Assembly: GCA_963840935.1 (NCBI GenBank)
Contig: CAWJAS010000001.1
Coordinates: forward strand, 706,790 to 770,789
Reading direction: 5' to 3'
DNA length: 64,000 nucleotides
Source of the DNA: Candidatus Magasanikiibacteriota bacterium
Lineage (GTDB): Bacteria; Patescibacteriota; Patescibacteriia; Magasanikbacterales; GWA2-37-8
A program made the translations under genes and the position numbers. How positions within the stretch are numbered: the stretch's first letter is position 1; the number at the start of each line of letters is the position of its first letter. Shown here piece by piece: positions 1 through 64,000 of this stretch. The notes under the pieces were generated by a model, which had not been told where the DNA came from, ran no database searches, and worked only from the letters and a program-made list of their open reading frames with translations.

Positions 1-3000
1 GGTCGCTTTTTCTGTCGTGCCTTCATACAATAAGAATGAAGTGGAAGAAGAAGAACCAACTTGAGTGAAGTTCAATGTAGTAATATACACGTCTTCATTG
101 ACATCGGCTGTAACAGTGAATTTAATCACTTCTTCTTGAGTGCTCTGGCTACCAACAGTGCCGAGAGAAATTCCGGCGAAGACCGGTCTGGTCTTGCGGA
201 TTTGCATCTGTTCACCAACGATACCGCTTGTGGAAAGGTTCTTTGTTTCCTCAGAACCGGCTGAACCCTTGTATTTCAAGGATGTCAGTTCCGCGCGGAA
301 TGTGCTGGAGCTCTGGGCTGCTTCTGAAATCGGATTCAAGACGACTTTGACGATGACGGTTTCGTTTCCATTGGCCGGGACAATCAACGTGTTAGTGTCG
401 ATCTTCACGGTTGTGGAACCGCTCATCAAGAAATCTGTACCGATTAAAGTAGTACCCTTGTAGAGTTTAACAGCGGAGATTCTGGCGTCTGATGCCAAAG
501 TTGAAGAATTCACAATGGTCATTTCCGTAATATTGGAAAGATCATATTGAGAAGTCAAACGGAATTCAGCAACATTGTATTCAACACCGGTCTTGGCAAG
601 AATAATGCCGGAGTCCGGAGTATCAGAACCAGCTGCCACAGATAACACACCGCTTGCAATCACCGTATTGGTGACAGTGGCGGATGTAATACCTGTCAAA
701 CCGGATGTTTTACCCAAGCTATCCTGACCGTTGAAGGTCAACACAGTCTTCAAGGTGCCGGTTGAGGCAGTATCAAATGAAGCCCTAATTTCAAATGATT
801 TGATTACATCTTTCGGGATAACTACGCTCAAGCCACTGAATGTGGCACCGCTCGCGCCAAAATCGCGGGTGGTTCCAACTTGTGTTCCGTCAACATAAAT
901 CTTAGCATCATAAACGGAAGTATCAGCAACTTGTGAGCCGGCAGCGCTGTTAGCGCCGGCAGCGATTGAAGTAATGGTAACCTGATCACCAAGCGCTTTC
1001 ACATTGAATTTGCCCAAAACAACCTCAGTGGTGCCTTGAACAACATTGCGCGGGTCAGTATAACCATCATTGCGAGCGATAGATAAACCGGCACCCTGGA
1101 TTGACACGATTGCACCAATCGGACTGCCGTTAATTTCGCTGGCTTCAACGCTATTGCCGGAAGAAACGTATTCCGGGTTTTCGCCATCAAGGAAGCTGGT
1201 GCCTACGACTTTGAACTTAACGTTCGCGCCGGAGACAACATCGCTTGTTGATTTGGCATCAATGGTAACTTTCAACTCATTGTCGCCTTGGTTAAAGGTG
1301 ACTGAAGTTTCAAGTTCATAAGTGCCGGCGTTGGTATCCGCATCCGGATCAAATGAACCGAGCAAATAACCATTTAAGTACACTTTGGCATTCTGGAAGG
1401 ATGAGGTTACGCTTGAACCTTCCCAACCGATTCGAATACCATCGGCAGTAATCTTTTCATCGGCGCGAATGTTCGCGAGCAATGAAACGGTGCCGGATGT
1501 ACCCTTGATAACTTCGGCGTCAGCCGGTTGTGTGGTTTTCTTGGTAATTGAAATTGCGCCGGCTTCGATGTTAACATCTCCGGTGCCACCAAGATTGGTG
1601 ATAGCGGCGCCAAAACCGGTTGATTTTTCAATAATTGAAATGTCATCGGTCTTATTGACAATATAGCGCAAGCTCGGGAAAGAAGTATTTTCTTTTGCCA
1701 TGATATCGCCTTTTACTATAAAGTCAGCGCTGTCGCCTTTTTCAATTTCCAAACCACCGCCATTCAAAGTGAAAGTGATATATCTGCCATCAACCACGCC
1801 GTAAGAAGAAACTTTGGTTCCGGCTTTCTCCAAATATACATTGGACAAAATCTTCACCATGTCTTCTGTACCGTTATTGCGTAACATGATTGATTTAAAG
1901 ATTACATCTTTTGATGAAGTGGCTGTTTGAGTCACTGTAAATCGGCCCAATTCAGCTTCGGTATCTCCAACCTTCGGAGATGTGGTAGCTGTATTGATCA
2001 AAACTGAAGCTGTCGCCACATTGTAATCGGCGAAAGACATCAAGTTGCCCATAACCGGGAAAGAACCGGCTACAGTTGTACCACCTGTGGAAACCGCGGT
2101 AGCGGCAGCAATGCCCAAAGCGGCATTACCGGCACCATCATTCAATGAGGCAACGATTTCTAAAGTGACTGAAGTTCCGGCCGGGATGTTCAAAACAGGA
2201 GAGAAAGTCAAGTTGACTTCATCTGAGCTGTTCATGCTGGATTGAGAAGAGACGCGAGCGCCATCTTTTTCCATCCAAACCTTGCCGGAAGTACCAGCGA
2301 ACACAGTGTAAAGACTCAAACCTGTTCTTTTAACAGTGATAGCATCGACATTAATCGCGCTGTCTGTACCGGCTGTCAAAACAACCTGGGTAAACGGAAC
2401 GCGAGTACCATTCTTCGGCACGCTCATGGCGGCCGGAGTTGTCGCGGCTAAAGCGACTGTTAAAGTACCTTGTGCTGTCGGGGTTGTGGTAATACCACCG
2501 CTCTGTGTTTTGTCAGTAATTGACGGAACTGCGGAAGTAATAGCATCACCAGTGGTAAATCCCGCGATGGCGGAAGCAGGCACGGCGCGAACAAATTTCT
2601 CTTGGAAACCGTTGGCGGTAAAGCCGGTAGCGGTAACTTCGCGAAGTTTGCTGTCTTGGTCAAGTAACCAAGTGGTGCTTTCACCAACAACCTGGAAGAG
2701 GAAGCCCGGGTGGACTTTAACTTCGGTAATCGGGGTGCCATTATTCACGTAATGTGGCCAGAAAACATCTGACACAGTCATTACTTTTGTGCCAACACCA
2801 TCGGCATAGACGGAAGTACCATAAAGAATGTTAGCTACTTCCGCTGTGATTGTGGCTTTGGTGTTGTTCGGTTCAACAACATAAAGCTGGTCCGAAGACG
2901 GTCGCTTAATGAGGTATGAACCCGGGTGATAGCTCACCGCGCCAGGATAATTTGACGGCACTGAAAGTGAATCAAAACATTCCTGGGTGATGGAGATGTA

Positions 3001-3243
3001 ACCACCATAGGTCGGTCTCCATGATTTGAACTCATCACCGGAAGGGAAATACAAAACTTTGAGGTCGCTGCGGATCGCGTAGATCGCGGCCTTGCCAGTA
3101 ACTTTAATCATATCGCCGGCAGCCAAGGTCGGACAAACCGCGCCTTGAGCCACTGTCGGGATTAAAGCGGCAACACCCACTGACCATAAAATGGTAGCGG
3201 CAACAACGCCATAGCTGAAAGTTCTTTTGATAACGTTGTACAT
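1..3243 (-). CDS. Large secreted cell-surface protein. N-terminus with signal peptide is in the window (ATG at 3243). The C-terminus runs off the left edge. It has repetitive beta-rich Ig-like/adhesin-like modules and is S-layer-like.
   Basis: My own translation of the minus strand from 3243 gives MYNVIKRTFSYGVVAATILWSVGVAALIPTVAQG..., a classic signal peptide. There is one continuous open frame of more than 1,080 codons to position 1. The composition is Thr/Ser/Gly/Val-rich and repetitive. The ORF track shows only short spurious ORFs here because the true ORF is open-ended. It lies downstream of the ECF sigma / anti-sigma pair. Confidence 0.6.
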   Translation of the reverse strand, partial: MYNVIKRTFSYGVVAATILWSVGVAALIPTVAQGAVCPTLAAGDMIKVTGKAAIYAIRSDLKVLYFPSGDEFKSWRPTYGGYISITQECFDSLSVPSNYPGAVSYHPGSYLIKRPSSDQLYVVEPNNTKATITAEVANILYGTSVYADGVGTKVMTVSDVFWPHYVNNGTPITEVKVHPGFLFQVVGESTTWLLDQDSKLREVTATGFTANGFQEKFVRAVPASAIAGFTTGDAITSAVPSITDKTQSGGITTTPTAQGTLTVALAATTPAAMSVPKNGTRVPFTQVVLTAGTDSAINVDAITVKRTGLSLYTVFAGTSGKVWMEKDGARVSSQSSMNSSDEVNLTFSPVLNIPAGTSVTLEIVASLNDGAGNAALGIAAATAVSTGGTTVAGSFPVMGNLMSFADYNVATASVLINTATTSPKVGDTEAELGRFTVTQTATSSKDVIFKSIMLRNNGTEDMVKILSNVYLEKAGTKVSSYGVVDGRYITFTLNGGGLEIEKGDSADFIVKGDIMAKENTSFPSLRYIVNKTDDISIIEKSTGFGAAITNLGGTGDVNIEAGAISITKKTTQPADAEVIKGTSGTVSLLANIRADEKITADGIRIGWEGSSVTSSFQNAKVYLNGYLLGSFDPDADTNAGTYELETSVTFNQGDNELKVTIDAKSTSDVVSGANVKFKVVGTSFLDGENPEYVSSGNSVEASEINGSPIGAIVSIQGAGLSIARNDGYTDPRNVVQGTTEVVLGKFNVKALGDQVTITSIAAGANSAAGSQVADTSVYDAKIYVDGTQVGTTRDFGASGATFSGLSVVIPKDVIKSFEIRASFDTASTGTLKTVLTFNGQDSLGKTSGLTGITSATVTNTVIASGVLSVAAGSDTPDSGIILAKTGVEYNVAEFRLTSQYDLSNITEMTIVNSSTLASDARISAVKLYKGTTLIGTDFLMSGSTTVKIDTNTLIVPANGNETVIVKVVLNPISEAAQSSSTFRAELTSLKYKGSAGSEETKNLSTSGIVGEQMQIRKTRPVFAGISLGTVGSQSTQEEVIKFTVTADVNEDVYITTLNFTQVGSSSSTSFLLYEGTTEKAT

Positions 3244-3464
3244 AAATAAAAATATATATTACTCCCATATTGTTGCGCGTTCCGATAAATCGGAAAGTCA
3301 AAAGATGGGAATTTTCGCGAAAACTTTCGTTCTCGCTTCACAATAAGTCTATGCGAGGACCATATGGCCCCTCGACCTTTGCAAAGACCGAATAAACAAA
3401 ATATTCTCTCTCTGTTTTGCGCGCAAATTTAATTGCAGGCAAAACAGAAAACAATATTTGAATT

Positions 3465-4824
3465 TTATCTGGAACTGGTCGCCGTGGTACCGGTGGCCGT
3501 ACCGGCAGTTGCGCCGGTTGCTTTTTTATTATCATCAACAGTGGTCACAATAACCAATACCGATAATTTTTCAGATCCAGCGGTTTCAGTGGCGACGGTG
3601 GTGGTGGCTGTTACCAAAACCGTTGAACTGGCAGATGATTGCGCGACTATGGCTGTCGCCTCTCTCAATTGATTTCTGGCCGTGGAAACAACGGAATTTG
3701 ATAAAATAGTTTGCGCCGCGCCAATGGCGTCATCCTGCAATTTATTTATTTCTTTGGATTTTTCTGAAACATATTTTATTAAATCCATCACCCCGGTCAA
3801 ATCATCGTTTTCGATTTTTTCTTTTATTTCCAAAAGTTTTTTATCAAATAATTCAACCGCTTCATTTGTTTTAGCCAATATCTGTTCGATATTTAATTTT
3901 GCCTGAGCGACTATTTCTGATGTTGACGCGTTAGATTTTATTTGTTCTGAGGCCGCTTCAACGGAAACACTAACCACGGTTGCCACACTTTCCACGTTTT
4001 GTTTGGTTTTGGCAACTTCATCAATTGAATTTTTAATAATTTGGTCAATGGCGGAGAGAACTTCGTTTTTATGAACCTTGCCAATTAAATAATTTGAAAC
4101 CAAAACTTCCATCGCTTTTATTGATGTGTCTTTGGAAAGTTCCGTGGCCTCGATAATTTTGTTGGAAATTATTTTTATTTCTTCCGAATTCCGAGGCGTT
4201 TAGTTCGTCTTTTACTTCTTTGAGAAGATTGCTTATTTGTTCGGTATTTTTTTGGACTTCTTTTGCCATTTCCGCTGTGCCATCGGTTTGAGCAGTAATT
4301 AATTTATCCAGCTTATCATTGGCTGAATTTATTTCTTCGGTTAAATCCGCCACTACTGAAGCCACTCTTTTTTGAACCTCCGGGTCGGTGCTCTTTATAA
4401 CTGTTTTGATTTCATCGGCACGACGCTTGGCAAATTCGCTGTGCAATCTGGCTTCTGTCTTTTTTGCTCCGATTATGGCGGCGGTGACCAATTGGGTTTT
4501 TTCTACCACTCGTTTGGCAGGATATAACCAATCACCCGGAAGCGAACGATATGAAGCATCCACTGTGGCAATCCAACCGCTGGTTCCAACCATAGCGACA
4601 ACCAGTAAAACCGCGACCGGACGAACCACGCCAAAAACAAATCTTTTTGGTAAAAAAATTGACATGCCGAGCCAAACATTGTTCCAAGCATTCGGTTTTT
4701 CACTTTTTACGGTATTGGAAATTTGGGATACCAAACGCGCCCGATCGGCCTTGAGCCACTCGGGTCTTGGAGTCACTTCGGACTGCTTAAGATTTTTCAG
4801 TTGTTTGATTATTTCCCGCGACAT
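3465..4824 (-). pseudogene. Anti-sigma-factor-like membrane protein (DUF5667-like coiled-coil ectodomain). It is split into two ORFs (4069..4824 and 3465..4112) by a +1 frameshift near 4195-4215.
   Basis: The N-terminal piece has a cytoplasmic segment, a TM helix (VAVLLVVAMVGTSGWIATV) and a long K/E-rich helix. Its last about 35 residues are junk (FGRNKNNFQQNYRGHGT...). The downstream ORF continues the same coiled-coil in the +1 frame (EEIKIISNKIIEATELSKDTSIKAMEVLV...). It sits directly downstream of the ECF sigma factor, overlapping it by 38 bp. Confidence 0.5.
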
Positions 4825-5380
4825 AATTATTTTGCGTAATTATTTTTAAGCGCTTCATCGCCCGGTGCAGAGTAACTCTGACCGCCACTTTGCCTTTGCC
4901 GACTATTTCGGCAATCTCATCAATGGTCAATTCATCAATATATTTTAAAGTAAGAATTTCTTGGTATTCCTGTTTTAATTTTTTGATTTGCGCGATTATT
5001 TTTTTTGCTTCTTCTGAAGCATGCAGTTTTTCAATTGCCATTCCGCTATCGCTCGGGTCGGACGCCTCGTCCAATTCAGAAAATAAAAGTGGACTCACTC
5101 GGACTGATTTGGCTCGATACATATCAATGATACAATTTCGCGCCACTCGATAAAGCAAGCCGCTAAAACTTTTTAATTCTTTACCTTCAGCCAAGTGATT
5201 CCAAACCTTCAAAAAAACTTCCGACGTAATATCTTCCGCTTCTTCATGTCCGGATACTTTAAAAAAAACGAACCGATAAATTCGTTGTACGTATAAATCA
5301 TAAAGCTCAGCGAAAGCTTCCGGATCCTGTTTTGACTGTAACCTATATAACAGTATTTTTTCCGATATTTTGCCTTTCAT
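4787..5380 (-). CDS. RNA polymerase sigma-70 family ECF sigma factor
   Basis: Region-2 and region-4 signatures are present (YDLYVQRIYRFVFFKVSGHEEAEDITSEVFLKVW, and LTIDEIAEIVGKGKVAVRVTLHRAMKRLK as the HTH). It is 197 aa. Confidence 0.85.
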   Translation of the reverse strand: MKGKISEKILLYRLQSKQDPEAFAELYDLYVQRIYRFVFFKVSGHEEAEDITSEVFLKVWNHLAEGKELKSFSGLLYRVARNCIIDMYRAKSVRVSPLLFSELDEASDPSDSGMAIEKLHASEEAKKIIAQIKKLKQEYQEILTLKYIDELTIDEIAEIVGKGKVAVRVTLHRAMKRLKIITQNNYVAGNNQTTEKS

Positions 5381-5645
5381 TTTAGAAGACGAAATAAATA
5401 GAAAAATGTTACACTTTTATAAATTTGGATATGTATACAAATCCTGTTCAACCGCTCTCTAACAAAAACGACCGGATTCAACCAGTCAGTATCATTAATG
5501 CATATAATGATAGCAACTGCGAGATTGCTTGTCAAATAATTACACATTGTAAATTTTTGACCAGTCACTCGCGAGCGACTGGTTTTAATTTATGAATGAT
5601 ATATTTAATTATTAACTAGTTAAATATTTTTATAGTTAACGAATA

Positions 5646-5669
5646 TTTGTATACACAAGTGTATACAAA
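5646..5669. promoter_or_regulatory. Operator-like inverted repeat TTTGTATACA-N4-TGTATACAAA (copy 1 of 3)
   Basis: A 10-bp inverted repeat with a 4-bp spacer (caag). Exact copies lie at 5715..5738 and 5830..5853. Confidence 0.5.
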
Positions 5670-5714
5670 TAGTGAAATTCTCGAATTTGCTAAAATTAGC
5701 CAAATCTTATTTTT

Positions 5715-5738
5715 TTTGTATACACAAGTGTATACAAA
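5715..5738. promoter_or_regulatory. Operator-like inverted repeat (copy 2 of 3)
   Basis: Identical 24-mer TTTGTATACACAAGTGTATACAAA. Confidence 0.5.
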
Positions 5739-5820
5739 AAATTATCGAATATACATATATAGCATTAAAAAGAGAAGCAGAAAAAAGCGACTGCTCAAGT
5801 ATTGACAAGAGGAAGGCAAA

Positions 5821-6180
5821 ATGATAGAGTTTGTATACACAAGTGTATACAAACTTATGCCTGTTGACCCAAAAAATCAAAAAAACGAAGGCAATTCAAA
5901 AGAGATAATCAGGTTATCGGTTTCTGAAGCCGCTAAATTATTTGGCGTCAATTCGCAAACAATCAGAAGGGCCATACAGGCGCAAGAAATCACATACGCT
6001 GTTGTGGCCGGAAGATACAAAATCAATTTTGAAAGTTTGGTAAAATGGTCGCAAAGGCACACCACAATCAAAAATAAAATGGCACAACGCGGAATCGGGC
6101 AATATGTGGAAAGGTGGAAAATCAAAAATCCGATGTATTCGCCAAATCCCAAATCAGTCAAAAAATCACCAAACAAATAA
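5821..6180 (+). CDS. Small helix-turn-helix DNA-binding protein (excisionase/MerR-like HTH_17 type). The true start is probably the ATG at 5857.
   Basis: SVSEAAKLFGVNSQTIRRAIQAQEITYAVVAGRYKINFESLVKW is an excisionase-type HTH. The first 12 codons of the listed ORF are the operator repeat itself, so a downstream start (MPVDPKNQ...) is more plausible. Confidence 0.6.
   Translation: MIEFVYTSVYKLMPVDPKNQKNEGNSKEIIRLSVSEAAKLFGVNSQTIRRAIQAQEITYAVVAGRYKINFESLVKWSQRHTTIKNKMAQRGIGQYVERWKIKNPMYSPNPKSVKKSPNK
5830..5853. promoter_or_regulatory. Operator-like inverted repeat (copy 3 of 3), overlapping the -10/+1 of a putative promoter (TTGACA 5802-5807, 17-nt spacer, TAGAGT 5825-5830)
   Basis: Identical 24-mer placed immediately after a sigma70-like -35/-10 pair and just upstream of or inside the 5' end of the HTH gene. 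This is a classic autorepression geometry. Confidence 0.45.
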
Positions 6181-6185
6181 TAATC

Positions 6186-6211
6186 GACTCCCCCTTTCGG
6201 GGAGTTTTTTG
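6186..6211 (+). terminator. Rho-independent terminator
   Basis: Stem gactcccc / ggggagtc with loop tttc, then a T6 run, right after the HTH gene stop. Confidence 0.7.
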
Positions 6212-6252
6212 TTGACCACAAGCCCTTGTTTGGAATATAATACAGATACAAT

Positions 6253-8002
6253 ATGCACAAAAAAATATATAAAGCGCTTCATAGGCACTACAAAAACAAA
6301 TATGAAGGCATATACAAAAATGCTAAAAAACTTTTTGTATTTGATTTAATTTTACTTGCCGGTTCTTTGATTCTTCTTGGCGCTTCTTTGTTCTTCTTTT
6401 TTTGGAAACCAACCATTGTGGACTTGGTTGATGTTAATTTTAGCGTACACGCGGAAAGAATCATGGCCGGAGACGAAATTAACATTTCAATTGATTACAA
6501 AAATAGAAGCAAACATAAATTGGAAGATGTTATTTTGGCCGTTCACTTACCAGCCGGCTTTTTAATTGACAGGCAAAAAACACCGGTCGAAATCTTTTCA
6601 TTGAATTCAACAGCCGACATCGGCTCGCTTGAAGCCGGAGCAACAGGTAAAATTGTTATTTATGGAAGATATTTTGCCGCTCCTTTAACAGACGAAAAAA
6701 TAACCGCCTATTTTTCGTATAGGCCGGAAGACAAAAAAAATAAGGAACAAAAAATTGCCGGCGCATATATAAAAACAGTCGGATCAAACCTGGCGATTGA
6801 AATAGGCTCACCAACTTCTTCTTTACCAGGATATAATGTGCCATTCACAATCACCCTCCAAAATAATGGGCTTTTACCCATGGAAAATATTAATGTCAAC
6901 GCGAATAATTTGGAGATTGTTTTTAATAAGCCCGAAATCAGCGAAAAATATTTCTATCGGCCCAAAGGAGCAGATAAAACTTTCCGGCACATTACGTGCG
7001 CCATCGACTGCTGGCGACTATTTGTTTTCTATTTTTGCCACCGCCATAATAAACAATACGCCGATTGTTATTGCGGAATTGCAAAAACAAATTCAATCAA
7101 TTTATCCAAAAATTAATAGCGGAATTAATCTTCAATTTGATAAACCTTATGCCGACGGTTCTGATACTATTCCCTTGCGAGTATATTGGAACAATTCCGG
7201 GGACCGCGAAGTGGCCGAACCTCGACTGCGGTTTGTGTTTACGCCGGGTGTGGTTGATTTAAGCGCAACGGCCAGAGAAAACAAATTAACAATTTCGGGA
7301 AACGAACTTATCGCCGATAAAAAAACCAGAACGTCTTTTTTTGACGGTTCACCCGGCGCTTCGGATGAATTTGTTATTAATCTAAAATTACTTCCATTTT
7401 TCAAAACCGACGGTCAAAAAACATTAGAGATAAAAGTAGTCGCCGAAGCGGTATTACCGGAAAATGTCGAACAAAAAATTACAACGGAAAGCTCGGAAAA
7501 AATATCAATTAATCTTGCCACGCAAATTAATTGGCATATTAAACCGGTCTATTACACGGACGAAGGCGATCAACTTGGCCGTGGCCCCCTGCCTCCGGTC
7601 GTCGGTGAAGAAACAAAATATTGGGTGTTTGTCGAAATAAATAACGGCCTTAATCCAATAGAAAATAATTATTTTAAGGCGGAACTTGGCGATGGAATAA
7701 AATTTACCGGCAAAGAAAGTGTTACAATTGGCTCCAAATTTACTTATAATAACGACAGCAATTCAGTATCATGGAGCCACCCATCTGTTCCGGCAAACAG
7801 TTCCGTTGGGTTATATTTTGAAGTAGTGGTAACACCAAACGCGTCGCAAGCGGGTAAAAATATAATATTAATAAAAAACGCGGAATATCGCGCCAAGGAC
7901 AGCGCTGTCAATAAGGAAATAAACCTAAAATACGGCCAAATCAACAACACACTCTCCAAAAGCGACCGCGGTTCTGAATACAAATCTCAAGTTCTGCCGT
8001 AA
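6253..8002 (+). CDS. Membrane-anchored cell-surface repeat-domain protein (DUF11/CARDB-like beta domains). It is interrupted by a frameshift in an A5 run at about 6944-6948, giving ORFs 6253..7116 and 6836..8002.
   Basis: N-terminal TM helix (LILLAGSLILLGASLFFFFW). Frame 1 is protein-like to ...FNKPEISEK, then junk with many Cys. Frame 2 is protein-like from ...SIGPKEQIKLSGTLRAPSTAGDYLF onward. The switch happens exactly at the homopolymer gcgAAAAAtat. Confidence 0.5.
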
Positions 8003-8060
8003 TCTCGCCTATCAAAAAAACCCCGGTTTCAACCGGGGTTTTTATTTATTAATTTTTAAT

Positions 8061-9233
8061 TTAGAAAAACTTTAATACCGAATAAATTGTCGCGACAATA
8101 AAAAATAAAATAACAGGTATGGCGACTAACCAAAAACTTTTTAAACCATACCTTCGGCCATCCAAATCCCCTTTTTTGCGCGCTTGATAACAAATCATCA
8201 CAACCATTAACGATTCAATGCCAATAAATAATCCGCCAACAAAATCAAGTACCGCCACAAAACTTCTGAATCCGAACAAAAATAATAGAATCGGAACTGT
8301 AACAACGGCAAAATCGGCAATATGCCTGCTTATTTTGTGGTCCCACATCAAAGATTGCTTCAAGGCTAACCCCATACCCATAAAACAAGTCGCCATGGCC
8401 ATCACAGCAAAGGAATTGGCAATTATCGCGAATGGACGGCCAAAAGCGTTGCCAAGCCCGATTGTGGCCACTTCGGTGGTGTTCAAGCCAAAATAGCCGA
8501 CCACAGCTAAAGAAAATAACACATAGACGGCTGTTGGTATCAAAGCGCCAATAATAATCGCTTTTTTAAATCGTTTCTCCGAACCCGGCAAAACAGCATG
8601 CGCTTCAGCTATTGATGGCGTGGCGTGTAAGGCGAACAAAATTACGCCGAATGGTAAAAAGAAATTACCAACCTCAATAAAATCAAAATTTATCGGTTTG
8701 ATATGAGGCAATAAAAACAAAGAAAGCCCAACAATCAAAATAATGACCGATAAGCTCAAAACTCGATCGACTTTTTTTATGGAATCAAGCCCTTGCCAAA
8801 TAAAAAAACTGCCTAATGACCAAAAAAACACGCTCCACCACATTGGCGCTCCGCCAAAAATGGCCGATAGTGCGTGCCCTTCACCGATAATATACGCAAG
8901 TAACGAACCAAATCCGGCAAATACAATAACAAAACTAAGCAAAATTTTTGCAAACCGGCCAAGATATTTGCCAGCCAAACCGGGTAGTTGAAAACTCTGT
9001 TTGGTTCGCACCACAATATCCCCAAGCATTAAATTAAGAAGCAATATTACCAACCCCCAAATTACTATAAGCAACAAGCCAATTACAAGACCGGAGCGAG
9101 CGATAACATAAGGCAAACCTAGAACACCGGCACCAATGGTCATTCCGGTGATCATAAACACAGCTTCACTAGTGCTGGCCGGTTTTTTAAAAATACCCTT
9201 GTGAGAAACTATGGGCTGATCTATTTTCATCAT
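8061..9233 (-). CDS. Amino-acid permease (APC-superfamily / aromatic-amino-acid-permease-like transporter), about 11 TM helices
   Basis: SEAVFMITGMTIGAGVLGLPYVIARSGL... is a typical N-terminal signature of amino-acid transporter family proteins. It is very hydrophobic and 390 aa long. Confidence 0.7.
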   Translation of the reverse strand: MMKIDQPIVSHKGIFKKPASTSEAVFMITGMTIGAGVLGLPYVIARSGLVIGLLLIVIWGLVILLLNLMLGDIVVRTKQSFQLPGLAGKYLGRFAKILLSFVIVFAGFGSLLAYIIGEGHALSAIFGGAPMWWSVFFWSLGSFFIWQGLDSIKKVDRVLSLSVIILIVGLSLFLLPHIKPINFDFIEVGNFFLPFGVILFALHATPSIAEAHAVLPGSEKRFKKAIIIGALIPTAVYVLFSLAVVGYFGLNTTEVATIGLGNAFGRPFAIIANSFAVMAMATCFMGMGLALKQSLMWDHKISRHIADFAVVTVPILLFLFGFRSFVAVLDFVGGLFIGIESLMVVMICYQARKKGDLDGRRYGLKSFWLVAIPVILFFIVATIYSVLKFF

Positions 9234-9412
9234 ATATTTATATGGACATATTATAGCATATTATTTGTATAAATCATTGTGTGTATGGCCATGCAATACT
9301 TTTGTTCTCGTGGCTACAACTATTTACCGCAATTATCAAAAAAAAAAGGCCCCCGGCGATATGTAATTATACCGCAAGGGGCAGAAAAAATGTGCTTTCA
9401 TCTGCTCTGGCC

Positions 9413-10285
9413 CTATTCCTGATGATACAGGGCAAACAGACGGTTCATGACCTCGCTAAAATCCATCAAAGGAAAAATATTGCGCGCATATTCTCGCATA
9501 ACCAGGAACTGTCTCGCAACCTTGGTCATGTGGTTTCTCTCCCTCTCGCTTCCCGGATCAAATTCAACATCCCAGCGCAGAGGAACAGCCCTGCCAATCA
9601 TTCCCCAACGGAAATTGCCATTGGCTTTCATGATTCTTAAGCAGGCGTGGAAATCCTCCATACCGGCCAGCGGAACCTCGCCAAATTCCTCGGTTCTAAC
9701 GGTCCTGCCGATGCCATTGCATTCCGGGGCGAAGCCACCCACGCCAAGAAGGACTTCTGAATTCCAAATGGCAGCGGTGTTTTGGACGACGTTCCATTGC
9801 GGTCTTTCCCACCAGCGTTCACGGAGAAATCCGGCTACTGCCAGATTCCTACGCTCGATGAAATTGAGCGCCTGAGATATTCTTAATCCATCCACATCGA
9901 TTTCCGGCGACCACATCATAACATAATTACCGGGATAACGCTCCTCGGCGATACGAATGCCGTCGTTAAGGGCGTTTCCGCTACCGGGGTTTCTACCCCA
10001 ATTCTCGCAAGTCAGCGGGATGAGAGAACCGTCAGTGATTTCATTGGGGAATGTTTCCCTAAGTGCCGCTATGGTCGGCGTCACTCCGTCTTCCGCATTC
10101 TCAGCCATAGGACTTTTGGGGTCCCCATTGGTCACGACGACAACCGCCCGGACCACTTCGGAAAACCGCAAGATGTTTCTGAGCGGACGCGCCACCTTGT
10201 TGGCAAACAGAACCGGATCAAAACTCTTTCCTTGTCCACCTGTTCCGGCCTGAAAAGACCGGGTTATAACTGTTAACGCAGTCAT
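9413..10285 (-). CDS. Hypothetical protein with GT-A-fold/nucleotide-diphospho-sugar-transferase-like features. Its GC content (about 50%) is markedly higher than its neighbours (about 35%).
   Basis: 290-aa ORF with protein-like composition. It has a DxD-like motif (EIDVDG) and a VVVVTNGDP beta-strand motif. The function call is weak. It is followed at 9339-9372 by a GC hairpin plus T10 terminator. Confidence 0.4.
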   Translation of the reverse strand: MTALTVITRSFQAGTGGQGKSFDPVLFANKVARPLRNILRFSEVVRAVVVVTNGDPKSPMAENAEDGVTPTIAALRETFPNEITDGSLIPLTCENWGRNPGSGNALNDGIRIAEERYPGNYVMMWSPEIDVDGLRISQALNFIERRNLAVAGFLRERWWERPQWNVVQNTAAIWNSEVLLGVGGFAPECNGIGRTVRTEEFGEVPLAGMEDFHACLRIMKANGNFRWGMIGRAVPLRWDVEFDPGSERERNHMTKVARQFLVMREYARNIFPLMDFSEVMNRLFALYHQE

Positions 10286-10410
10286 TCAACCTCCTTTTTC
10301 ATGATTTTTAAAGAACAGTTAAAGAAATAAAATTTTAACTAGCAAGATTAACACAAAAAAGGCCCTTTGTCAAGCCCGTGAGGTGAATATTGAGTGTTAA
10401 TTTTTATCGG

Positions 10411-11604
10411 CTAGTTCTTTATTCTTTGCGACCGCCTTTGTAGTATGAGTTCTTTATAAAATAAATATAACTCATTATCTTGTTCATCTTCACTCCAATT
10501 CATCATTGCGCGAGCCGTAATATCACCATGTTCCTTAAATGAGGATATATCAGACTCTTGTGTCGCACCAACTTCGGCTCCATAATAAATAATGGGTGGC
10601 TGTTTTTGCGCAAACTGTATCTTGGCAGCTTCCTTTAGTTTATTTTTATCCTGGCCTGTTTCAAAAAGAAATCTGTTCATGTCATGATTGTCCAAAAATG
10701 TCGGCAAAAAATAATCAGCTGGATATTTTTTGTAATGACGCTTTAGTTTCCATTGGAGTAGCCAGCGTGGCCGAAAAAACGACGGCTTGGCAATATACTG
10801 TTTCATTAACTTCTGAAATTCAAAATCCAGCACACCATCCAACTCACCAATATACTCCTTTAACAAAGCATCAGAAATTGATCCAGATAACCATTTGATA
10901 ATTTTTCCTTTTATCTGAATTGTTCTTAGGTCAGCAAACTTCACACCGGAAATCCAAGCTTCTCCAATCAGAACCGCTTCGGGATATTCTTTCTTGATTT
11001 CACTTCTAAAAAATTTCCAAAACAAATGCTTTGGGCCGACAACATGATCCAATCTGAAACCGTCTATTCCTTGGCTTAACCAATATTTTGCGGAATTGAC
11101 GATGTGATCTCTTGCCGGCTCAAAATCCAAATTTATTTTAGGCAATTCACGAACTTTTAAAAAACACAGGTATTGATCCGGCCATTTAGTAAAATGAAAC
11201 CAATTTCTATATTGACTATCCTTGTTTTTCTGAGCGTCCAAAAAATACGGATGAAAGCTTGACATGTGGTTTGGCACAAAATCCATTAAAATTTTTATTT
11301 TTCTTCTGTGTGCCTCATCAATTAATTTTTTTAATATCGATAAAGAACCGAAACGGTGATCAACAGCAAAAAAATCGGTAATGTGATAACCGTGATATTC
11401 GCTTGTCACGTTGAACGGACTAAGCCAAATAGTGTTTATGCCGAGGTCTTTCAAATAATCAAGGCGCTCAATAACACCGGTGAGATTCCCGCCACAAAAA
11501 GACGGAGCCTTGCAATTTAACGGTTTCTCGTCTTCAAGTTTGCCTCTGGAGAACCGGTCAATAAAAATTTGATAAATAATTGCGTCTTGGAACCAGGAAG
11601 TCAT
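10411..11604 (-). CDS. Alpha-amylase family glycoside hydrolase (GH13 catalytic domain)
   Basis: GH13 regions are present: DAIIYQIFIDRF, GINTIWLSPF, ILMDFVPNH, GIDGFRLDHV, GEAW, FLDNHD. Confidence 0.85.
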   Translation of the reverse strand: MTSWFQDAIIYQIFIDRFSRGKLEDEKPLNCKAPSFCGGNLTGVIERLDYLKDLGINTIWLSPFNVTSEYHGYHITDFFAVDHRFGSLSILKKLIDEAHRRKIKILMDFVPNHMSSFHPYFLDAQKNKDSQYRNWFHFTKWPDQYLCFLKVRELPKINLDFEPARDHIVNSAKYWLSQGIDGFRLDHVVGPKHLFWKFFRSEIKKEYPEAVLIGEAWISGVKFADLRTIQIKGKIIKWLSGSISDALLKEYIGELDGVLDFEFQKLMKQYIAKPSFFRPRWLLQWKLKRHYKKYPADYFLPTFLDNHDMNRFLFETGQDKNKLKEAAKIQFAQKQPPIIYYGAEVGATQESDISSFKEHGDITARAMMNWSEDEQDNELYLFYKELILQRRSQRIKN

Positions 11605-11708
11605 ATTTGTACGCCAAGGGATTCGTCACGGGATGAACCCGTGACGCCCTGAGTTTATCTCAGGGCGAACAAAAAAAATAAAGAATTATATTAAACACAG
11701 TATATATG

Positions 11709-11782
11709 TGCACGCCAAGGGATTCGAACCCCTGACCCCCTCGGTGTAAACGAGGTGCTCTAACCAACTGAGCTAGGCGTGC
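11709..11782 (-). tRNA. tRNA-Val (anticodon TAC)
   Basis: The reverse complement folds as GCACGCC / GCTC-AGTTGGTTA-GAGC / CCTCG-TTTACAC-CGAGG / AGGGG-TTCGAAT-CCCTT / GGCGTGC-A. The anticodon loop has UAC at positions 34-36. Confidence 0.85.
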
Positions 11783-11856
11783 AATTCCGCCGAATCTTAA
11801 TATAAATATAGTATAAAGTCAATAGTATATACCCGATTCACTCCATTAATTTTTCT

Positions 11857-12861
11857 TTATTTCTTCTTCAAAGTTTTTACATAATCCGCGAAATCAGAAA
11901 TGTCTTTTTTCTGTTCCATCCAATACCACCACTCCGCTCCCCACAAATAAGCGCGGGAAAACCCAACTTTTTGCGCGTAATCAATATTTTTTTCAAATCT
12001 CTTTATATTCATTGATTTGTATTGTTCGGTCAAATCGACTTTTGCCACATCATTATTACTGACCCATGGCTCGGCCTGCAATTCAGAAATATAAGCATTT
12101 TCCGATTTTTGCCCGGTCAACCAAAGTTTGGAGCGATAAAAAAGCGGAGTCAGCCAATCATACGAAAAATATCCGATGGTTTTATTCCAAACGACTCGAT
12201 ACATGGTTGTGCCGAATAAATCGCCGGCCCTCGCGGTATTGCGCCAAGAAGCCAATTCCCCGCTGTCAGTGACCATCACCGGCCTTTCCGAGTCAAAAGA
12301 ACGGACAACATTTATTTCGGAAATCAACATCTCCAAATCAAAATAACGACACTCGCCATATTTTAAAAGTGGTTCATTTTCAATCTGCCAAATTTCTATG
12401 GCCGGATGGTCCACATATTGTTCAACCGTTGCTTTGACAAATCTTTTTACCGCCGCCTGATACTCTGTGTCGGATAATTTTTCCGCCCAATTTGGGGCAT
12501 GGCATTCGGGCCAACGAGGAGTTTTTTGCCCCACCGCCAAAACGACTTTCGCGCCATATTGACCGGCCAAATCCATAAGCTTATTAAGCTCGGCAAAATT
12601 ATATACGCCAGGGAGTTTTTCAATTTCATCCCACTGAGCCGACAAACGAATATAATGAAACCCCCAATCGTTTAAAATTGTATTTAAAACCGCGGTTGGC
12701 TCAAAACCAAGTTGCTTGGCATATGTCGCATTAAAACTAACGCCATAAACTTGTTCGCTGTTTTTGGTGGCTACGGCATAAAGTCGCACCAAGCCCCAAA
12801 TAATTAATATCGCCAAAATTATTATTAATATTTTCATAATTTTTTTGAATGTATTTGACAT
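11857..12861 (-). CDS. Membrane-anchored GH-A clan glycoside hydrolase (GH42/GH5-like TIM barrel)
   Basis: N-terminal TM helix, then a conserved NEP acid/base motif (EIWQIENEP) and YIRLSAQWDEIEKLPGVYNF, typical of clan GH-A enzymes. Confidence 0.55.
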   Translation of the reverse strand: MSNTFKKIMKILIIILAILIIWGLVRLYAVATKNSEQVYGVSFNATYAKQLGFEPTAVLNTILNDWGFHYIRLSAQWDEIEKLPGVYNFAELNKLMDLAGQYGAKVVLAVGQKTPRWPECHAPNWAEKLSDTEYQAAVKRFVKATVEQYVDHPAIEIWQIENEPLLKYGECRYFDLEMLISEINVVRSFDSERPVMVTDSGELASWRNTARAGDLFGTTMYRVVWNKTIGYFSYDWLTPLFYRSKLWLTGQKSENAYISELQAEPWVSNNDVAKVDLTEQYKSMNIKRFEKNIDYAQKVGFSRAYLWGAEWWYWMEQKKDISDFADYVKTLKKK

Positions 12862-12863
12862 AT

Positions 12864-13793
12864 CTAGACCAATAACGCCAAACCGACGGCAATAATTAAA
12901 ATCGCGATTGACTGAAACACAACCTCGCGAGGAGTAATTTTTTCTCGAAATAATTTAGGAGCGTATTTTGTTAAATAAAAAACCGCCAAAATTAACACAG
13001 CATACTGAAAACCAGCGATAGCATTTACAATCGTAACATCCCCCAAAGCAATGGCCCACTGAATCAAAAATACCCCAACAAGCGCCCCCAAGCGATTAAT
13101 AAGAATTACCAAGTGACCGGTATTGGCTTTTTCCGGCTTATTCGAACGACCAAAAAAAATATGAAATATTTTTTTAATACCGACTAATAATTCTTGTCTT
13201 ATCGGGGTCGAAAATAAAAGAAACAGTCCAAAAATCGCGATTGCTCCTCTGGTCCAAACAAGCCCGCTAAAAAATCCATAACCATCATAAATATATTTGG
13301 CCGAGACGTGAGAAACGGCAAAAAGAAAACCGGAAAGAACTCCCCAAGCAATCCCCAAATGCCATCCATTGTTTTTTTCGCTTTTTTCTCTTGCGATCAA
13401 AAGCAATCCGCCGACTAAACAAGCAATGGCAATAAGTGTTTTTTGACTGAACGAATTACCCAAAAAATAAATACTCAAAAATAAAACAAAAACGGGCGTA
13501 ATCGCGCCGACCAAAGGACCGGCATGCGAAACCTCGCTTTTTTGAAAACAAATAAACATAGCCCACAAACCCAAAAAAAATGTCAAACCGGACAAAATGG
13601 CAATAAACCAGTCAAGCATGCCGTTTAAAAAAACAACACCAAAAGGAATAAGTAAAAAAATCGGCAATAATATGGCGGTCGAATAAAAAACAAAAGTTGC
13701 CGAATTATTTATTTTATTTTCTAAAATAAATTTATCCAAAATATTCACCGCCGCCAAAATAAAATATCCAATCAAAGCGATTACAAGCCACAT
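12864..13793 (-). CDS. EamA/DMT-superfamily transporter (10 TM helices)
   Basis: Two homologous 5-TM halves. Highly hydrophobic, 309 aa. Confidence 0.65.
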   Translation of the reverse strand: MWLVIALIGYFILAAVNILDKFILENKINNSATFVFYSTAILLPIFLLIPFGVVFLNGMLDWFIAILSGLTFFLGLWAMFICFQKSEVSHAGPLVGAITPVFVLFLSIYFLGNSFSQKTLIAIACLVGGLLLIAREKSEKNNGWHLGIAWGVLSGFLFAVSHVSAKYIYDGYGFFSGLVWTRGAIAIFGLFLLFSTPIRQELLVGIKKIFHIFFGRSNKPEKANTGHLVILINRLGALVGVFLIQWAIALGDVTIVNAIAGFQYAVLILAVFYLTKYAPKLFREKITPREVVFQSIAILIIAVGLALLV

Positions 13794-13796
13794 ATG

Positions 13797-14639
13797 TTAT
13801 TCTTTATTAATTTTTTCGGCGCAAAAAACCGCGTTCCGCATTAAACAAGCCACGGTTACAATCCCAACACCGCCCGGGGTGGGCGTAATTTGTATGCCCT
13901 GTTTTTTAAAAAGCGCGCGATCGGCATCCCCGACGGATTTTTTACCTGAAAAAGAAAAACCGGCGTCAATAATTACCGTTCCTTTTTTAACCATATTTGT
14001 TTTTATCAACCCGGCGTGACCGACGGCAGAAATAATAATATCCGCGCTTTTGCATAAACCGGCCAAATCTTTAGTTGTGCTATTCGCGACAATCACAGTG
14101 GCGTGTCTTTCCATTAATTCCAAGGCGAGCGGACGCCCGACCAAAAGTCCGGCTCCGATAACCAACGCTTTTTTTCCTTTTAAATTAATTTTTTTATCGT
14201 CTATAATTTCCAAAATAGCGTCAACAGTCGGCGGAATAATTTTTGCTCTCTTCATCACTACCCTGCCCAAATTAATATCAGACAAACAATCGATGTCTTT
14301 ATCTGGCAATAAGCAAGACAATATTTTATTTGCGTCAATTTTTTTTGGCAAAGGCAATTGAATAATTATTCCGGATACGGCGGGATTACTTTGAGTATGC
14401 AAAATTAAACTTGATAATTTATTCTCGGAAGTCGTTGCCGACAACTTAATAATTTCAAAATTAAATCCCAATTTTTTGGCCATTTTTTCTTTTTGATTAA
14501 TATAAACAATTGATTGTGGAGAATCACCAACCAAAAAAACGGTTATTTTTGGATGATAACCTTTTTTTATTAGCCGAGAGACTCTTAACTCGGTGTTTTT
14601 ATTTATTTTTTGGGAAATTTTTTGGCAATCAATAAACAT
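13797..14639 (-). CDS. folD: Bifunctional methylenetetrahydrofolate dehydrogenase / methenyl-THF cyclohydrolase
   Basis: The conserved Rossmann segment is present (ALVIGAGLLVGRPLALEL, PTPGGVGIVTVACLMRN). The length of 280 aa fits folD. Confidence 0.9.
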   Translation of the reverse strand: MFIDCQKISQKINKNTELRVSRLIKKGYHPKITVFLVGDSPQSIVYINQKEKMAKKLGFNFEIIKLSATTSENKLSSLILHTQSNPAVSGIIIQLPLPKKIDANKILSCLLPDKDIDCLSDINLGRVVMKRAKIIPPTVDAILEIIDDKKINLKGKKALVIGAGLLVGRPLALELMERHATVIVANSTTKDLAGLCKSADIIISAVGHAGLIKTNMVKKGTVIIDAGFSFSGKKSVGDADRALFKKQGIQITPTPGGVGIVTVACLMRNAVFCAEKINKE

Positions 14640-14732
14640 GGCGATTGAAAAATCTTGATAATTATACCATAATTTGGCTTTGCGAGCAAATTTTATGACT
14701 GTTTTTTGCCTTAAATTAGCTTAATTTTTGTA

Positions 14733-14761
14733 TTGACAAAAGCGCTAATTTGTGCTATAAT
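14733..14761 (+). promoter_or_regulatory. Consensus sigma70-type promoter (TTGACA, 17-nt spacer, TATAAT) for the GT4 gene
   Basis: TTGACA at 14733-14738 and TATAAT at 14756-14761 with an exact 17-nt spacer, 22 nt upstream of the ATG at 14783. Confidence 0.6.
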
Positions 14762-14782
14762 ATATAGTTATATTAAAAAAAT

Positions 14783-15937
14783 ATGAAAATAGTCATGTTG
14801 GGCCACAAAGGAATACCGGCAATTTATGGCGGAATTGAACGCCATGTTGAAGAATTGTCAGCAGAACTCGTCAAACAAGGACACGAGGTTTTTGCTTATT
14901 CCAGACGCTGGTATTCGCCAAATAATTTATCTGAACATCGTGGAATTAAAATTATTTATACTCCGACTATCAAAACAAAACATTTGGACGCTATTGTTCA
15001 TACTTTTACCGCCACATTAAAGGCCATGGCGCAAAAACCGGATATTATTCATTATCACGGGGTCGGCCCGTCACTTTTGGCTTGGATCCCAAGAATTTTT
15101 GCTCCAAAAATCAAAGTGGTTTGCACTTTCCATTGTATCGACCGCTACCACCAAAAATGGGGGGTTATCGCCCGCCTGATGCTTTGGCTTGGCGAAAAAG
15201 CGGCCTGCAAATTTCCGCATGAAACAATTGCCGTATCAAAAACAATTCAAAATTATTGTTTGAATGAATACCGAACCAATACTTCTTATAATCCAAATGG
15301 TGTTTCCATTGAAGACGGTTCAAAAATTGAACATTTGTCAAAATGGAATTTGGAACCGAATAAATATTTGGTTATGGTTTCACGCTTGGTCAAACACAAA
15401 GGGGCGCACTATTTAATTGAAGCGTGGAAAAAGGCACGAAGCGAAGAACCTGCTTTGAAAGATTTAAAATTGGTGATTGTGGGCGGAAGCTCATTCACCG
15501 ATGATTATGTTCGCACACTAAAAAAATTAAGTGAAGGTGAAAATTCAATCATATTTACCGACTGGCAAAATGGTGAACCGCTTAACGCGCTTTACGCCAA
15601 CACCCTGATGCTTGTTCATCCGTCAGAAAACGAAGGATTGCCCATCACGGTACTACAAGCAATGGCTTATGGACGCCCGGCTTTGGTGTCGGATATTCCT
15701 GAACACCAAGAAGTTATTACCGACGGCAAATTTTGGTCGGCCAATGCTTCAACTTTTTCTTTGTCCAAAAAAATAATTGAATTGGTGAAAAATCCGGCAT
15801 TACTTGAAGAAGCTGGCAAAACTAATTTGGAAACTGTGATGAATTATTTTCAGTGGACAGATATCGCCAAAAAAACCGCCGACTTATATAGCTTGCCAAT
15901 TACCGAGCGAGCACATAAAAAATTAAGAACCGCATAA
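14783..15937 (+). CDS. Glycosyltransferase family 4 (GT-B fold)
   Basis: MKIVMLGHKGIPAIYGGIERHVEELSAELVKQGHEV is a GT4 N-terminal domain. The C-terminal E-x7-E-like region is HPSENEGLPITVLQAMAYGRPALVSD. Confidence 0.8.
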   Translation: MKIVMLGHKGIPAIYGGIERHVEELSAELVKQGHEVFAYSRRWYSPNNLSEHRGIKIIYTPTIKTKHLDAIVHTFTATLKAMAQKPDIIHYHGVGPSLLAWIPRIFAPKIKVVCTFHCIDRYHQKWGVIARLMLWLGEKAACKFPHETIAVSKTIQNYCLNEYRTNTSYNPNGVSIEDGSKIEHLSKWNLEPNKYLVMVSRLVKHKGAHYLIEAWKKARSEEPALKDLKLVIVGGSSFTDDYVRTLKKLSEGENSIIFTDWQNGEPLNALYANTLMLVHPSENEGLPITVLQAMAYGRPALVSDIPEHQEVITDGKFWSANASTFSLSKKIIELVKNPALLEEAGKTNLETVMNYFQWTDIAKKTADLYSLPITERAHKKLRTA

Positions 15938-15960
15938 ATAATTAAAAAAATCCACTGGTT

Positions 15961-16695
15961 CTAACCGGTGGGTTTTTTTATTGTCATAATCTGCGCTTCG
16001 CCGTTTTTTATTTTTTGGCCCGCGCGATTGAAGTATTCTATTTTAATATTTTTGAACCCGGCATTTCTTGCCAGCGCGCGCAATTCCGAATCGGAAAATA
16101 TATGAATATATCGCGGGTAATCTTTTTTGCCCGTCGCTTTCCAGCCCACATAAACATCGCCCGCGTCATGGCCGGGTTTAATATTTTTTAATTGTTTTTC
16201 AATATTAAATTTATTTCTCGCCCAATCTTCAAGCAAATTCCAATTATCTATTTTTGCTGTTGCTCCATTTTTTAGCACGCGAAAAAGCTCATTCATAAAT
16301 TTTTGCCGTAGCTCATCTGACGGAATATGATGCATCACTGAAATGGAAATCGCAAAATCAAAATAATTATTTTTAAAAGGCAATTTCATGGCATCGGCCA
16401 CCACGAATTCAGCTTGTTTTGTTTTTATGTATGACGCGTATTTTTTTTTGCATAATTCGATTAATTTTTTTGAAATATCGACGCCGGTATAATAACCCCC
16501 TTGATTCATAATAGCGTTCGCCATAAGACCATTGCCACAGCCCAAATCAAGCGTTTTCATTTCGGTTTTTACGCCTTTAATCATTCGCATTTTTATTCCA
16601 CTCGGCTCAAAACGCGAAACATCCCATTCCTTGGCGATGGTATTGTAAATTCGGCTCATTTGCCGTACAATTGCTAATGCTTTACGTTTTTGCAT
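15961..16695 (-). CDS. Class I SAM-dependent methyltransferase
   Basis: Motif I is LDLGCGNGLMANAI and motif II is FDFAISISVMHHIP. Confidence 0.8.
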   Translation of the reverse strand: MQKRKALAIVRQMSRIYNTIAKEWDVSRFEPSGIKMRMIKGVKTEMKTLDLGCGNGLMANAIMNQGGYYTGVDISKKLIELCKKKYASYIKTKQAEFVVADAMKLPFKNNYFDFAISISVMHHIPSDELRQKFMNELFRVLKNGATAKIDNWNLLEDWARNKFNIEKQLKNIKPGHDAGDVYVGWKATGKKDYPRYIHIFSDSELRALARNAGFKNIKIEYFNRAGQKIKNGEAQIMTIKKPTG

Positions 16696-18510
16696 ATGGC
16701 TTTACTCCACGAAAAAATTATTAAAAAATTGCTTAGAAAAGTCCCCAAAACAGAGGATGATTTTGGCGCTGTTTTGCGTTCCGAATCCCGCGCTGTCAAA
16801 GGCAATCAAGGCACCCCGCGAAAATCGGATTTGCTTCGAGTATATCACGAACTTATTCAGGCGGGCAAGATAAAAAAATCTTCCGCTTTGGAATCTATAT
16901 TAATCAAGCGCGCGGTCAGAACATTGTCCGGCGTGGCGATTATTACGGTTTTAACAAAACCAAATGAGTGCCCGGGAAAGTGCATTTATTGCCCGAATGA
17001 AAAACAAATGCCAAAAAGCTATTTGAGCGATGAGCCGGCGGCGGCCAGAGCATTACTTTTAAATTTTGATCCATTTAAACAAGTAACTGCTCGAATTGAA
17101 GCGCTAAAAAATAACGGTCATCCGACCGATAAAATTGAACTAATTGTTAAAGGGGGCACTTGGAATGCTTATCCCCTGTCTTATCAATATTGGTTTATAT
17201 TGCGATGTTTTGAAGCGGCTAACTCATCATTGTCATTGCGAGCCCCGAAGGGGCGTGGCAATCCCCTGATAATTCAGGAAGCCGTGGGATTGCTTCGTCG
17301 CTCCACGGTCGCTCCTCGCAATGACAAAGTTACGTCTCTTCGCGCCGCTCTTCAAACAGCGCAGAAAAAAAACGAAAAAGCCAAGCACAGAATAATCGGC
17401 TTGACTTTGGAAACCAGACCGGATCACATCAATAAAAAAAATATTATTATAATGCGCGAACTTGGATGCACCAGAATTGAACTTGGCGTCCAAACGACTG
17501 ATGAAAAAATCTTGAAGCTGGTTAGGCGCGGGCACGGAACAGATGAAATAATCCAAGCCACGGAATTATTAAAAAATTACGGTTTTAAAGTTGATTATCA
17601 TTTGATGCCACAACTTCCCGGCTCGACTCCGGCCAAAGACGCGCGTATGCTTGAAGAAATTTTTGACAACCCGAACTACCGACCGGACATGATAAAAATT
17701 TACCCCTGCACGGTCACAAAAAATTCTCCACTTTATCTTTGGGTTAAATCAGGCAAATACAAACCATACACAGACAAAAAATTGATTGAACTTTTGATTA
17801 GTTTCAAAACCAAAATCCCCCGTTATGTCCGCATCTCTCGGCTTATCCGCGATATTCCGGGGCATCATATTGTTGCCGGAAACAAAATGACAAATTTGCG
17901 ACAAGTAATTCAAGCGGAAATGGCGCGTCGCGGACTCAAATGCAATTGCTTGCGTTGCCGTGAAGTCGGACATGCCAACCTCCCTCTCCTTGCCAAGGAG
18001 AGGGCTGGGGTGAGGTCCTCCTTTGAACCAAAACTATTTATTGATAAATATAAAGCTTCCGGCGGTACAGAATACTTTCTAAGCTTTGAAGACACAAAAC
18101 GAAAAATGGTGTTCGCTTTTTGCCGATTAAGAATATGTACGTCTGTCATCCTGAACGCAGTGAAGGATCTTGTTCCTCTTGTCATTCCCGCGTCCCGAAG
18201 GTATCCCTTTGGGAAAGGTGGAATCCAGTCACCGTTAGATCCCCGTTTACACGGGGATGACAACAAAATGGCATTTATTCGCGAGCTCCACACCTACGGA
18301 CAATCCTTATTATTAAAGCAAAAAAACAACAAGGCATTAAAACACATCCAGCACAAAGGGCTCGGCAAGAAACTTGTTAAAGAGGTTGAAAAAATCTGCA
18401 AAAAGAATAGAATAAATAAGCTGGCGGTAATATCGGGCGTTGGCGTGCGCGATTATTATCGCAAACTTGGATATAAATTAGAAAATACTTATTTGATTAA
18501 AAAAATTTAA
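16690..18510 (+). CDS. Elp3-like radical-SAM / GNAT protein (tRNA wobble-uridine modification type). It carries three in-frame palindromic repeat insertions.
   Basis: Radical-SAM cysteine motif (ECPGKCIYCPNE), a central zinc-finger-like region (CNCLRCREVG) and a C-terminal GNAT domain (GLGKKLVKEVEKICKKNRINKLAVISGVGVRDYYRKLGY). Its length of 606 aa is consistent with Elp3 plus about 80 aa of insertions. Confidence 0.7.
   Translation: MHMALLHEKIIKKLLRKVPKTEDDFGAVLRSESRAVKGNQGTPRKSDLLRVYHELIQAGKIKKSSALESILIKRAVRTLSGVAIITVLTKPNECPGKCIYCPNEKQMPKSYLSDEPAAARALLLNFDPFKQVTARIEALKNNGHPTDKIELIVKGGTWNAYPLSYQYWFILRCFEAANSSLSLRAPKGRGNPLIIQEAVGLLRRSTVAPRNDKVTSLRAALQTAQKKNEKAKHRIIGLTLETRPDHINKKNIIIMRELGCTRIELGVQTTDEKILKLVRRGHGTDEIIQATELLKNYGFKVDYHLMPQLPGSTPAKDARMLEEIFDNPNYRPDMIKIYPCTVTKNSPLYLWVKSGKYKPYTDKKLIELLISFKTKIPRYVRISRLIRDIPGHHIVAGNKMTNLRQVIQAEMARRGLKCNCLRCREVGHANLPLLAKERAGVRSSFEPKLFIDKYKASGGTEYFLSFEDTKRKMVFAFCRLRICTSVILNAVKDLVPLVIPASRRYPFGKGGIQSPLDPRLHGDDNKMAFIRELHTYGQSLLLKQKNNKALKHIQHKGLGKKLVKEVEKICKKNRINKLAVISGVGVRDYYRKLGYKLENTYLIKKI
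17230..17327. repeat. MITE-like nested palindromic element inserted in-frame in the Elp3-like CDS (13-bp perfect terminal inverted repeats ttgtcattgcgag / ctcgcaatgacaa)
   Basis: The TIRs enclose the cccc-gaa-gggg and ggcaatccc/gggattgcc sub-hairpins. It is translated as ...SLSLRAPKGRGNPLIIQEAVGLLRRSTVAPRNDKVTSL... Confidence 0.7.
17982..18012. repeat. Short palindromic element (ccctctccttg-N-caaggagaggg, then ctggggtgagg) in-frame in the Elp3-like CDS
   Basis: A perfect 11-bp inverted repeat, translated as HANLPLLAKERAGVRS between the CxCxRC motif and the downstream domain. Confidence 0.65.
18144..18262. repeat. Nested palindromic element (tgtcatcctgaacgcagtgaaggatc ... ccccgtttacacggggatgacaa) in-frame in the GNAT part of the Elp3-like CDS
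   Basis: Terminal inverted repeat ctgtcatcc / ggatgacaa, an internal hairpin ccccgt-ttac-acgggg, and a gtcattcccgcgtcccgaagg module. Translated as VILNAVKDLVPLVIPASRRYPFGKGGIQSPLDPRLHGDD. Confidence 0.65.
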
Positions 18511-18511
18511 T

Positions 18512-19501
18512 ATGCCCGAACACCATCCCTCACCCGAAGCCCGTGACGCCTCCTCCTTTGAATACTGGCTTGATAATGAGGTAAAAAGACAATATATAGA
18601 GCAAGTGACCGCTCTTAACGAGATTGGTCTTTTGGATATCTTGCCCGAAGCCGAAGCCAAGGGCGTGGTTGGTATTGACGGCAAGGAATACCCGGTCCCA
18701 AGCTGGGCGGAGATTAAGGCCGAATTAGAGAAAGACAAAGAAAAATATGATACCAAAAGAAAACAAGGTTTCACCGAACTACAGCTCACCTCTTTTGCTG
18801 TCCCGCTTGAACGATTAACCCACACTTTAGAGAAACAAATCCTCGAACACCACAAACAAGGCAAACTCCTGGCTACTAAGGACAAAGACACTGACCCGGA
18901 TGAACCATTGGAATTAGACACCAACCAACCCCTCTATACATGGGACGGTTGGCTCGACCCGAACGCCCCACAGGGCGAAAGAGGAGCCGATGTCACTGGC
19001 AAGTGCGTTTACTACCCCGAATCCTTTGATAAAAAAAACCACAACGGCCAGACCAAACAACAAATACTCGACAAACAAAACAAGAATAACTCTCCCTTCC
19101 CCGGCTGGAATGTCATCCTCCTGGAAGCCAGCCCGAATATACCGAGAGAGGGCAAAGGCAAAACCCTGAACAACAGAAAACAGTTGGAAGCAGGCAAAGA
19201 ACCACAGCAATATCTCAAAACCCTACAAACCGACCCAACCTACCGGCATGAACAAGGCCTGACTATCGAGGACTGGACAACCCAAATGCTTACTCACCTG
19301 CACAAAACCAACCAGGTGATTGATGATTACCAAGGCAAAGGCAGTATCTGCTATTGTGCCGGCATCTTTAATCCCGCTTTCGGCGACCTGGGCCGCGCCT
19401 GCTGGCGCCGCGACTACCGCCAGGCCTACTTGATCTGGTACGTTCCTGGCTCTCGGTACGACTTCGACGGTCTCCGCTCCGCGGTGGGGATTGGTCCTTG
19501 A
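18512..19501 (+). CDS. DGR target (variable) protein A. The C-terminal about 37 codons are the variable region VR1.
   Basis: 329 aa. It is about 93% identical to the inverted paralog at 24435..25424 except for the C-terminal about 40 aa. Its 3' end matches the template repeat with substitutions only at TR adenines. Confidence 0.8.
   Translation: MPEHHPSPEARDASSFEYWLDNEVKRQYIEQVTALNEIGLLDILPEAEAKGVVGIDGKEYPVPSWAEIKAELEKDKEKYDTKRKQGFTELQLTSFAVPLERLTHTLEKQILEHHKQGKLLATKDKDTDPDEPLELDTNQPLYTWDGWLDPNAPQGERGADVTGKCVYYPESFDKKNHNGQTKQQILDKQNKNNSPFPGWNVILLEASPNIPREGKGKTLNNRKQLEAGKEPQQYLKTLQTDPTYRHEQGLTIEDWTTQMLTHLHKTNQVIDDYQGKGSICYCAGIFNPAFGDLGRACWRRDYRQAYLIWYVPGSRYDFDGLRSAVGIGP
19376..19486 (+). repeat. 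DGR variable repeat VR1
   Basis: A 111-nt match to the TR (24025..24135, opposite strand). About 17 mismatches, every one at a TR adenine. A GC-rich hairpin (cccgccagc-atgag-gctggcggg) lies 40 bp downstream at 19530-19557. Confidence 0.85.
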
Positions 19502-19571
19502 TCTTTGGTTTTTAATTCGTATTATAAAACCCGCCAGCATGAGGCTGGCGGGTTTTAATTTATTCTAATTT

Positions 19572-22500
19572 TTAAAATCTACCGTGCCAAACATTGCCAC
19601 GACCGCCGGAATTGTAGGTCATCTGCGAGTTCAAATTATCACCAGTGCTCAAATCATCATAAATTTTCGTTTCCGGATCGCCCGAACCGTCGTCCAGCGC
19701 GCGCAAGCGCGTCAAAGCAATCGGGTCATTAGTCAGATTATCCGGCATCTTCACCGAACCGCCATATTGGCTGGCGACGGCCAATGTTTTGACCGGTAAA
19801 CCAACAAACATTTTTTTAACTCCGTCTAAAATCGCCGCTACCTGCTCTTCGCTTTCAATACCCGGGGCGTAATAAATACCATTGAGCATCAATGCCGGTT
19901 TTTTATCTTCATCCATGGCGAAACTACCAAAAATAAAACCAAGGTTTTCACTGGATGTTTGTTTAGGCGTATCATACAATGCTTCACCTTGCGGTTTTTC
20001 CATGGAGATAACAAACGATAGCGGGTCGGCGTTAATTGAGGCGACCCAATATTTATTTTCCGTGCCATGTTGAACCACCATATTGTAATTGTTGCTCGAA
20101 AAACAGCAAATTTTGCTGTCGGCAAAGCGCACCATATTCATCAGTTGTTTGGTTTTGTCCATATAGCGCAAACCGACGCGTTGGTGCTTTTTTTCTTCAC
20201 CGCGCGACATCGGCCGAACATAAGTCAATGTGTCTTGAATAGTTTGAAACGGCCCCTGCAAATGACTCTCCAATTCCTGCACCAAAGCCACATCGCTTTC
20301 GCGCAATCGCTCTTCGCCCAGCACCTGCATGCTGATAAAAGTAAAAATGGCGCTCGGTGATTTTTCTGTCAAGGCGATAATTTCTTGTCCGATGGCTTCG
20401 ATTTTTTGGCTTCGCTCACTTGCTGACAAGCCGGCAAACCGGTCTTCCACTTTCATTTCCGACACCATCTGGCGCTCATTTTCCAATTTGGTCAGTTCGG
20501 CCTGAATATTCGCGATTTGTTTTTCTAAACGCGGTTTGTTTTTTTCATCAGCCCTCTCCAGCCCTTCGCGCAAATTGCCCAGGGCTTTCTTTTTGCGCGC
20601 AATTTCACTAACCACGGCTTTGGCTCGCTCATTTCCGCCCCGCAATGCCACCAGCAAATCCTTTTTCATCTTTTTTAAGTCCAGCCGTTTTGCGTCCAGG
20701 CGGGGAATCAATTCTTCTCCGCGGATAACAATTCGCTCGTCGTCAAACACGCTGTCCAAAGTGGCTTCGAGCAACATTTTTTCGCCCAATTTTTTCCAAT
20801 TATCTTTAAGGTCATTTTTGGCGCGGTCACGCAGGTCAGGCCATTCTCTATCAATTTCTGAAATTAACTGTCCGCGATCAGCAAAGGTCTGCGCCGATGA
20901 CATCTGCGTTAAATATTTTTCAGCCATTTCAGTTTTTTCTTGCTGTAAATATTCGCGGTAGAGAGGGAATATCAAAACTACGCCGAGTTCGCCCCGGCCA
21001 AGAGCTCGGCCGATTTCTGCATTGGCATTTTTTATGGCCGCATTTTCACTTACCTCAAAACTCACTTCCTGATAAGCCCGTTCATTTTTTTCACCAAAAT
21101 AATGACCGTCTTCCAGCCGAGAACAAACCTCAGTTGTTTCGGTTTTTTTTAATCCGCCCCGCTCGAGCGCCGAAGCAAACGCATGCATCGGCTCTTTGTG
21201 CGTGCGCAATTTGGCAATCAAATCCAGCATTTCTTTGAATTTGGCAAAACTGTAATTGTTTATTAAATTGAAACGGTCATCCCCACCGTGGAGTAAATAA
21301 TAAATCATGGCCGAGTGTTCGTCGCGATTAAGGGCGGTAATAAGCGAGCGCGAGTCGGTAAATTTTTCAAACTCGGTTTGCTTGGAACGGATATCGGCCA
21401 CGCGTTCGGAAATATTTTTTGTCCGCCAATTCTTATCTTCGTAAATAAATTCCAAAATTTCTTTGCTCGGCATCACGCCGAGCTCTCCGACCACGCTCTG
21501 CAAAACTTCCAGCCGTCGATTTTCACTTTCCATCGTCACCGGCCCTTGTTTGTTTTCCGGCAATTTTTTTCGTTCAGACCGATTGGCTACTCCGCGCTCT
21601 TTCCACCACTCGGCCACATCTTTTGGCAAATAACCTTTGTCGCATAATTTGCCGAATAAATACAAAGCCAGATGATTGTTTAGGCGGGGGTCGCCGGCCA
21701 GGCGCAAAATTATGTCATTGCCTCGCCAGTCGTCAAAATTATCCAAAAATACTTTTATAACGCGAGGCAAATGTCCGGCTTCCATTTTTTCCGCCATATC
21801 GCCTGGCTCGCTTTCGTCGCGAATCAAATCCAACAGCAATTGGCGCGTATCCTCGCCCAGCGTACCGACGGCTTCGCTCAATTGTTTGGTAATAGCGCGT
21901 TCGTCAAATTTTTTGCGCTCCACCGAGACCTTTAATTCTTGATGTAAACGATTACGCACCGCCCGTCGCTGATTTTCTTCCTCTGATTTCTTTTCCACCA
22001 CCGCTTGGTGAAGCAGGGGCGCCAAAGCCAAATCCAATTCGCGCGACACTGCCGGCCGTTTGTCGTCGGGGATCAATGCCAAAAAATCCGCCCGATCTTT
22101 TTCGGGTAAAACCAATGCATAGTCGGCCAAAAGCTGTTTGTCACTGGTCGCTTTTTTAGCGATTTCATTCATGTCAGGCAAAGTGGATTTTTCAACCAAT
22201 TTTTTTTGCAAACCCAAAAGCATGGCATCTGCCAGCAAACTGGACGGAGCAACTTTGGGCACATTTTTACAAGCCGAAAGATATTTATCAGCGGTCTCCA
22301 TTTCCACATCCGGATACACACCGGCAACCAAACTCATTTTTGCCGCCCGCGCCATGGATAAGGCAGCCAAATCGGGAAACAATTCAGCCGTGTCTTCGGC
22401 TTTGGATATTAAAATTTTATACTGTCCTGTTGCCTCTTCGGTAGATAAATCATCTTGACTTCCACCGCCGGCTTCACTGTTAACTTTGGCCAAATCAGCA

Positions 22501-22679
22501 TCATAGCGCTCGCGCATAGCGCCGGTTGACCATGGTTGTTGCAAATTCAGTGCGTTGATGCGTAATTCTTGAGACCGTTTCCGCATTTCCGCGCGAATAT
22601 GTATGTTGCCAAATTCGGCCACAGATTTATTGTTGGCTTCTATGAAGTCCGATGGGTGTTGTCCTTCGCCTTTGCGCAT
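19572..22679 (-). CDS. Large (1,035 aa) hypothetical protein encoded immediately downstream of, and overlapping, the DGR reverse transcriptase. It has no recognisable catalytic motif and no Walker A.
   Basis: Long uninterrupted ORF with island-like GC (about 50%). The N-terminal two-thirds are K/E/R/L-rich and predicted helical. The C-terminal about 230 aa are beta-rich. Its start overlaps the RT stop by 40 nt, consistent with an operon. Confidence 0.65.
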   Translation of the reverse strand: MRKGEGQHPSDFIEANNKSVAEFGNIHIRAEMRKRSQELRINALNLQQPWSTGAMRERYDADLAKVNSEAGGGSQDDLSTEEATGQYKILISKAEDTAELFPDLAALSMARAAKMSLVAGVYPDVEMETADKYLSACKNVPKVAPSSLLADAMLLGLQKKLVEKSTLPDMNEIAKKATSDKQLLADYALVLPEKDRADFLALIPDDKRPAVSRELDLALAPLLHQAVVEKKSEEENQRRAVRNRLHQELKVSVERKKFDERAITKQLSEAVGTLGEDTRQLLLDLIRDESEPGDMAEKMEAGHLPRVIKVFLDNFDDWRGNDIILRLAGDPRLNNHLALYLFGKLCDKGYLPKDVAEWWKERGVANRSERKKLPENKQGPVTMESENRRLEVLQSVVGELGVMPSKEILEFIYEDKNWRTKNISERVADIRSKQTEFEKFTDSRSLITALNRDEHSAMIYYLLHGGDDRFNLINNYSFAKFKEMLDLIAKLRTHKEPMHAFASALERGGLKKTETTEVCSRLEDGHYFGEKNERAYQEVSFEVSENAAIKNANAEIGRALGRGELGVVLIFPLYREYLQQEKTEMAEKYLTQMSSAQTFADRGQLISEIDREWPDLRDRAKNDLKDNWKKLGEKMLLEATLDSVFDDERIVIRGEELIPRLDAKRLDLKKMKKDLLVALRGGNERAKAVVSEIARKKKALGNLREGLERADEKNKPRLEKQIANIQAELTKLENERQMVSEMKVEDRFAGLSASERSQKIEAIGQEIIALTEKSPSAIFTFISMQVLGEERLRESDVALVQELESHLQGPFQTIQDTLTYVRPMSRGEEKKHQRVGLRYMDKTKQLMNMVRFADSKICCFSSNNYNMVVQHGTENKYWVASINADPLSFVISMEKPQGEALYDTPKQTSSENLGFIFGSFAMDEDKKPALMLNGIYYAPGIESEEQVAAILDGVKKMFVGLPVKTLAVASQYGGSVKMPDNLTNDPIALTRLRALDDGSGDPETKIYDDLSTGDNLNSQMTYNSGGRGNVWHGRF

Positions 22680-23647
22680 ATCTTGTTTTTGATTAACCAG
22701 TTATAATTTTTTAGATGTTTAAGATGGTGTTGCTTTGCCAGACCATAATAGCTGGGTACATTCCGCCGATTCAATCGAGATTTTGCTCTGCGCCAAATTT
22801 TAGCTTTGAGCCGTCGGCCAGTAGGATAGATTTCTACGCCCAAAAAATGGATACCCCGCCGCACAGGTAATAATATATCATTTTTACGGTTTATTTCAAG
22901 TCCAAGAGCATTTTTTAAGAATATCAACACTCTCTCTCGTAAATCTTTTGTTCCTATTCTTGTCTGAGTTATTATTATAAAATCATCGCCATAACGAAGA
23001 TAAAATTGCGGTTTTAAAATATGTTTTACAAATCGATCCAATTCATTGAGATAAATATTGGCGAAAATCTGGCTGGTCAAATTGCCGATAGGGATTCCCC
23101 GCTGGTCAGCTTCTCTTTTGTTTTGTCCAGAGTGAATATAACTGCCAATAATTATTTTAAGCAGGTTAGTTGTTTTGGTATCTTTAATACGGCGCGCCAT
23201 AATGCAAAGCAATACATCATGCTTTACGCTGTCAAAAAACTTGGTAATATCCGCCCGCCAGATAAAACTTTGAGAATATTTTTTAAACATTTTTTCCGTT
23301 CGCGCGATTGCCCCAATCAATCCTTTTTCTTTACGGCAAGACCAAGCGTCGTAAATAAAAGTTTTGTCGTAAATCTGCACAAGATATTCATAAACCAAAC
23401 GATGAAAAACCCGATCGCGAACACTGGCGACCGCGATATCACGGCGTTTGTTATCCGTCACCGTAAAATGCTGATACGGACCATGTATATATTGCCCGTT
23501 GTTCAAGTCCGTAAAAAGCCCCCATAAATTGTTTTCCAAAAAATATTGAAACAAATCAAGTTCATTTGTTCTTCTTTTTCCTCGGCGAAATTCAAACCAA
23601 CTTTGCCAAATATTATTTAAACTTAAATCAACGGGCGCTTTAAACAT
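22640..23647 (-). CDS. DGR reverse transcriptase
   Basis: RT motifs including the YxDD box (YLRYGDDFII) and the DGR-RT-characteristic QGIPIGNLTSQIFANIYLNELD segment. It is 335 aa. Confidence 0.9.
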   Translation of the reverse strand: MFKAPVDLSLNNIWQSWFEFRRGKRRTNELDLFQYFLENNLWGLFTDLNNGQYIHGPYQHFTVTDNKRRDIAVASVRDRVFHRLVYEYLVQIYDKTFIYDAWSCRKEKGLIGAIARTEKMFKKYSQSFIWRADITKFFDSVKHDVLLCIMARRIKDTKTTNLLKIIIGSYIHSGQNKREADQRGIPIGNLTSQIFANIYLNELDRFVKHILKPQFYLRYGDDFIIITQTRIGTKDLRERVLIFLKNALGLEINRKNDILLPVRRGIHFLGVEIYPTGRRLKAKIWRRAKSRLNRRNVPSYYGLAKQHHLKHLKNYNWLIKNKICAKAKDNTHRTS

Positions 23648-23675
23648 AATATTCTTAATTGATTCATCTTAATAT

Positions 23676-24020
23676 ATGCTAACATTACCCATAATCAATC
23701 AGGTTTACGAGGTGTATAAAATAATGGCGGACATAAATATCCACACAGAAAAACGCTGGCGTTATTCATTGGGCTCAAGTTTGGAAAACACAATTTTAGA
23801 TTGTATGTCCGAACTGATCATGGCCAAAAATGCGCCAAAACCAATTAAGGCCGGTCATCTTATTCAGGCCGGCGCGCATTTAGAAATATCAATCTTAAAA
23901 TTGCGACTATTTTTGGAGTTAAAAATTGCCAATGAAACAAAAGTTTTTCAGGCGCAAGCCAAAATCCGAGAGATTGGAAGAATGCTCGGTGGCTGGCTGA
24001 AGTCCTTGCAAAATACATAA
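23676..24020 (+). CDS. avd: DGR accessory variability determinant (Avd, four-helix-bundle protein)
   Basis: 114 aa. The C-terminal region IREIGRMLGGWLKSL and the central RYSLGSSLENTILDCMSELIMA pattern resemble Bordetella phage bAvd (LIAEVGRILGSWIARV). It is immediately adjacent to the TR. Confidence 0.7.
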   Translation: MLTLPIINQVYEVYKIMADINIHTEKRWRYSLGSSLENTILDCMSELIMAKNAPKPIKAGHLIQAGAHLEISILKLRLFLELKIANETKVFQAQAKIREIGRMLGGWLKSLQNT

Positions 24021-24024
24021 ACCT

Positions 24025-24135
24025 CACCGCGGAGCGGAGACCGTTGTTGTCGTTCCGATTGCCAGGATCGTTCCTGTTCAAGTTGGCCTGGCGGTTGTCG
24101 CGGTTCCAGTAGGCGTTGCCCAGGTTGCCGAAAGC
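24025..24135 (-). repeat. DGR template repeat (TR). The sense (adenine-bearing) strand is the minus strand, and it is rich in AAC (Asn) codons.
   Basis: The minus-strand reading GCTTTCGGCAACCTGGGCAACGCCTACTGGAACCGCGACAACCGCCAGGCCAACTTGAACAGGAACGATCCTGGCAATCGGAACGACAACAACGGTCTCCGCTCCGCGGTG aligns to both VRs. All differences fall at its adenines. Confidence 0.9.
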
Positions 24136-24434
24136 ATTAGTGATAATATCCGTCCGTAAAATTGAATGACCGCGGTCAATCCAAAATTGCGCCTATTGCG
24201 CTAAACAAACCCGCGCGGGGGTATAGATATTACTCATCACGGTGGGATTTATGTGTAAGGGTTTACGCCACACGATATTTGCTAAAATATTTTAGAAATA
24301 CTTCGCGTTTTTTCGGCGTTTGAACATAGCGGCAGCCCGCCCCAAGGCGGGTGGCTTTTCACCGGGTATGTTATTTTTTTTAAAAACGAAAAACCCCAAA
24401 ACCAAAAGAAAAAAGAAAAAACAAAGGCCAAAGA

Positions 24435-25424
24435 TCAAGCACCCACCCCCACCGCGGAGCGGAGACCGCTGTCGTCGTACCGACTGCCAGGAACGCTCCT
24501 GACCAAGAAGGCCCGGCGGCCGTCGCGGTCCCAGCAGGCGTAGCCCAGGTTGCCGAAAGCGGGATTAAAGGTGCCGGCGAGGAAACAGGCACTGCCTTTG
24601 CCTTGGTAATTATCAATCACCTGGTTGGTTTTGTGCAGGTGAGTAAGCATTTGGGTGGTCCAATCCTCGATGGTCAGGCCTTGTTCATGCCGGTAGGTTG
24701 GGTCGGTTTGTAGGGTTTTGAGATATTGCTGTGGTTCTTTGCCTGCTTCCAACTGTTTTCTGTTGTTCAGGGTTTTGCCTTTGCCCTCTCTCGGTATATT
24801 CGGGCTGGCTTCCAAGAGGATGACATTCCAGCCGGGGAAGGGCGAGTTGTTTTTGTTTTGTTTGTCGATTATTTGTTGTTTGGTCTGGCCGTTATGGTTT
24901 TTCTCGTCAAAGGATTCGGGGTAGTAAACGCACTTGCCGGTAACATCGGCCCCTCTCTCGCCCTGTGGGGCGTTCGGGTCGAGCCATTCGTCCAAGGTGT
25001 AAAGGGGTTGGTTGGTGTCTAATTCCAATGGTTCGTCCGGGTCAGTGTCTTTGTCCTTGGTAGCCAGGAGTTTACCTTGTCTGTGGTGTTCGAGGATTTG
25101 TTTCTCTAAAGTGTGGGTTAATCGTTCAAGCGGGACAGCAAAAGAGGTGAGCTGTAGTTCGGTGAAACCTTGTTTTCTTTTGGTATCATATTTTTCTTTG
25201 TCTTTCTCTAATTCGGCCTTAATCTCCGTCCAGCTTGGGACCGGGTATTCTTTGCCGTCAATGCCAACCACGCCCTTGGCTTCGGCTTCGGGTAAGATAT
25301 CCAAAAGACCAATCTCGTTAAGAGCGGTCACTTGCTCTATGTATTGTCTTTTTACCTCATTCTCCAGCCAGTATTCAAAGGAGGAGGCGTCACGGGCTTC
25401 GGGTGAGGGGCGGTGTTCGGGCAT
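24435..25424 (-). CDS. DGR target (variable) protein B, an inverted paralog of protein A. Its C-terminus is VR2.
   Basis: 329 aa, near-identical to protein A until the last about 40 residues. Confidence 0.8.
   Translation of the reverse strand: MPEHRPSPEARDASSFEYWLENEVKRQYIEQVTALNEIGLLDILPEAEAKGVVGIDGKEYPVPSWTEIKAELEKDKEKYDTKRKQGFTELQLTSFAVPLERLTHTLEKQILEHHRQGKLLATKDKDTDPDEPLELDTNQPLYTLDEWLDPNAPQGERGADVTGKCVYYPESFDEKNHNGQTKQQIIDKQNKNNSPFPGWNVILLEASPNIPREGKGKTLNNRKQLEAGKEPQQYLKTLQTDPTYRHEQGLTIEDWTTQMLTHLHKTNQVIDNYQGKGSACFLAGTFNPAFGNLGYACWDRDGRRAFLVRSVPGSRYDDSGLRSAVGVGA
24450..24560 (-). repeat. DGR variable repeat VR2
   Basis: A 111-nt match to the TR with about 15 mismatches, all at TR adenines and at positions different from VR1. 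A downstream hairpin gcccgcc-ccaa-ggcgggt lies at 24347-24368. Confidence 0.85.
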
Positions 25425-25590
25425 ATTAAATTATAAAATAAGTATGTCGTCGAATTGACAAAAGTATGAATAAATAATAGCAAATATTATATACCATGTC
25501 CAACAAACGCGCAGACAAATAAATTTATCGAAAAATTGACAAAAAATACATAAAAGCTGATAATAAGGTAATTGAAAAAATAAAAAATTT

Positions 25591-26829
25591 ATGCACAAAC
25601 AAAAACTTGAACAATTTGATACGGAAATTTTCTCGGCCATTGCCAAAGAAAAAGCCCGCGAGGAAAACGGACTGGAAATGATTCCATCGGAAAACTTTGT
25701 TTCCACCGCGGTTTTGGAAGCCCTGGGTTCGATTTTGACAAACAAATATTCGGAAGGATACCCGGGCAAACGCTATTATGGCGGATGCGAATATATTGAT
25801 GAAATAGAAACGCTCGCAATTGAACGCGCCAAACAATTATTCGGAGCCGAACATGTTAATGTTCAACCGCTTTCCGGCGCGCCGGCCAATATTGCCGTGT
25901 ATTTTGCTTTGCTTGAACCGGGCGACACTATTCTTGGCATGGATTTGGCTCATGGCGGGCATCTCACTCACGGCCATCCTGTCACCTACATGGCAAAATT
26001 GTATAATTTTATTCGCTATGGCACAGGTGCCGACGGACTTATTAATTATGAAGAGCTGCGTCAAACCGCCCTTGGACACAAACCAAAAATTATTCTGGCT
26101 GGCTACAGCGCCTATTCGCGTCTGATTGATTGGAAAAAAATAAAAAATATTGCCGATGAAGTGGGCGCAATCACCATGGCGGACATTGCTCACATTGCCG
26201 GACTTATCGCCGGAGGTGTAATGGAAAATCCTGTTCCGATTTTTGATGTTGTCACCACCACAACGCACAAAACTTTGCGCGGACCCAGAGGCGGAATGAT
26301 AATGTGCAAAAAACAATTCGCCAAAGCGATTGATAAATCAGTTTTCCCGGGATTCCAAGGCGGACCGCATGAAAATAATATCGCCGCTAAAGCAATTTCT
26401 TTTAAAGAAGCGCTGGAACCGGAATTCAAAGAATACGCAAAACAAATTTTAAAAAACGCGAAGGTTTTGGAAGAAGAATTCAAAAAACGAGATTACAATA
26501 TTTGTTTTGGCGGAACTGATAACCATCTTTTGCTGATTGATTTGACAAACAAAAATATTACCGGCAAGGAAGCGCAAATTGCTTTGGACAAAGCCGGAAT
26601 TACAGTTAATAAAAATATGGTGCCAAATGACCCGCGCTCGCCCATGGACCCGTCAGGTATTCGCCTTGGCACACCGGCCCTAACCACTCGCGGGATGAAA
26701 GAAGATGAAATGCGCAAAATTGCCGAATGGATTGATACGGCGATAAAAAATTACCAAAACGATGATGAACTTCAAAAAATAAAAAATGAGGTCATTAACC
26801 TCACAAAACAATTCCCACTTTACTATTAA
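25591..26829 (+). CDS. glyA: Serine hydroxymethyltransferase
   Basis: 412 aa. Conserved segments are [35 protein letters not shown], the PLP-binding [14 protein letters not shown] and DLAHIAGL. Confidence 0.92.
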
Positions 26830-26834
26830 TAAAA

Positions 26835-26861
26835 AAATCGCCGACTGGCGATTTTTTAATT
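26835..26861. terminator. Bidirectional rho-independent terminator between convergent glyA and pyk
   Basis: aaaaaaa-TCGCC-gact-GGCGA-ttttttt is a symmetric hairpin flanked by A and T runs. Confidence 0.6.
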
Positions 26862-28299
26862 ATTTAATCTCTTTTACTTCCAATAAATTAGTCGTCCCCG
26901 GTTTGCCTACCGGTTCGCCCGTGACAAGAACAATTTTGTCGCCTTTTTTTAAAAATTTTCTCTTCTGAACATATTCCATAAATGCGGAAATCAAATCTTC
27001 GATTGATTTTTTTGTTGGAAGCAAAAATGGATATAAGCCCCAAGATAAACAAAGTTGGCGCCCGGCAACAATCGACTTAACTCCGACAAAAACAGGTAAT
27101 TGCGGTCGTACTCTACTGACTAACCGGCCGGTATTACCGGTAGCCGAAGCCACGAGAATAGCTTTGGCGCCCACTTGTGTGGCAATCACGCCGGAAAGAC
27201 CGGCTATGGCTTTGCTTATTGAATGATGTGGATGAAGCTCTTTCAAAGGGTCCACATCATCATATTTTGATTTTTCCGCTGCTATAATGATTTTGACCAT
27301 TGTCTTTACGGCTTCAACCGGATATTTTCCGGAAGCTGTTTCATTGGAAAGCATCAAAGCATCAGCATGGTCAATAACCGCGTTAGCCACATCAGTGATT
27401 TCCGCTCTGGTTGGCCTTCGGTTTATTTGCATTGAATCGAGCATTTGCGTGGCGACTATAACCGGCTTAACAGCAGTATTAGCTTTTTCAATAATTTTTT
27501 TCTGAATCAACGGCATGTCGGACATTTTTGTTTCCATGGCCAAATCTCCGCGCGCCACCATTACTCCGTCCGCTTCTTTAATAATTTCATTTATATTTTT
27601 TACCGCTTCGTTTCTTTCAATTTTCGCCACAATAAACACCGGTGCGGTTCGCTTGATTTTTAAATCAGCGATATATTTATTTATTAATTTTCTTGCCTTC
27701 TTTATTTCTTCAGCCGTATGCACAAATGACAAAGCGATAATATCCACCCCGATTTTCAATCCGAATTTTAAATCCTTGCGGTCTTTCTCATTCATTATGG
27801 GAATTTTTAAATTACTATCAGGAAAATTAATTCCTTTGTGCGATTTTATGAGAAATCCCTCAATAACATCGCAATAAATTTTTCTTCCGAATACTTTTTT
27901 TACCCGCACTTCGGCATGGCCGTCATCAATCAAAAGTCTATGCTTTGGTTTGATAAATTTTTCTAATCCCGGAAAATATAACGGCAGTTCTTCGTCTTTA
28001 TATTCAATAGACGCGGTATTGATCACAATCGATTGCCCGCTTTTAATTAAAACCCCTTCTTTGGGCATAAGTCCGATTCGTAATTTTGGACCCTGAATAT
28101 CTTGCATTATACCGACCGGTACGCCAACTTCTTTTTCCGCTCTCCGAATATTACGAACTAGTCCGGCATGATTTTCATAAGTACCGTGCGAAAAATTAAG
28201 ACGGGCGACATTAACGCCCGCTTTAACCAATGACTTGATTATTGCGTAAGACTCCGAAGCCGGACCGATGGTGGCGACTATTTTTGTGCTTTTTTGCAT
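26860..28299 (-). CDS. pyk: Pyruvate kinase
   Basis: 479 aa. Motifs KIVATIGPAS, RLNFSHG and MVARGDLAME are present. Confidence 0.9.
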   Translation of the reverse strand: MQKSTKIVATIGPASESYAIIKSLVKAGVNVARLNFSHGTYENHAGLVRNIRRAEKEVGVPVGIMQDIQGPKLRIGLMPKEGVLIKSGQSIVINTASIEYKDEELPLYFPGLEKFIKPKHRLLIDDGHAEVRVKKVFGRKIYCDVIEGFLIKSHKGINFPDSNLKIPIMNEKDRKDLKFGLKIGVDIIALSFVHTAEEIKKARKLINKYIADLKIKRTAPVFIVAKIERNEAVKNINEIIKEADGVMVARGDLAMETKMSDMPLIQKKIIEKANTAVKPVIVATQMLDSMQINRRPTRAEITDVANAVIDHADALMLSNETASGKYPVEAVKTMVKIIIAAEKSKYDDVDPLKELHPHHSISKAIAGLSGVIATQVGAKAILVASATGNTGRLVSRVRPQLPVFVGVKSIVAGRQLCLSWGLYPFLLPTKKSIEDLISAFMEYVQKRKFLKKGDKIVLVTGEPVGKPGTTNLLEVKEIK

Positions 28300-28307
28300 A
28301 CCTCCTT

Positions 28308-28775
28308 TTAATTATTCATTGCTTTGAGCTGTTCCGCTTGCTGTGGATTGAGGTTCAGTAAATTTAATATTTTTTGCAAAGCGTTTGTCTCGTCATTTTT
28401 ATCGGTTGTGACCGATTGAAACTGCCCGACAATTAAATCGTATTGTTGGTTAACTTTTTTTACAATCGGCCAGCCATACCAAGCTCCCCAAATAAGAACA
28501 GCTAATATTAAAAGCCATTTGACCCAAGCAATTACAGCCGTAAGAGTCAGCCGGCGTATAATTCGCCTATTTTGTTCGTAAATAATCTGCGACCATTTCA
28601 AATTTTTTTCAAGCATTTCTTGTATATCGCTAAAATGACCGGGTTTTTCATCTAATTTTTTTTTATCAAAACCGATGAAATTGCCCTTGTGACCGGTTTT
28701 TTCAACTTCTTTTATTTCTTTTCCGGCTGTTTCGGAAACATCTTCCGTGCCGGTTTCTTTTTTAATTTCCTCCAT
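28308..28775 (-). CDS. Hypothetical small membrane protein (single TM)
   Basis: 155-aa ORF with a central TM segment (LTLTAVIAWVKWLLILAVLIWGAWYGW). The ends are charged. It lies in the operon between pyk and nrdR. Confidence 0.45.
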   Translation of the reverse strand: MEEIKKETGTEDVSETAGKEIKEVEKTGHKGNFIGFDKKKLDEKPGHFSDIQEMLEKNLKWSQIIYEQNRRIIRRLTLTAVIAWVKWLLILAVLIWGAWYGWPIVKKVNQQYDLIVGQFQSVTTDKNDETNALQKILNLLNLNPQQAEQLKAMNN

Positions 28776-28790
28776 AAACGAGGTGTTAAA

Positions 28791-29249
28791 TTATGAATTG
28801 CCGTTTTTTATTTTTTTTAATTCTTTTTCAAAAGTTTTTACGTCTTTAAAATCTCGATAGACGCTCGCAAAACGAATATAGGCCACTTTATCAAAAACGC
28901 GCAGATGCTTCATCACAATTTCTCCCAAATCCTTACTGGATATTTCTCGTTTTTTTCTTTTTTGAATGGCGCGTTCAATAGCGTGAATCAAACGATTAAA
29001 ATCATCAGCCGTATAAGCGCGTTTTGAAAGCGACTGCTTAATACCGCGCTCAATTTTGTCGCGCATATAGCTTTCACGCCGACCGTCGCTTTTGACCACC
29101 ACAATATCCAATAACTCAATCTCCTCAACAGTTGAAAATCTGTATGAACACTTGTTGCATTCACGTCTTCGGCGGATAACAAGTCCGTCGCTCGTGGCAC
29201 GGCTATCAACCACACTGGTCTCCAAATTATTACATACCGGACATCTCAT
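28791..29249 (-). CDS. nrdR: Transcriptional repressor NrdR
   Basis: MRCPVCNNLETSVVDSRATSDGLVIRRRRECNKCSYRFSTVEE is a Zn-ribbon, followed by an ATP-cone. 152 aa. Confidence 0.9.
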   Translation of the reverse strand: MRCPVCNNLETSVVDSRATSDGLVIRRRRECNKCSYRFSTVEEIELLDIVVVKSDGRRESYMRDKIERGIKQSLSKRAYTADDFNRLIHAIERAIQKRKKREISSKDLGEIVMKHLRVFDKVAYIRFASVYRDFKDVKTFEKELKKIKNGNS

Positions 29250-29251
29250 AA

Positions 29252-30487
29252 TTATTGCCCCATTTTTCGCCTAATAAAAGCCGGGATTTCCAAATCATCA
29301 TCAACGGAAGTGGCGGTCTGCGCCGTATCATTGGAAAAATCATTTTTTGATTCTTTCGAAAAATCCGAAGCGCGCGACACTACAGGGGGTTTTACCTCGG
29401 GTTTTTTTACGGCCATTACTTCATCAGTAAACTTTTTCTCTTTTTCTTCCTCTTCGCGCTGTTTGAATTTTGAGGCCACACTCACCGCGCCAAAAGGAGA
29501 ATAACGCGAAACTGTCTCTTCTTCAATTTTTCTGCGGTCATCAAAACCTGTGGCGATTACGGATATTTTCATGTTACCACTCATTGTTTCATCAATAACC
29601 GCACCAAAAATTACCTTGGCATCTTCGGAAGCCGAAGAAGTAATAATCTTAGCCGCTTCTTCCACTTCACTCATTGTCATATCCGGCCCGCCTGTTACGG
29701 TAAAGAGTATACCTCTGGCTCCATCAATTGAAAGTTCCAGAAGCGGACTGGAAATCGCCATTTTTGCCGCTTCCACCGCTCTGTTCTCCCCGCTTCCCGA
29801 CCCAATACCCATCAACGCCGAACCGGTATCTTTCATAATTGTTTTAATATCCGCAAAATCAACATTAATAACACCATGCAAAGTAATTAATTCAGAAATT
29901 CCCTGGACACCCTGACGCAACACATCGTCAGCCACTTTGAATGCGTCAAGCATGGTTGTTTTCTTATCTATAACCTGATTGATTCGGTCATTGGGAATGG
30001 TAATAATTGTATCCACATGCTTAACCAGCTCCTCCCACGCTTTATCCGCGATAGTGGCGCGTTTCTGACCTTCAAAAGCAAACGGTTTGGTGACGACAGC
30101 AACCGTCAAAGCACCCATCTCTCTTGCTACTTCGGCCACAACCGGACTTGCCCCTGAACCGGTACCGCCTCCAAGCCCGCAAGTAACAAAAACCATATCG
30201 GCATCTTTAATCACTTCACGAATTTCATTTTGTGATTCTTCCGCCGCGCGTCTTCCCAATTCCGGCTCCATCCCCGCCCCAAGACCGCGTGTAACGGTTT
30301 TTCCAATATGGAGCTTATTTGGCGCCAAACTGTGGTGCAAATCCTGAACATCCGTATTCATGGCAACAAAATCAACTCCGCGAATGCGGGCAGCCATCAT
30401 TCGATTAACGGCCGAACCGCCGGAACCACCGACTCCGATAACTTTAATTTTGGCAAATGTTTCGATATCTGGTTTGACTTGTGGCAT
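29252..30487 (-). CDS. ftsZ: Cell division GTPase FtsZ
   Basis: GGGTGSG tubulin signature ([42 protein letters not shown]) and [18 protein letters not shown]. Confidence 0.95.
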
Positions 30488-30657
30488 AAAATTAATTTAA
30501 AGGGGAATTGGATTAAATTATTGTTCAATCTTTAAAAAAATTATAATTATTTATTTGAAGATGAACAAATATAGTGTTCAACGTTAGAATATTAAATAGC
30601 GAAGACATGGCTTCGCTATTTATTTTATCGCCTTTGACCTATGGGTGTCAAGTAAAA

Positions 30658-31923
30658 TCAAGGGAATAAAGCGCCAATTGTCTTCCTAATTTTGCTTTTG
30701 ATGTTTTCAACCGTTCGCCCTCCTGATTTGGACGAAGAATATTTGTATGGATTTATGTCAGACATTTCACTACCCCATTTTACCAAGCTAATGGCGGTGC
30801 TAAAAGCAGGGTCGTTGATTTCACCGGCAGAAGCCACAATTCCCAATGGATAGCCCATAACTGCCGGCAAACGCAAGTTTCTTTTGGCTTCTTCCACAAT
30901 ACCGCGCAGTTTAGACCCTCCTCCAGTCATAATCGCTCCGGCCGGCAAAAGCCCGCTTCGCTGGACCTTTTTTAATTCCTTGTCCACCATAAACAAGATT
31001 TCTTCCACTCGGGCGCTAATAATAGAATTAACATCCTTCATTTTAAAATATTCGTGTTCCGTAGCTCCCAAATCCATCAAATCAATCTCATCTCTATTTT
31101 GGCGCGAATCGGCTGAACAATCCCCGTGTTCAATTTTAAGTTTTTCCACCACATCAATCGGGGCCCGCAAACCAACCGCCAAATCATTGGAAATATGGTT
31201 TGAGCCAACAGGAATTGTGCCGGCATGGAGCAAATCCCCTTCCTCAAAAACAATCACCGAGGTTGTTTGGCCTCCAATATTAATTAACACCGTTCCCAAA
31301 TCTTTTTGGCGCGGTGTTAAAAGCAAATTTGATGAAGCCAATTGCGACAATACGATGTCATTGATTTCCAATCCGGTTCTGTATATCGCTCTGGATAAAT
31401 TCTTTATTTGAGATGATTGCCCAAGAATAATTTTTGTATCCACCTCCAAACGCATGCCGGTCATTCCAATCGGGTCTTTAATACCACTTTGCCCGTCAAC
31501 ATTATATGACCTGGGGGTAACATGAAGAATTTCATAATTTAAAGGCGTGGAAACCGAGCGCGATGAATCAATCGCTCTATCCACATCGGCAAAAGTAATT
31601 TCATTATCTGATTTTGCCACCGCGGCATAACCACGGCTATTTTGAATCATTGTTTGAGTGCCGGAAATACCAAGCCAGACCGTCTCAATCGGAGCGCCAA
31701 TAGCTCTTTCAGCGTTTTCTAAACACGATGAGACAGATGAGACGACATCCTCGATGCTTGTAACAACACCTTTTGACACGCCTTCTGAAGGCACTTCCAC
31801 CAAACCAAGAATTTGGATGGCGCTTTCGTTGGAGCCAACATCCATAACCTTGCCGATCGCCATGCGGACGTTAGAAGACCCAATATCAAGGCCGGCTATT
31901 AAATTATCGTGTCTTTTTGCCAT
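30658..31923 (-). CDS. ftsA: Cell division protein FtsA
   Basis: Actin-like ATPase: LIAGLDIGSSNVRMAIGK, VLINIGGQTTSVIVF and GAIMTGGGSKLRGIVE. 421 aa, immediately upstream of ftsZ. Confidence 0.9.
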   Translation of the reverse strand: MAKRHDNLIAGLDIGSSNVRMAIGKVMDVGSNESAIQILGLVEVPSEGVSKGVVTSIEDVVSSVSSCLENAERAIGAPIETVWLGISGTQTMIQNSRGYAAVAKSDNEITFADVDRAIDSSRSVSTPLNYEILHVTPRSYNVDGQSGIKDPIGMTGMRLEVDTKIILGQSSQIKNLSRAIYRTGLEINDIVLSQLASSNLLLTPRQKDLGTVLINIGGQTTSVIVFEEGDLLHAGTIPVGSNHISNDLAVGLRAPIDVVEKLKIEHGDCSADSRQNRDEIDLMDLGATEHEYFKMKDVNSIISARVEEILFMVDKELKKVQRSGLLPAGAIMTGGGSKLRGIVEEAKRNLRLPAVMGYPLGIVASAGEINDPAFSTAISLVKWGSEMSDINPYKYSSSKSGGRTVENIKSKIRKTIGALFP

Positions 31924-31988
31924 AAATAATGTTAAATCAAGTCAATATCAGTATACATTTATTTTTGATTATTGTGAATGCTTTTTTG

Positions 31989-32369
31989 CTATATTCGGTC
32001 GAGCATCTGATATATCCAAGTAATAAAATAAGGAATAAATATTATTAATCCAACAGTAACCGCTCCGATAACAGTAAGAAAAACAGCCCCGGCCATTACA
32101 TCTTTTACTATTTTTGCATAATGATGCAATCTGGGCTTTAATAAATCAATAAATTTTTCAATGGCGGTATTAAGAAGTTCTATCACCAAAACCATAAACG
32201 TTAAAATAACCACAAGTAACCTTTCCGATCCCTTAAGCGGAAAAATTACAGCCAAAATTAAAGCGATCAGACCAAAAAATAGTTGTATGCGAAAATTAGG
32301 TTCATGAAAAAAAGCATACTGAATTCCATCAAACGCGTCTTTAAAACTTTTTAATAATCTGCATTTCAT
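31989..32369 (-). CDS. dgkA: Diacylglycerol / undecaprenol kinase family membrane protein
   Basis: 126 aa with 3 TM helices. The conserved ELLNTAIE motif is present. Confidence 0.7.
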   Translation of the reverse strand: MKCRLLKSFKDAFDGIQYAFFHEPNFRIQLFFGLIALILAVIFPLKGSERLLVVILTFMVLVIELLNTAIEKFIDLLKPRLHHYAKIVKDVMAGAVFLTVIGAVTVGLIIFIPYFITWIYQMLDRI

Positions 32370-32800
32370 ATTTTATTTATTGTGACTGCCAAAATTTCTT
32401 CTTGAATTTTAAACATTTTTTGAGCTTCATTTTTTTTGTGATGGTTGTACCCGGCCAAATGCAAAAGTCCATGAATAAAAATTCTCAAAAACTCTTCTGT
32501 CGGTGAAACATCAAATTCTTTTGCTTGCAATATTATCTTTGGAAATGAAATAAAAATTTGCCCTATTTGTTCGCTTGGATAAAAATTACTTTTACTCCAT
32601 TCAAAAGCCAAAACATCAGTTTCTTTATTTATTCCCCGCCACAACCGATTTATTTTTTTGATTTCTTGATTGTCTGTTATAATGAGCTCGATTTTACCTT
32701 TTAATTTTTTTTCTTTTTTTACCGCGATTTGGGCTGTTTTATTTATCAGACCAATATTTATCGGATATTTTTTTTTATTAATAACCATTATTTCTATCAT
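32366..32800 (-). CDS. ybeY: rRNA maturation endoribonuclease YbeY
   Basis: Zn-binding H-x3-H-x5-H motif (IHGLLHLAGYNHH). 144 aa. Confidence 0.85.
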   Translation of the reverse strand: MIEIMVINKKKYPINIGLINKTAQIAVKKEKKLKGKIELIITDNQEIKKINRLWRGINKETDVLAFEWSKSNFYPSEQIGQIFISFPKIILQAKEFDVSPTEEFLRIFIHGLLHLAGYNHHKKNEAQKMFKIQEEILAVTINKI

Positions 32801-34041
32801 ATTGCGGACGTTTCCTGCTCCTCGATAAAATCTATGAATTGTTCCCCTATTTCCTCTTGAAACACAGGCTCTTCTTCCAGTTCTTCATCTCCCTGTTCTA
32901 CCGAATCTTCTTCCACTTCAGTCTCTTCCATATTTGCACCATTAAATAAAGATTCGGCAACCTGTTCAAATTCTTCGGGCAAAACCGGCGGCTGTTCATA
33001 AATAGAAATTATTTTCGTAAATACAAAACTTCGCGCCATTACTTCCAAAACCGTTTTGTGATTAACAACCGAATTACCGCCTAAATGATAAATTAAAGAA
33101 ACAACTTGATTATTTCTAACAAAGAAATAGACCAAACCGTCAAATCTTTTTTTGCCCACGGTTTCAAAACGACTTACAAATTCACTATAATCCGATAATA
33201 ATTCATCCGCCGGCGCGTTTATGGCAAACCACTGCTCAAATGTTTGGCCATATGGCATATCAAAAACCCTCACTTCAATATTCTCTCCGCTCAAAGCGCT
33301 AAAAAGCGCCTGACTACTCCCTTGGTCCACGCTTCCCATTACCCAAGATTTGGGATGATACAATTCATAACCATAATTATTATTTTTATATACACTAACC
33401 ATTCCGGAATCAACTAATTTTTGCGGTTCAACTCCGGCCGGATTATATAAATAAAATAATTCATGACTGTCGGAATAACCATCGCCGTCAGTATCGGGAT
33501 TGCCCGGGTCGGAAGCGAATGCTTCTTCGGAAGCGTCAAAAACGCCATCCTGGTCCAAATCGTTTCCAACGGGTAATATTTTGGAAGGTAATTCAAAACC
33601 AATTTCTTTGGGTGGGACAACGACAGGCTCTTCCTGAACCGGCTCCAAAATATCACTGCTTGTCGGCGTTTGAACAACCGGAATTTCCTGAACAGGAGTT
33701 GTTATTGTCGGTCTTTCAACAATTTGCACCGGTTTTTTTCGGAGCGTAAGCCAATAATATATTCCGCCTCCAATAGCGAACAAAATAAACAACAAAAGAG
33801 CGCCAAATATCCAAAATTTTGTATTAGAAAACAAAGAACCGGGACCTTTGGCGGTAGCTGTATCCAAGGCCTTTTTTTCATATGGCTTTAAAGGCGACGC
33901 GAATTTATCCAAATTAACGGTTTGTTCAGTTTTTTTGAACTTAACCGTCGGATCGGAACCGCCATAAAAATCATCGGGCATAGCCGCGATTTTTATGTCT
34001 AATTCCGGCGCCTTTATTTCTGATTCTTTTTTCCCAAACAT
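32797..34041 (-). CDS. Membrane-anchored secreted protein with thrombospondin-type-3-like Ca-binding Asp repeats and an acidic C-terminal tail
   Basis: A TM helix (FWIFGALLLFILFAIGGGIYYWL), the D-x-D-x-DG motifs DPGNPDTDGDGYSD and DLDQDGVFD, and a C-terminal run of E/D. Confidence 0.5.
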   Translation of the reverse strand: MFGKKESEIKAPELDIKIAAMPDDFYGGSDPTVKFKKTEQTVNLDKFASPLKPYEKKALDTATAKGPGSLFSNTKFWIFGALLLFILFAIGGGIYYWLTLRKKPVQIVERPTITTPVQEIPVVQTPTSSDILEPVQEEPVVVPPKEIGFELPSKILPVGNDLDQDGVFDASEEAFASDPGNPDTDGDGYSDSHELFYLYNPAGVEPQKLVDSGMVSVYKNNNYGYELYHPKSWVMGSVDQGSSQALFSALSGENIEVRVFDMPYGQTFEQWFAINAPADELLSDYSEFVSRFETVGKKRFDGLVYFFVRNNQVVSLIYHLGGNSVVNHKTVLEVMARSFVFTKIISIYEQPPVLPEEFEQVAESLFNGANMEETEVEEDSVEQGDEELEEEPVFQEEIGEQFIDFIEEQETSAI

Positions 34042-34066
34042 ATTTTATATAATACCGAAAAAATGT

Positions 34067-34888
34067 TTATATCGCCGGTTCTTCATTAACCGGAGTTACG
34101 CTCTCATTCACTGATGAAGTGGCGGTATTTGGATTTTCAAAAAGTTTTCCCGGCCCAAGTGGGTTATAACCATTACGCACTTCGTCTCCGTCTTTAAAAC
34201 TGTCTCCATCCGTATCCGGATTCAAAGGGTCTGTTTTCCAAATTAAAACCTCGTCGCCGTCTGTCAAACCATCAGCATCGGTATCGGGATTAAACGAATC
34301 TGTTTTAAATGTTACTTCCGCCCCATCAAGCAAGCCGTCACCGTCTGAATCCACCGAATCAACAATAAAATCAGGAACAACATCGGTTGTTGTGGTGGAT
34401 TCATTTTCGAGCTCATCCATATTCGCCTCCAATTCTGTTTCCGCGTCGATTTGACCGTTATTATAATCAGGGTCATCTTCATCCAAATAATCTACCGGAG
34501 TTAACGGCGCTTGGTCATCCGCCACCTCATCCGTAATCGGTTGTGTAACAATTGTTTCAGGTGCTTGTTTATCCGGCGCGTTCAAATAGGAATATAATTT
34601 CCAGACACCAAATCCGATGCCAGCAAAAAATAATATAAAAATTATGGCAAATATTATTTTGCCCAAAACCGGTTTGCTGACAGCATAAATTTCCGCCGGT
34701 TCAGAACCCATGCCGGGCGGGGGCGACGTGTGAACTGAGGCCTGTTTAGGTCTCAAAACACCCGCATCAAGCGCACTCGGGCCAGACGGTATAGGCGTTT
34801 CACCTTCCGTTTCAGCAAACATATCCATTGGTTCAGTTGGTAAATTTTCTGGTATTGGAATATTTTTTTGTGGAGCATCTTCAAACAT
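34067..34888 (-). CDS. Pro-rich membrane-anchored protein with tandem thrombospondin-type-3 (TSP3) calcium-binding repeats
   Basis: DSDGDGLLDGAEV, NPDTDADGLTDGDEV and NPDTDGDSFKDGDEV are three canonical D-x-D-x-DG-x-x-D-x-x-E repeats. A TM helix (IIFAIIFILFFAGIGFGVW) is present. Confidence 0.6.
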   Translation of the reverse strand: MFEDAPQKNIPIPENLPTEPMDMFAETEGETPIPSGPSALDAGVLRPKQASVHTSPPPGMGSEPAEIYAVSKPVLGKIIFAIIFILFFAGIGFGVWKLYSYLNAPDKQAPETIVTQPITDEVADDQAPLTPVDYLDEDDPDYNNGQIDAETELEANMDELENESTTTTDVVPDFIVDSVDSDGDGLLDGAEVTFKTDSFNPDTDADGLTDGDEVLIWKTDPLNPDTDGDSFKDGDEVRNGYNPLGPGKLFENPNTATSSVNESVTPVNEEPAI

Positions 34889-34930
34889 ATATGAATATTT
34901 ATATTAATAATTATTTAAATATAATGATAA

Positions 34931-37900
34931 CTAGAGTAAAGAAGGAAATACGCAGGAACACCTACATTGATTAGTGCAACTCTTTACTTGACCAAAAACT
35001 GTACACGCAGGACAATTGGACGGGTCGATATCACACTCTTCATAAGAAAAATTTATCCATGGATAAGGTGGGATCAATAAACCAGATGCGTAATTTATAT
35101 TAAGAACTCCTTGTCTTATCCCGTCACCGCAATAACCCCTTCCGACCAAATTGATAGGATCTGTCAATGATACAGGGAAACTATTTACCGCGCATCCGCT
35201 AGATATGCTGTTTACCACTGACTTACTAACATCCCAACCGGTACAATCCGTTTTACAAGGAAGACACCTGTCCACTTCATCAATAAACATTGTTCTAGCG
35301 AAACCTCCGTTTGACATGCCCGGGTCGCACAATTCACTTTCGTTTAAAATACCATTTCCACAAACAATATCTTTTGTAATAACATTTTTACAATCAGCGG
35401 AACAATATGTGCAATTCTGCTGAGGATAGATCGGCGTGCAAATAATTCCATTTTCGTCCTCTCCACGATCGCAAGCTTCAAATTCATCCACTATTCCATT
35501 ACCGCAAACTCCAACTGTCGGCACAGCGGAATCAGCGATGCATTCCTGTAATTGGCAATTTAAACACTCGGCCGTCCCGCTAAAACCACCATCCGTGGTG
35601 CAAGGTACCGGCGTAGTCCCTTCACATTGCTCACCGCTATCCGTTTGCAACATACCGTCTCCGCAATAACCGCCAAAACCCGTGCAATTCCAATTGCATG
35701 AAAAGGCATTAAAAATATCATACTGCCGGCAAGGCTGGCTATAATATATCTCGAGCATTTGATCAAGAATTGAATCGCTAGAATCATTAATTGGAATATA
35801 TTGGTATGTGCCACCAGCCGCCGCCCAATCATTGAATGCCTGAGTAAAATAAGCTACGCCAAACACATATGTTAATACGCCATAACCGGGGCTGTTTAAA
35901 AGCGTAATTTCTTCTGTAGGGGTTGGTACTCCCGTTGAAGCACCATCGGTTACTAAAATAAGATTAATTTGTCTCTGTTTATCTTCTTCGCTAAAATTCT
36001 CATATATATTTTCTCTCCACCATTTAATTGCTGCGCCGGTTGGAGTACCGCCACTTGCGGCGAAAGTTCCGACTACCCCAGCCACTTCTACCGGCATCGC
36101 AAATTTAATATCTGGATCTAAATAATCCACAAAAATATTTGAGCTTCTAAAAGAACCTATGCCTATTTTTGCCTTGGTTTCAGATTCGGCAAATTGTACG
36201 GCTAATAACGGAAGTTGTTCTTGCACATACTGCAATCTTGATTTTTCACCGGGTGGAGGCGTGGCGGCACCGGAAAAACTATAATTCATAGAACCTGACA
36301 AATCCACCAAAAAGTAATAGACTGGTTCGGTTGTGAATCCTTTTTTTGTTTCTACCCCCGGCCTATAAGCGCAAGTCACGGGTTGAGTTGCGGTTGCTAA
36401 AACAGTATCGCAAAATTCACCCGAATCCAAAACTCCATTTCCGCAAGTTTGAAAAATACCGGAACAACCCGTGTTGCATCTGCCCGGCTGGCCATTTAAT
36501 AATCCATCATCACAAACTTCTCCGATTGAATATTGAATTTTGCCATCTCCACAAGTTCCTCCGATCGCCTCGGCGCAAGTAGTGAGAGATTCGGCTCCCC
36601 AAGCACACTGGCTATTGCAGGTTTTTTTGGTAGCTGAGGCAGGGCACGCCACCGTATTATAACTTACCGATCCGGGCGGGTCGCACTCCTCTCCACTACC
36701 TAAAACTCCATCACCACAATATACATTATATGGCGAGGAAATCTCATTGGCCGAAGCGCAAACTCCATATTCAAACAATACTTTGTTGAAAGTAAAATCA
36801 TTTAAAAAATTAAAATAATTCTGAGGCTCCGGACTTTGAAGTGTTTCAAGATTTGCTCTGAGTAAATATGATTGAGTAGTTGAAACAAAACTATAACGAT
36901 AGGCATATGACGAAGTATTGCAAGCAAAACTAAACCGCCTGTCTTCCGCGCTCCAACCGGTCACTGGATCATGCAGAACGCACAGCCCGGCATATAAATT
37001 ACCGATTTCAGCAGTATCCAATTCACGAGAATAAAACGCTATATTGTCGATTTTACCGTTAAAACTCTCACCCATTTCAATACTCAAAGTATTTGTGGCA
37101 TACGGGAATGAAGGCTCTGTGATAGTTACAGAGGCTCCATTCGGAGGGACCCTGAATGTCTCACTAACCAAATTGCCATTGATATACAATTTGCCTGTTT
37201 TTGTGTTTTTATTAAAAGTAGCGGAAATATAATACCATTGATTTAAACCGAGCGGTTCCTGCGAATCAATGGCATAATATTTATTCGGGTTAGAAGCTTC
37301 AGGGAATATTGCAAAACGAATAGTGCCGTTGTTAAACCTTACTTGTGACCCGGTAAACTGAAGACCGCTATACTCAAGAATAAATCCTCCTAAACTATTT
37401 CCATCTCCATCCGAACCACCCTTTTTAATAATTGTGGCAGTGTTTCTTTTGGTCGGATAAATCCACGCTGAAACTGAAAAATTATCGCCATTATATTCAT
37501 CAAAGTTCCCGGCAACTACTTTGGCCGATGAATCACCAGCAAATTCAAATGCTTTACCGTGCCCCTTGCCGGCAACTGTTTGCACCGTTCCCTCAATAGT
37601 CGCATTGTTACCTATCGCCCCCTCGTCTTTATTGCCTTCGTCAGCCGTCCAATAGCTTGATCTTCCGCTAATCGGTATGGTGGCACAATCAGCATCTCTA
37701 AAACAGGCTTCATATTGATTGCCCGATACTGGTAAAAAGCATGTTCCACTTTGCGCTAATTTATTTATCGGGTCGACCGGAAGCTGTGTGTTTAATTGCG
37801 AACCCAAATCAGACCAGGTGGTTGGCCAAACACTAAAAGCATGACCGGGTAAATATGTATTTTCCGGCAAATTCGGATAACCGCCGTTATATGGCAAACT

Positions 37901-40900
37901 ATCATAAAACAAATCACGCATTTCGTCTGGATTCAAAGCTCTGGCATAAATCCTCACATCATCAATATCGGCTTTAAAAACAGAATCGCAACCCAAGTCT
38001 AACGCTGAGCATTTCATACAATTACCAACACTACTGCAAATTGGCGTACCAATTCGAGGTTTCCCTTCATACATATGACCAAAGGAGGACGGATAAGAAT
38101 CACTACCGGATAAAGCACCGTCGACATAACACGAAACATTTGTTTGCCCGGCTTGTCGATCAAAAACGACTGCTATGTGATGCCATAAATTATCATTAAC
38201 TTTATCTTCAGAACATAAATAATCCGCCCCGTTATATGAAATTCTATAACTTACCTTTCCATTGCTAATACCAAAATAATATCTATTATTCGTACTATTC
38301 GGATCGGCGTCATTTGTAACCGTATACGCCCGATACTGACTCGAGGTTGTTTTTATCCAATGAGCGATTGTAAAAGACCTATTACCAATATCTGTCGCTT
38401 TTGTTGCAACCAAATACGCCGGCTGTTCCAAATGGAGAGCCTGGCTAATTCGCCCGCTTAATAAAGATGCTTTTCCTGTTGATTGATTAATTACGGCTTC
38501 GAACCCGCGACCGGTACTATCAGGTAATTTCCCATAAGTAACATAATCCATCGGCCAAATGGCGACGGCTCCTCTGCCCCACTCAATACTTTTTATCATT
38601 CCACGCAAATCATTCAAACGAGTATAGTTTCTTTGTAATTTATCTTTTTGGTTATAGCAAAAATAATTGCTCTTTGTGGTTGTGGGACTGGCTTTTTTTA
38701 TTGCTTCCATTTGCGCCAGACAATCCATATCGTTTGAACACTGCATTCCATAATCTATATTTGCGCCACTATAATCGGATGCGCAATATGGATCGTTTTT
38801 TAAACGAAGATTGAATTTTAAATACTTAATTATTTGATTAAATACTTCTTTTGTTTGGGCGGTGGCGTCGCTATTAATGCTAAACTGGTAAATATTTGAA
38901 TAAATATTAAATGTTGTCGGGTTGGTGTATAGGGGCTGAACCAACGCATCAATATAATAATTATTTCCATCGGTCAAAGCGTCAAAACCGTCTATTTTTA
39001 CCGAGTTCATCTGGCCAGTGTAGCCTTGAGACGCATACCAATCACTTATTGATAAATGATTGGAATTATAAAAAATCTGAATACCAATGGCATCTTTGTT
39101 GTTATTATTAATAAAAATATATCTTTTCACATAAGGTGAACCAACTGACGGCGTCCAAATTTGGCTGGTTGTAACATTTGGCAAATCATCGGCTATACCC
39201 ACCATACCATAATCCATGCAATAATAGGTGGAAAAATCATGTTCCTCGTCCTTGAAAGGAAAATTATCAAGCGAGCCGGAAGGCCAGCGATTCTCGCATA
39301 AAAATACTACGATTCGCGACTTTCCAGTAACGATCGGGGAAGCGAGCGGAAAAATATTTTCTGTAAAACGTGATGTGGCTGTTAAATCAACTTCTCCATT
39401 GCGATTTTTGGCAGTAACCACATTCACGGTGCCGGTGGCGTTTGCTATGGCAATAAATTCATTTTGAGCAGGGCCCCAATCATATTCCCACGAATAACCG
39501 GCCACCGGTTGGATGTACTGGTCATTTTGAGAAATTGATTTTACCTCAAAATCTTCTGTAACGCCGGACTTATTAAACATGTGTTCATCCGGATCAATTT
39601 CCGCTTTGTCCAATACACATATTTCATTACCGGTAATAAATTGCCATTGTGCGGTATTGCCAATACTCACTCCGCGAACATCTTTTGCGCCGGGTCTAAA
39701 AATAATGGCGTAGTCGCTGTCAAAAGCGAGCGGTTTATTGAGACTAATCAAAACAGAGGAGGTTGAATTAACACCCTTTGGGTCATTAACAATAACGCTG
39801 GGCGTTCCTGTTTCATCGCCAACGCAATAAATATTAGCATTAAATTCACTACGCGGTGTGTCAGCCGATGCTTTTATGCCGAATAAATTTTTAACCCAAC
39901 CTGTAAAACCGGCCCATAATCTTTTATACCATGGTTGTATCTGGTCACGCGCGTCCGCGATATAGCCCCTTACAAGATCCGTCACATCAATTTGACCAAC
40001 CGGACATTCGGGGGTTGTCGTGGCAATATTATAGCCACGAGCAATATAAACTGCACCTGGCAGTGTATTAATATCAATTACCTTGTTAAAAGTGGCTTCA
40101 ATATATGTATTTGGGCAAACATCAAACGCGGTCGCAACCTCAGAACTTGAAGGCATGGTGCGAGCGGGATAAGTATCAATCAAGAGCGCGCGTTCATAAC
40201 AGCATGAATTTTCCGCCACACCCATAAGAGGATTATTTGTTTGTATTTGACATTCAAGATCAGTATTAAAACCGCATAAAATTTCGAATTGTCCTTTGCC
40301 GGATTCGGTATAAATTTTTTCATCAACTTCTTGCTCACCGGTTGCGGTAATATCTGTAATTTGCGTATTGTTGGGCGTGGTAGTACCAAGACCGATTCCA
40401 ACTGCCAAGGCCCAAGGGTCAACAAACTCGCGAACATAAACAAAATTCTTTTCGCAATCGGGATCTTCGCCAATACCGACAATACCGTCTCCACAAAGCG
40501 AAGAGGTAGAATACATTAAAGACGATCCTTCATATTGCCCGATTGAGTTACATCCTTCTGATTTGATTACACTTGTATAAATTGGATTATTTTCAATATC
40601 TCTCACTACTAATGTGGTGGTAGGTGAACATTTTTTTAGCGAATCATCAAACACATTTATCAAACAACGGTCTGTGCAAATGAGCAGAGGATTAGTTGCG
40701 TCCTCGCAGGCCTTATCTTCATCCGGACTGGCTATATCATCACCGCAAATACTTTTTGCCTTGGCGCAAGCGGTGTTGAATTCAGACATTGAAAATCCGC
40801 CATAGGTGGTAGTATTATTGTCATCAACGCACCAACCGGCATATAGCGCTGAACCTAAATGCAAACACTTTTCAGAACAAAATAGCGATGAAGTCGAACG

Positions 40901-43900
40901 CCAAAAATCGGGCGAGGTTCCAAGGTCGCAATCTTCGCCCACGCCAATCATGCCATTTCCACAAATTGATGCGCCAGTATCTTCGGCTCCGGTTTGAGGA
41001 GATGAACCGGCATAAAGACAATTTGATGTGCATCCAGCGGATGTGGCTGGATTATTTGGGTCACATTTTTCGCCTTTGAGCGGGTTTACCACGCCATCTC
41101 CGCACAAGCCGTAATCAATAGTACCACCATAAGATATGGTTGTTGTTACATTATTATTCCCCGGTCGCAAACAATTAAGAGTACACGCCACTGTATCACC
41201 TATTTTTCGAGGAGGGTCGCAGTCTTCCCCGGCTTCCACCGCCATATTCCCACACAAAGGTTCCATTACTCCACCATAGGGAATTGAACTTCCTTTTTTA
41301 ACACAATTGGCGGTGCAAAAAGAATTTTTTCCTTTTGTTTTAAATTCCACAACCTCGGCAACCAAAATATCGCTTGATGCCCAATCCCAATCAAGCGACC
41401 ACGCGTTTAGCAATTGGCCTTCCGGGTCACAAGAATCCGGCGCTGAACGAGCCTGGGAAGAATAAACTTTGCGCGAATCAATGGTCAGGGCTCTATACAA
41501 AACCGGAGTTACCGTCACGCTGTCAACCGTGCATTTTTCACTTTTTGTTCTGAACCTCCAGCTAAACGCCTCTTGCATTGGCTTACCTTGAGATGATGGT
41601 TCATTAATTGTTTTTTGAGACCAAAGCTGTGAAGTTTGGTCGCCCACACTATCACCCGTTTTGGACAAAACCACCAAATACAAGGTATCTTTTTGCCATT
41701 CAGGATTTGGGTCTTCTGTTGTCGCCATCGGAACAATACTTAAAAACCTTAAATCATCGCCAAACTTCACATCCAAATCATAAGACGGAATCTGAACAGT
41801 AGAAGAACAATTTTCATCAAAACACTTATAAACTTTCACGCCATTATCAACATTATATGATGACATTCGAATATTAAATCTTGCTCCAATTTCCGCGTTA
41901 GTACATGCTTCCAAGCAATTCGGCCAATAATCAACCACGCGCGGTTTTGACAAATCAATTGTTAACGGACTAACACCGATTTTTTGATCATAATCAAATT
42001 CATTTATACCTTGATAAAGGGCAAAAACTTCTCCGGGCGTTAAATCTTTTTTGTATATTCTCACGTCGTCAATATCGCCGTGCCAAAATTCATTTGGGGT
42101 TGGATGAATTTGCGCGCCGATGTATGCATATTGTTGTACCAAATACCACCCCGGTTTGGCTTCTTTCGCCACTTGAACTCCGTTTGCATATAATGTGGCA
42201 TAAGTTCCGTCATAAGTTAAACAAATATGATTCCATATATCCGCCTGCCAAAAATTATTGACTTGAATATCATCTCCATATCCACCGGCAACCAAATGAC
42301 TGCCCAATCTTCCGATAAACATCGCTCGTCCGGTTCCCATCGAACCATAGGCAACCAGCCATTTATATGAAAAATTGACATCGGACGTTTTACCCCAAGC
42401 GCACATGGTTCGCGAATTTTTTGCATCCGGCAGAATCCACGGATTTGACAATACGACTACGCCATCAGTACCGTTCAATCTTATTGCCCTGTTTATTTTA
42501 CCATTCACAAAAGTAACCCCGCCTTGAATAACACCGTTATTTTCATCACCACCCATACTCATATCCAAAACATTATCTCCATCAAAAGTCCACCAACTTA
42601 TCAAGCCATTCTCTGAAGCAAGACTGCCCTTAGTGGCGGTTGCTTCAATGTTTGCCGCGTCTTCCGGATTTACTAATCCCACACTTACGGTATTGCTCAA
42701 GGCTGAAACTTGTTGCATATTGCCGTTCGTGCCTGTTGAAGCTCCGTACAGTTCAGCGTAACTATTTCTGCCGGCCTGAACCGACCATTCCCATTCATAA
42801 CCATCCATATTCATCATTATACATTTTTGGTCGCTTAGCCCAGTCCCGCGATAATAAAAATCCGTCCCCAAATCGTCCGTATTATCTTTAATATCTCGCC
42901 TCATAATCGGTTCTTCCAAAATTGACGTCCAATATGTATACGGGGTAACCACTACTCGTGCCAATTTACAATCCCGCGCGTCTGTTTTAAAAACAAAACA
43001 ATAAGCCGAATCTGCTCCGCAAGTGCTTTGTGGTTTTAGATTTTGGGGGCCCAAAGCAATTTCATCATCGCCATACATATATGATGTCGGCGCCGACATT
43101 AAATCTGTTTGCAATACAACATGATAATAAGTATCATCTTCCCACTGTCCGCTTTGCGGAAACATTTGAACATAGTCATGATTGGCATTTTCCACGGCCG
43201 AAGCGGGATACAAAACATAGCTATCATTTTTCATTTGTACTGGCCCGCCAACATGTACACAAGAATTGACTGTTGGAAAAAAAGCTCCTTCTAATGAAGA
43301 TGTGGTACATTTAAAAACTTGGATATTATTCGCATTTACAGAACTCTGTAACATTCTCATGGAAAATTCAACCGTTATTTCAGCTGTCCGACATACATTA
43401 AAATGATCGTTGTTTTCAGACAATGACCAGCGAATATTCGGTGATGGTGATGGTAAATTCAATCCTAAATCCGTTTCGCTATTACATCTTTCAACAACTC
43501 TCGCGGTCGGAGGGAAAGGCCCTGTGTTAAATCGCCACATATAACCGGTGGATCGCGTTTGTCCATCGCACAATTCCGTATTCAAACGACAAATTCCGGC
43601 ATCATTACCGGCAGTGCAACATTGATAAGCCGGACTAGCACAAGTATTATTATTTTCTAAACAATTAAAAACAGTAAAGGGCATGCTGTTGCCCATCTTT
43701 CCATCAGTTGAGCGATACATGACGACCGGACCCGTCTCTGTATCCCAAGGCGGTTGAACAACCGCACGAGTATTGGAAACGGAAATGGTACCAGTGGTTG
43801 TTCTTCCGGTGATCGACAAAGGATCGGCGGCTGATAGCCAAAAATACGGCACGGCCAAAACACTGTCCCTGGTATAATATTCACCAAATATCTGCATTGT

Positions 43901-46171
43901 CGCCGTTTGGGCAAATGGAATTGGACCGCTGGCAGGGTCAATTTTACAAATACCCGGAGCGGGGTTACCTGACTCCAAAGCAAAAGTTGCTCCAACCGGA
44001 CTAATTGCGTTATCGCTTGAACGTTGAATTTGAACTTTATAATTTCTGCCCTCCTGTACGCTTGAAGTTGGGAACTTCACTACCACTTGCTTGTCACTCC
44101 AAGTTGCGCCTTCACACTCTTCCGGGAAATCAAAAGTTCCATAAACCGCTTCGGTTTCTTCGTATTTAAATAATACTTTTCCCGTATAACTGCCAAAATT
44201 TTTACCGGTGATTGTAATGTATTCCCCTCTCGCGCCATCTTCAGGATAAATACTCTCAATCATCGGCGCGCCTGAATCCAAAACTTCTCGCACGTTAAAC
44301 TGAACGCTGTTACTATTTTTATTATCATTCATTAATTTTACGGGAACAGCGCCGGTTCCAAGAGCCGGCACTCGAGCTGTCACGCTATTGCTTGACCAGT
44401 TATAAATTATCGGAGTGGAAGAAGCAAAAAATACATTATCTTGGCCTTGCGTTTGGCTTGACCCAAAATTCTCACCAATCAAAACAACATTTGTATATGG
44501 AGCGCCATAATTTGGCACAACGGCGCAAAGCCCGGGCAACAATTCATCATTAACAGTAAAATTCCCTTGGTAGCCCCAACCATCGTTATCTGTGACATCA
44601 ACAAATTTTGTTTCTTCCGTGCCCGCGGTTTCCACTTTAATCGGACCGGTTATGGCATCAGGAGGAACTTTGACAATAATTTGCGATTTAGTCCAATTAT
44701 CAATTCCAGCTCCGCAATTCGCCACAAATGCTTCCGACCACCCGTCCCCTTCTGATTTTCTAAAATAAACATGACCGCCGTCATCACCAAAATATTGACC
44801 CCAAATTGAAACATAGGTGGTGCTAGCGGCACCTGCGGTCGGACTAAAACCGTTGATTCGCATTCTATCGACACAAATTCCTTCTTCACACCAACCACTA
44901 GCGCAATCGCTATTCTCGGTACATGATTCACCGGCGCACGAGCCACATTCGCCTCCACAAGCCGGCGGACCGGCAATAGTTTCTCCAAAATTTAGCTGGT
45001 CATCAAAACAATGGCCGGCTAAAAGCATAATATCGCGTGAAGTTGAAGCAGACAATGCGGCATTATCAAAAACAATTGATTCTAATGAATATGTACCAGT
45101 TGGTGACGTGCCGGACGACCAATTTAATGTGGTGGTGCCAGATTTTTGGCACCCGCTTATTGACTGGCTATCGATTGGCGTACCGTTAACATATAATGAA
45201 ACATTTTGAACACCAAAATTATCGGTATAATATATTTCTACCGGTACCACCGAACCTTGGGCAAATGATTGATTGTTAAAAGGATTGATTATCGCAATGG
45301 TCGGCGGGTCGACATCGACACTATCTCCGGTAACAAATTCAACCGCCGGAGTGTTTTTGCATTGAAGTTTATAATTCCCAACATTACAATTCAAACTTAA
45401 CGCATCCTGACTTTTTATATTTGAAGAATTTACAAAATATATTTGATAAGTAGTGCTGGCATCTAAACAATCATTTTGTGGCGGTTCCACTCCGCAATCT
45501 CCGATTGGGTCAAAAACAATCGCGTTTTGTTTATCAATAGAAACCAAGCGCCAAATTCCCTCTGCCGGCGCACCCGTTTGCTTATTTCTTATTACCAAAT
45601 TATCGGGAACTGTGGCAATGTCAATCGCTTTATTGAAAGTTATTATCGGGTGAATATTCCTGATACCGCAACCCAAATCATCGCCCGGCATTGAGGTGAT
45701 ATACAAAACATTGGTAAACGACCCCGGAGGGCCACCCGGACCGCCAGGACCCCCTTCTCCGCCGGTGGTGGCGCTGACCAATGCATTAATAACAAAACTG
45801 GCAATGGCATAGGCGGATAAAATAATCGCCAAACCGATTGCCGCGTTAACCAAAATCTTTTTTGCTTTTTGTATTTTTTCTTCATTTCCGCCGGCTGTCA
45901 TCCAGACAAATCCGCCATAAAGAATGAGAACCAGTGCGACAATTCCCAAAAACCCCAAAGCCACCCTAATAATTCTTGCCACCACCAAACGAATGTCTGT
46001 GGTCGGTAGCCCGATAGTCTCCCCGATTTCATCCATTTGCATCTCATCGACAGTGATGAGTCCTGTGGCAGGCTCTGTTTGAGCCAACACTTGAAGAGCA
46101 AAAAATAGACCGGCCCAAATTATTACGACCAGAAGCAGTGAAGATAAAATTTTTCTTTTTTGGCCGATCAT
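34931..46171 (-). CDS. Giant (3,746 aa) membrane-anchored extracellular protein. Domains are an N-terminal two-TM module, multiple concanavalin-A-like/LamG lectin domains, a vWA domain, more than 8 Myxococcus-type cysteine-rich repeats, and Ig/IPT-like beta domains.
   Basis: One uninterrupted 11.2-kb ORF. LamG signatures are DDVRIY(A/K)xxL, repeated at least 3 times. The vWA MIDAS motif is YYFLVDLSGSMNY...LVTDGAS. The Cys-rich repeats are CGDGxxxxxEECD, CGNGVLDSGEFCD, CGNGIVDEFEACD and similar. The N-terminus (...GLPTTDIRLVVARIIRVALGFLGIVALVLILYGGFVWMTAGGNEE...) is paralogous to the upstream 711-aa protein. Confidence 0.85.
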   Translation of the reverse strand: MIGQKRKILSSLLLVVIIWAGLFFALQVLAQTEPATGLITVDEMQMDEIGETIGLPTTDIRLVVARIIRVALGFLGIVALVLILYGGFVWMTAGGNEEKIQKAKKILVNAAIGLAIILSAYAIASFVINALVSATTGGEGGPGGPGGPPGSFTNVLYITSMPGDDLGCGIRNIHPIITFNKAIDIATVPDNLVIRNKQTGAPAEGIWRLVSIDKQNAIVFDPIGDCGVEPPQNDCLDASTTYQIYFVNSSNIKSQDALSLNCNVGNYKLQCKNTPAVEFVTGDSVDVDPPTIAIINPFNNQSFAQGSVVPVEIYYTDNFGVQNVSLYVNGTPIDSQSISGCQKSGTTTLNWSSGTSPTGTYSLESIVFDNAALSASTSRDIMLLAGHCFDDQLNFGETIAGPPACGGECGSCAGESCTENSDCASGWCEEGICVDRMRINGFSPTAGAASTTYVSIWGQYFGDDGGHVYFRKSEGDGWSEAFVANCGAGIDNWTKSQIIVKVPPDAITGPIKVETAGTEETKFVDVTDNDGWGYQGNFTVNDELLPGLCAVVPNYGAPYTNVVLIGENFGSSQTQGQDNVFFASSTPIIYNWSSNSVTARVPALGTGAVPVKLMNDNKNSNSVQFNVREVLDSGAPMIESIYPEDGARGEYITITGKNFGSYTGKVLFKYEETEAVYGTFDFPEECEGATWSDKQVVVKFPTSSVQEGRNYKVQIQRSSDNAISPVGATFALESGNPAPGICKIDPASGPIPFAQTATMQIFGEYYTRDSVLAVPYFWLSAADPLSITGRTTTGTISVSNTRAVVQPPWDTETGPVVMYRSTDGKMGNSMPFTVFNCLENNNTCASPAYQCCTAGNDAGICRLNTELCDGQTRSTGYMWRFNTGPFPPTARVVERCNSETDLGLNLPSPSPNIRWSLSENNDHFNVCRTAEITVEFSMRMLQSSVNANNIQVFKCTTSSLEGAFFPTVNSCVHVGGPVQMKNDSYVLYPASAVENANHDYVQMFPQSGQWEDDTYYHVVLQTDLMSAPTSYMYGDDEIALGPQNLKPQSTCGADSAYCFVFKTDARDCKLARVVVTPYTYWTSILEEPIMRRDIKDNTDDLGTDFYYRGTGLSDQKCIMMNMDGYEWEWSVQAGRNSYAELYGASTGTNGNMQQVSALSNTVSVGLVNPEDAANIEATATKGSLASENGLISWWTFDGDNVLDMSMGGDENNGVIQGGVTFVNGKINRAIRLNGTDGVVVLSNPWILPDAKNSRTMCAWGKTSDVNFSYKWLVAYGSMGTGRAMFIGRLGSHLVAGGYGDDIQVNNFWQADIWNHICLTYDGTYATLYANGVQVAKEAKPGWYLVQQYAYIGAQIHPTPNEFWHGDIDDVRIYKKDLTPGEVFALYQGINEFDYDQKIGVSPLTIDLSKPRVVDYWPNCLEACTNAEIGARFNIRMSSYNVDNGVKVYKCFDENCSSTVQIPSYDLDVKFGDDLRFLSIVPMATTEDPNPEWQKDTLYLVVLSKTGDSVGDQTSQLWSQKTINEPSSQGKPMQEAFSWRFRTKSEKCTVDSVTVTPVLYRALTIDSRKVYSSQARSAPDSCDPEGQLLNAWSLDWDWASSDILVAEVVEFKTKGKNSFCTANCVKKGSSIPYGGVMEPLCGNMAVEAGEDCDPPRKIGDTVACTLNCLRPGNNNVTTTISYGGTIDYGLCGDGVVNPLKGEKCDPNNPATSAGCTSNCLYAGSSPQTGAEDTGASICGNGMIGVGEDCDLGTSPDFWRSTSSLFCSEKCLHLGSALYAGWCVDDNNTTTYGGFSMSEFNTACAKAKSICGDDIASPDEDKACEDATNPLLICTDRCLINVFDDSLKKCSPTTTLVVRDIENNPIYTSVIKSEGCNSIGQYEGSSLMYSTSSLCGDGIVGIGEDPDCEKNFVYVREFVDPWALAVGIGLGTTTPNNTQITDITATGEQEVDEKIYTESGKGQFEILCGFNTDLECQIQTNNPLMGVAENSCCYERALLIDTYPARTMPSSSEVATAFDVCPNTYIEATFNKVIDINTLPGAVYIARGYNIATTTPECPVGQIDVTDLVRGYIADARDQIQPWYKRLWAGFTGWVKNLFGIKASADTPRSEFNANIYCVGDETGTPSVIVNDPKGVNSTSSVLISLNKPLAFDSDYAIIFRPGAKDVRGVSIGNTAQWQFITGNEICVLDKAEIDPDEHMFNKSGVTEDFEVKSISQNDQYIQPVAGYSWEYDWGPAQNEFIAIANATGTVNVVTAKNRNGEVDLTATSRFTENIFPLASPIVTGKSRIVVFLCENRWPSGSLDNFPFKDEEHDFSTYYCMDYGMVGIADDLPNVTTSQIWTPSVGSPYVKRYIFINNNNKDAIGIQIFYNSNHLSISDWYASQGYTGQMNSVKIDGFDALTDGNNYYIDALVQPLYTNPTTFNIYSNIYQFSINSDATAQTKEVFNQIIKYLKFNLRLKNDPYCASDYSGANIDYGMQCSNDMDCLAQMEAIKKASPTTTKSNYFCYNQKDKLQRNYTRLNDLRGMIKSIEWGRGAVAIWPMDYVTYGKLPDSTGRGFEAVINQSTGKASLLSGRISQALHLEQPAYLVATKATDIGNRSFTIAHWIKTTSSQYRAYTVTNDADPNSTNNRYYFGISNGKVSYRISYNGADYLCSEDKVNDNLWHHIAVVFDRQAGQTNVSCYVDGALSGSDSYPSSFGHMYEGKPRIGTPICSSVGNCMKCSALDLGCDSVFKADIDDVRIYARALNPDEMRDLFYDSLPYNGGYPNLPENTYLPGHAFSVWPTTWSDLGSQLNTQLPVDPINKLAQSGTCFLPVSGNQYEACFRDADCATIPISGRSSYWTADEGNKDEGAIGNNATIEGTVQTVAGKGHGKAFEFAGDSSAKVVAGNFDEYNGDNFSVSAWIYPTKRNTATIIKKGGSDGDGNSLGGFILEYSGLQFTGSQVRFNNGTIRFAIFPEASNPNKYYAIDSQEPLGLNQWYYISATFNKNTKTGKLYINGNLVSETFRVPPNGASVTITEPSFPYATNTLSIEMGESFNGKIDNIAFYSRELDTAEIGNLYAGLCVLHDPVTGWSAEDRRFSFACNTSSYAYRYSFVSTTQSYLLRANLETLQSPEPQNYFNFLNDFTFNKVLFEYGVCASANEISSPYNVYCGDGVLGSGEECDPPGSVSYNTVACPASATKKTCNSQCAWGAESLTTCAEAIGGTCGDGKIQYSIGEVCDDGLLNGQPGRCNTGCSGIFQTCGNGVLDSGEFCDTVLATATQPVTCAYRPGVETKKGFTTEPVYYFLVDLSGSMNYSFSGAATPPPGEKSRLQYVQEQLPLLAVQFAESETKAKIGIGSFRSSNIFVDYLDPDIKFAMPVEVAGVVGTFAASGGTPTGAAIKWWRENIYENFSEEDKQRQINLILVTDGASTGVPTPTEEITLLNSPGYGVLTYVFGVAYFTQAFNDWAAAGGTYQYIPINDSSDSILDQMLEIYYSQPCRQYDIFNAFSCNWNCTGFGGYCGDGMLQTDSGEQCEGTTPVPCTTDGGFSGTAECLNCQLQECIADSAVPTVGVCGNGIVDEFEACDRGEDENGIICTPIYPQQNCTYCSADCKNVITKDIVCGNGILNESELCDPGMSNGGFARTMFIDEVDRCLPCKTDCTGWDVSKSVVNSISSGCAVNSFPVSLTDPINLVGRGYCGDGIRQGVLNINYASGLLIPPYPWINFSYEECDIDPSNCPACTVFGQVKSCTNQCRCSCVFPSLL

Positions 46172-46186
46172 GAAAACATTTAAAAA

Positions 46187-48322
46187 TTATATTGACGGAC
46201 TGGTAAGCGGTATTAATAAATTTGACCTGCAATTATCCGGGTCGTTTTCCGCCGGATTTCCGTTGCAACAGAAAACAAGTGCCCCATCTTTAATACAACA
46301 ATTATCGGGATTTTTATCGCAATAACCGGACATTTTTGAAATATCATAATTTGGCCCTTCCAAAGGCCCCTGGCCCGGATACAAACAGTTGAAATGCGCA
46401 TCTTCAACATTGGAATCAATATACGGAATATAACCCTGAGGCAAACCATCCAAAAATGGACCGTGATTCATGATTGTTCGCGTAATTGGGGTGGTTGAGC
46501 TAAAAACAACAAAAGGCACTTTCCAGATTAAATCCAAAATACATTGTTCGGATGATAATTCATAATAAACGCATCTTTCTTGCGGTGTCGGTGATTCTTC
46601 AATACTAATATAATACATCGGGTCGATTCGCATGCGCTTGTCAAACCACATATTCCAGGCTTCGTTAGCCGAAACCCATGGCGCTTCGGGCCCGGGAATA
46701 ATTTGAGAAATAATTGGCGGGGTTAAATCCAATTCATCTTTGAGTGCAAATCCCCAAAAATAATGGTCTGGCAATTTCCAACCCTGTCCGGTCGGCACAA
46801 AAACAGGTTCAATTGTCGGGCCAACATCAACCAAGCTATTCTTATTACCGTCAAGCGCGTTGCCACAAATATCAGCCACACCGGTAAAAGGATTTGATTC
46901 AAAAGTATTTGGAGAAATAGTGGAGGCGGCTTTTAATAAAATTTCATAACTGTCTTGACTGCAATCCGCTCCCTCGGCATCGCAAACAGGCATGCAGTAA
47001 ACCGTGTTGCCACAAGCATTTTTACCGCAAGGGACTGAAGGGGTAAATTCCAAAGTCTGATAATTATTCACCAGATTAAAAGCGCCGATCGGCATGGTGC
47101 TCTCTTGATTTTGTATGAATATAAATCCGTTTTGCAAATAATAATACCCATAACTTGAGGTGGCAAAAATACCTTGCACGCCAATCGGATCCATCGGTTC
47201 ATTAAAACTAATTTGAACAACCGTATTTTTGTATTCAACGGTATCAATTCCCGGATAAACATCAATCACATATGGTGGAGATAAATCCAATTCAGTTCCG
47301 CAAGTAAATTGCCATTCATAATATTTTGAACCGGACAATCCGTCAAAAATTCCCGGATTACCCAAATCCGGTTCATCGCGCTTAATGTCTTTGCCAAGGT
47401 GCACCAGATATGAAACATCTTCGGTTTCAGAGCCAAGATATTCAAGCGGACGAATTACTATTGTGTAAACACCGGCAATACCAGTGGCCGGGTCCACACT
47501 CGGCGATGCCATAATAGCCGCCCCGCTTATGGGAACATATGTCGGGGTGCCGGTGGCTGATTCCGCCGGAATAATAGCCGTAATATTTATTAAATTATTA
47601 TCCAAAATTATCTGGTCGCAATCTGTCGACCAATCGTTAAGTGGGGTTTTGCATGTACCAAAAACACCGTCATAATTAGTGTCTTCTGCCAAATTACTCA
47701 TTTGAATAGGACGGAAAAATGAAATAACTATTTTGGTATTGCGCGGAACATTAGTTTGATTACGATTTGGATAATGGTCTTTTATCACTCGTCCCAAAGC
47801 TCCACTTCCGCGGAAATTTTGTGTTCCGGGCGCTGCCATCGGGCCCATCATTCCTTCACCCATGCCGATTCCAAGCATGCGCATTACAAAAAGAACGATT
47901 GCATAAGCCGACAAAATAATAATCAAACCAATCACGGCGTTGGTCAATGTTTTTTTGGCTTTTCCAATCTGTTCCTCGTTGCCCGCCGCAGTCATCCATA
48001 GAAACCCACCATAAATAATAATTACCAATAATACAATGCCCACGAGTCCAAGAGCAATCCTTATAATATTGGCAATAATCAAACGGATATCGGTCGCCGG
48101 CAACCCAATCGGTTCTTCAATCATTTCTATCCCTTGAATCAATTCGGAATTGGGATCGGCCTGACTGACAATATCTTCGGCTTGAACTTTTAACGCGTTA
48201 CCAAAAGCAAAGTAAAAACAAAAAACCGCCACAAATAATAACCCTCCTATTGTGGCGGTCCTTTGAAATTTTGAATATGGTCTATTTATCCATTGAAGCA
48301 TGGTAACAATGAAAAAATACAA
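46187..48322 (-). CDS. Large (711 aa) membrane-anchored extracellular protein sharing the N-terminal two-TM module with the giant protein. It forms an operon pair with it (15-bp gap).
   Basis: The N-terminus EPIGLPATDIRLIIANIIRIALGLVGIVLLVIIIYGGFLWMTAAGNEEQIGKAKK aligns to the giant protein N-terminus. The remainder is beta-rich and Cys-containing. Confidence 0.8.
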   Translation of the reverse strand: MYFFIVTMLQWINRPYSKFQRTATIGGLLFVAVFCFYFAFGNALKVQAEDIVSQADPNSELIQGIEMIEEPIGLPATDIRLIIANIIRIALGLVGIVLLVIIIYGGFLWMTAAGNEEQIGKAKKTLTNAVIGLIIILSAYAIVLFVMRMLGIGMGEGMMGPMAAPGTQNFRGSGALGRVIKDHYPNRNQTNVPRNTKIVISFFRPIQMSNLAEDTNYDGVFGTCKTPLNDWSTDCDQIILDNNLINITAIIPAESATGTPTYVPISGAAIMASPSVDPATGIAGVYTIVIRPLEYLGSETEDVSYLVHLGKDIKRDEPDLGNPGIFDGLSGSKYYEWQFTCGTELDLSPPYVIDVYPGIDTVEYKNTVVQISFNEPMDPIGVQGIFATSSYGYYYLQNGFIFIQNQESTMPIGAFNLVNNYQTLEFTPSVPCGKNACGNTVYCMPVCDAEGADCSQDSYEILLKAASTISPNTFESNPFTGVADICGNALDGNKNSLVDVGPTIEPVFVPTGQGWKLPDHYFWGFALKDELDLTPPIISQIIPGPEAPWVSANEAWNMWFDKRMRIDPMYYISIEESPTPQERCVYYELSSEQCILDLIWKVPFVVFSSTTPITRTIMNHGPFLDGLPQGYIPYIDSNVEDAHFNCLYPGQGPLEGPNYDISKMSGYCDKNPDNCCIKDGALVFCCNGNPAENDPDNCRSNLLIPLTSPSI

Positions 48323-48342
48323 AAAGTACGCGTTTGAATTAT

Positions 48343-48591
48343 TTAGCGGTGTTTCTTAAACTTTTCTTCCGGCAAGCGTCCTATTTTTTTCAGATAATCC
48401 ATTTTGGATGAAATTTTTAGGCGATGCAGGGCGCTTTTTTTGCGCATGTTTTTACTTTTATCCGCTTCGTGAAATTGAATTTTTTTGACTTGCAGGACTT
48501 TGCCTGATTGTTGCCATCGCTTCTTTACACGACGAATAAAAGCTTCGAATGATTCGTTTTTCTTTCTTTTTATTTCTGACACAAAAGTCAC
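48343..48591 (-). CDS. rpsU: 30S ribosomal protein S21
   Basis: 82 aa, very basic. The EAFIRRVKKRW...RKKSALHR pattern is typical of bS21. Confidence 0.8.
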   Translation of the reverse strand: MTFVSEIKRKKNESFEAFIRRVKKRWQQSGKVLQVKKIQFHEADKSKNMRKKSALHRLKISSKMDYLKKIGRLPEEKFKKHR

Positions 48592-48638
48592 CTCCGTTTC
48601 TAAAAGATTATACTGATTTAATACATTATATTATAATC

Positions 48639-50084
48639 CTATTTTACGGTATCGTCAAATTTTTTAAGCTTTCTTTTGACCAAATTTTCGACTTTCTTTT
48701 GGTCCACGATTTCCTGAACGCCGGATTCCATGTCTCTGATAATAATTGTTCCTTCCTGCACTTCTTTTTGCCCTAAAATAAGGGTATATCCCACCTTCAA
48801 ATCATTGGCAATTTCCAACTGATTTTTTAACGAACTTTTAAACAGGTTGAAACCGATTTTTAATCCACTATGTCGCAGGTCCTCAATTATTTTTAGCGCC
48901 CTTCCTTTTGCCCTATCCCCAAGCTGGGCAAAAAATATGTCGAAATTTGATTTTGGCAAATTAAGAATATTTTTTTCGGCAAACTGTTTCAAAACAGCCA
49001 CTGTCCGGTCAATGCCCAAGGCAACTCCAACCGCGGGAGTTGCTCGACCGCCCATTTCTTCCATAAGTAAATCATAACGCCCTCCCCCGCCCAAAGCGCT
49101 TTGAGATTTTTCATTATTTTTATTCTCTTCTCCATCCGACAACTCATTTAAAACCGGATAAATTTCAAAAACAGTATGGGTATAATAATCCAGACCGCGA
49201 ACCAATGAAGGCTGAAGAACGTAAGGCACCTGCAATTCATCCAAATATTCCAAAACTTTCATAAAATAATTTTTTGAACTATCGGAAAGCCAATCAACAA
49301 TTTGCGGGGCCTCGTCTTTAATCGGCTGGCATTGGTCTTCTTTGCAATCAAGCAAACGCAAAGGATTCTTAAGCAAGCGTTTTCGGCAATCCTCGCATAA
49401 ATAACTTTTTTTGGTACGATAAAAATTCGCCAGTTCGGCTTTATAGCGCTCTCGCTCATCGGGCAAACCAATACTATTGATTCTTATCTCGACCGGAAGA
49501 CCAATGTCTTTATAAAAATTATACGCAACCAAAATCAACTCCGCGTCACTGGCCGGGTCAAGTACTCCTATGGTTTCAAATCCAACCTGATAAAATTGAC
49601 GATAACGCCCGGCTTGCGGACGGTCATGGCGAAACATCGGCGCCCAATACCACATTTTAACCGGCTGAGGGTAATTCCACATTCCGGCGTTAATAAAAGC
49701 GCGGGCGACCGGCGCGGTTCCTTCAGGTCGCAGACAAACTTTACCTTCCGACAAATCAAAAACATACATTTCTTTTTCCACCACATCAGTTCCTTTACCA
49801 AGCGAACGAACAAACAGTCCGGCCTCTTCCATAACCGGCGTTTCTATTCGGCCGAACTGAAAATGTTCAGCTAAATTTTCTGCATTATGATACAACGGCT
49901 TCCAATATTTTTCTTCTCTGGGCAAAACATCATGCATACCACGCATCACCTGAAAAGTTTTTTTGGATTTTGACGCTCCCGACAAATGTTCCTTGGCGCT
50001 TTCCGTGCCGGTCTTTTTTATTTTCTGCGCAGGCTTTTTTACAGATTTGGTTTTGGTTAATTTTTTATTCTTTTCTTTTTTCAT
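48639..50084 (-). CDS. hisS: Histidine--tRNA ligase with a Lys-rich N-terminal extension
   Basis: Class II aaRS motifs are present (RGMHDVLP, LRPEGTAPVARA, YRQFYQVGFE, GGGRYD). 481 aa, including an about 45-aa K-rich leader. Confidence 0.9.
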   Translation of the reverse strand: MKKEKNKKLTKTKSVKKPAQKIKKTGTESAKEHLSGASKSKKTFQVMRGMHDVLPREEKYWKPLYHNAENLAEHFQFGRIETPVMEEAGLFVRSLGKGTDVVEKEMYVFDLSEGKVCLRPEGTAPVARAFINAGMWNYPQPVKMWYWAPMFRHDRPQAGRYRQFYQVGFETIGVLDPASDAELILVAYNFYKDIGLPVEIRINSIGLPDERERYKAELANFYRTKKSYLCEDCRKRLLKNPLRLLDCKEDQCQPIKDEAPQIVDWLSDSSKNYFMKVLEYLDELQVPYVLQPSLVRGLDYYTHTVFEIYPVLNELSDGEENKNNEKSQSALGGGGRYDLLMEEMGGRATPAVGVALGIDRTVAVLKQFAEKNILNLPKSNFDIFFAQLGDRAKGRALKIIEDLRHSGLKIGFNLFKSSLKNQLEIANDLKVGYTLILGQKEVQEGTIIIRDMESGVQEIVDQKKVENLVKRKLKKFDDTVK

Positions 50085-50129
50085 AATAAAAAATAATTAT
50101 ACTATAAACTGCAGTAATTAATTTGTTTT

Positions 50130-50834
50130 TTAAATATTCAAATTTGGAGCGCTAAATATTTCCGCTCGTGAAAAAGGCCATCCTCTTATCCAAGCTCGGC
50201 CAACGATAAACGAACGGTCGACCGGGCCAAAACGCCTTGAATCAAAACTATTCGGACGATTGTCGCCCATTAAAAAGAATTGGTCGTCCCCTACCGTAAC
50301 CAAACGATCACCTTCGGTGGCAATGTCACTCGGTAAATAAAATTCATCAATGGCCATTCCTTCGGGATGTTCATCATTATAAATTATCACTTTGCCCGAT
50401 GATATTTTAACTGTTTCTCCTGGTAAGCCGATTATACGTTTTAAAAAATGTTCTTTGGGGTTATCGGGATAGCGAAAAACAACCACTTCACCTCTAATCG
50501 GCTCCCTTAAACGATAAGATAATTCATCGATTATCAAATATTCTTTTTCATAAAAAGTAGGTTCCATGGACGCACCTTTAACATAAAAAGGTTTGAACAA
50601 AAAATAACGAATGAGCCCGATAGTAATGCCGGCGATAACGGCAATTTTTACCATTTCAAACAAAAACAAACCAACCGAAGCGATTATTTTTATAAACCTT
50701 TTTTTGAATTCACCGGATTTTTTACCGGTATCTAGTTTGTTTATTTCTTCGTTGTTTTCTTGGTCTTCCATAAGAATTTTTGATTTTGTAAAAAATGACA
50801 ACAAAAAATTGCCACATGTATTAATATACACCAA
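50130..50834 (-). CDS. lepB: Signal peptidase I
   Basis: S26 boxes are present: GASMEPT, the catalytic Lys region HFLKRIIGLPGE, and GDNRPNSFDSR. Confidence 0.9.
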   Translation of the reverse strand: MVYINTCGNFLLSFFTKSKILMEDQENNEEINKLDTGKKSGEFKKRFIKIIASVGLFLFEMVKIAVIAGITIGLIRYFLFKPFYVKGASMEPTFYEKEYLIIDELSYRLREPIRGEVVVFRYPDNPKEHFLKRIIGLPGETVKISSGKVIIYNDEHPEGMAIDEFYLPSDIATEGDRLVTVGDDQFFLMGDNRPNSFDSRRFGPVDRSFIVGRAWIRGWPFSRAEIFSAPNLNI

Positions 50835-50941
50835 TTATTTATGATTGGCAAGAAGAGAAAACAAAAACCGGCGGCGTTATTTTATGGCTAAAATAAGCGC
50901 GCGCCGGCAATATACGAAAGAACAAAAAGAAGAAAAACGAA

Positions 50942-51781
50942 TTATTCACGCATGGCCTTTTCACGAGCCACCGCCACAATCGCATTTATGTCAAGAGTGG
51001 ACTTCTTTGCTCGCGGTTTGCTTGACTGAACTACCTCGGCGCCATTGATCTCACCTGCGGTGTCGTTCGATGCTTCAGGCGCTGTTTCAGTCGATTCAGG
51101 GCCGGCCAACAAACCGGCCGCATAAAGATTTTTAACTTTTTTTACCAAACGAAAATACAGACCCAGTCTATATTCGGCGATGGCCCAAACCTTTTCGCCC
51201 GGATAACATTTACCGGACATGTAAACCAGCAAAGCGCTTTGAAGAGTTTTTGATTTGCAAGCTTGAACAAGAGAACTAAGATAAATTGCTCCGCATTCCA
51301 TTTGCCCGTGGGCGCTTGCCAATTCACACCCTTGCTTGGCTACTCCATGTACCTGCGGAATGCCGATTTCTCCTCGCTTCTTTCCGATTTTGTGAATATC
51401 AAACCGGCTTTCCAAATAAAATTTGACTACCAGAAGAAGAGGCGGGAGATTATGAATTTTCGCCAGAGAAACAATGCTCGCCGACACTTCTTCGCGCTGT
51501 TCATTGTTTTTACCGCAAAGCCAACTTTTCGGGTCTTGCCCGCAAAGCAAAAATTCGATCATTTTATCAACGGCTTCCGGCGTCTGGATATCAATTGATT
51601 CAAATATACGCGCTTCAACTTCCGGATTTGGCCGACACACCGAAGGACCAACGGGTTCGGACGAAAAGGCGCTAAATGGAACAAACGTAAACACAAGCAC
51701 GGCCATATATTTTGCCATGTTTTCTCCTTTTTTTATTTTGAAAGAACGGGTTATATTCGCATAAATACAACATTTTGTCAA
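50942..51781 (-). CDS. Secreted lytic transglycosylase (SLT-domain) protein
   Basis: Signal peptide. The SLT-like catalytic ES motif is KFYLESRFD and the GLMQ-like motif is GEIGIPQVHG. The GC content is somewhat elevated (about 45%). Confidence 0.55.
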   Translation of the reverse strand: MTKCCIYANITRSFKIKKGENMAKYMAVLVFTFVPFSAFSSEPVGPSVCRPNPEVEARIFESIDIQTPEAVDKMIEFLLCGQDPKSWLCGKNNEQREEVSASIVSLAKIHNLPPLLLVVKFYLESRFDIHKIGKKRGEIGIPQVHGVAKQGCELASAHGQMECGAIYLSSLVQACKSKTLQSALLVYMSGKCYPGEKVWAIAEYRLGLYFRLVKKVKNLYAAGLLAGPESTETAPEASNDTAGEINGAEVVQSSKPRAKKSTLDINAIVAVAREKAMRE

Positions 51782-51896
51782 TAAGCTTGTTTAAAATGAG
51801 ACACAAATAAAACACACTCTTTTCCACATTTATCTCTTGATTATTTGCATGCTTTTTGCTATACTTGTCAAAGTATAATATTTTTTATATAATTTC

Positions 51897-51970
51897 GGGC
51901 GTATAGCTCAGCTGGTTAGAGCGTTTCGTTGACATCGAAAAGGTCTCCCGTTCAAGTCGGGATACGCCCA
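51897..51970 (+). tRNA. tRNA-Val (anticodon GAC)
   Basis: GGGCGTA / GCTC-AGCTGGTTA-GAGC / TTTCG-TTGACAT-CGAAA / TCCCG-TTCAAGT-CGGGA / TACGCCC-A. Confidence 0.85.
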
Positions 51971-51991
51971 CAAGTAAGAGTTTCACAATAA

Positions 51992-52065
51992 GGGCAATTA
52001 GCTCAGATGGTTAGAGCGCGTCACTGATAATGACGAGGTCGGAGGTTCGATTCCTCCATTGCCCA
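51992..52065 (+). tRNA. tRNA-Ile (anticodon GAT)
   Basis: GGGCAAT / GCTC-AGATGGTTA-GAGC / CGTCA-CTGATAA-TGACG / GGAGG-TTCGATT-CCTCC / ATTGCCC-A. Confidence 0.85.
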
Positions 52066-52097
52066 CATTATAAAATTACCACCTTTAAGAATAATAA

Positions 52098-52126
52098 TAA
52101 AAACACTGCCAAAATAGGCAGTGTTT
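52098..52126. terminator. Bidirectional hairpin terminator between the convergent tRNA pair and the 16S rRNA gene
   Basis: aaaa-ACACTGCC-aaaat-aGGCAGTGT-tttt. Confidence 0.55.
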
Positions 52127-52241
52127 TAAATTAACAATATAAACGTGACAAAAACCTAAATCGTTCACCCCGTTCCGAAAGAAATTAATCTTAACTCGGA
52201 ACTCGACTGAGAATCGTCTGCCTTTCGGCAGAAGTGTCTCC

Positions 52242-53780
<1,539 letters not shown>

Positions 53781-54129
53781 TAAATAAGATATTTGATTTT
53801 ATTTTTTGACGCCTAAGCGCCAAAAAAGAATTTGTATTTTTTGTTTTTAGGAATAAACGATTATCTATGAACAAACCGAAATTTGTTCATGTGGTTTTTG
53901 TCACATTTATATTGTCAACGATCGTTCTTTTCGCTTTCACAATCGCGTACTCATACGATTCTTGTATTTTTCGAGTTTGAATAAACTCGCGCGGAAAGAA
54001 AAAAGAGGAAGCCAAACTGACTTACTCTTTTCTCCTTCCAGTTTCCTCTTTTCGCAAAAATCAACGAGGACTTAGAAAAATATTTGATTTATTAAAGATG
54101 AAATTTTTGTCAGTATTTTTTTAGCTTGT

Positions 54130-54162
54130 TAAGCTTACCTCAAAGGCAAAATTTTGTCAAGA
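54130..54162 (-). promoter_or_regulatory. Candidate rRNA promoter (TTGACA, 17 nt, TAAGCT) about 350 nt upstream of the 16S 5' end
   Basis: On the minus strand, TTGACA is the rc of 54155-54160 and TAAGCT is the rc of 54132-54137, with a 17-nt spacer. A second TTGACA-like element lies about 25 nt further downstream. Confidence 0.4.
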
Positions 54163-54220
54163 GCTAGCCAATATTTTCTTTTTGGATAAACTGTGGATAA
54201 ATTCCAAACAATAATTTGGC

Positions 54221-54946
54221 TTATTTTACACGTTTTTTACGCCATTCCGCGATTTTTGCATGGTCTCCTTCAAGTAAAACCTTTGGAACTTTAAAGCCCA
54301 TAAAATTTTCCGGACGAGTGTAAACAGGGTATTTGCCAGAAATTTTAGACTTGTCGTTCGCTAGCGACAGATTAGATTTTAATCCGCCGGCTGACGGATT
54401 GATTTTAGATCGACTGTGAGTTTCGCCAATCAATGATTCTTCATTGCCCAATACTCCGGGCACCAATCGACTAACGGCTTCTACAATCGTGAGCGCCGGC
54501 AATTCACCACCGGACAAAACATAATCGCCGACAGATATTTTTTCATCCGCTAATTTATAGACACGTTCATCAAATCCTTCATATCTTCCGCAAATTAAAA
54601 TAATTCTTTCCAACTTGGAAAATTTTTCAGCCATACGCTGGTCAAATTTTTTTCCGGCCGGATCCATAATGATAATTCTTGTTTTTCTGTTTTTTCCTTT
54701 CCGGGCTTTGATTGCCTTAAGACAATCGTAAATCGGCTGAACTTGCAGAATCATACCGGCTCCCCCACCATACGGCCTATCATCAACGTGACGCTGTTTG
54801 TCTTTGGTGAAATCACGAAAATTATGAGCCAAAATATTAACCAAGCCGGCTTTTTGGGCCCGCTTCAAAATACTTTCCGAAGCATAGTCATAAACAATGT
54901 CCGGAAAAAGAGTCAAAATATCAAATTTTATTTTTGGCCTCTTCAT
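54221..54946 (-). CDS. trmD: tRNA (guanine37-N1)-methyltransferase
   Basis: MKRPKIKFDILTLFPD..., the SPOUT knot motifs RPYGGGAGMIL and GRYEGFDERV, and SVGDYVLSGGELPA. The ORF track's 319-aa version adds an implausible 80-aa N-terminal extension, so the ATG at 54946 is chosen. Confidence 0.9.
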   Translation of the reverse strand: MKRPKIKFDILTLFPDIVYDYASESILKRAQKAGLVNILAHNFRDFTKDKQRHVDDRPYGGGAGMILQVQPIYDCLKAIKARKGKNRKTRIIIMDPAGKKFDQRMAEKFSKLERIILICGRYEGFDERVYKLADEKISVGDYVLSGGELPALTIVEAVSRLVPGVLGNEESLIGETHSRSKINPSAGGLKSNLSLANDKSKISGKYPVYTRPENFMGFKVPKVLLEGDHAKIAEWRKKRVK

Positions 54947-55252
54947 ATTGACAAATTCTTGATTATGGTATAGGGTTAAGGTTAGCGGTAACTGGGCAAA
55001 ATCCGCTCCCATCTGCAAGTAGTAGCGAAAGCGAAACGGCCGGATGGTTCTCTCAGATCGACCAAGGATTGACCTGACAAGCCCCAAACAGCCACGTTCC
55101 TTTTGCCCAGCCATCGGCGTGCAAGCATATATTACGGCGAAGAAGAGTTCCCCCTCCTTTCTCTTCAATCGTAGTATCAAATGCTTGGCGCTGATGGCTT
55201 CTTTTTTTTATAAAAAAATAATCCCGCCAACATTTAGCTGACGGGATCAATT

Positions 55253-55567
55253 TTAGATATCCAAGTTATCAACTGCGCTGGTGTCAACCGCTTCTTCTCT
55301 GGCAGTGCTTCTGCCACGGCCACCTTCAGGTTCGTTAATTTTCAAATTAACGCGGGCGTTGTTCTTCGCTCCGACAATTTTGAGCAAAGTTCTGATAGCC
55401 CTTGCGGTTTGACCGCTTCTTCCGATCACATAACCCATATCGCTCGGATTAACGTCAAGCGTGAGAAGTACTCCGCGCTCGTCAATCATGCGTTCTACCT
55501 TCACATCGTTCGGATTGTTTACAATCGCTTTAACGACGGATTCCAAGAATTGCTGATCGCTATTCAT
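55253..55567 (-). CDS. KH-domain RNA-binding protein (YlqC/UPF0109 family) with an RGG-like C-terminal tail
   Basis: VVKAIVNNPNDVKVERMIDERGVLLTLDVNPSDMGYVIGRSGQTARAIRTLL carries the canonical KH GxxG loop (GRSGQ). It is located between rpsP and trmD, as in most bacteria. Confidence 0.7.
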   Translation of the reverse strand: MNSDQQFLESVVKAIVNNPNDVKVERMIDERGVLLTLDVNPSDMGYVIGRSGQTARAIRTLLKIVGAKNNARVNLKINEPEGGRGRSTAREEAVDTSAVDNLDI

Positions 55568-55699
55568 AATTAACAACTTAATTTTAAACGAACGAGACAA
55601 TTTGTCGACATGCGGTTTCCCGCCCAAATCATCTTCATTCTTAATATGTATATTATACCATTTTTTCGACTTTCAGTCAAGATCTTTCGCGCCGTTCAA

Positions 55700-56224
55700 T
55701 TAAACGGTCTCTTCACTAACCGCTTCAGGCTTTTTTTCTTCGGTGGCAACCGGCGTTTCCACAACCGTTTCCGGCGTTGTTTCCACAACCGTTTCGGCCG
55801 GTGAAGATACTTCCGCTTTTACTTCGGATTCTGCCGGAACCTCAGCGGGCTCTTCAACAGCAACCTCGACCGGCGGAGTTTGTTCGGCTTGCTTTTTGGC
55901 GTCAGCTTCTGCTTTTTGTTTTGTCTCTTCTTCCAATTTGGCTTTTCTTTTTTTAGACAAATAAACAGACTTCTTTTTTTTGCCTTCGATAATTCTGGCT
56001 GAAATCAATAAATTATTGACGGTTTCCGACAACTGAGCGCCTTTGGAAATCCAATATTTTATTCTGTCGACTTTGGCCGACAATTGTTTTCCTTTGGAAT
56101 GCGGGTCATAACTTCCAAGTTCTTCCAAACTTGTGCCCCAAGTATCTTTGGTTTTTTCGGAAATAATAAAACGATAGGTGGGCAATTTCTTTTTTCCTAT
56201 TCTTTTTAATCTGATAGTTAACAT
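55700..56224 (-). CDS. rpsP: 30S ribosomal protein S16 with a long Lys/Glu/Pro-rich C-terminal extension
   Basis: MLTIRLKRIGKKKLPTYRFIISEKTKDTWG...YDPH is the bS16 core. The C-terminal about 90 aa are low-complexity. Confidence 0.9.
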   Translation of the reverse strand: MLTIRLKRIGKKKLPTYRFIISEKTKDTWGTSLEELGSYDPHSKGKQLSAKVDRIKYWISKGAQLSETVNNLLISARIIEGKKKKSVYLSKKRKAKLEEETKQKAEADAKKQAEQTPPVEVAVEEPAEVPAESEVKAEVSSPAETVVETTPETVVETPVATEEKKPEAVSEETV

Positions 56225-56377
56225 AAAATATATTCAAAAATCAAAATCCGCCAGCTGGCGGTAAAAGTCAAAATTAATAAATTATGACTTTTTTCATTTT
56301 GACGGGTTGGGCTTAAGGCCCAGAGAGCTTGATTAATATACATTAAAATAATATTGCTGTCAACACCGCCCGTAGCC

Positions 56378-58348
56378 TCATTCTTGATTCGGCACATCAT
56401 CGATTTTAACGCTCAATAGCTTCGAAATTCCATCCGAGGCCATGGCCACTCCATAAAGCGCGTCAACTGCGTGCATCGTCACTCGATTATGAGTAATCAA
56501 AATAAATTGAGCGTGCTTGGATAATTCGGAAATAATTTTGGTAAAACGAATTGTATTTGCTTCATCAAGAGCGGCTTCGACCTCGTCAAGCACCACAAAA
56601 GGCGAAGGATTATAATTCAAAACAGCACAAATTAAAGCAATGGAGGTGAGAGTGCGCTCCCCTCCAGACAAAGAATTCAAACTTTTTATTTTTTTACCCG
56701 GCGGATTGGCGGTCACTTCAATACCCATCAAAATCTTTTCTTTTTTATTTTTTAATCGAGTATTTTCCGCAGAAATAATTTGTTCTTGATTTTCAAAATC
56801 AATATTTTCGCCAACATTTTCCGGCACTTCTTCCTCGTACACTTCAACCAAATCCGCATTACCCCCTTCAAATAAAATATTAAAAAATCTGTTAAATTCT
56901 TTGCGTATATTTCTAAAAGCGACCACTCGTTTTGATTTCATCAAATCATCAAGTTCAGCGGACATTTTGGTCAAATCGGCTGTCGCCTGACGCAAGTCAG
57001 TCAACTGATTAAACAAGAAGTTAAATCTCTCTTTGGTGGTTTCGTATTCGCTTATCACTTCTTCGTCAATACCTCCGATTAAATTCAATTGGTATTTTAA
57101 TTTTTGAATTTCTAACGCCAATTTTTCATAATCTTCAACTTCCAAAATATCCTGGCGCCGGCCAATAATTGATTCCAAAGAAATATTCATGTCATTTCTC
57201 ACTTCTTCATTCAGCGATTCCGCTCTGGTTTCAAGCCGAGCCAAAGCCACCCTCAGGTCATTGCGAACCGTGGCAATGCCGTTCAAATCGTTTTGTTTAA
57301 TTTGCATTTGTTCTTGAAGAGAAAAAACATGTTGTTTCTTTTGTTCCTCGCGTTCATTAAAATCCCTCATTTCATTTTCGATTTTTTGGACTATGGCGAC
57401 TTTGGCGTTCATCTCGGCCATCAATCTTTCTTTCTCGCGATTTAATTCCGATAATTTTATTCCATACTCTTCAGGGCTCATTTCCACAAACGATAATTCG
57501 CGTTCAATTTGCGCCAACTCTTTGTCCAAATTTTGTTTTTCGGTTTCAACAAGCGCCCGTCTGGCAACATTTAACTCGCGCTTAACCTCCAAATCAGACA
57601 ATTCTTTTTTGGCTTGTCCAAGCATTTGTTCAATATCCAAAAGATTTTGCTGTTCCAGAGCAAGAGAACGTTGGCATTCTTTGATTCTATCTTCCGCCCC
57701 CATCATTATTTTTGTGGCAAAACTGATTGAACCAAAACGGTCTTTCCGCCACCCTCCTTTCATCACACCTCGCTTTTCAATCAAATCACCATTCAAGGTG
57801 ACCATGCGCGCCCGACCAATGCCGATTAGCTGGGCGGTTTTCATATCTTTCACCACCAATGTATTGCCAAGAACAAATTGAAAAATATTTTCAAATTTTG
57901 AATCAAATTTTATCAAATCAACCGCCTTGCCGACAACACCCGGCTCGTTTACTAATTCGTTTAAAACCGCGTCTTCCTGCCTGGCGGTAATTTTGTTAAT
58001 CGGTAAAAATGTGGCCACACCCAATTTGTTTTCTCGCAAATAATCAATCGCTCGCTTGGCAATATCATCCGTTTCCACCACCACCGAAGAAAGATTGCCT
58101 CCGGCAGCCACATCAAGAGCCAGCCGATTTACTTCGTCGGTCTCACCAAGCTCGGCGACAACACCGAATATTTTTCCAATTTGAGATTTGTTATTCAACA
58201 CCGCTTTTATGGCCGTAAGCCCGGAAACCTGCAAAAAATTCTGCTCTGATTGGTAGACCTGATCTAGCCAGGGATGTGCTAAGTGATGTGCCTCATGTGG
58301 TTTTAACAAAGCAGCAATCAGCGTTGAAGTATCAAATACTAGTCTCAT
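56378..58348 (-). CDS. smc: SMC (chromosome condensation/segregation ATPase) fragment. It has the hinge, second coiled-coil and C-terminal head only. The N-terminal Walker-A head and first coiled-coil are absent. The first about 40 aa look PIN-domain-like.
   Basis: Hinge is GKIFGVVAELGETDEVNRLALDVAAGGNLSSVVVETDDIAKRAIDYLRENKLGVATFLPINKI. The ABC signature is LSGGERTLTSIAL. Walker B and D-loop are VVLDEVEAALD. There is no GxxGxGKS anywhere. The N-terminus MRLVFDTSTLIAALL resembles the start of PIN (VapC) domains. Confidence 0.7.
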   Translation of the reverse strand: MRLVFDTSTLIAALLKPHEAHHLAHPWLDQVYQSEQNFLQVSGLTAIKAVLNNKSQIGKIFGVVAELGETDEVNRLALDVAAGGNLSSVVVETDDIAKRAIDYLRENKLGVATFLPINKITARQEDAVLNELVNEPGVVGKAVDLIKFDSKFENIFQFVLGNTLVVKDMKTAQLIGIGRARMVTLNGDLIEKRGVMKGGWRKDRFGSISFATKIMMGAEDRIKECQRSLALEQQNLLDIEQMLGQAKKELSDLEVKRELNVARRALVETEKQNLDKELAQIERELSFVEMSPEEYGIKLSELNREKERLMAEMNAKVAIVQKIENEMRDFNEREEQKKQHVFSLQEQMQIKQNDLNGIATVRNDLRVALARLETRAESLNEEVRNDMNISLESIIGRRQDILEVEDYEKLALEIQKLKYQLNLIGGIDEEVISEYETTKERFNFLFNQLTDLRQATADLTKMSAELDDLMKSKRVVAFRNIRKEFNRFFNILFEGGNADLVEVYEEEVPENVGENIDFENQEQIISAENTRLKNKKEKILMGIEVTANPPGKKIKSLNSLSGGERTLTSIALICAVLNYNPSPFVVLDEVEAALDEANTIRFTKIISELSKHAQFILITHNRVTMHAVDALYGVAMASDGISKLLSVKIDDVPNQE

Positions 58349-58611
58349 GACATCAATGCTGCCAGTCGCTGTTCACGGTCTTGTTGCACAAAATCTGTTT
58401 CCTGGTCCGTCAGCTCACCATTATAGACCAATACATGATTTTCATAGGTCAAATGAGAGGGCATTTCCTTAACCCGCACCTCGAATGCCATCACTCTGGC
58501 GTCTTCACAATTAGGGACATCCCGGTACCCCAGTCCAAATTGTTTTCGCAAAGCTTCCGAAACAGCGATAATTCCTGGCTTTTCCAGAGTAATCTCTACC
58601 GTTGAATTCAT
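58345..58611 (-). CDS. Hypothetical 88-aa protein. Its stop overlaps the start of the SMC-fragment ORF (ATGA), so it is a possible antitoxin-like partner of the PIN-like N-terminus.
   Basis: The ORF sits in a region of intermediate GC and shows translational-coupling geometry. No recognisable family. Confidence 0.3.
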   Translation of the reverse strand: MNSTVEITLEKPGIIAVSEALRKQFGLGYRDVPNCEDARVMAFEVRVKEMPSHLTYENHVLVYNGELTDQETDFVQQDREQRLAALMS

Positions 58612-58852
58612 GCTTTTTCTCCGATCTCAAAGTACAGGCCCTGTTGTGATGAGCTTTCCGAGTCTTAACTCAATTCTCACTACTTTTCACCCATTCGTCA
58701 AACTCACGAAGCAATTGCTGTTTCACAGGAGCTGGTGCGACACGTCACAAAGGCATTGCGCGCCCACACGGGCCAGATCAACCTGATCATAGCCAAATTC
58801 TGTGGCCAGCACCTGATATTCCTGGGTGAGCGACGTGTTAAAGAGCGGCGGG

Positions 58853-59845
58853 TCACTCACTGTTGACCGTGACCAGCAGCCCCATGCGATCCAGTTCGGG
58901 GAAGGGATGGTCCGCCAGGTTGGGATAGACGTGCGGACAGATGTTACTGGTCGGGTTGAGTTCCAGGGGAATCTGGCGCTCTTTGAGCAGGGCCAGCAAC
59001 TTCTCATCTTCAATGGCGCGCACACCGTGTCCAATGCGGTCGGCATGTAAGGTTGTCACCGCGCCCCAGATGCTGGCCGGTCCCACCGTTTCCCCGGCAT
59101 GAGGCACCGAGAGCAGACCAGCCGCTTTGGCGGTGCGAAAGACCTGGGCAAACGGCTCCGGCGGCGCACCAACTTCATAGCCGCCCAAGCCAAAGCCGAC
59201 CACCCCTTTGTCCTGACCGGCTAACGCATACGCCAGTGTCCGTTCAGCGGGATAAGCGTTGTAATATTCCTTGGTACGCAAACCCAACCGGCGTAATTGG
59301 GCGTCCACCACCCGCTTGACGCCACGCACCTTGCTCGACTTATGCCACGGTTTGAAACTGGTGTTGCGCGGAATGTCAAAAACCCAGCGCATTTCGACGC
59401 CAAAGTCCCGTTTTGCCTCGGCAAGGCGCGGCCAGTTTCTAACCCTTCAAAGAGCGCTTCTATCGTTAACCCTTTCTCCTGCGAAGTCAGTGTGGGTAAA
59501 AGGCGTAAAGGTCACCTTCGCGGTAGCGGATATTCTGCGCCGCCATATCCGCGCCACAGGCATGGACGATCAGCGCAAAATCTTCCGGCGTGCGCAAGAG
59601 ATCCGAAATCGTCCAGTAAATCTGGATAAAGTGCGGGAAATCGGTAAAGGTAAACCAACGGCGCAGGCCATCCAGATCGGTCGTGGCAGCTTACTCTTCC
59701 CGCCGGTGCCGGGGCGCGCCAGTTCCAGCAACGTCTCCGGTTGGATTGCGCCTTCCAAATGCACATGAATTTCCGCTTTGGGCATGGCCTGGATAAAATC
59801 ACGGGTTGAGGGCTGAAGGTTGAGTGGTACATTCATGGGATTCAT
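58853..59845 (-). pseudogene. add: Adenosine deaminase, disrupted by at least two frameshifts. High-GC region.
   Basis: The N-terminal fragment (59570..59845) has PKAEIHVHLEGAIQPETLLELAR. The C-terminal fragment (58853..59392) has GFGLGGYEVG, HAGE and LELNPTSN. The middle is out of frame. Confidence 0.6.
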
Positions 59846-60107
59846 CGTTGATCAAAATTTTGTTTGACGTGAATGGCAGGTAGAATGGTAAAGGAAGTGC
59901 CAGTTCAACGTTCGCTAAAGAATGGCTGAGAAAGAGAAAACCCTTCCTGTCAATGGAAGCAGTATGCTTTAAGCTTGCGAAATGCCCCCTGCGTATGATC
60001 TGGCCAGGCGATAACCGTTAGCTCACTTCAGAAATTCTAACCGAATTCATGTATATTGATCAAACTCAAACCGATTCGACGCAAACCATTCAACCGCTTG
60101 CATACAA

Positions 60108-61395
60108 GTGGAGTTGGGTAAGACGCGCAGAAGCGTTTTTTATCTACTGATGTTCACTATTGCTTTGATGTTGAGTGGTGGCAGCGCCCTGCCGGCCACG
60201 CAAGCCCGCGACCGCGGCATGGCGATGATTGTCGCCGGCTGGGGCTTTGATCTGCTCGGTTGGGAAGCGGAAGCGGTTGCGGCCAAATTACGTGCCCTAC
60301 TCAACCAACCCGCTGCTGGATTGACCTATACAGAAGCGGTCAGTCTGGTTCGCCAGTATCTGGATCACGCCCAGCAAATTCGTGAGCCTCGAGAAGGAGA
60401 TCAATCGTAGCTTTGCTGAAAATCAACACAAGGCCACATCAGAGATAAAACAACAGCAGGCCCAAATTACTGCATTACGGGCGCAACAACAGCAGAAACG
60501 CCCTACGGTTGAACAGATCATCGAAGGCCAGGTCACCTATGAATTGCAGCAAGAGGGGCTAGAATGGGCAAACTGGGCTTTCCCACCCGTTCAGTTTACC
60601 TTTGTCGAACCACCGCGGTAAATTGGTCGTCAGCCCGCGTGCGATAAAATCACCACGATGTATAGCCAAATGCTGGATGCCGAAATGAGCATTGACCAGC
60701 TTGAGCAAAGTGAAGCCGCTTATCGCCAACAGTACAATGTCAGTGCCTATATCGCCAATATCGGCGGGTTAGGCGCCTTCCCCACCATGGTGATTGACCG
60801 CGCTGGTCTCTCATGGATTTTGAGCACGGTCGCCCACGAGTGGTGTCATAACTATCTCTCGCTCTTTCCGCTGGGCCTCAACTATCTCACCAGCGCCGAT
60901 CTGACCACGATCAATGAAACCGTAGCCGAGATCGTCGGCAATGAGAGTCGGCGACCGCGCACTGCGTACCTTCTATCCCGATCAAGTGCCACCCCCGACG
61001 CCGCAAGAATCACCGGTCCAACCAGCGCCCAATGCGCCGACACCGTTTGACTTTTATCAAGAATGCGCGAAACCCGCCTGCGGGTCGATGGCTTACTAGC
61101 CGCCGGCCAAGTCGAAGCCGCCGAGCGCTATATGGAAGCCCGCCGTCAATTTTTTGTAGCGCATGGCTACCCCCTGCGCGTCCTTAACCAGGCATATTTT
61201 GCCTTTCACGGCAGCTATGGCACCAGTGCTGCCAGCACCAGCCCCATCGGCCCTAAGTTAGAAGAATTGCGCCGCTTGACGCCTGATCTCCACCTTTCTC
61301 CAGGTTGTACGCAGAATCACATCAGCCGAAGAACTCGACGCCATTCTAGCCGACTGGCAAAGGCGCTGATCGCTCCGGCCAGTTGCAATCACTAA
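60108..61395 (+). pseudogene. Fragmented membrane-anchored HExxH-type putative metallopeptidase. It comprises four consecutive ORFs in alternating frames.
   Basis: ORFs 60108-60410, 60382-60621, 60658-61050 and 61063-61395 abut or overlap. Present are VAHEWCHNY (HExxH) and an N-terminal TM/signal. GC is about 58%. Confidence 0.35.
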
Positions 61396-61423
61396 TCACC
61401 CGATCACCCAATACCGAATCGCT

Positions 61424-62161
61424 ATGCGCTTTTCTTTCACCACCCAACCGGCGACCTTCTTGGAGCGGCCCAATCGCTATCGCATTGTCGCTCAACTACA
61501 CGAAAATCAGCAGATCGTCAACGCCCACTGCCCTGACCCTGGCCGCCTGCGCGAGTTACTCATTCCCGGCGCCACCGTTCACCTGAGCAACGCCAGCCAC
61601 AATGAACGCAAAACGGCCTATGACCTGCGTTTTGTTGAACATCCAGAGCACGGTCAACTGGTCAGCCTCGACACCCGCATTCCCGATCAAATTTTCCAAG
61701 AGGGACTGGAAACCGGCTTTTTCAGCCCCTTCCGTGGCTACCACGCCATGCAACGCGAAGTCCCTCTCCCCCATCCACCAGCCGATGGCGGTGTCCATAG
61801 CCGGATTGACTACCGGCTGATCGATGCCAATGGACAGCCCTGTTGGATCGAAGTGAAGTCGGCCAGCCTGGTCGAAGAGCGCTGCGCCCGCTTCCCTGAT
61901 GCCGTCACGGCGCGTGGACGGCGCCATGTGCTGGAGCTAGCCGAAATGGCGCAACGTGGCGTGCGCACAGCCATTGTCTTTATCATCCAGCGCCCCGACG
62001 CCGACCTGCTGCGGCCCCAGTGGAGCACCGATCCGGATTTTGGGTATGCGTTAATAGCAGCCCAAGTTGCCGGGGTCGAGATTTATGCCTATACCTGTAT
62101 CCTCACCCTGGAACAGGTTACGCTAGAACGAGCAGTTTCGGTTGTTCTAACCATCGACTAA
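61424..62161 (+). CDS. sfsA: Sugar fermentation stimulation protein A (SfsA, nuclease-fold DNA-binding protein)
   Basis: 245 aa. The RPNRYRIVAQL start, the DLRFVEHPEHGQLVSLDTRIPDQIFQEGLETG run and the RIDYRLID...CWIEVKSASLVEE run are conserved SfsA blocks. Confidence 0.85.
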   Translation: MRFSFTTQPATFLERPNRYRIVAQLHENQQIVNAHCPDPGRLRELLIPGATVHLSNASHNERKTAYDLRFVEHPEHGQLVSLDTRIPDQIFQEGLETGFFSPFRGYHAMQREVPLPHPPADGGVHSRIDYRLIDANGQPCWIEVKSASLVEERCARFPDAVTARGRRHVLELAEMAQRGVRTAIVFIIQRPDADLLRPQWSTDPDFGYALIAAQVAGVEIYAYTCILTLEQVTLERAVSVVLTID

Positions 62162-62238
62162 CCAATTACCAACAAAACGCCAACATTTTCGCGCTTTACA
62201 AAAACGAACTCCTGTGCTATACTAGTATTGTCAGTCAA

Positions 62239-62649
62239 GGGGATGTCCGGTTTCGACGGGGCAGGAAGTGCTTTGATTGCAGGTCGTAGAGCGTGTGGCT
62301 ACGTAAAAAGACGCAAAACATATAAATGCCAACACAGGCAAATCCTTCAACTTCGGTTTCGCTAGCGCCCCTATGGCGGTTGCAGCCTAACTAAAAGTGG
62401 AAGATTGATCCTTTAACCAGGATCACGGCCCGTTCTAGTGTTACTCTCAGGCTAGACGCAAGCTGAAATATACTGCTGAGTTGCGGGGGCTAGACGCCGA
62501 TACGGCCCCTTAAGACACATCGGCTAGTTGGGCATAGGAATCTCGTCGCCGGAGTCCGCCAGCGAAACAACAAATGTGCAACTAAACCTGTAGACGTCTC
62601 TGTACAAGTGTTTCGGACGGACGCGGGTTCAATTCCCGCCATCTCCACC
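62239..62649 (+). ncRNA. ssrA: tmRNA (ssrA). The predicted tag peptide is ANTGKSFNFGFASAPMAVAA.
   Basis: The 5' end is GGGGATGTCCGGTTTCGACGGGG. The 3' tRNA-like end is GGACGCGGGTTCAATTCCCGCCATCTCCACC. An internal tag reading frame begins at GCCAAC and ends at ...GCGGTTGCAGCCTAA. Confidence 0.85.
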
Positions 62650-62656
62650 TATAAAA

Positions 62657-62690
62657 AGCGGCCCGGATATGATCCGGGCCGCTTTTTTAT
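62657..62690 (+). terminator. Rho-independent terminator after tmRNA
   Basis: AGCGGCCCGGAT-atg-ATCCGGGCCGCT, followed by TTTTTT. Confidence 0.7.
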
Positions 62691-63429
62691 TTATACTATA
62701 ATAATTCGTGCGTTAACAGAATTTCCTCTACTTCTGCCGCAAATTGCAGTAAAGGTCGGGGGGACATTCCCATTGGCAGAGGCGCATGTACATCAGTTTG
62801 GCCAAAGGGGTGGTAGTGCCAAACACCATAGTTCATAATCGCAGCCATAAAGTCTCCCCGCAGCACTTACTAAAGCAAGGCTTAACCGATTACTGCGCAA
62901 ACTCAAAAAAGTCTGGATGAACAAGTCATCGTTGATTTGCGATCCGTGGTCATTGTACGGTCAGTACGCTCAACAATCACGAATGAACGCACAAACCAGA
63001 ATGTATCGCTAACTTCAATTGCTTCAAGCAGTAACTGGTCAATTGTTGGCATGGCAAATCAGTTAGCTGCCGCTGGATTGTTTCAATACCGTCAACCGCC
63101 GTCTCCCAGGCCATCGCATCGATTCAACTTCCCAGCTATAGTTCTGCTGCTTGTCATATGCTGCTGCTCAAATTCGAGCAAAGGTCATTCCATATTTTTT
63201 CTGCAACTGCCGATCCGTCAAGCTGACCACGCTAAGCGGCGACGAATGTCAGTGGAGCAGGCTACTCAATTTTTGGTCAATTTCGGTAGCCTGTCCAATG
63301 ATCGATTGTTTAAATGCTGGGCAATATTGTCAGAAATCTGAATTGTCACACTCATAGTTCCTCCACACCAACGTTTTCACGATTGATGATATTAACACCA
63401 GTATACGAGATGATTTCTATTTTGATTCA

Positions 63430-64000
63430 GCAAAAGTCGTTGCCCAGTCGTCTGTCTGACCGATCAAGCAGCCACAACCTCGCGAATGGCCTGGCTGATC
63501 CGCCCCACATTCGGGATCGAGCATCCTCCAAGGGCGGGCTATAGGCCACCAGGGCGCCACCCATGTTGACCCGTTTCACCGGTGCGTCGAGATAGTAAAT
63601 GCCCATGATCGGCGGCCAGCGACACAATATCACCACCCCAGCCCGCACCATGGGGCGCCTCTTCCACAATTACCAGACGGCTGGTCTTAGCAATCGAAGT
63701 CGAGTATGGTCTCTTCATCCAGCGGGACCATGCTGCGCAGATCGATCACTTCCACGTCGATGCCTTCTTCGGCGAGCGCTTTTCAGCGGCTAGCGCACGG
63801 TGCATCATCAGTTGCGATCCACGACCACCGTTACATCTTTGCCCTGGCGGCGCACCTTGGCCTTGCCTAGTTCCATAGGACCGGTGTTGTCGGGGACATC
63901 TTCACTGATGTTATCGAGCCCCTTGTGTTCCAACACAAAGACCGGATTGTTCTCCCGAATCGCGCCACGCAGCAGCCCATAGGCGTCGGTCGGCGTGCCG
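63430..64000 (-). pseudogene. 2-oxoacid dehydrogenase E1 beta / transketolase C-terminal-domain gene fragment with several frameshifts. It runs off the right edge.
   Basis: The reverse-strand translation contains ...GTPTDAYGLLRGAIRENNPVFVLEHK..., ...EEGIDVEVIDLRSMVPLDEE... and ...VEEAPHGAGWGG... in different frames. Confidence 0.45.

Follow-up and report, generated by a model that had tools for sequence, protein, structure and literature searches.

Behind a tRNA-Val gene in the genome of a Candidatus Magasanikiibacteriota bacterium (GCA_963840935.1), a copy of the 3' end of the tRNA is found just ahead of the start codon of an amylase gene, and two hairpins lie between the tRNA and its copy. 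Does this copy mark the attachment site of an integrase, or did the tRNA end and its neighbouring genes come together in some other way? The question is raised by a sequence-only reading of the window (the whole stretch of DNA analysed, 64,000 nucleotides in length), which took the copy for the classic footprint of an integrase att site and the tRNA for a past or present integration hotspot. The tRNA gene, the copy and the gene that follows are placed as listed here.

11708..11782, minus strand: functional tRNA-Val(UAC), allele 'a' (ARAGORN, anticodon TAC; Rfam RF00005, 69 bits)
11608..11625, minus strand: orphan copy of the tRNA-Val 3' end, CGAATCCCTTGGCGTaCA, which reads from 11625 to 11608 in tRNA sense
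10411..11604, minus strand: GH13 alpha-amylase-family gene, cyclomaltodextrinase-like (Pfam PF00128, E = 2e-60)

The tRNA gene at 11708-11782 does not encode CCA. The 15-mer ACGCCAAGGGATTCG occurs exactly at 11611-11625 and at 11712-11726, as had been read from the sequence alone with coordinates one base too low, and no further copies with up to two mismatches were found in the 64-kb window. The full copy, CGAATCCCTTGGCGTaCA, has 18 nt with one mismatch to the tRNA-Val 3' end, lies 83 nt downstream of the end of the tRNA and comprises the last four T-loop bases, the 3' strand of the T-stem, the 3' strand of the acceptor and the discriminator. It is followed by AAT and then by the ATG of the amylase ORF, a gap of 3 nt. 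A weaker similarity (18/23), interrupted by an indel of 10 nt, extends into the region of T-stem, variable loop and anticodon stem. No other tRNA or tmRNA gene in the window has such a 3'-end copy, and the 3' half of the second tRNA-Val in the window differs from that of the gene at 11708-11782. The fragment has no 5' acceptor strand, and neither a covariance model nor ARAGORN detects a cloverleaf in it; over the copy and spacer region, ARAGORN and Rfam return the genuine tRNA only and no tRNA-like RNA, in the window as in the relative L003 described below. Similarly, Rfam at a permissive threshold finds nothing besides the tRNA itself in the intergenic regions of the window and L003. The 18-nt repeat, which lies in the 3' trailer of the functional gene for tRNA-Val(UAC), represents the orphaned 3' portion of a tRNA-Val gene, and its first origin could be either the displaced end of an old tRNA-targeted integration or a decayed second tRNA-Val. 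That it is a chance similarity beside ordinary intergenic palindromes is practically negligible as an explanation: nothing but the shortness of the repeat speaks for it, and it is refuted by the frequency of the 15-mer (0.09 occurrences expected by chance, two observed), by the presence of the same copy in four genomes and by compensatory changes in the hairpins (p ~1e-5, see below).

An exact-match scan found the identical 74-nt tRNA-Val(UAC) in 18 species-level genomes, the neighbouring proteins being only 40-55% identical. All 18 are CPR/Patescibacteria (Candidatus Magasanikbacteria, Buchananbacteria, Parcubacteria and MAGs labelled 'uncultured Gammaproteobacteria'); several of these MAGs bear the latter label yet have Magasanikbacteria-type synteny. 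Logan short-read contigs of the same or close strains stop inside tRNA-Val just past the anticodon (L004:10894, L005:5888 and L127:3143). Strain-level variation was set aside as the cause in favour of a simpler one: these contig ends are probably a break in the assembly graph caused by a tRNA that is common to many co-occurring CPR organisms.

The relatives compared are CPR bacteria of the Candidatus Magasanikbacteria, with L126 the closest and L003 more distant. They conserve a gene order of EamA, a GH-like gene (GH334), tRNA-Val, an aromatic-amino-acid-type permease and a 581-aa DUF11 protein. GH334 of L126 is 85% identical to that of the window in amino acids, and the DNA of L126 is ~80% identical to that of the window; for GH334 and permease, the identity to the window is 65-78% in L003, L010, L027, L128 and L136, and ~50% in L009, L013, L018 and L026. 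Between tRNA-Val and the permease, the following arrangements were found.

L013 and L018: permease straight after the tRNA
L009 and L010: 150-nt structured spacer B, tRNA-end copy, canonical terminator and permease promoter, without amylase
L003: spacer B (131 nt), exact 18-nt copy, CAT, amylase ATG, hyp290, permease
Window: spacer B' (twin hairpins), copy, amylase, hyp290, permease
L126: B' (homologous twin hairpins), CGAATCCCTT, AACACCCA-CCA, terminator, permease, without amylase or hyp290
L027: tRNA-Val allele 'b' without a fragment; only a homologue of hyp290 (73%)
L128-L131 and L136: allele b, then an SDR gene within 5-9 nt and other cargo

This other version of the cargo consists of the SDR gene plus a 215-aa gene. 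Since the contents behind tRNA-Val differ across relatives in this way, the slot is hypervariable, and the suggestion that the tRNA marks a hotspot of recombination and gene content is borne out. The junction is modular, two left modules being combined with three right modules in the four combinations seen. In L009, the repeat runs 10 nt past the tRNA end into the trailer, which gives 28 nt in common. The fragment in L126 ends in AACACCCA, the acceptor 3' strand of allele b, though the adjacent tRNA is allele a, and in distant relatives, allele a seems to have occupied the locus ancestrally. Two further observations concern the same slot. Within the window's own clade, L027, L128 and L136 hold a quite different tRNA-Val allele at this locus, and in L026 (2554-3946) ~1.4 kb of different sequence, with an opposite-strand ORF, is found between tRNA-Val and the permease as one more variant of the cargo.

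The amylase and hyp290 of the window fall within a segment that can be delimited by comparison with L003 and L126.

9215..11615, minus strand: laterally exchanged segment of ~2.4 kb (~96% DNA identity to L003; missing from L126)
11616..11625, minus strand: 10-nt T-arm core CGAATCCCTT, the left junction, where L126 homology ends and L003 homology starts
9413..10285, minus strand: hyp290, glycosyltransferase-like with a predicted GT-A fold (AlphaFold pLDDT 94; Foldseek)
9338..9382, minus strand: intrinsic terminator after hyp290 (GCCCC...GGGGGC, then T10)
8061..9233, minus strand: aromatic-amino-acid-type permease (Pfam, NCBIfam and synteny), which holds the right crossover

From the a-type acceptor end GGCGTACA, the segment runs through the amylase gene, hyp290 and the terminator, continues over a spacer of 75 nt and the promoter of the permease, and ends ~15-20 nt into the permease ORF. 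DNA identity between the window and L003 is ~96% from the copy (11625) to ~9260 and 65-75% outside. In protein sequence, the amylase is 94.7% and hyp290 98.3% identical, against 66% for GH334, 74% for the permease, 54% for FolD and 40% for EamA. Relative to L126, 2,355 bp of the window (11615-9261) replace 41 bp in which the acceptor end and a terminator lie, which is the indel polymorphism that had been proposed as a check on the integration hotspot. The window is homologous to L126 as far as the end of CGAATCCCTT and to L003 from the start of CGAATCCCTT onward, and thus the core is the left crossover. On the other side, 24 of the 25 three-way informative sites from 9275 to ~9218 match L003 only, and those below ~9212-9215 mostly match L126 only; this switch at ~9212-9218 puts the right crossover within homologous sequence, ~15-20 nt past the start of the permease ORF. 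The polymorphism therefore has its left edge exactly at the repeat core and its right edge in the permease ORF, without a repeat. The permease is a backbone gene, directly next after tRNA-Val in most relatives. With an L126-like backbone (tRNA, twin-hairpin spacer, and permease onward) and an L003-like cassette, the window is, on the evidence of these alignments, a recombinant. At the core CGAATCCCTT, modules of DNA were joined in different combinations in this Candidatus Magasanikbacteria clade.

An obvious candidate for the agent of such joining is a tyrosine integrase, since lost or encoded elsewhere, that acted at the T-loop core of tRNA-Val. The fragment would then be the displaced attR-type end of the tRNA, and the spacer and amylase cassette would be the remnants of successive tandem integrations. 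According to the description of Islander (PMC4383910), integrase-borne islands and prophages leave a regenerated tRNA and a displaced 3' fragment, and a direct repeat of the tRNA 3' end below an intact tRNA is the defining mark used in mapping islands. A displaced 3' fragment in direct orientation beside an intact tRNA is present in the window as well. Further likenesses are the extent of the direct copy (from T-loop to 3' end), the crossover in the T-arm (mycobacteriophage Ms6 has a T-loop attB; PMC1762012), the reuse of the T-arm core junction with different partners and the variable cargo of the slot. In tRNA-dependent lysogeny, demonstrated by experiment for a complete prophage that has its integrase (Guerrero-Bustamante and Hatfull, 2024; PMC10865867), cores of ~10 bp lie in the tRNA gene, the tRNA is not rebuilt, orphan fragments are left and a complete replacement tRNA of the same isotype adjoins; such a route could explain the intact allele-a tRNA beside an allele-b fragment in L126. 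The locus differs from that system in that nothing phage-like is left and allele a is seemingly the ancestral resident. The two junctions are repeated in two lineages, and the left one falls exactly in the T-loop/T-stem, the usual target of integrases; this would also fit a site-specific enzyme encoded elsewhere in the genome. That one core joins two left to three right modules, together with the precedent of tRNA-dependent lysogeny, makes such an enzyme a serious rival explanation, though on balance we consider an att scar unlikely.

Several features of the locus weigh against it. Pfam finds no recombinase or integrase among the window genes from 6.2 to 16 kb, and precomputed Pfam domains include no integrase at the syntenic loci of L003, L126, L027 and L128. 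That hyp290 might be a hidden recombinase was rejected on its predicted GT-A fold. Only 83 nt separate the tRNA from the fragment and the acquired 2.4 kb is distal to the fragment, whereas an island would lie between the repeats. At the far end of the cassette, a second tRNA-end fragment was not significant in local alignments against shuffles (p = 0.03-0.9), and the boundary there is a homologous crossover within the coding sequence of a backbone gene. A weak CTTGGtCGTaCACA in L003 was considered as a distal repeat and dropped, as its score does not exceed those of shuffles. Viral contigs gave no match to the tRNA end, to the B spacer, to the B' hairpin and core or to the amylase. A metagenome scan with VCGAATCCCTTGGCGTRCA gave 92 matches, all by chance and inside high-GC coding sequence, and none near a tRNA. 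With cargo outside the repeats, no integrase at the locus, no distal repeat and a homologous far junction, the picture of an att island does not fit; the classic integrase footprint of the sequence-only reading is not supported, and the region from 9.4 to 11.6 kb, which had been offered as the integrated segment, lies beyond the fragment.

The explanation that we prefer as a whole, and hold to be probable to a modest degree, combines a microhomology junction at a tRNA fragment, a cassette exchange anchored by homology, and hairpins that are older than the exchange and under selection. Incoming linear DNA would have recombined with homology on the permease side as its anchor, and its other end would have been resolved at the tRNA-derived microhomology CGAATCCCTT. 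The process would thus be homology-facilitated illegitimate recombination (HFIR) and not the insertion of an island catalysed by an integrase. The fragment itself would probably be the displaced end of an earlier tRNA-targeted event. HFIR of transforming DNA is a described mechanism (PMC3240628), and its pattern is matched here by extended homology at the right junction, by a left junction at the 10-nt CGAATCCCTT present in both parental types and by the loss of 41 bp of the recipient. The cargo genes all code for carbohydrate enzymes. The locus differs from that description in that the process is deduced from sequence and in the low identity of the anchor. The homologous anchor of the window lineage is only ~72-75% identical to that of L003, the sole known cassette-bearing relative; such identity is poor for RecA, so that either the true donor must have been closer or both genomes were supplied by a third party.

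The locus offers a case, at base-pair resolution, of uncultured, genome-reduced CPR bacteria exchanging metabolic genes, here for a GH13 amylase and a GT-A-like enzyme, across lineages of ~70% identity. One end of the recombination was provided by what is left of a tRNA gene, and machinery of a mobile element is not visible at the locus. It also serves as a caution that a repeated tRNA end need not denote an integrase att site with an adjoining island. Recombination scars and hotspots linked to tRNA genes are a known kind (PMC4383910, PMC9897764), and the details of this one are new for CPR bacteria. Van der Gulik et al. (2023; PMC9897764) ascribe fragments of tRNA genes in prokaryotes to genetic elements that integrated. 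The present fragment is likewise a partial, non-canonical tRNA sequence beside a canonical gene; however, its shortness keeps it from being mis-called as a tRNA, and the structured insertions that accompany it are conserved.

A purely local origin of the repeat from the 3' region of tRNA-Val, whether by partial duplication in tandem, by slippage or by unequal crossing-over, and without any mobile or foreign DNA, is quite improbable. Repeated tRNA-Tyr 3' ends downstream of tyrT of E. coli were reportedly described by Egan and Landy in 1978; there, one whole unit is copied in tandem. As at tyrT, the tRNA 3' end is duplicated in its own trailer. The 28 nt in common in L009, which reach 10 nt into the trailer, the similarity that runs towards the anticodon stem in the window and the lack of a recombinase at the locus would all agree with a local event. 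However, the acceptor strand of the L126 fragment comes from another tRNA-Val allele than that of the adjacent gene, which already strains this reading. Further, unlike at tyrT, the spacers vary between lineages (those of the window and L126 are unrelated to those of L003, L010 and L009), and the DNA to the right of the core in the window is of foreign ancestry.

What, then, are the hairpins between the tRNA and its copy? They form part of the B' spacer.

11645..11667, minus strand: hairpin 2, CGCCCTGAG-ATAAA-CTCAGGGCG in tRNA sense
11624..11646, minus strand: hairpin 1, CGTCACGGG-TTCAT-CCCGTGACG in tRNA sense
11671..11678, no strand assigned: run of A8 on the plus strand, T8 on the tRNA-sense strand (from the sequence)

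Both hairpins have perfect 9-bp stems and 5-nt loops, and the CG at 11645-11646 is common to the two; the tandem perfect stem-loops and the A8 run had been seen from the sequence alone. Each hairpin is single-copy in the 64-kb window and in the loci searched (L001-L033 and L126-L137). A role as terminator of the tRNA was rejected: the hairpins have no U-tract downstream, the T8 run precedes them in tRNA sense and so is not a terminator tail, and no terminator-like site was called at 11600-11700. Seven positions distinguish the window from L126 in the 55-nt stretch that runs from GTTCG to CGAATCCCTT. Six of the seven make up three compensatory pairs (C-G <-> U-A), two in hairpin 2 and one in hairpin 1, out of 16 pairs in total; the seventh difference opens a terminal pair, both loops are invariant and no internal pair is broken. 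In simulation, at least three compensatory pairs arise from seven random substitutions with p = 1.1e-5, the covariation being that of a single pairwise comparison, since the window and L126 are the two sequences that carry the twin hairpins. The RNAs also fold far better than shuffles (z = -5.5 and -7.1). The presence of the hairpins in L126 without the cassette, and the compensatory changes in them, indicate that the hairpins are older than the cassette and were kept for their pairing. They did not, then, come in with the amylase. By these comparisons, the twin hairpins are a conserved structured element evidently under selection for pairing, and most likely an RNA structure in the tRNA-Val co-transcript.

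Spacer B' of the window and L126 is unrelated in sequence to spacer B of L003, L010 and L009. In the B spacers, the direct copy is paired over 12-13 bp with an inverted one of the T-arm/acceptor segment; this closing stem encloses GC-rich hairpins, the sequences of which vary between genomes, and is followed by a 4-nt 3' overhang. The L126 RNA folds into a Y-shaped junction with GGUUCG/CGAAUC as the closing pair, and the closing stem of the window fragment has only 5 bp. A mirror image of the scar was observed in L128 (7995-8110) and also in L129-L135. There, the 5' part of tRNA-Val is present as a fragment of allele b, in which CTTTCGGGTGTTTAGCTCAGTT is followed by a twin hairpin of 30 nt inserted in the D-loop, TGGGCCCGAGGCCCA/TCAGCCTTGGGCTGA, and this by GGTTAGAGC. 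The 5' fragment precedes the intact allele-b tRNA by ~100 nt and is situated behind the promoter. Partial tRNA copies with paired hairpin insertions in a loop are thus found on both sides of tRNA-Val in the clade.

The position of the amylase start raises the matter of its expression, for which two promoter-like sites are relevant.

11794..11822, minus strand: promoter-like site for the tRNA, TTGACT-17-TAAGAT (consensus scan; same hexamers in L003 and L126)
11685..11712, minus strand: candidate internal promoter TGCACA-16-TATAAT (10/12; consensus match only)

The -35 hexamer of the candidate internal promoter is made from the 3' end of the tRNA, and its start would fall just upstream of the hairpins. 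This candidate lies within a 19-nt AT-rich stretch that is absent in L126, and L003 has no site here. In L003, no promoter-like or terminator-like site was found from the tRNA to the amylase, which suggests co-transcription of the two. Under our preferred reading of a microhomology-joined exchange, the amylase of the window would owe its expression either to the tRNA promoter, by read-through, or to the window-specific TGCACA-16-TATAAT site. By either route, the amylase mRNA would now have the hairpins and the tRNA-end copy as its 5' leader, in which the hairpins may act as a folding insulator or as a stabilising 5' structure. In the thrU-tufB operon of E. coli, tRNA and mRNA are co-transcribed and the protein gene is read from the tRNA promoter; by analogy, a protein gene downstream of tRNA-Val may be transcribed from the tRNA promoter here.

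In the clade, several protein genes start 3-17 nt past the end of a tRNA or of a tRNA-like sequence, and neither a promoter nor a terminator nor a Shine-Dalgarno intervenes. These are the permease at L013:4557-4576 (17 nt), the SDR genes at L128:8186-8194 and L136:3669-3680 (5-9 nt), and the amylase at 11602-11608 of the window and in L003 (3 nt). Such arrangements suggest that the clade may routinely co-transcribe tRNA and mRNA, and, together with the covarying hairpins of the trailer, that this co-transcription matters in these genomes.

The hairpins and the tRNA-like end might together be a functional element in their own right, namely a tRNA-mimicking leader that is cut by tRNA-processing enzymes, so that a nearly leaderless amylase mRNA would be released from a co-transcript of the tRNA promoter, or the amylase regulated in some other way. 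Such an element would accommodate the ATG 3 nt past the tRNA-like end in both cassette genomes, where no Shine-Dalgarno is present, the stretch free of promoter-like and terminator-like sites in L003, the structural selection on the hairpins, the 4-nt overhang after the closing stem in L003, L010 and L009, and the other genes of the clade that begin shortly past a tRNA end. However, L126 has the twin hairpins and no amylase, and L003 has another spacer before the same gene. In the window, the fragment is without a 5' acceptor partner and closes with a stem of only 5 bp, and ARAGORN and Rfam find no tRNA-like RNA there. We hold this explanation to be very unlikely indeed.

A related proposal, itself very unlikely, is that the slot is a docking site for cassettes that is independent of integrases, at which cargo would be driven by the tRNA promoter and released nearly leaderless by 3'-processing of the tRNA. 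If this were true, promoterless cargo lacking a Shine-Dalgarno would be joined a few nt past a tRNA or tRNA-like end, and the twin hairpins, or the 110-nt element with its 12-13-bp T-arm-like stem, would be a module for recognition or insulation as well as a recombination site.

The exchanged genes and their neighbours allow some further observations. All NCBIfam matches of the amylase are below their cut-offs; its N-terminus is conserved in homologues and it has no Shine-Dalgarno. Homologues in L001 (74%) and L002 (69%) were rejected as comparison loci, being neither syntenic nor in a tRNA-Val context. Past these few CPR relatives (69-74%), the nearest homologues of the amylase with a named source (55-60%) are labelled as Thermoplasmatales, Woesearchaeota and other archaea, most matches being without a source name. 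This hints that the GH13 subfamily of the amylase may be shared between domains.

For hyp290, no sequence match was found in Pfam, NCBIfam or the PDB. A Foldseek search with the predicted structure returned RmlT, TarS, TarP and K4CP (best E = 2.5e-7). The family has 62 members (clusters), and all those with a named source are CPR. The gene at 9413-10285 had been described as foreign by its GC content, which is indeed raised (0.52 against 0.43 for the window). However, hyp290 homologues are GC-richer than their hosts in all four of the other loci examined, so that the excess is largely a trait of the family and does not serve as evidence of transfer.

Beyond the permease, the overlapping ORFs 6253-7116 and 6836-8002 of the window correspond to one DUF11/CLIPPER-like gene of 577-582 aa in L003, L126, L027 and L128; the split in the window is a frameshift or a sequencing error. 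Further along, a 24-nt palindrome, TTTGTATACACAAGTGTATACAAA, occurs in three exact copies (5646-5669, 5715-5738 and 5830-5853), in or beside the intergenic region between a sigma-70-type gene and an HTH_17 gene, the third copy overlapping the start of the HTH_17 ORF (5821). It is 100% conserved in L126 despite an overall genome identity of ~80%, and from its sequence and setting the trio looks like a set of operator sites.

Follow-up and report, generated by a model that had tools for sequence, protein, structure and literature searches.

In-frame palindromic DNA has long been regarded as a curiosity of Rickettsia. REPINs and BIMEs, the repeats associated with RAYT transposases, carry a GTAG tag and are extragenic. 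In Rickettsia, according to work cited in two sources (PMC10969869, PMC3733652), palindromic elements are found in frame in many housekeeping genes of a small genome and are considered to leave the fold and function of the proteins unimpaired; RPE-1, about 150 bp long, is Rickettsia-specific (Ogata et al., 2000, 2002). The CGTC-REPs have a CGTC or TGTC tag, an 8-9-bp stem starting with AT, a loop of 4-5 nt, a CCA tail, and a mainly head-to-head dimeric organization that can be folded as one long hairpin. They are spread over many phyla and include Neisseria dRS3 and R. conorii RPE-4 and RPE-6 (CGTC-4 and CGTC-1, respectively), and in-frame copies, sometimes two per gene, occur inside genes, among which uvrABC, recBCD, and pseudouridine synthase genes stand out (Di Nocera, De Gregorio & Rocco, 2013; PMC3733652). 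The NTS repeat, CGTCATTCCCGCG..GGGAATCC (full form CGTCATTCCCGCGMAVGCGGGAATCYRG), is bound by Ssn, a GIY-YIG nuclease of Neisseria that cuts single-stranded DNA beside the repeat and modulates transformation, and Neisseria genes adjacent to dRS3 are more diverse (Chenal et al., 2025; PMC11893778).

We analyzed a 64-kb window (the whole stretch of DNA under study) of a CPR/Patescibacteria bacterium in which a first-pass annotation had placed three palindromes inside an Elp3 gene. An inverted-repeat search recovered all three at those places, and they are named here E1, E2, and E3 (Table 1). We consider it probable that they are three selfish REP-type palindromic DNA pieces lodged in a functional Elp3 at length-tolerant positions. 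Their description as intragenic REP/RPE-like selfish DNA is well supported; the phenomenon is known, and the present example is new and exceptionally dense. The term MITE-like, used for them at first, was not borne out: the elements belong to the REP class. They resemble MITEs as well as REPINs and BIMEs in forming a hairpin of about 100 nt from inverted unit doublets and in being non-autonomous and multi-copy. A classical MITE was rejected, since inverted repeats are present but no target-site duplication or flanking direct repeat was found around the elements and no transposase or IS parent nearby in the window. In contrast to REPINs and BIMEs, the tag is TGTC instead of GTAG, the location is intragenic, and there is no RAYT near the elements in the window.

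Table 1. Features of the Elp3 locus. Positions are those of the window; residues (aa) are numbered in the 606-aa frame that starts at TTG 16690, the start in the ORF list.
Feature	Position	Strand	Residues	Description
Elp3 (radical-SAM + GNAT, tRNA U34 modification enzyme)	16696..18510	+		ORF unbroken, 604 aa from ATG 16696
E1	17230..17327	+	181-213 (LSLRAPKGRGNPLIIQEAVGLLRRSTVAPRNDK)	two TGTC-tagged hairpin units forming a head-to-head doublet
E1 left unit	17231-17266	+		TGTC-ATTGC-loop-GCAAT-CCCC
E1 right unit	~17286-17326	-		TGTC-tagged hairpin
E2	17981..18016	+	~431-443 (LPLLAKERAGVRS)	full 36-nt palindromic element
Segment between E2 and E3	18024..18137	+	446-483	114 nt of Elp3
E3	18144..18263	+	485-525	composite element; inverted repeats I4, I13, I14
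E3 unit A (single)	18144-18169	+		TGTC-ATCC-loop-GGAT-C
E3 doublet	18179-18263			TGTC-ATTCC...; arms 87% complementary; nested hairpin 18193-18218; GGAATCCA tail
E3 minus-strand unit GTCATCCCCGTgtaaACGGGGATC	ends 18262	-		part of the 18179-18263 doublet

Judged by tag, tail, and head-to-head organization, E1 and E3 are made of TGTC-tagged hairpin units of the CGTC-REP/dRS3/NTS design. The TGTC tag is present at 17231, 18144, and 18180 and in the two minus-strand units ending at 17326 and 18262, and the stem starts with AT in all five units. The canonical form, a stem of 8 bp with a loop of 4 nt, is seen in one of the five (GTC-ATCCCCGT-gtaa-ACGGGGAT-C, minus strand, 18238-18262), while the other four possess outer stems of 4-5 bp and structured loops of 8-25 nt. 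The tail GGAATCCAG is found at 18220-18228, the E1 tails read CCCC and CCCA, and in both E1 and the 18179-18263 doublet the units are arranged head-to-head with the tags outward. The perfect 13-bp inverted repeat reported at the ends of E1 (TTGTCATTGCGAG/CTCGCAATGACAA) was confirmed at 17230-17242 and 17315-17327. Folded as single-stranded DNA, E1 reaches -28.3 kcal/mol (z = -5.95), a stability equaled by 0 out of 200 shuffled sequences. E3 contains the terminal repeat TGTCATCC/GGATGACA (18144-18151 and 18255-18262) and the internal hairpin ATCCCCGT-ttac-ACGGGGAT as described earlier, but it is a composite of unit A and a doublet and not the single element it was taken for.

The comparison with the described systems also shows differences. 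The CGTC-REP survey includes neither Patescibacteria as a phylum nor Elp3 as a gene (PMC3733652), and here three insertions from at least two unrelated families are found in one gene. The left end of E3, TGTCATTCCCGCG...GGAATCCAG, is NTS-like and the GTCAT-hairpin-ATC design is in common; NTS copies form intergenic clusters around genes (PMC11893778), whereas the elements analyzed here are in-frame inserts. Ssn is not known to mobilize the repeats. The repeat-ssn-repeat arrangement is reproduced around GIY-YIG genes in two of our loci (L134 and L128). The SRM pattern HGTCWYN(0-2)YYVSBRHN(0-5)WNVSBRGN(0-2)RNCYNB gave zero exact matches on both strands of the window; compared by hand, the unit ending at 18262 deviates from it at the last position only. 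As in Rickettsia, palindromes are read in frame in a gene that appears to be still functional; the window Elp3 differs from the Rickettsia cases in the size of the elements (36-120 nt), in families that cross phyla, and in an accumulation that, throughout the radiation, recurs at three particular loops of a single gene.

E2 had been described as an 11-bp palindrome, and its arms CCCTCTCCTTG/CAAGGAGAGGG are indeed present; comparison with 124 other copies sets the boundaries of the true unit at 36 nt. E2 has no tag and is a member of a separate and very abundant family with the consensus YCCCTCTCCTTnnnAAGGAGAGGGyTGGGGTGAGGT, found with sharp ends at no fewer than 120 metagenome loci with unrelated flanks. 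In-frame copies within long ORFs account for 46 of the 124, and the scanned hosts of such copies are genes for UvrA/B/C, MutL, RecG, RecJ, ValRS, PNPase, and others. Five frames of the element are open, and a single one of them is used by 28 of the 46 intragenic copies. Because of this strong frame bias, selection is likely to act on the encoded peptide, in support of the original proposal that frame-preserving insertions are selected. The other two elements are also repeated elsewhere, as had been anticipated. Termini of the E1 type were detected at 120 or more genome loci in many phyla (Proteobacteria, Bacteroidota, Chloroflexota, Planctomycetota, Cyanobacteria, Patescibacteria, and Rickettsiales, the last with the MAGs L032, L094, and L120). 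An E3-type composite is located at another Elp3 loop (site 1) in P0021, where a compensatory change is seen in the terminal hairpin; no further E3b copies were found in the fetched loci by a search that allowed substitutions only, while the known copy differs by indels.

The host is an Elp3 by sequence and by predicted structure. Pfam detected Elp3 domains only (Radical_SAM, Radical_SAM_C, and Acetyltransf_1), and Elp3 chains in the PDB align to it in three stretches at E = 1e-125 to 1e-80. It carries the Cys-cluster radical-SAM domain, a C-terminal GNAT domain with the acetyl-CoA motif, and the Elp3 fold, the AF2 model scoring TM 0.88-0.91 against Elp3 structures. No variation is seen at Cys94/98/101 or in the QHxGxG motif. 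The ORF is intact and in register as first stated, and its start is probably ATG 16696 instead of the first codon of the 606-aa frame; the resulting 604 aa equals the length of P0001, the protein of the window assembly. Against the closest relative, a sister allele without E1, E2, or E3 (P0002; 95-98% nucleotide identity), the host dN/dS is 0.05, indicating strong purifying selection. Taken together, the low dN/dS, the invariant catalytic motifs, and the intact modeled fold argue that the window Elp3 is a functional gene.

All three elements fall at gaps in the alignment to solved Elp3 structures and in segments where AlphaFold pLDDT is below 50 (aa 182-205 for E1, 432-443 for E2, and 488-522 for E3), flanked in the model by confident secondary-structure elements. 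They account for three of the five low-pLDDT segments; the remaining two, at 74-79 and 537-556, are insert-free. E1 is located in a loop of the radical-SAM domain, E2 in the linker after the CxCxRCRE motif, and E3 in a beta-hairpin of the acetyltransferase domain. By model confidence the inserts map to flexible, probably surface-exposed loops between secondary-structure elements, where they would be read as peptides such as APKGRGNPLIIQEAVGLLR and YPFGKGGIQSPLDPR. Dozens of other Elp3 genes of the Candidate Phyla Radiation (CPR) carry different repeat families at the same three loops, so the suggestion that Elp3 is a preferred landing site also gains support. The genes neighboring Elp3 in CPR loci are constant in length, unlike Elp3 itself.

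Within the window the elements are concentrated in this one gene. Two GTCAT...ATGAC pairs with extended complementarity were detected, both in Elp3, against 0.06 expected, and six of the seven repeat-motif matches in 64 kb fall inside the 1.8-kb Elp3 gene (P = 4e-9). Since both exceed expectation, chance origin is excluded. When seven related loci are included, all repeat heads but one are within Elp3. A scan of the window for single GTC-hairpin units is without power (13 matches vs. 10 expected). Searches with element cores and GTCAT...ATGAC pairs revealed no clear second copy of E1, E2, or E3 in the other 62 kb of the window; more copies would be expected if a repeat family were active. No Rfam match was obtained for the elements at E <= 1.

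The elements appear to be recent. The dS of insert 1 (E1) is 0.14 compared to 1.39 in the host gene (P = 4e-5), showing by synonymous divergence that E1 is younger than its host. E1 is found at the identical Elp3 site in P0003, P0006, and P0007 and is missing in P0002, and every carrier has an insert-free sister on the gene tree. E3 is missing in P0002, P0003, and P0006, and its exact form is found only in the window assembly. A clean empty site cannot be defined against the sister allele because sites 1 and 2 of P0002 are filled with variable sequence of another kind. The net length differences to P0002 are +66 nt for E1, +9 nt for E2, and +114 nt for E3; the claim that the elements are multiples of three holds for these net differences only, the spans between repeat ends being 96-98 nt for E1 and 119-120 nt for E3. 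Along the gene, successive segments show identities of 0.955, 0.976, 0.712, and 0.954 to P0002: the low value belongs to the 114-nt segment between E2 and E3 (71% vs. 95-98% elsewhere, P = 3e-21), where dS is saturated. This segment may be read as a recombination patch bounded by E2 and E3, and recombination with a divergent allele, not three separate transpositions, seems to have brought in the block from E2 to E3 at least. The low dS of E1, the patchy tree distribution, and the 71% patch together suggest that the elements were recently gained, at least partly via recombination.

We therefore favor a history that would run as follows. The elements would have been acquired after the split from the nearest known relative, through insertion, short-patch recombination with other alleles from the CPR, or both, with the E2-E3 block possibly imported as one piece; in other systems, the presumed cognate enzyme of the TGTC-hairpin design is Ssn, a GIY-YIG single-strand nuclease. 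Transcribed and translated, the elements would form disordered peptides in loops and affect the enzyme little, if at all. Survival would be limited to in-frame, stop-free, benign readings, and imprecise deletion within an essential reading frame would be counter-selected, so that the elements would persist.

It is possible, though unlikely, that the elements are instead targeted to, or swapped at, Elp3 sites by an Ssn-type hairpin-recognizing single-strand nuclease that acts on incoming DNA during natural transformation, the repeats serving as recombination break points that yield mosaic Elp3 alleles. The junction of insert 1 is identical in four lineages with insert-free sisters, with dS ten-fold below the host, and elevated similarity is confined to the insert; a gene-conversion tract was looked for in the E1 flanks and not found, the raised similarity ending at the element. 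The divergent patch bounded exactly by E2 and E3, the near restriction of repeat heads to Elp3 in the window and the seven related loci, and the Neisseria precedent of Ssn cleavage beside NTS with diverse dRS3-adjacent genes (PMC11893778) point in the same direction. Against this, neither Ssn nor another candidate mobilizing gene was found in the 64-kb window. An HMM built from GIY-YIG sequences found no ssn (small GIY-YIG, cd10448) either in the window or at the Elp3 loci of the CPR, and a regex and phmmer search found no GIY-YIG in the window or 120 loci. CPR-like contigs yielded four weak GIY-YIG ORFs, none flanked by repeat units, and copies of the E2 family are inserted in a variety of unrelated genes. 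As families with different ends share the same loops, a tolerance filter fits better than sequence-specific targeting.

There is a small chance that the inserts are adaptive, the peptides or the DNA/RNA hairpins being co-opted, for example, in tRNA binding by Elp3 or in mRNA stability or translation. Repeated filling of the same loops across CPR Elp3, conservation of the elements above host synonymous sites, the compensatory change that preserves the E3 terminal hairpin, and the enrichment of intragenic repeats in nucleic-acid enzymes, here and in the literature (PMC3733652), are compatible with such a role. However, the dN/dS of insert 1 is about 0.75 and its peptide is thus unconstrained, hairpin complementarity in the E1 of P0003 was lost without compensation, and unrelated families interchange at the same loop. 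The closest relative, free of inserts, is under the same strong purifying selection, and an Rfam match to a known structured RNA family is absent.

It is very improbable that the inserts are metagenome mis-assemblies or that Elp3 is an incipient pseudogene. Repeats are a classic source of chimeric assembly and the exact E3 form is known from the window assembly alone; yet three assemblies obtained independently from other samples have insert 1 at this very site, and both possibilities were rejected, as the frame is open through E1-E3 despite stop codons in four of six E1 frames and five of six E3 frames, in a gene whose core dN/dS is 0.05 and whose catalytic motifs are all intact. Least probable of all is removal of the elements before the mature protein, intron- or intein-like: strong hairpins with conserved ends are conceivable processing signals, but at 12-40 codons the inserts are too short for inteins, intein blocks and Rfam intron or ribozyme matches are absent, Pfam shows Elp3 domains only, the strong frame bias of E2 suggests that the peptide is under selection, and all observed copies in intact genes are stop-free and frame-preserving, as expected only if they are translated.

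With selfish, tolerated insertion as the preferred reading, these data suggest that in-frame palindromic DNA is widespread in the CPR: one enzyme has three loops repeatedly invaded by several repeat families, and a 36-nt element is dispersed in frame over genes of the DNA-repair, RNA-modification, and aminoacyl-tRNA classes. Inserts of this kind fragment and inflate protein families and mislead the annotation and structure prediction of CPR proteins; they also flag natural permissive sites for Elp3 loop engineering. A young element next to a repeat-bounded mosaic patch offers a handle on gene-fragment exchange in small-genome, DNA-scavenging bacteria. A more speculative and rather doubtful extension is that hairpin repeats of the CPR, from the Ssn/CGTC class as well as the 36-nt family, are not inert but provide the break points at which transforming DNA recombines in short patches, with genes such as Elp3 and uvrABC rebuilt as cassette mosaics and homing-like spread of the repeats between lineages at fixed positions; if true, protein loops would diversify as a side effect of a DNA-uptake filter guided by a nuclease.

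The expectation of further copies held for other genomes and failed for the 64-kb window, apart from one candidate. A motif scan picked up a possible solo E1-type unit at 57255..57280 (plus strand), GTC-ATTGC-gaaccgtg-GCAAT-GCC, which lies inside smc (Pfam SMC_hinge/SMC_N); outside Elp3, the window has no other candidate.

The gene that holds the three palindromic elements (E1, E2 and E3) is a bacterial Elp3. Its Pfam domains are Radical_SAM, Radical_SAM_C and GNAT, and solved Elp3 chains match the window protein with E = 1e-125 to 1e-80, the matches being broken into three separate stretches. An AlphaFold model built with 32 homologues aligns structurally with Elp3 from archaea, bacteria and eukaryotes at target-normalised TM-scores of 0.88-0.91. 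Neither the cysteines of the radical-SAM domain nor the acetyl-CoA motif QHxGxG shows any variation, the Elp3 motifs stay in register past the elements as the first-pass annotation held, and the dN/dS of the core is 0.05 at dS 0.15 (window vs closest relative). Taken together, domains, structure matches, predicted fold, invariant motifs and dN/dS show that this is a working gene. The earlier identification as Elp3-like is thus borne out, while its length of 606 aa probably is not: the true start is likely ATG 16696, giving 604 aa, the same length as the database protein of this assembly (P0001). All named homologues belong to Patescibacteria/CPR. The start at 16696 abuts that of a divergent methyltransferase gene with 0 intergenic bases, and therefore each promoter must fall within the coding sequence of the other gene.

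Features of the Elp3 region and other parts of the window (window positions)
Feature	Position	Strand	Remark
Bacterial Elp3 ORF	16690-18510	+	domain, structure and homology matches
Divergent methyltransferase gene	15961-16695	minus
E1	17230-17327		arms 17230-17242 and 17315-17327
E2	17981-18016		full-length copy
E3 single unit	18144-18169	+	part of composite E3
E3 doublet	18179-18263	+	part of composite E3
Loop with E1 (site 1)			144 nt in window, 78 nt in P0002
Loop with E2 (site 2)			57 nt in window, 48 nt in P0002
Loop with E3 (site 3)			141 nt in window, 27 nt in P0002
smc gene	56378-58348	minus
Lone unit in smc	57255-57280
DGR island	18504-25432
DGR reverse transcriptase	22640-23647	minus
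DGR template repeat	24019-24135
DGR target genes	18512-19501 and 24435-25424	inverted orientation	329 aa each, 92% identical
DGR variable regions	19376-19492 and 24447-24560
24-nt palindromes	5624-5855		three copies

The 13-bp perfect inverted repeat described for E1 is present, and as single-stranded DNA the element is predicted to fold as a single long hairpin (-28.3 kcal/mol, z = -5.95; none of 200 shuffles equally stable). The E2 palindrome was likewise recovered, and so were the terminal repeat and internal hairpin of E3, which is a composite. The inserts have 56% G+C vs 40% for the remainder of the gene. The whole window holds two GTCAT...ATGAC pairs with extended complementarity against 0.06 expected, both in Elp3, and six of the seven repeat-motif matches in the window lie inside this 1.8-kb gene (P = 4e-9). 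A lone GTC-ATTGC-loop-GCAAT-GCC unit resembling the left arm of E1 is found in smc, whose ORF, just 656 aa long and beginning at the hinge, suggests a possible split or frameshift in the gene.

All three elements are absent from P0002, the sister of the window allele on the gene tree, which is 95.5-97.6% identical in nucleotide sequence over most of the gene. As the first-pass annotation had suggested, the protein was aligned to Elp3 structures, and the insert positions fall in alignment gaps (for example MinElp3 residues 140-144 and 400-403, DmcElp3 369-380). Of the five segments that the model gives with pLDDT <50, three match the inserts (182-205, 432-443 and 488-522; the other two, 74-79 and 537-556, are outside the inserts), and confidently predicted helices or strands flank all three. 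From these gaps, low pLDDT values and flanking elements we infer that the inserts sit in surface loops.

E1 and E3 consist of units with the order TGTC, stem starting AT, loop, complementary stem and C-rich tail, paired face to face with the tags outward. They share this architecture with the CGTC-tagged REP superfamily (Di Nocera et al.), in which the tag is CGTC, often TGTC, stems begin almost invariably with AT, the tail is CCA and head-to-head dimers predominate; the family corresponds to the dRS3 repeats of Neisseria and to RPE-4/RPE-6 of Rickettsia conorii, and copies inside genes have been reported (PMC3733652). Chenal et al. extended dRS3 to the 28-nt NTS, CGTCATTCCCGCGMAVGCGGGAATCYRG, which is bound by Ssn, a small GIY-YIG nuclease that cuts adjacent single-stranded DNA and whose genes typically have such motifs on their flanks (PMC11893778). 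At its left end the E3 doublet reads TGTCATTCCCGCG...GGAATCCAG, which resembles NTS. Among the fetched loci, one GIY-YIG gene (L134) has GTCATGCCCGCGAAAGCGGGCATCC on either side and another (L128) has several CGTCATTCCGGCG...GGAATCC units. The published degenerate Ssn-related motif is not matched exactly anywhere in the window, only one E1/E3 unit combines a canonical stem of 8 bp with a loop of 4 nt, and no ssn gene was found in the window; therefore E1 and E3 are filed as probable variant members of the CGTC/TGTC-tagged class and not as proven Ssn substrates. Copies elsewhere, which the first reading had proposed to look for, were found: the pattern GTCATTGCGAG-N50-80-CTCGCAATGAC (one genome per species) hit at least 120 loci, the matches listed coming from Alpha-, Gamma- and Deltaproteobacteria, Bacteroidota, Chloroflexota, Planctomycetota, Cyanobacteria, Patescibacteria and Rickettsiales. 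On CPR contigs the copies are intergenic, at ends of genes or close to gene starts. In the protein collection (P0122-P0241), most Ssn-like GIY-YIG genes are on very short contigs of 0.5-2 kb, as would be expected if gene and flanking repeats were multi-copy and broke assemblies.

E2 differs in kind from E1 and E3. A metagenome scan with its degenerate core also found copies elsewhere, at 120 loci or more, and their alignment gave a ~36-nt element with sharp borders and unrelated flanks, YCCCTCTCCTTnnnAAGGAGAGGGyTGGGGTGAGGT. Among the matches listed, 46/124 copies lie inside ORFs (at least 50 open codons on both sides), mostly on contigs of 34-47% G+C. Pfam scans of 30 host ORFs identified repair/DNA proteins (UvrA (2), UvrB, UvrC (2), MutL, RecG, RecJ, RarA, a type I restriction subunit), tRNA/RNA enzymes (ValRS (2), MnmA, KsgA (2), an RluD-like synthase, PNPase) and others (Mur ligases (2), FemAB (2), PPDK, ATP synthase gamma, surface proteins); by flanking peptides, two more copies share sites with the scanned UvrB and UvrC copies. 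E2 is open in five of its six frames, yet a single one, read TSPQPSPxKGEG, is used in 28 of the 46 intragenic copies among the matches listed (P ~1e-10), which points to a filter on the encoded peptide. The frame in the window Elp3 reads PLLAKERAGVR. Across these loci (L136-L255) E2 is over-represented in the nucleotide-excision-repair genes UvrA/UvrB/UvrC, at four or more independent sites, and copies are common in tRNA/rRNA enzymes too. The preference echoes an unexplained 2013 observation on other REP families in other phyla, in which uvrA and uvrB were reported to carry double insertions and repair and pseudouridine-synthase genes to be enriched in copies (PMC3733652).

An alignment of 32 Elp3 homologues and a survey of 120 showed repeat-derived peptides at the same three loops (SLR...RND, CHCE...AMT, VILNE...QND, VIPAKAGI, SFLRKQES...AGMT, HPELVSGS, PLLxKEG and tandem heptamers), with repeat signatures at site 1 in about 29 homologues, at site 2 in 13 and at site 3 in 14; none of the surveyed homologues has them at a fourth variable loop. 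The E3 composite also occurs at site 1 of the homologue P0021, where a compensatory T-to-C/A-to-G pair preserves the terminal hairpin. Elp3 varies in length between 541 and 606 aa in the related loci and window, whereas neighbouring genes in related loci are near-constant (pyruvate kinase 479 aa, SHMT 411-420, methyltransferase 241-244, glycosyltransferase 384-386), and all repeat heads but one in the window and fetched related loci lie within Elp3. The loops gather a further repeat type too: P0002 (L001 3001-4626) and P0005 (L126 10001-11725), both without palindromes, carry the A-rich repeat AAAACATnAAAAC, read KHKNIKT/KTLKHENIKT, at sites 1 and 2. In other CPR genomes, tandem heptamers (GTGAACT)n, read VNCELRTVNC or in opposite orientation FTVHSSQFT, occupy site 3 of P0007 (L125) and sites 2 and 3 of P0008 and P0019.

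The core-gene tree is ((((window, P0002), P0004), P0005), P0003), with P0006/P0011 and P0007/P0008 further out. The insert-1 junction is identical in the window, P0003, P0006 and P0007, and every carrier has a sister without the insert. Between window and P0006 the insert is 88.9% identical and the core 74.5%, at third codon positions 87.9% vs 54.2% (P = 4e-5); dS is 0.14 for the insert vs 1.39 for the host, insert dN/dS is ~0.75, and the extra similarity ends at the element borders. The insert-1 copies therefore either have a younger common ancestor than the genes or are held by constraint at the DNA level, and under both readings the peptide would be free of selection. In P0003 the hairpin has decayed with no compensation, which fits a passenger. 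Over the 114 nt that separate E2 from E3, identity to P0002 is only 71.2%, against 95-98% on either side (P = 3e-21); the simplest reading is import of the E2-to-E3 block by recombination from a divergent allele.

We consider it probable that the elements are recently gained, selfish REP-type DNA that a functional enzyme tolerates as disordered insertions in its loops. The reading frame would act as a filter that retains only open, benign frames, and loss would be rare because imprecise deletion within a reading frame does harm. Active targeting of or exchange at these sites, with transforming DNA as the substrate of a hairpin-specific single-strand nuclease and the repeats as recombination break points, would account for the fixed insert-1 junction, an element younger than its host gene and a mosaic patch bounded by repeats, but no ssn gene is in view and the same loops hold a mix of unrelated families; we regard it as rather unlikely. 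An adaptive role of the inserts, an artefact or pseudogene, and removal of the elements before translation are each unlikely as well, and an Rfam search of the region gave 0 matches.

Palindromic repeats read in frame have precedents in the Rickettsia RPEs (Ogata 2000, 2002, as cited in PMC10969869) and in the REP survey of 2013 (PMC3733652). Within the literature searched, in which no paper with the E2 family sequences was found, what appears to be new is the setting of such repeats in CPR bacteria, Elp3 as a three-loop hot spot across the phylum, the 36-nt family, its frame bias and its repair/RNA-enzyme hosts, the quantitative evidence of an intragenic element younger than its host, and the repeat-bounded mosaic patch.

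Directly downstream of Elp3 and before the SHMT gene is a ~7-kb island, absent from all related loci, which is a diversity-generating retroelement (DGR) with two inverted target genes. Where template and variable region differ, the template base is an adenine in 17/17 and 19/20 cases, and a 1035-aa ORF of the island has no match in Pfam. Elsewhere in the window, a 24-nt perfect palindrome, TTTGTATACACAAGTGTATACAAA, is repeated within ~230 nt of apparently intergenic DNA; these copies could be operator or origin-like sites.

Follow-up and report, generated by a model that had tools for sequence, protein, structure and literature searches.

The prototype diversity-generating retroelement (DGR) is phage-borne. 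In one set of DGRs from Patescibacteria (CPR), 90% have architecture B3, with the core order TR-(avd)-RT, which is nearly absent elsewhere (Wu et al. 2018, PMC5758913). Reverse transcriptases (RTs) of clade 2 are restricted to Patescibacteria, and the targets of CPR DGRs typically show neither TM segments nor other domains that can be recognised (Roux et al. 2021, PMC8144416). A hairpin downstream of the variable repeat (VR) has been reported as necessary for efficient homing in Bordetella and Legionella (PMC5758913).

The window analysed here, that is, the whole stretch of 64 kb, comes from the 771-kb, single-contig genome of a Candidatus Magasanikiibacteriota bacterium. It contains a locus that is, with a probability of about 90%, a complete chromosomal DGR of the Patescibacteria (CPR) type, with a TR-(avd)-RT core, one template repeat (TR) and two inverted targets. 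An earlier note, made from the letters and open reading frames of this DNA, had proposed that the DGR is complete, with a single TR, two diversified targets in inverted orientation, an RT, an Avd and IMH-like ends. This core reading holds on every test that was run, and the open reading frames of T1, T2, RT and avd lie exactly where the note had placed them. The features of the locus, in window coordinates, are as follows.

18512-19501, plus strand: T1, target gene of 329 aa, no Pfam family, predicted C-terminal FGE/C-type-lectin-like fold
19376-19489, plus strand: VR1, 114 nt, 19 mismatches to the TR, all at TR adenines
19525-19557: hairpin after VR1, 14 bp, GC-rich, 36 nt past VR1, z = -6.5
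19572-22679, minus strand: BIG, partner protein of 1035 aa, predicted to have ~820 aa of helical repeats and a C-terminal GNAT-like alpha/beta domain
22640-23647, minus strand: DGR reverse transcriptase (RT), 335 aa, motifs GIPIGNLTSQ and YLRYGDD, Pfam RVT_1 at 4e-18
23676-24020, plus strand: avd, 114 aa, Pfam PF22296 bAvd at 44.1 bits against a gathering score of 40
24135 to 24022, minus strand (sense): TR, 114 nt, 29 adenines, 11 AAY codons
24136-24434, minus strand: spacer from the T2 stop to the TR, with a weak 6-bp GC stem at 24336-24351
24435-25424, minus strand: T2, 329 aa, inverted paralog of T1
24560 to 24447, minus strand: VR2, 114 nt, 17 mismatches to the TR, all at TR adenines
25425-25590: right end of the insert, with divergent promoter-like sites for T2 (25502 to 25474, minus strand) and glyA (25536-25564, 11/12 match)

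The DGR-type motifs that had been pointed out in the RT are present (GIPIGNLTSQIFANIY and YLRYGDD), and the protein matches PHROG 1423 at 2e-80. Its closest PDB match is 8ub7_A (1.5e-33), a 328-aa reverse transcriptase which, from its length, we take to be the Bordetella bRT; RTs of group II introns and retrons match at about 1e-20. None of the NCBIfam models for group II or Drt, nor any RT equivalog model, reaches its curated cutoff. Homologs of this RT at 34-69% identity occur within DGR loci. Avd matches PHROG 3206 'Avd protein of DGR' (2e-13) and NCBIfam NF033474 DivGenRetAVD (1e-14; 54.8 bits, under the cutoff of 80). The Avd homolog had thus been located correctly, but its strand, opposite to that of the TR and RT, had been missed. 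Profile searches also bear out the RT (by RVT_1) and Avd (above the bAvd gathering score), but not the expected fold of the target C-termini, which have no Pfam match and for which the fold comes from a model. A defence system was considered and rejected: PADLOC returned generic RT matches only, and none for T, BIG or Avd.

The stop codon of avd lies 1 nt from the 3' end of the TR; at its other end, 28 nt separate the head-to-head starts of avd and RT. Because avd sits on the opposite strand between the TR 3' end and the RT start, the core order is TR-(avd)-RT; with this order, the reverse-strand avd and the Patescibacteria host, the locus is of architecture B3. It has in common with the CPR B3 DGRs the core order, the reverse-strand avd, the chromosomal and cellular setting, multiple targets and the host phylum, and there, as here, the targets have no recognisable domains or TM segments, so that no essential difference is found (PMC5758913, PMC8144416). 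The DGR of Bordetella phage BPP-1 (mtd-avd-TR-brt) is alike in its adenine-specific mutagenesis, its AAY-rich TR, its Avd and RT, the C-terminal position of the VR in a protein with a C-lectin fold, the putative GC-rich IMH block and the hairpin, which here follows VR1. Unlike in BPP-1, avd is inverted here and placed between the TR and RT, and for this reason the RNA 3' of the TR is antisense avd, without a dedicated spacer. For BPP-1, the site of cDNA priming has been mapped (Sp A56). The locus further differs from BPP-1 in having two targets on opposite strands, in not being phage-borne and in its apparently soluble targets rather than tail fibres. TvpA of Treponema denticola and TaqVP of Thermus have no detectable sequence similarity to the T proteins but are alike in fold, as judged from the T model; T also differs from them in its N-terminal half (~180 aa) and in the absence of a lipoprotein signal. 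The locus is therefore a clean example of the standard Patescibacteria DGR type and not a new kind of system.

The pattern of mismatches between the template and the two VRs supports this reading. The boundaries of the TR, VR1 and VR2, the last two of which lie at the 3' ends of T1 and T2, were set by ungapped comparison. The earlier note had aligned the repeats by hand over 111 nt and had counted about 17 mismatches in VR1 and about 15 in VR2. The homology is real and the mismatches do all fall on TR adenines, but the alignment was slightly short (114 nt are found) and the counts were slightly low. When the TR was aligned computationally to both VRs and the mismatches were sorted by TR base, adenines accounted for 36 of 36 (19/19 in VR1 and 17/17 in VR2); 29 of the 114 TR positions are adenines. 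By the hypergeometric distribution, such an adenine-only pattern would arise by chance with a probability of about 1e-13 (VR1) or 7e-13 (VR2). The adenines of the TR are confined to codon positions 1 and 2, no substitution at them can create a stop codon, and the peptides reachable from these positions number about 8e16 per target. The TR is itself non-coding and adjoins the RT and avd. No further VRs were found within the 64-kb window.

At the 85 non-adenine positions, VR1 and VR2 are both identical to the TR (85/85). Consequently, none of these positions differs between the two VRs (0/85), while 3.7 differences would be expected from the 4.4% background between the paralogs (P about 0.02). 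Since both VRs equal the TR where drift should have separated them, the sequences argue that both were rewritten from the TR after T1 and T2 diverged.

The 3' ends of the repeats also differ. An adenine-free, GC-rich block, GGTCTCCGCTCCGCGGTG, is common to the TR, VR1 and VR2. Beyond it, the VR ends are G-rich (GGGATTGGTCCTTGATCTTTGG and GGGGTGGGTGCTTGATCTTTGG), and the sharing extends past the stop codon, with the common end …GGTGGGG…CTTGATCTTTGG. The TR end, GGTGAGGTTTATG, is unlike it, and beyond the GC block the TR runs on as AGGTTTATGTATTTTG. This difference fits an IMH/IMH* asymmetry, with GGTGAGGTTTATG as the putative IMH*. A hairpin had been claimed downstream of each VR. The claim stands for VR1, where the hairpin sits between the convergent T1 and BIG genes at the position of the DGR cruciform and looks like a bidirectional terminator for both; it does not stand for VR2, where a 6-bp GC stem ~96 nt past the repeat is no better than shuffled sequence. 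A promoter or read-through region for the TR is presumed to lie in the spacer at 24136-24434; a scan of the minus strand gave no consensus promoter. A conserved RNA structure 3' of the TR, within antisense avd, was unsupported by RNAalifold across six loci (covariation term +0.39), a test that is confounded by coding constraint on the opposite strand.

The analysis shows the repeats with their adenine-only mismatches, the identities and folds of the proteins, the architecture with its recurrence in other genomes, and the empty site described below. The transcription units, like the current activity and the functions of T and BIG discussed below, are what we infer. The minus strand would be transcribed from T2 or from the spacer through the TR and antisense avd into the RT and the overlapping BIG, and Avd would be produced from the opposite strand. 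The RT-Avd pair would copy the TR RNA into cDNA with misincorporation opposite template adenines, and this cDNA would replace the last 38 codons of T1 or T2. Homing may be guided by the GC-rich, adenine-free 3' block GGTCTCCGCTCCGCGGTG together with the VR-specific G-rich IMH, and the TR would be spared by its different 3' end (IMH*). The predicted outcome is a soluble protein in two copies, each of which presents a C-type-lectin-like binding face and has access to about 1e16-1e17 sequences.

The same organization recurs in related genomes. The T family has 162 matches and the BIG family 56; all of them are in Patescibacteria and all are annotated as hypothetical. Besides the two studies already cited, Paul et al. 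2017 reportedly also concerns CPR/Patescibacteria DGRs. Neither Wu et al. 2018 nor Roux et al. 2021 names the T family or its 1035-aa partner, which are possibly catalogued in Paul et al. 2017. A genome survey yielded 24 genome loci that encode T. Two of them, one in Magasanikiibacteriota (L003) and one in Moraniibacteriota (L006), have the layout of the window, T(+) BIG(-) RT(-) avd(+) TR T(-), and in each of them a single TR pairs with two VRs whose mismatches are adenine-specific. Variants of this layout occur at three further loci (L009, L012 and L025), of which L009 and L025 have two targets. Overall, the adenine-only TR/VR pattern recurs in at least 6 independent loci. At two other loci (L001 and L026), T, BIG and an inverted T occur with no DGR between T and BIG, and at L026 the differences between the two VRs are still DGR-like. 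At another locus (L002), seven T paralogs stand in tandem after BIG, 2 of the 7 matching a nearby TR. A metagenome scan with the RT retrieved 80 loci at 34-66% identity. The starts of avd and RT are divergent, and usually overlapping, in nearly all of these 80 loci, and T-family genes flank about 15 of them. Because of its many relatives in Patescibacteria, the element is regarded as one member of a large, already described class. In distant Patescibacteria, T relatives adjoin glyA (L005) or pyk (L004).

Whether such an element still works is a separate question from what it is. The VR pattern and the intact RT, Avd and target reading frames make current or recent DGR activity probable. It could instead be supposed that T1 and T2 were diversified in the past, that the element is now inactive and that the VRs are frozen. 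Decay does occur in this clade, since the RT match is split into two segments at L006, L009 and L025, with two separate RT ORFs at L006. Additionally, VR2 has no convincing downstream hairpin, and the metagenome RT scan, which might have supplied an occupied locus of the same species for population comparison, gave no contig above 66% identity; an exact-protein look-up of T1 likewise hit no indexed contig. Against this, the RT, Avd and both targets of the window are intact, full-length ORFs with the catalytic motifs present, and the VRs have kept to the TR at all 85 non-adenine positions despite the 4.4% drift between the paralogs elsewhere. An inactive relic is for these reasons unlikely, and an active or recently active DGR is preferred.

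The whole cassette is present in this strain and absent from a close relative. In the window, the stop codon of an Elp3-like gene is followed after 1 nt by the ATG of T1; glyA lies 7,079 bp further on and is preceded by a new 166-nt upstream region. Seven Logan contigs (L107-L113), found via a 90%-cluster mate of the window glyA and 96-97% identical to both flanks, have the empty site: the Elp3-like stop, 1 nt and the glyA ATG, with no cassette. The 7.1-kb cassette, which this ~96.5%-identical relative lacks, is therefore a presence/absence polymorphism; its genes are T1, BIG, RT, avd and T2 only. The junctions share only a short, A/T-rich similarity around TATGC, so that the cassette may have been gained here or lost from the sibling strain by a microhomology-mediated event. 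The earlier note had described the cassette as a laterally acquired island between Elp3 and glyA, with about 50% GC against 35-38% for the host. The empty site supports the island, but the GC argument fails: GC is 46.0% in the cassette and 42.5% in the remainder of the window, and while the T genes reach 51-52%, the RT (37.7%) and avd (39.1%) lie below the window average. Loss in the sibling would explain the difference as well as lateral acquisition here.

The unit might instead belong to a phage or prophage, with T as a receptor-binding tail protein diversified for tropism switching. The prototype of the class comes from a phage, close strains differ by the cassette as an indel, and the T/BIG module of L002 adjoins genes for a T4SS coupling protein and a relaxase, a sign of a mobile context. 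Nevertheless, the 7.1-kb insert contains no integrase or transposase and no phage structural or lysis genes, and the flanking genes are housekeeping genes. No relative of T occurs on a viral contig in IMG/VR, T and BIG have no PHROG matches, and T has no structural match in BFVD. A phage origin of this kind is thus very improbable, and the locus is better understood as a cellular DGR.

The two target genes have a history of their own. T1 and T2 lie in an inverted repeat (18504-19513 and 24423-25432) of 1010 nt that is 93% complementary. The identity of about 93% that had been given for the part before the last ~40 codons needs correction, as T1 and T2 are 94.8% identical in nucleotides outside the VR (45 of 864 sites differ). 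Their codon differences outside the VR, 25 synonymous and 13 non-synonymous, are separated by long identical tracts. A patch of 9 differences lies just 5' of the VR and is not TR-templated. A longer ancestral TR was considered as its source and rejected: related loci keep a TR of similar length (113-121 nt). The leader of T2 copies the last ~24 nt of the Elp3 coding sequence, which form the leader of T1 and are native to the empty site. Leaders of T genes are unrelated between genomes yet common within each genome, and the copy is read as gene conversion on this ground; the leader sequences indicate that T1 and T2 exchanged sequence by conversion after the cassette came to lie behind Elp3. A conserved leader serving as integration homology was likewise rejected, because leaders differ from genome to genome. 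Conversion is thus clear from the common leader and mosaic identity tracts, and the 9-difference patch is not of TR origin, but the further idea that the repeats arose by duplication and diverged under positive selection on a binding loop, with no retrohoming, is effectively refuted by the adenine-only pattern, given 36 mismatches all on TR adenines (chance about 1e-13 per VR), a non-coding TR beside the RT and avd, and the recurrence of this pattern at 6 or more independent loci.

The T proteins gave no Pfam, NCBIfam or PDB match when all 105 family members were scanned (phmmer, plus a profile for the PDB). An AlphaFold model built with 105 homologs (pLDDT 95.7) has a C-terminal part with an FGE/C-type-lectin fold that matches the variable proteins TvpA, Mtd and TaqVP, and in this model the VR falls within the predicted fold at the 3' end of the target gene. 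Neither T nor BIG has a hydrophobic segment suggestive of a signal peptide or TM helix, and T is, on its sequence, probably a soluble, intracellular protein.

BIG was negative in all Pfam, NCBIfam, PDB phmmer and profile searches, and its C-terminal domain alone, used as a query, matched only BIG fragments. In the structure model (pLDDT 82), the helical repeats give only non-specific HEAT/TPR-like matches. Conserved residues of the C-terminal domain include C858/C859, H871 and D885. Members of the GNAT acyltransferase superfamily are recognized by the GNAT fold together with an acyl-CoA-binding motif (Q/R-x-x-G-x-G/A). The start of BIG overlaps the 3' end of the RT by 40 nt, so BIG is probably co-transcribed with the RT. 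At every BIG locus inspected, T genes adjoin BIG, and the genetic linkage between the two is accordingly strong.

It may be speculated, as a rather doubtful proposal, that T and BIG work together as a Patescibacteria-specific two-component system. In such a system, the hypervariable, probably intracellular T would direct or regulate BIG, which would, for example, acylate or sequester a foreign or host-derived ligand, and the unit of T, BIG and inverted T with its embedded DGR would move between strains without a recognisable recombinase. A parallel is found in the putative antigen sensors of conflict systems in multicellular bacteria, in which a probably cytoplasmic C-lectin variable domain is likewise linked genetically to a large protein that does not vary and that has an enzyme-like domain (Doré et al. 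2024, PMC10907252). In those systems the RTs belong to clade 5, and STAND or MoxR NTPases carry the C-lectin domain as a fusion, whereas here T is a separate small protein beside a helical-repeat/GNAT-like protein. A search of the T/BIG locus for NTPase, protease or death-like domains found none. If the proposal is true, T/BIG would be a sensor-effector pair akin to these DGR-diversified antigen sensors, assembled from unrelated parts.

The general knowledge of DGRs is not changed by this locus. It is unusually clean and fully intact, its two targets are oppositely oriented, and a sibling strain has the corresponding empty site; these properties would make it a good reference. It could be used to study cDNA priming in TR-(avd)-RT elements without a dedicated spacer, the dependence of homing on target orientation and the role of CPR target proteins. 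The only lead is the tight linkage of the variable T to a conserved 1035-aa protein with a GNAT-like domain, and this linkage, together with the precise presence/absence polymorphism, is the part worth following up.

The last ~24 nt of the Elp3 coding sequence are copied in the leader of T2, one of the two inverted 329-aa target paralogs (T1 and T2, family T) of the diversity-generating retroelement. In the window this Elp3 3' end doubles as the leader of T1; it is also native sequence at the empty site of the 96.5%-identical sibling strain (contig L107), in which the Elp3-like gene is directly followed by glyA. Such a copy implies an event after integration, either gene conversion from T1 to T2 or duplication in inverted orientation.

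Features of the window.
16690-18510, Elp3-like radical-SAM/GNAT gene
17227-17349, about 17985-18020 and about 18130-18269, GC-rich palindromic segments within this gene (comparison with L107)
25425-25455 (minus strand), T2 leader, compared with the T1 leader, 18485-18511
19346-19365 (T1) and 24571-24590 (T2), divergent patch (T1 versus T2)
34931-46171, minus strand, giant 3746-aa ORF
51897-52066, plus strand, tRNA-Val and tRNA-Ile, close beside the 16S rRNA gene on the opposite strand
52244-53787, minus strand, 16S rRNA gene
62239-62650, plus strand, tmRNA gene

Between T1 and T2, 9 nucleotide differences cluster 10-30 nt 5' of the variable repeat (VR), giving SICYCAGI and SACFLAGT, respectively. 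The patch lies beyond homology to the template repeat (TR), its differences show no adenine pattern, and longer TRs that could cover it are absent from related loci. It may reflect selection on residues that pack against the variable face.

Comparison with L107 reveals three small palindromic segments, all GC-rich, in the Elp3-like gene as in-frame insertions or substitutions, for example GTCATTGCGAG…CTCGCAATGAC, which is translated as '…LRAPKGRGNP…RRSTVAPRNDK…'. They look like MITE-type elements tolerated in coding sequence; none has a second copy anywhere in the window. The 3746-aa ORF probably encodes a giant surface or adhesion protein, since its sibling-strain copy matches the Pfam families T4SS_pilin, Big_5/Big_7, TIG, Laminin_G_3 and Toxin_R_bind_N. 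No 23S rRNA gene adjoins the 16S rRNA gene within the window, and this 16S/tRNA/tmRNA arrangement is normal in a small CPR genome.

Loci in other Patescibacteria genomes.
L005 6159-8834 and L004 5-2196, T-family gene beside glyA or pyruvate kinase (distant genomes)
L002 7998-17932, BIG (the conserved 1035-aa partner protein) and tandem T array

The housekeeping genes directly adjoining T in L005 and L004 are also its neighbours in the window, with a different exact site. In L002, seven T paralogs stand in tandem after BIG, and only two of them match the adjacent TR. This locus adjoins T4SS coupling-protein, relaxase and DUF3768 genes, a setting which suggests that the T/BIG module can travel on conjugative elements.

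In public assemblies, T-bearing contigs are mostly just 1-2.5 kb long and BIG-bearing contigs mostly 3.3-5.5 kb; breakpoints therefore tend to fall at T genes, the expected effect of multi-copy genes with population-variable VRs.

Follow-up and report, generated by a model that had tools for sequence, protein, structure and literature searches.

Candidatus Magasanikiibacteriota contig CAWJAS010000001.1 contains a DGR in which the avd gene lies between TR and RT and is encoded on the strand opposite to both. We analysed a stretch of 64,000 nucleotides around it, hereafter the window. The arrangement raises the question of where the RNA that serves this RT begins and ends, as a transcript running from TR to RT would have to pass through avd in antisense. 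Mechanistic understanding of a DGR RNA exists only for the Bordetella phage, where the scaffold is placed between TR and RT. All features discussed below are listed in Table 1.

Identity and gene order of the cassette

The first-pass annotation had assigned the TR sense to the minus strand, the strand of the RT and of target B, and the adenine bookkeeping agrees. Read on the minus strand, the TR contains 28 A per 111 nt, and all 34 TR/VR mismatches (16 + 18) fall at adenines, with 0 at other bases. Since every mismatch is at a minus-strand adenine, the TR sense is minus, as for the RT; the annotation had also considered a pattern favouring the opposite strand, and what was found supports the minus strand only. 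An independent repeat search recovered a direct repeat (24022-24135 / 24447-24560, 85%) and an inverted pair (19376-19492 / 24019-24135) that corresponds to VR_A/TR. As in an IMH/IMH* pair, the GC-rich GGTCTCCGCTCCGCGGTG is the same in TR, VR_A and VR_B; it is followed by AGG in TR and by GGG in both VRs, with divergence beyond. Both VRs lie at the 3' end of a coding target with an intact frame, occupying the last ~40 codons of two intact 329-aa ORFs.

The two target genes form a 1010-nt inverted repeat (93%). Their proteins share 303 of 329 residues, and 18 of the 26 differences are at residue 272 or later. No Pfam or NCBIfam domain was matched by target B, and a profile search gave no Pfam match for the VR domain. 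A GC-rich inverted repeat just 3' of the IMH is optional and present in 34% of DGRs (Wu et al. 2018, PMC5758913). In the window, a GC hairpin with a T-run (19528-19557) resembling a bidirectional terminator is found ~40 nt past VR_A, and the first GC hairpin past VR_B is helix P2 of the scaffold described below, ~100 nt downstream.

DGR RTs carry an [I/L]GxxxSQ motif, and we take the IGNLTSQ of the RT translation to fit it. In a PDB sequence search the best solved relative of the RT was 8ub7_A (E 1.5e-33, residues 11-292), while chains named retron-type RT scored behind it (E 1.7e-20). Entries 8ub7-8ube contain a 328-aa RT, which we presume from the entry series and the length to be the BPP-1 bRT. 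Judged by these sequence matches, the RT next to the TR belongs to the DGR clade.

The avd gene had been annotated on the plus strand with its end 4 bp from the TR. Its product matched Pfam bAvd (PF22296) with 44.1 bits (cut-off 40) over residues 8-110, and NCBIfam DivGenRetAVD (NF033474) over the full length at 9.8e-15, which is under that model's 80-bit cut-off; the PDB sequence search gave no solved-structure match. An ORF of ~114 aa is kept in 41 homologues, and conservation at codon positions 1, 2 and 3 (0.57-0.84, 0.73-0.95 and 0.37-0.51) is of the coding type. Avd is a real plus-strand gene, and the proviso that it might in fact be encoded on the minus strand falls away with the bAvd match and the coding-type conservation of the plus-strand ORF. 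With its stop codon the gene reaches 24020, which leaves 4 nt to the TR core and 1 nt to the extended TR homology. The 73-aa minus-strand ORF had been dismissed as merely the TR read in frame, and rightly so: ORF 23860-24081 opens with the TR in the VR frame (MNRNDPGNRNDNNGLRSAV...), found no match in family searches and is an artefact.

The cassette runs TR (24135 to 24025, minus), avd (23676-24020, plus) and RT (23647 to 22640, minus), with no other accessory gene between and with avd opposite both TR and RT. Comparison with curated architectures, which the annotation had proposed, places it in Architecture B3, 'TR-(avd)-RT', to which 90% of the CPR DGRs listed by Wu et al. (2018, NAR 46:11, PMC5758913) belong. 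Order and orientation and the VR-bearing target upstream on the TR strand are those of B3, whose hosts are typically, though not by definition, CPR / Patescibacteria. The gene order is no different; what is extra here is a second, inverted target gene 4.5 kb from the cassette and, behind the RT, a 1035-aa ORF specific to the subgroup. The label 'non-canonical' therefore holds relative to the Bordetella phage prototype only, since B3 is catalogued and avd is inverted in 44 of 48 related CPR loci. The 48 RT relatives come nearly all from Patescibacteria MAGs, with three records labelled Gammaproteobacteria. TR and RT share a strand in 31 loci, where the gap between the TR and the avd stop is usually 3-4 nt. 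Chromosomal housekeeping genes flank the cassette, and the locus is an intact, chromosomal and apparently active DGR.

The gene order itself is thus not new but the standard CPR layout, and alone it carries little weight. RNA structure, promoters and spacers of B3 are not discussed by Wu et al. (2018, PMC5758913), and DGRs account for ~80% of the reverse transcriptases of CPR bacteria (PMC8632793). It is the scaffold result below that may matter.

Table 1. Positions of the DGR features in the window
Feature	Position	Strand	Basis or remark
Target gene A	18512-19501	plus	Inverted paralogue of B; carries VR_A
VR_A of target A	19376-19486		18 mismatches to TR, all at TR adenines
DGR RT, 335 aa	22640-23647	minus	RVT_1, 4e-18
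Sigma-70-like TTGATT-N16-TATATT	23671-23698	minus	9/12 consensus positions; overlaps avd start
avd, 114 aa	23676-24020	plus	Inverted relative to TR and RT; Pfam bAvd, coding-type conservation
Spurious 73-aa ORF	23860-24081	minus	TR in frame, then antisense avd; no family match
D strand	24015-24031	minus	TR 3' end and antisense avd stop codon; predicted to pair with U
TR (core)	24025-24135	minus (sense)	Gapless alignment to both VRs; repeat search
Structured RNA scaffold, ~225 nt	24364 to 24139	minus	Covariation, covariance model
Scaffold P1	24364-24360 / 24335-24330	minus	
Scaffold P2 hairpin	24351-24336	minus	
Scaffold mid domain	24318-24266	minus	
U strand of scaffold	24266-24255 or 24254-24238	minus	Predicted to pair with D
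Scaffold long-range helix	24236-24225 with 24151-24141	minus	
Scaffold hairpins	24221-24210, 24201-24189, 24184-24162	minus	
Presumed promoter of the TR-containing RNA	24365-24405	minus	Weak in the window; signal from relatives
Target gene B, 329 aa	24435-25424	minus	ORF; VR_B at 3' end
VR_B of target B	24450-24560	minus	16 mismatches to TR, all at TR adenines

A structured RNA 5' of the TR

The scaffold is held in the ~300-nt spacer between VR_B and TR; in 31 loci the VR-TR spacer measures 215-371 nt. In scaffold alignment A2, 94.5% of the cells were paired, compared with 36-51% in slid controls, and 209 cells showed double changes, compared with 28-49. The observed values were reached by 0 of 500 shuffles. 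A covariance model built from the 3' domain of the scaffold only (R1) matched the window at 24139-24264 on the minus strand (48 bits, E 2e-8), and exactly one TR-sense copy per cassette was found in 42 of 48 genome loci as well as in the window. The scaffold was further recovered, in TR sense, in 45 metagenome loci that had been fetched by the RNA pattern alone and were confirmed by R1; the other three of the 48 pattern matches (L049, L080 and L081) were rejected by R1 as chance. Where enough downstream sequence was available, avd followed on the opposite strand ~180 nt downstream in 35 of 36 metagenome loci. The RNA pattern search of viral contigs gave no match.

The strand of this RNA is indicated by its local helices, which favour the TR sense (alifold -28.2 versus -13.6 kcal/mol) and contain 141 G.U against 12 A.C on the TR-sense strand. 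The long-range helix of the scaffold (11 bp, one bulged base) stops 1-16 nt short of the TR (median gap 6 nt). The single-sequence fold of the window RNA was no more stable than its shuffles (z -0.70), and the case for the scaffold comes from the comparison between loci. The window subgroup is without the A-rich stretch and the UGCG loop found in most relatives.

We also considered the scaffold as a 3' UTR of the target or as an IMH-associated hairpin, and rejected both: it tracks the TR in L004, whose VR lies elsewhere, and according to R1 none follows target A. Permissive Rfam 15 scans of 23990-24420 and 18000-26000 returned chance-level matches only, and at the gathering score nothing was reported on the scaffold in 13 related loci. 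No description of this RNA family was found in the DGR literature covered, Paul et al. 2017 being outside that coverage. Judged from the aligned loci, the spacer is neither junk nor just a promoter; it encodes a multi-helix RNA that is conserved and strongly covarying.

Promoters, the TR 3' end and alternative readings

Separate promoters for TR and RT had been suggested, that of the TR within 24136-24330 and that of the RT within 23648-23700. The former site turned out to be the body of the structured RNA (24139-24364), and the promoter signal is instead upstream of 24364. Among relatives, a -10 box (TAnnnT) is sharply positioned, with its end 6-10 nt ahead of the scaffold start in 51 of 63 distinct loci, and a T-rich block is present at -38..-29 upstream of the scaffold. 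The -10 box of the window itself is poor (TAACAT, 3 nt upstream of the scaffold), and a sigma-70 consensus scan found no match upstream of the scaffold. On the RT side, TTGATT-N16-TATATT (23698-23671) is situated 24 nt upstream of the RT start and fits the suggested RT promoter, as a consensus match only; relatives have a TATAAT within avd, ~28 nt before the RT start. The idea of separate promoters hence survives in this consensus match and in the TR-side box of the relatives, while the location given for the TR promoter does not.

A single long transcript could instead extend from TR to RT through antisense avd and serve also as the RT mRNA, in which case mutual interference with the avd mRNA would amount to antisense regulation of avd. 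No intrinsic terminator was predicted on the minus strand after TR/D, and in 36 of 39 relatives the ORFs of RT and avd share 17-20 nt in a head-to-head overlap, leaving no intergenic space for promoters. TR and RT are, moreover, co-transcribed in BPP-1 and canonical DGRs. However, the promoter-like boxes just before the RT start, in the window as well as in the relatives, speak against such a transcript, and so do the unconstrained synonymous sites of avd. Co-transcription is also not required, because TR and RT may even sit on different strands (Wu et al. 2018, PMC5758913). We regard the long transcript as rather unlikely. It could hold together with the scaffold model, from which it departs only in the end point of the RNA. 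As for the claim that a TR-RT transcript would be antisense to avd, the TR transcript does overlap avd, but the conserved pairing needs only ~6-20 nt of this overlap.

This pairing joins the scaffold strand U, in a covarying duplex of ~20 bp, to strand D, which covers the last ~9 nt of the TR and the next ~6-20 nt. In the minimum-free-energy fold of the window, 24254-24238 is paired with 24031-24015. We tested U:D by comparing cognate with permuted duplex energies. In the first set the cognate energy was -23.1 kcal/mol against -16.7 ± 0.7 kcal/mol (z -9.1; 0 of 20000 permutations), and in an independent second set -21.3 against -15.4 ± 0.66 kcal/mol (z -8.9). RNAalifold applied to scaffold, TR and tail did not recover this duplex with its 250-nt range. 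With the 11-bp helix before its start and the U:D duplex over its end, the TR is bracketed. A-type TR/VR mismatches occur within the predicted D in 10 of 29 loci, which fits a primer:template duplex poorly unless they are IMH/IMH* differences.

The complementarity of U and D is strand-symmetric (-20.0 versus -19.5 kcal/mol, p 0.33), and in a less restricted analysis the avd strand was even slightly better. Taken alone, U:D could therefore be an inverted repeat at the DNA level or a part of the avd mRNA, in which a long-range stem might, for instance, terminate or stabilise the convergent transcript; the avd stop codon within D would suit such a role. The helices nested inside U:D are, however, clearly specific to the TR sense, and D spans the TR 3' end, which is the obligatory start of the cDNA. 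D also keeps with the TR where avd is farther off: TR/D and avd are ~20-35 nt apart in six loci, so D is not tied to avd. An origin of U:D outside the TR transcript thus appears improbable to us.

If a functional Sp-like RNA were located 3' of the TR as in BPP-1, it would be antisense in the 3' part of avd, and the upstream element would have another role, for example as a leader or regulator. Handa et al. reported that 207 of 278 DGRs have putative stem-loops for Avd binding immediately 3' of the TR; their survey of Avd-containing DGRs, CPR included, used single-sequence folds and was limited to the 40 nt before and the 100 nt after each TR. In B3, the downstream stretch so surveyed is antisense avd, and the covarying scaffold lies 5-230 nt upstream. 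RNAalifold, run on the end of the TR together with the following 100 nt of antisense avd, gave 0 conserved pairs in 27 loci. Synonymous-site conservation of avd is flat (0.90-1.34) with no strong constraint, and the small rise in its last 9-15 codons (1.27-1.32), which might be counted in favour of a downstream element, is explained by the D strand. As D is not tied to avd and all covariation is in the upstream element, we consider a 3' Sp highly improbable; in these alignments the antisense avd further 3' of D shows no conserved structure. Finally, an annotation error that hides a canonical cassette, with avd on the minus strand or the TR sense on the plus strand, found no support and is negligible in view of the adenine mismatches (34/34), the plus-strand ORF with its bAvd and DivGenRetAVD matches and coding-type conservation in 41 homologues, and the minus-strand ORF without any family match.

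A scaffold-TR RNA and its relation to known systems

A conserved non-coding RNA gene on the RT strand has the TR as its 3' part, and we consider it probable that the locus combines the B3 architecture with a TR residing in such a scaffold-plus-TR RNA gene. A promoter of its own, immediately before the scaffold, would drive this RNA, and avd and RT would form a divergent pair with one promoter each; the ends of the scaffold-TR transcript are inferred. The scaffold may do the job of the BPP-1 Sp, namely binding RT-Avd, positioning the TR 3' end for priming and stopping cDNA synthesis at the TR 5' end. The U segment would reach across ~230 nt to the TR 3' end and set the cDNA start, and the 11-bp helix abutting the TR 5' end would set the cDNA stop. 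Avd would then be free to occupy the TR-RT interval in either orientation, because nothing functional would be needed there.

By analogy with BPP-1, we tentatively propose that B3 (CPR) DGRs might use a circularly permuted DGR RNA with the Sp counterpart 5' of the TR, a possibility we hold open to about as much doubt as belief, with doubt slightly ahead. If this is true, the scaffold would be the RNA component still missing from most CPR DGRs and would define a minimal RNA (~350 nt) for in vitro reconstitution of a CPR DGR. It would also provide an RNA marker for locating TRs, including TR modules without a nearby RT, and a natural test of which DGR priming features depend on RNA connectivity.

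A retron msr-msd is a structured ncRNA that adjoins an RT gene, with cDNA primed from an internal 2'-OH. The likeness to the present locus would be that of a self-contained, promoter-driven RNA carrying both scaffold and template for its own RT. Unlike in a retron, the template here is a TR with adenine-specific VR mismatches, Avd is present, and the RT is closest to 8ub7_A, with retron-type chains behind it.

The RT-10 motif (Weinberg et al. 2017) is in the same TR-brt interval as RF03022 Phage_DGR. RF03022 scored 104.7 bits on BPP-1, and in the same search it had no match in the window (E<=10 in 23990-24420, E<=1 in 18000-26000); R1 in turn scored <=5 bits on BPP-1. The locus is thus not a member of Phage_DGR, and its TR-RT interval is filled by avd. 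Since the scaffold has no sequence or structure similarity to Phage_DGR, the analogy with Sp is positional only.

Within this limit, the two RNAs can be aligned by position. The BPP-1 DGR RNA is ordered avd 3' end, TR and Sp (Handa et al. 2018, PMC6182149; bioRxiv 10.1101/2023.10.23.563531), with its scaffold between TR and RT, whereas the scaffold here is 5' of the TR. In both, the TR is bracketed by RNA duplexes. The duplex at the TR 3' end is formed by TR117-129 with Sp47-56 in BPP-1 (10 bp) and, as predicted, by U:D here (~20 bp). The other duplex, located a few nt 5' of the TR in each case, has 11 bp and one unpaired base; in BPP-1 it is formed by avd369-379 with Sp59-70. The linker between the two duplexes on the scaffold strand is 2 nt in BPP-1 and ~4 nt here. 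A stem-loop comes next in the BPP-1-like order, followed in most relatives by an adenosine-rich stretch and further hairpins, among them a tetraloop hairpin of ~9-10 bp as in BPP-1. The order of elements here is that of BPP-1 once the RNA is circularly permuted.

DGR components and gene order

The diversity-generating retroelement (DGR) in the window is complete and passed all the defining DGR tests that were run. As listed in the table, the template repeat (TR) was aligned to the variable repeats of both target genes (VR_A and VR_B), and the same TR/VR pairs were recovered independently by a repeat search. Read on the minus strand, the 111-nt TR contains 28 adenines, and all mismatches with VR_B (16/16) and VR_A (18/18) fall at these adenines, with none at other bases. 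These 34 mismatches verified the minus strand as the TR sense strand, the same as for the reverse transcriptase (RT) and target B, as the first-pass annotation had stated. Among solved structures, the best relative of the RT is a 328-aa RT (entries 8ub7-8ube, E 1.5e-33). The gene of the accessory protein Avd indeed lies between TR and RT on the opposite strand: in addition to its family matches, its ~114-aa ORF is kept in 41 homologues with coding-type conservation, lowest at third codon positions. The 73-aa ORF, previously described as the TR read in frame, proved to be so and gave no family match. An avd gene on the minus strand and an A-to-N pattern supporting the opposite TR strand were both looked for and neither was observed; all factual statements of that annotation hold.

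Features of the DGR cassette and its RNA in the window
Feature	Position	Strand	Remarks
TR core	24025-24135	sense minus	gapless alignment to VR_A and VR_B
VR_B	24450-24560	minus	3' end of target B
Target B	24435-25424	minus	
VR_A	19376-19486	plus	3' end of target A
Target A	18512-19501	plus	
RT	22640-23647	minus	RVT_1 match; IGNLTSQ present
avd	23676-24020	plus	Pfam bAvd above cut-off; NCBIfam DivGenRetAVD end to end
73-aa ORF	23860-24081	minus	in-frame TR running into antisense avd
1035-aa ORF	19572-22679	minus	start 40 nt inside RT gene 3' end
Inverted repeat of targets	18504-19513 / 24423-25432		1010 nt, 93%; whole cassette between
GC-rich hairpin	19528-19557		perfect; AAAACCCGCCAGC-ATGAG-GCTGGCGGGTTTT; A-run and T-run on flanks
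Scaffold RNA	24364->24139	minus	5' of TR
R1 match	24139-24264		48 bits, E 2e-8
Long-range helix	24236-24225 with 24151-24141		
U:D pairing, minimum-free-energy fold	24254-24238 with 24031-24015		
Candidate RT promoter	23698-23671		TTGATT-N16-TATATT
RT/avd gap	23648-23675		28 nt

The neighbours of the cassette are housekeeping genes (SHMT, pyruvate kinase, NrdR, FtsZ and an ELP3-like radical SAM protein), and the cassette is therefore chromosomal. The two target proteins, whose genes form the inverted repeat, are identical at 303 of 329 residues; the VR-encoded tail (residues >=272) accounts for 18 of the 26 differences. The 1035-aa ORF matched no Pfam or NCBIfam family; it was found at the equivalent position (51-85% identity) only in the closest relatives of the window, L001, L011, L013 and L014, and is possibly an accessory or cargo gene particular to this subgroup. 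In L011 and L013 it is followed by a second, inverted target gene. The GC-rich hairpin, ~40 nt past VR_A between the convergent target A and 1035-aa ORF, looks like a bidirectional terminator.

The gene order had been called non-canonical, which is true against the Bordetella phage prototype (mtd/VR - avd - TR - brt on a single strand, database record) but not otherwise. By definition the cassette is Architecture B3, 'TR-(avd)-RT' with parentheses denoting the reverse strand (Wu et al. 2018, PMC5758913). In DGRs, co-transcription of TR and RT is not required (Wu et al. 2018). The layout is thus of a known kind, already catalogued and typical of the lineage. An RT scan of one genome per species gave 48 loci. 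Almost all come from Patescibacteria MAGs, and in 44 the RT is immediately preceded by an Avd homologue on the opposite strand. In 31 loci a TR was located on the RT strand by its A-specific mismatches; the distance from its end to the avd stop is usually 3-4 nt, and the VR lies ~300 nt further upstream.

Several loci deviate from this scheme. In the Roizmanbacteria MAG locus L020 (5001-6370), whose RT is the most divergent of the relatives (39% identity), avd lies downstream of the RT on the same strand and there is no match to R1, the covariance model of the RNA 3' domain described below; it is a different architecture within CPR. L028 has a tandem duplication of the TR-(avd) module (1919-2373 and 4563-5017, ~2.6 kb apart); both TRs are equally similar to both VRs (85.8% over 113 nt, 16/16 mismatches at adenines), and each Avd copy gives the same match to that of the window (68% identity). 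A Gracilibacteria locus (L005:6010-6073, minus strand) holds a match to the Rfam DUF3800-IX RNA just past the RT gene (49.3 bits, above gathering). CPR-type cassettes also occur in L001, L003 and L014, MAG records titled 'uncultured Gammaproteobacteria bacterium', probably through a binning or labelling error.

A structured RNA upstream of the TR

The interval proposed in the first-pass annotation as a TR promoter region (24136-24330) is instead a conserved structured RNA, referred to here as the scaffold. The VR-to-TR distance is 215-371 nt in the 31 loci, and the intervening sequences can be aligned. Twenty-nine sequences, aligned from a conserved CGGUGAAUAG as far as the TR, fold into two 5' helices (P1 and P2) followed by a long-range helix closing a three-hairpin junction, with a conserved single-stranded block GCAAACCAAUGC and a conserved hairpin bearing a GGUUGCGAC tetraloop. 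Standard pairs occupy 94.5% of the alignment cells, compared with 36-51% when partners were slid by 1-3 columns, and double-change cells number 209 compared with 28-49; none of 500 shuffles reached the observed values. Covariation was also strong in the 3' domain assessed alone. RNAalifold energies favour the TR/RT-sense over the opposite orientation (-28.2 vs -13.6 kcal/mol; 3' domain only, -22.5 vs -8.4 kcal/mol), and G.U cells exceed A.C cells (141 vs 12). Hence, the scaffold is an RNA of the TR/RT-sense strand.

R1 found a single copy in 42 of the 48 loci, always TR-sense and upstream of the TR. A DNA pattern derived from the RNA alone gave no match in viral contigs and matched 48 metagenome contigs, 45 of which were confirmed by R1; where enough downstream sequence was available, avd followed on the opposite strand ~180 nt downstream, and then the RT, in 35 of 36 loci. 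L004 has its VR on the other strand at a distance of ~1.1 kb, and the whole element including P1/P2 still precedes the TR; after target A, R1 detected no copy. Thus, the element travels with the TR and not with the target gene.

In three rearranged cassettes the scaffold 3' domain abuts the RT (L037:4915-5017, L050:1580-1690) or a truncated avd (L009:4736-4822) with no recognisable TR between. Two metagenome loci (L060:~1370-1700, L078:~1400-1700) contain the scaffold, a TR-like AAC-rich repeat and the tail D described below, with no avd or RT found within several kb downstream; they are orphan TR-RNA modules that act in trans or else what is left after deletions.

Helices bracketing the TR and probable transcription units

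The TR is flanked by two helices, and the comparison among loci establishes both these helices and the scaffold. The long-range helix comprises 3 + 8 bp with one bulged G, and its 3' strand ends 1-16 nt (median 6) upstream of the TR/VR homology. The scaffold segment just 5' of its 5' strand (U) is complementary to D, which consists of the last ~9 nt of TR homology and the next ~6-20 nt and in most loci covers the antisense avd stop and last codons. U/D sequences vary widely among loci (AGCACAU/AUGUGCU, AGUAAAUAACCU/AGGUUAUUUACU, AUAGACCCUUA/UAAGGGUCUAU and others), and the mean energy of cognate pairs is -23.1 kcal/mol compared with -16.7 +/- 0.7 for permuted pairs (z -9.1; 0/20000). A similar difference was obtained in the independent metagenome set (-21.3 vs -15.4 +/- 0.66; z -8.9). 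The minimum-free-energy fold of window 24364->24005 contains the U:D pairing, the long-range helix and the hairpins.

The TR transcript does run antisense to avd, as noted previously, but the conserved pairing requires only the last few avd codons. No consensus pair was obtained for the final 60 nt of the TR together with 100 nt of antisense avd, and avd synonymous-site conservation is flat (0.90-1.34) with a small rise only in the last codons, at D.

The layout of transcription units was inferred as follows. Of 63 distinct loci, 51 carry a TAnnnT hexamer that ends 6-10 nt upstream of the P1 start (8-9 nt in 43). There is also a T-rich block at -38 to -29, and several loci have a GC hairpin plus T-run between the target stop and the box. 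These signals point to a promoter starting the RNA at the scaffold; the counterpart of the earlier promoter proposal would lie just upstream of the scaffold in the relatives. In the window the -10 candidate is weak (TAACAT, 3 nt upstream), and a consensus promoter scan upstream of the scaffold gave no match. Read-through from target B into the TR RNA is therefore possible there. At its other end, the modelled RNA must extend to 24015 or beyond; terminator prediction found none after that point, and the RNA may continue to the RT.

For the RT promoter suggested within 23648-23700, the window offers a consensus match as a candidate. In 36 of 39 relatives (L005-L048, e.g. L029:4986-5005) the head-to-head overlap of RT and avd, 17-20 nt long, means that each promoter must sit inside the other gene. 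TATAAT is present ~28 nt upstream of the RT start within avd, and TAAACT 7 nt upstream of the avd start within RT. The window, with its short gap, and L011 (65 nt) are exceptions.

Comparison with the BPP-1 DGR RNA

The upstream scaffold matched no Rfam 15 family (positive control: RF03022 on BPP-1, 104.7 bits), and no description was found in the literature searched, which did not include Paul et al. 2017. RNA structure is not mentioned by Wu et al. 2018 (PMC5758913), and the survey of Handa et al. was confined to the stretch from 40 nt upstream to 100 nt downstream of the individual TRs. Beyond gene order, the conserved scaffold RNA is what would be new, while an earlier description is possible. 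It probably explains how the B3-type architecture works and gives a directly testable model.

In Bordetella phage BPP-1 the RNA begins with stop strand A (avd 369-379), ~8 nt and the TR, whose residues 117-129 pair with a primer strand in Sp, the RNA between TR and RT (Handa et al., PMC6182149, 10.1101/2023.10.23.563531). Sp starts with an Avd-binding stem-loop, primer strand 47-56, 2 nt and stop strand B 59-70, which forms an 11-bp helix with one unpaired base; a short stem-loop, A80/A81, the thumb ring and a bRT-binding stem-loop follow (Handa et al.). The CPR RNA runs from P1/P2 through a mid domain to U, which pairs with the TR 3' end, ~4 nt, and the helix 5' strand (11 bp, one bulged base); then come hairpin b, an A-rich stretch in most relatives, GCAAACCAAUGC, the tetraloop hairpin (~9-10 bp), the helix 3' strand, ~6 nt, the TR and D.

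Under this analogy the 3'-most paired nucleotides of U would face the TR nucleotides copied first, with the right polarity for priming. Among 29 loci, 10 have their last A-type TR/VR mismatch directly adjacent to D on its 5' side. Against the analogy, A-type mismatches fall within the predicted D in 10 loci, the U:D duplex shows no strand asymmetry, the window subgroup lacks the A-rich stretch and UGCG loop, and covariance models revealed no similarity to Rfam Phage_DGR (RF03022) in either direction, the window locus falling outside that family. By element order, the CPR DGR RNA can be read as a circular permutation of that of BPP-1, opened between TR and Sp and closed between the Sp end and stop strand A; that the upstream scaffold also acts as a permuted Sp is a hypothesis for which we regard the chances as about evenly balanced.
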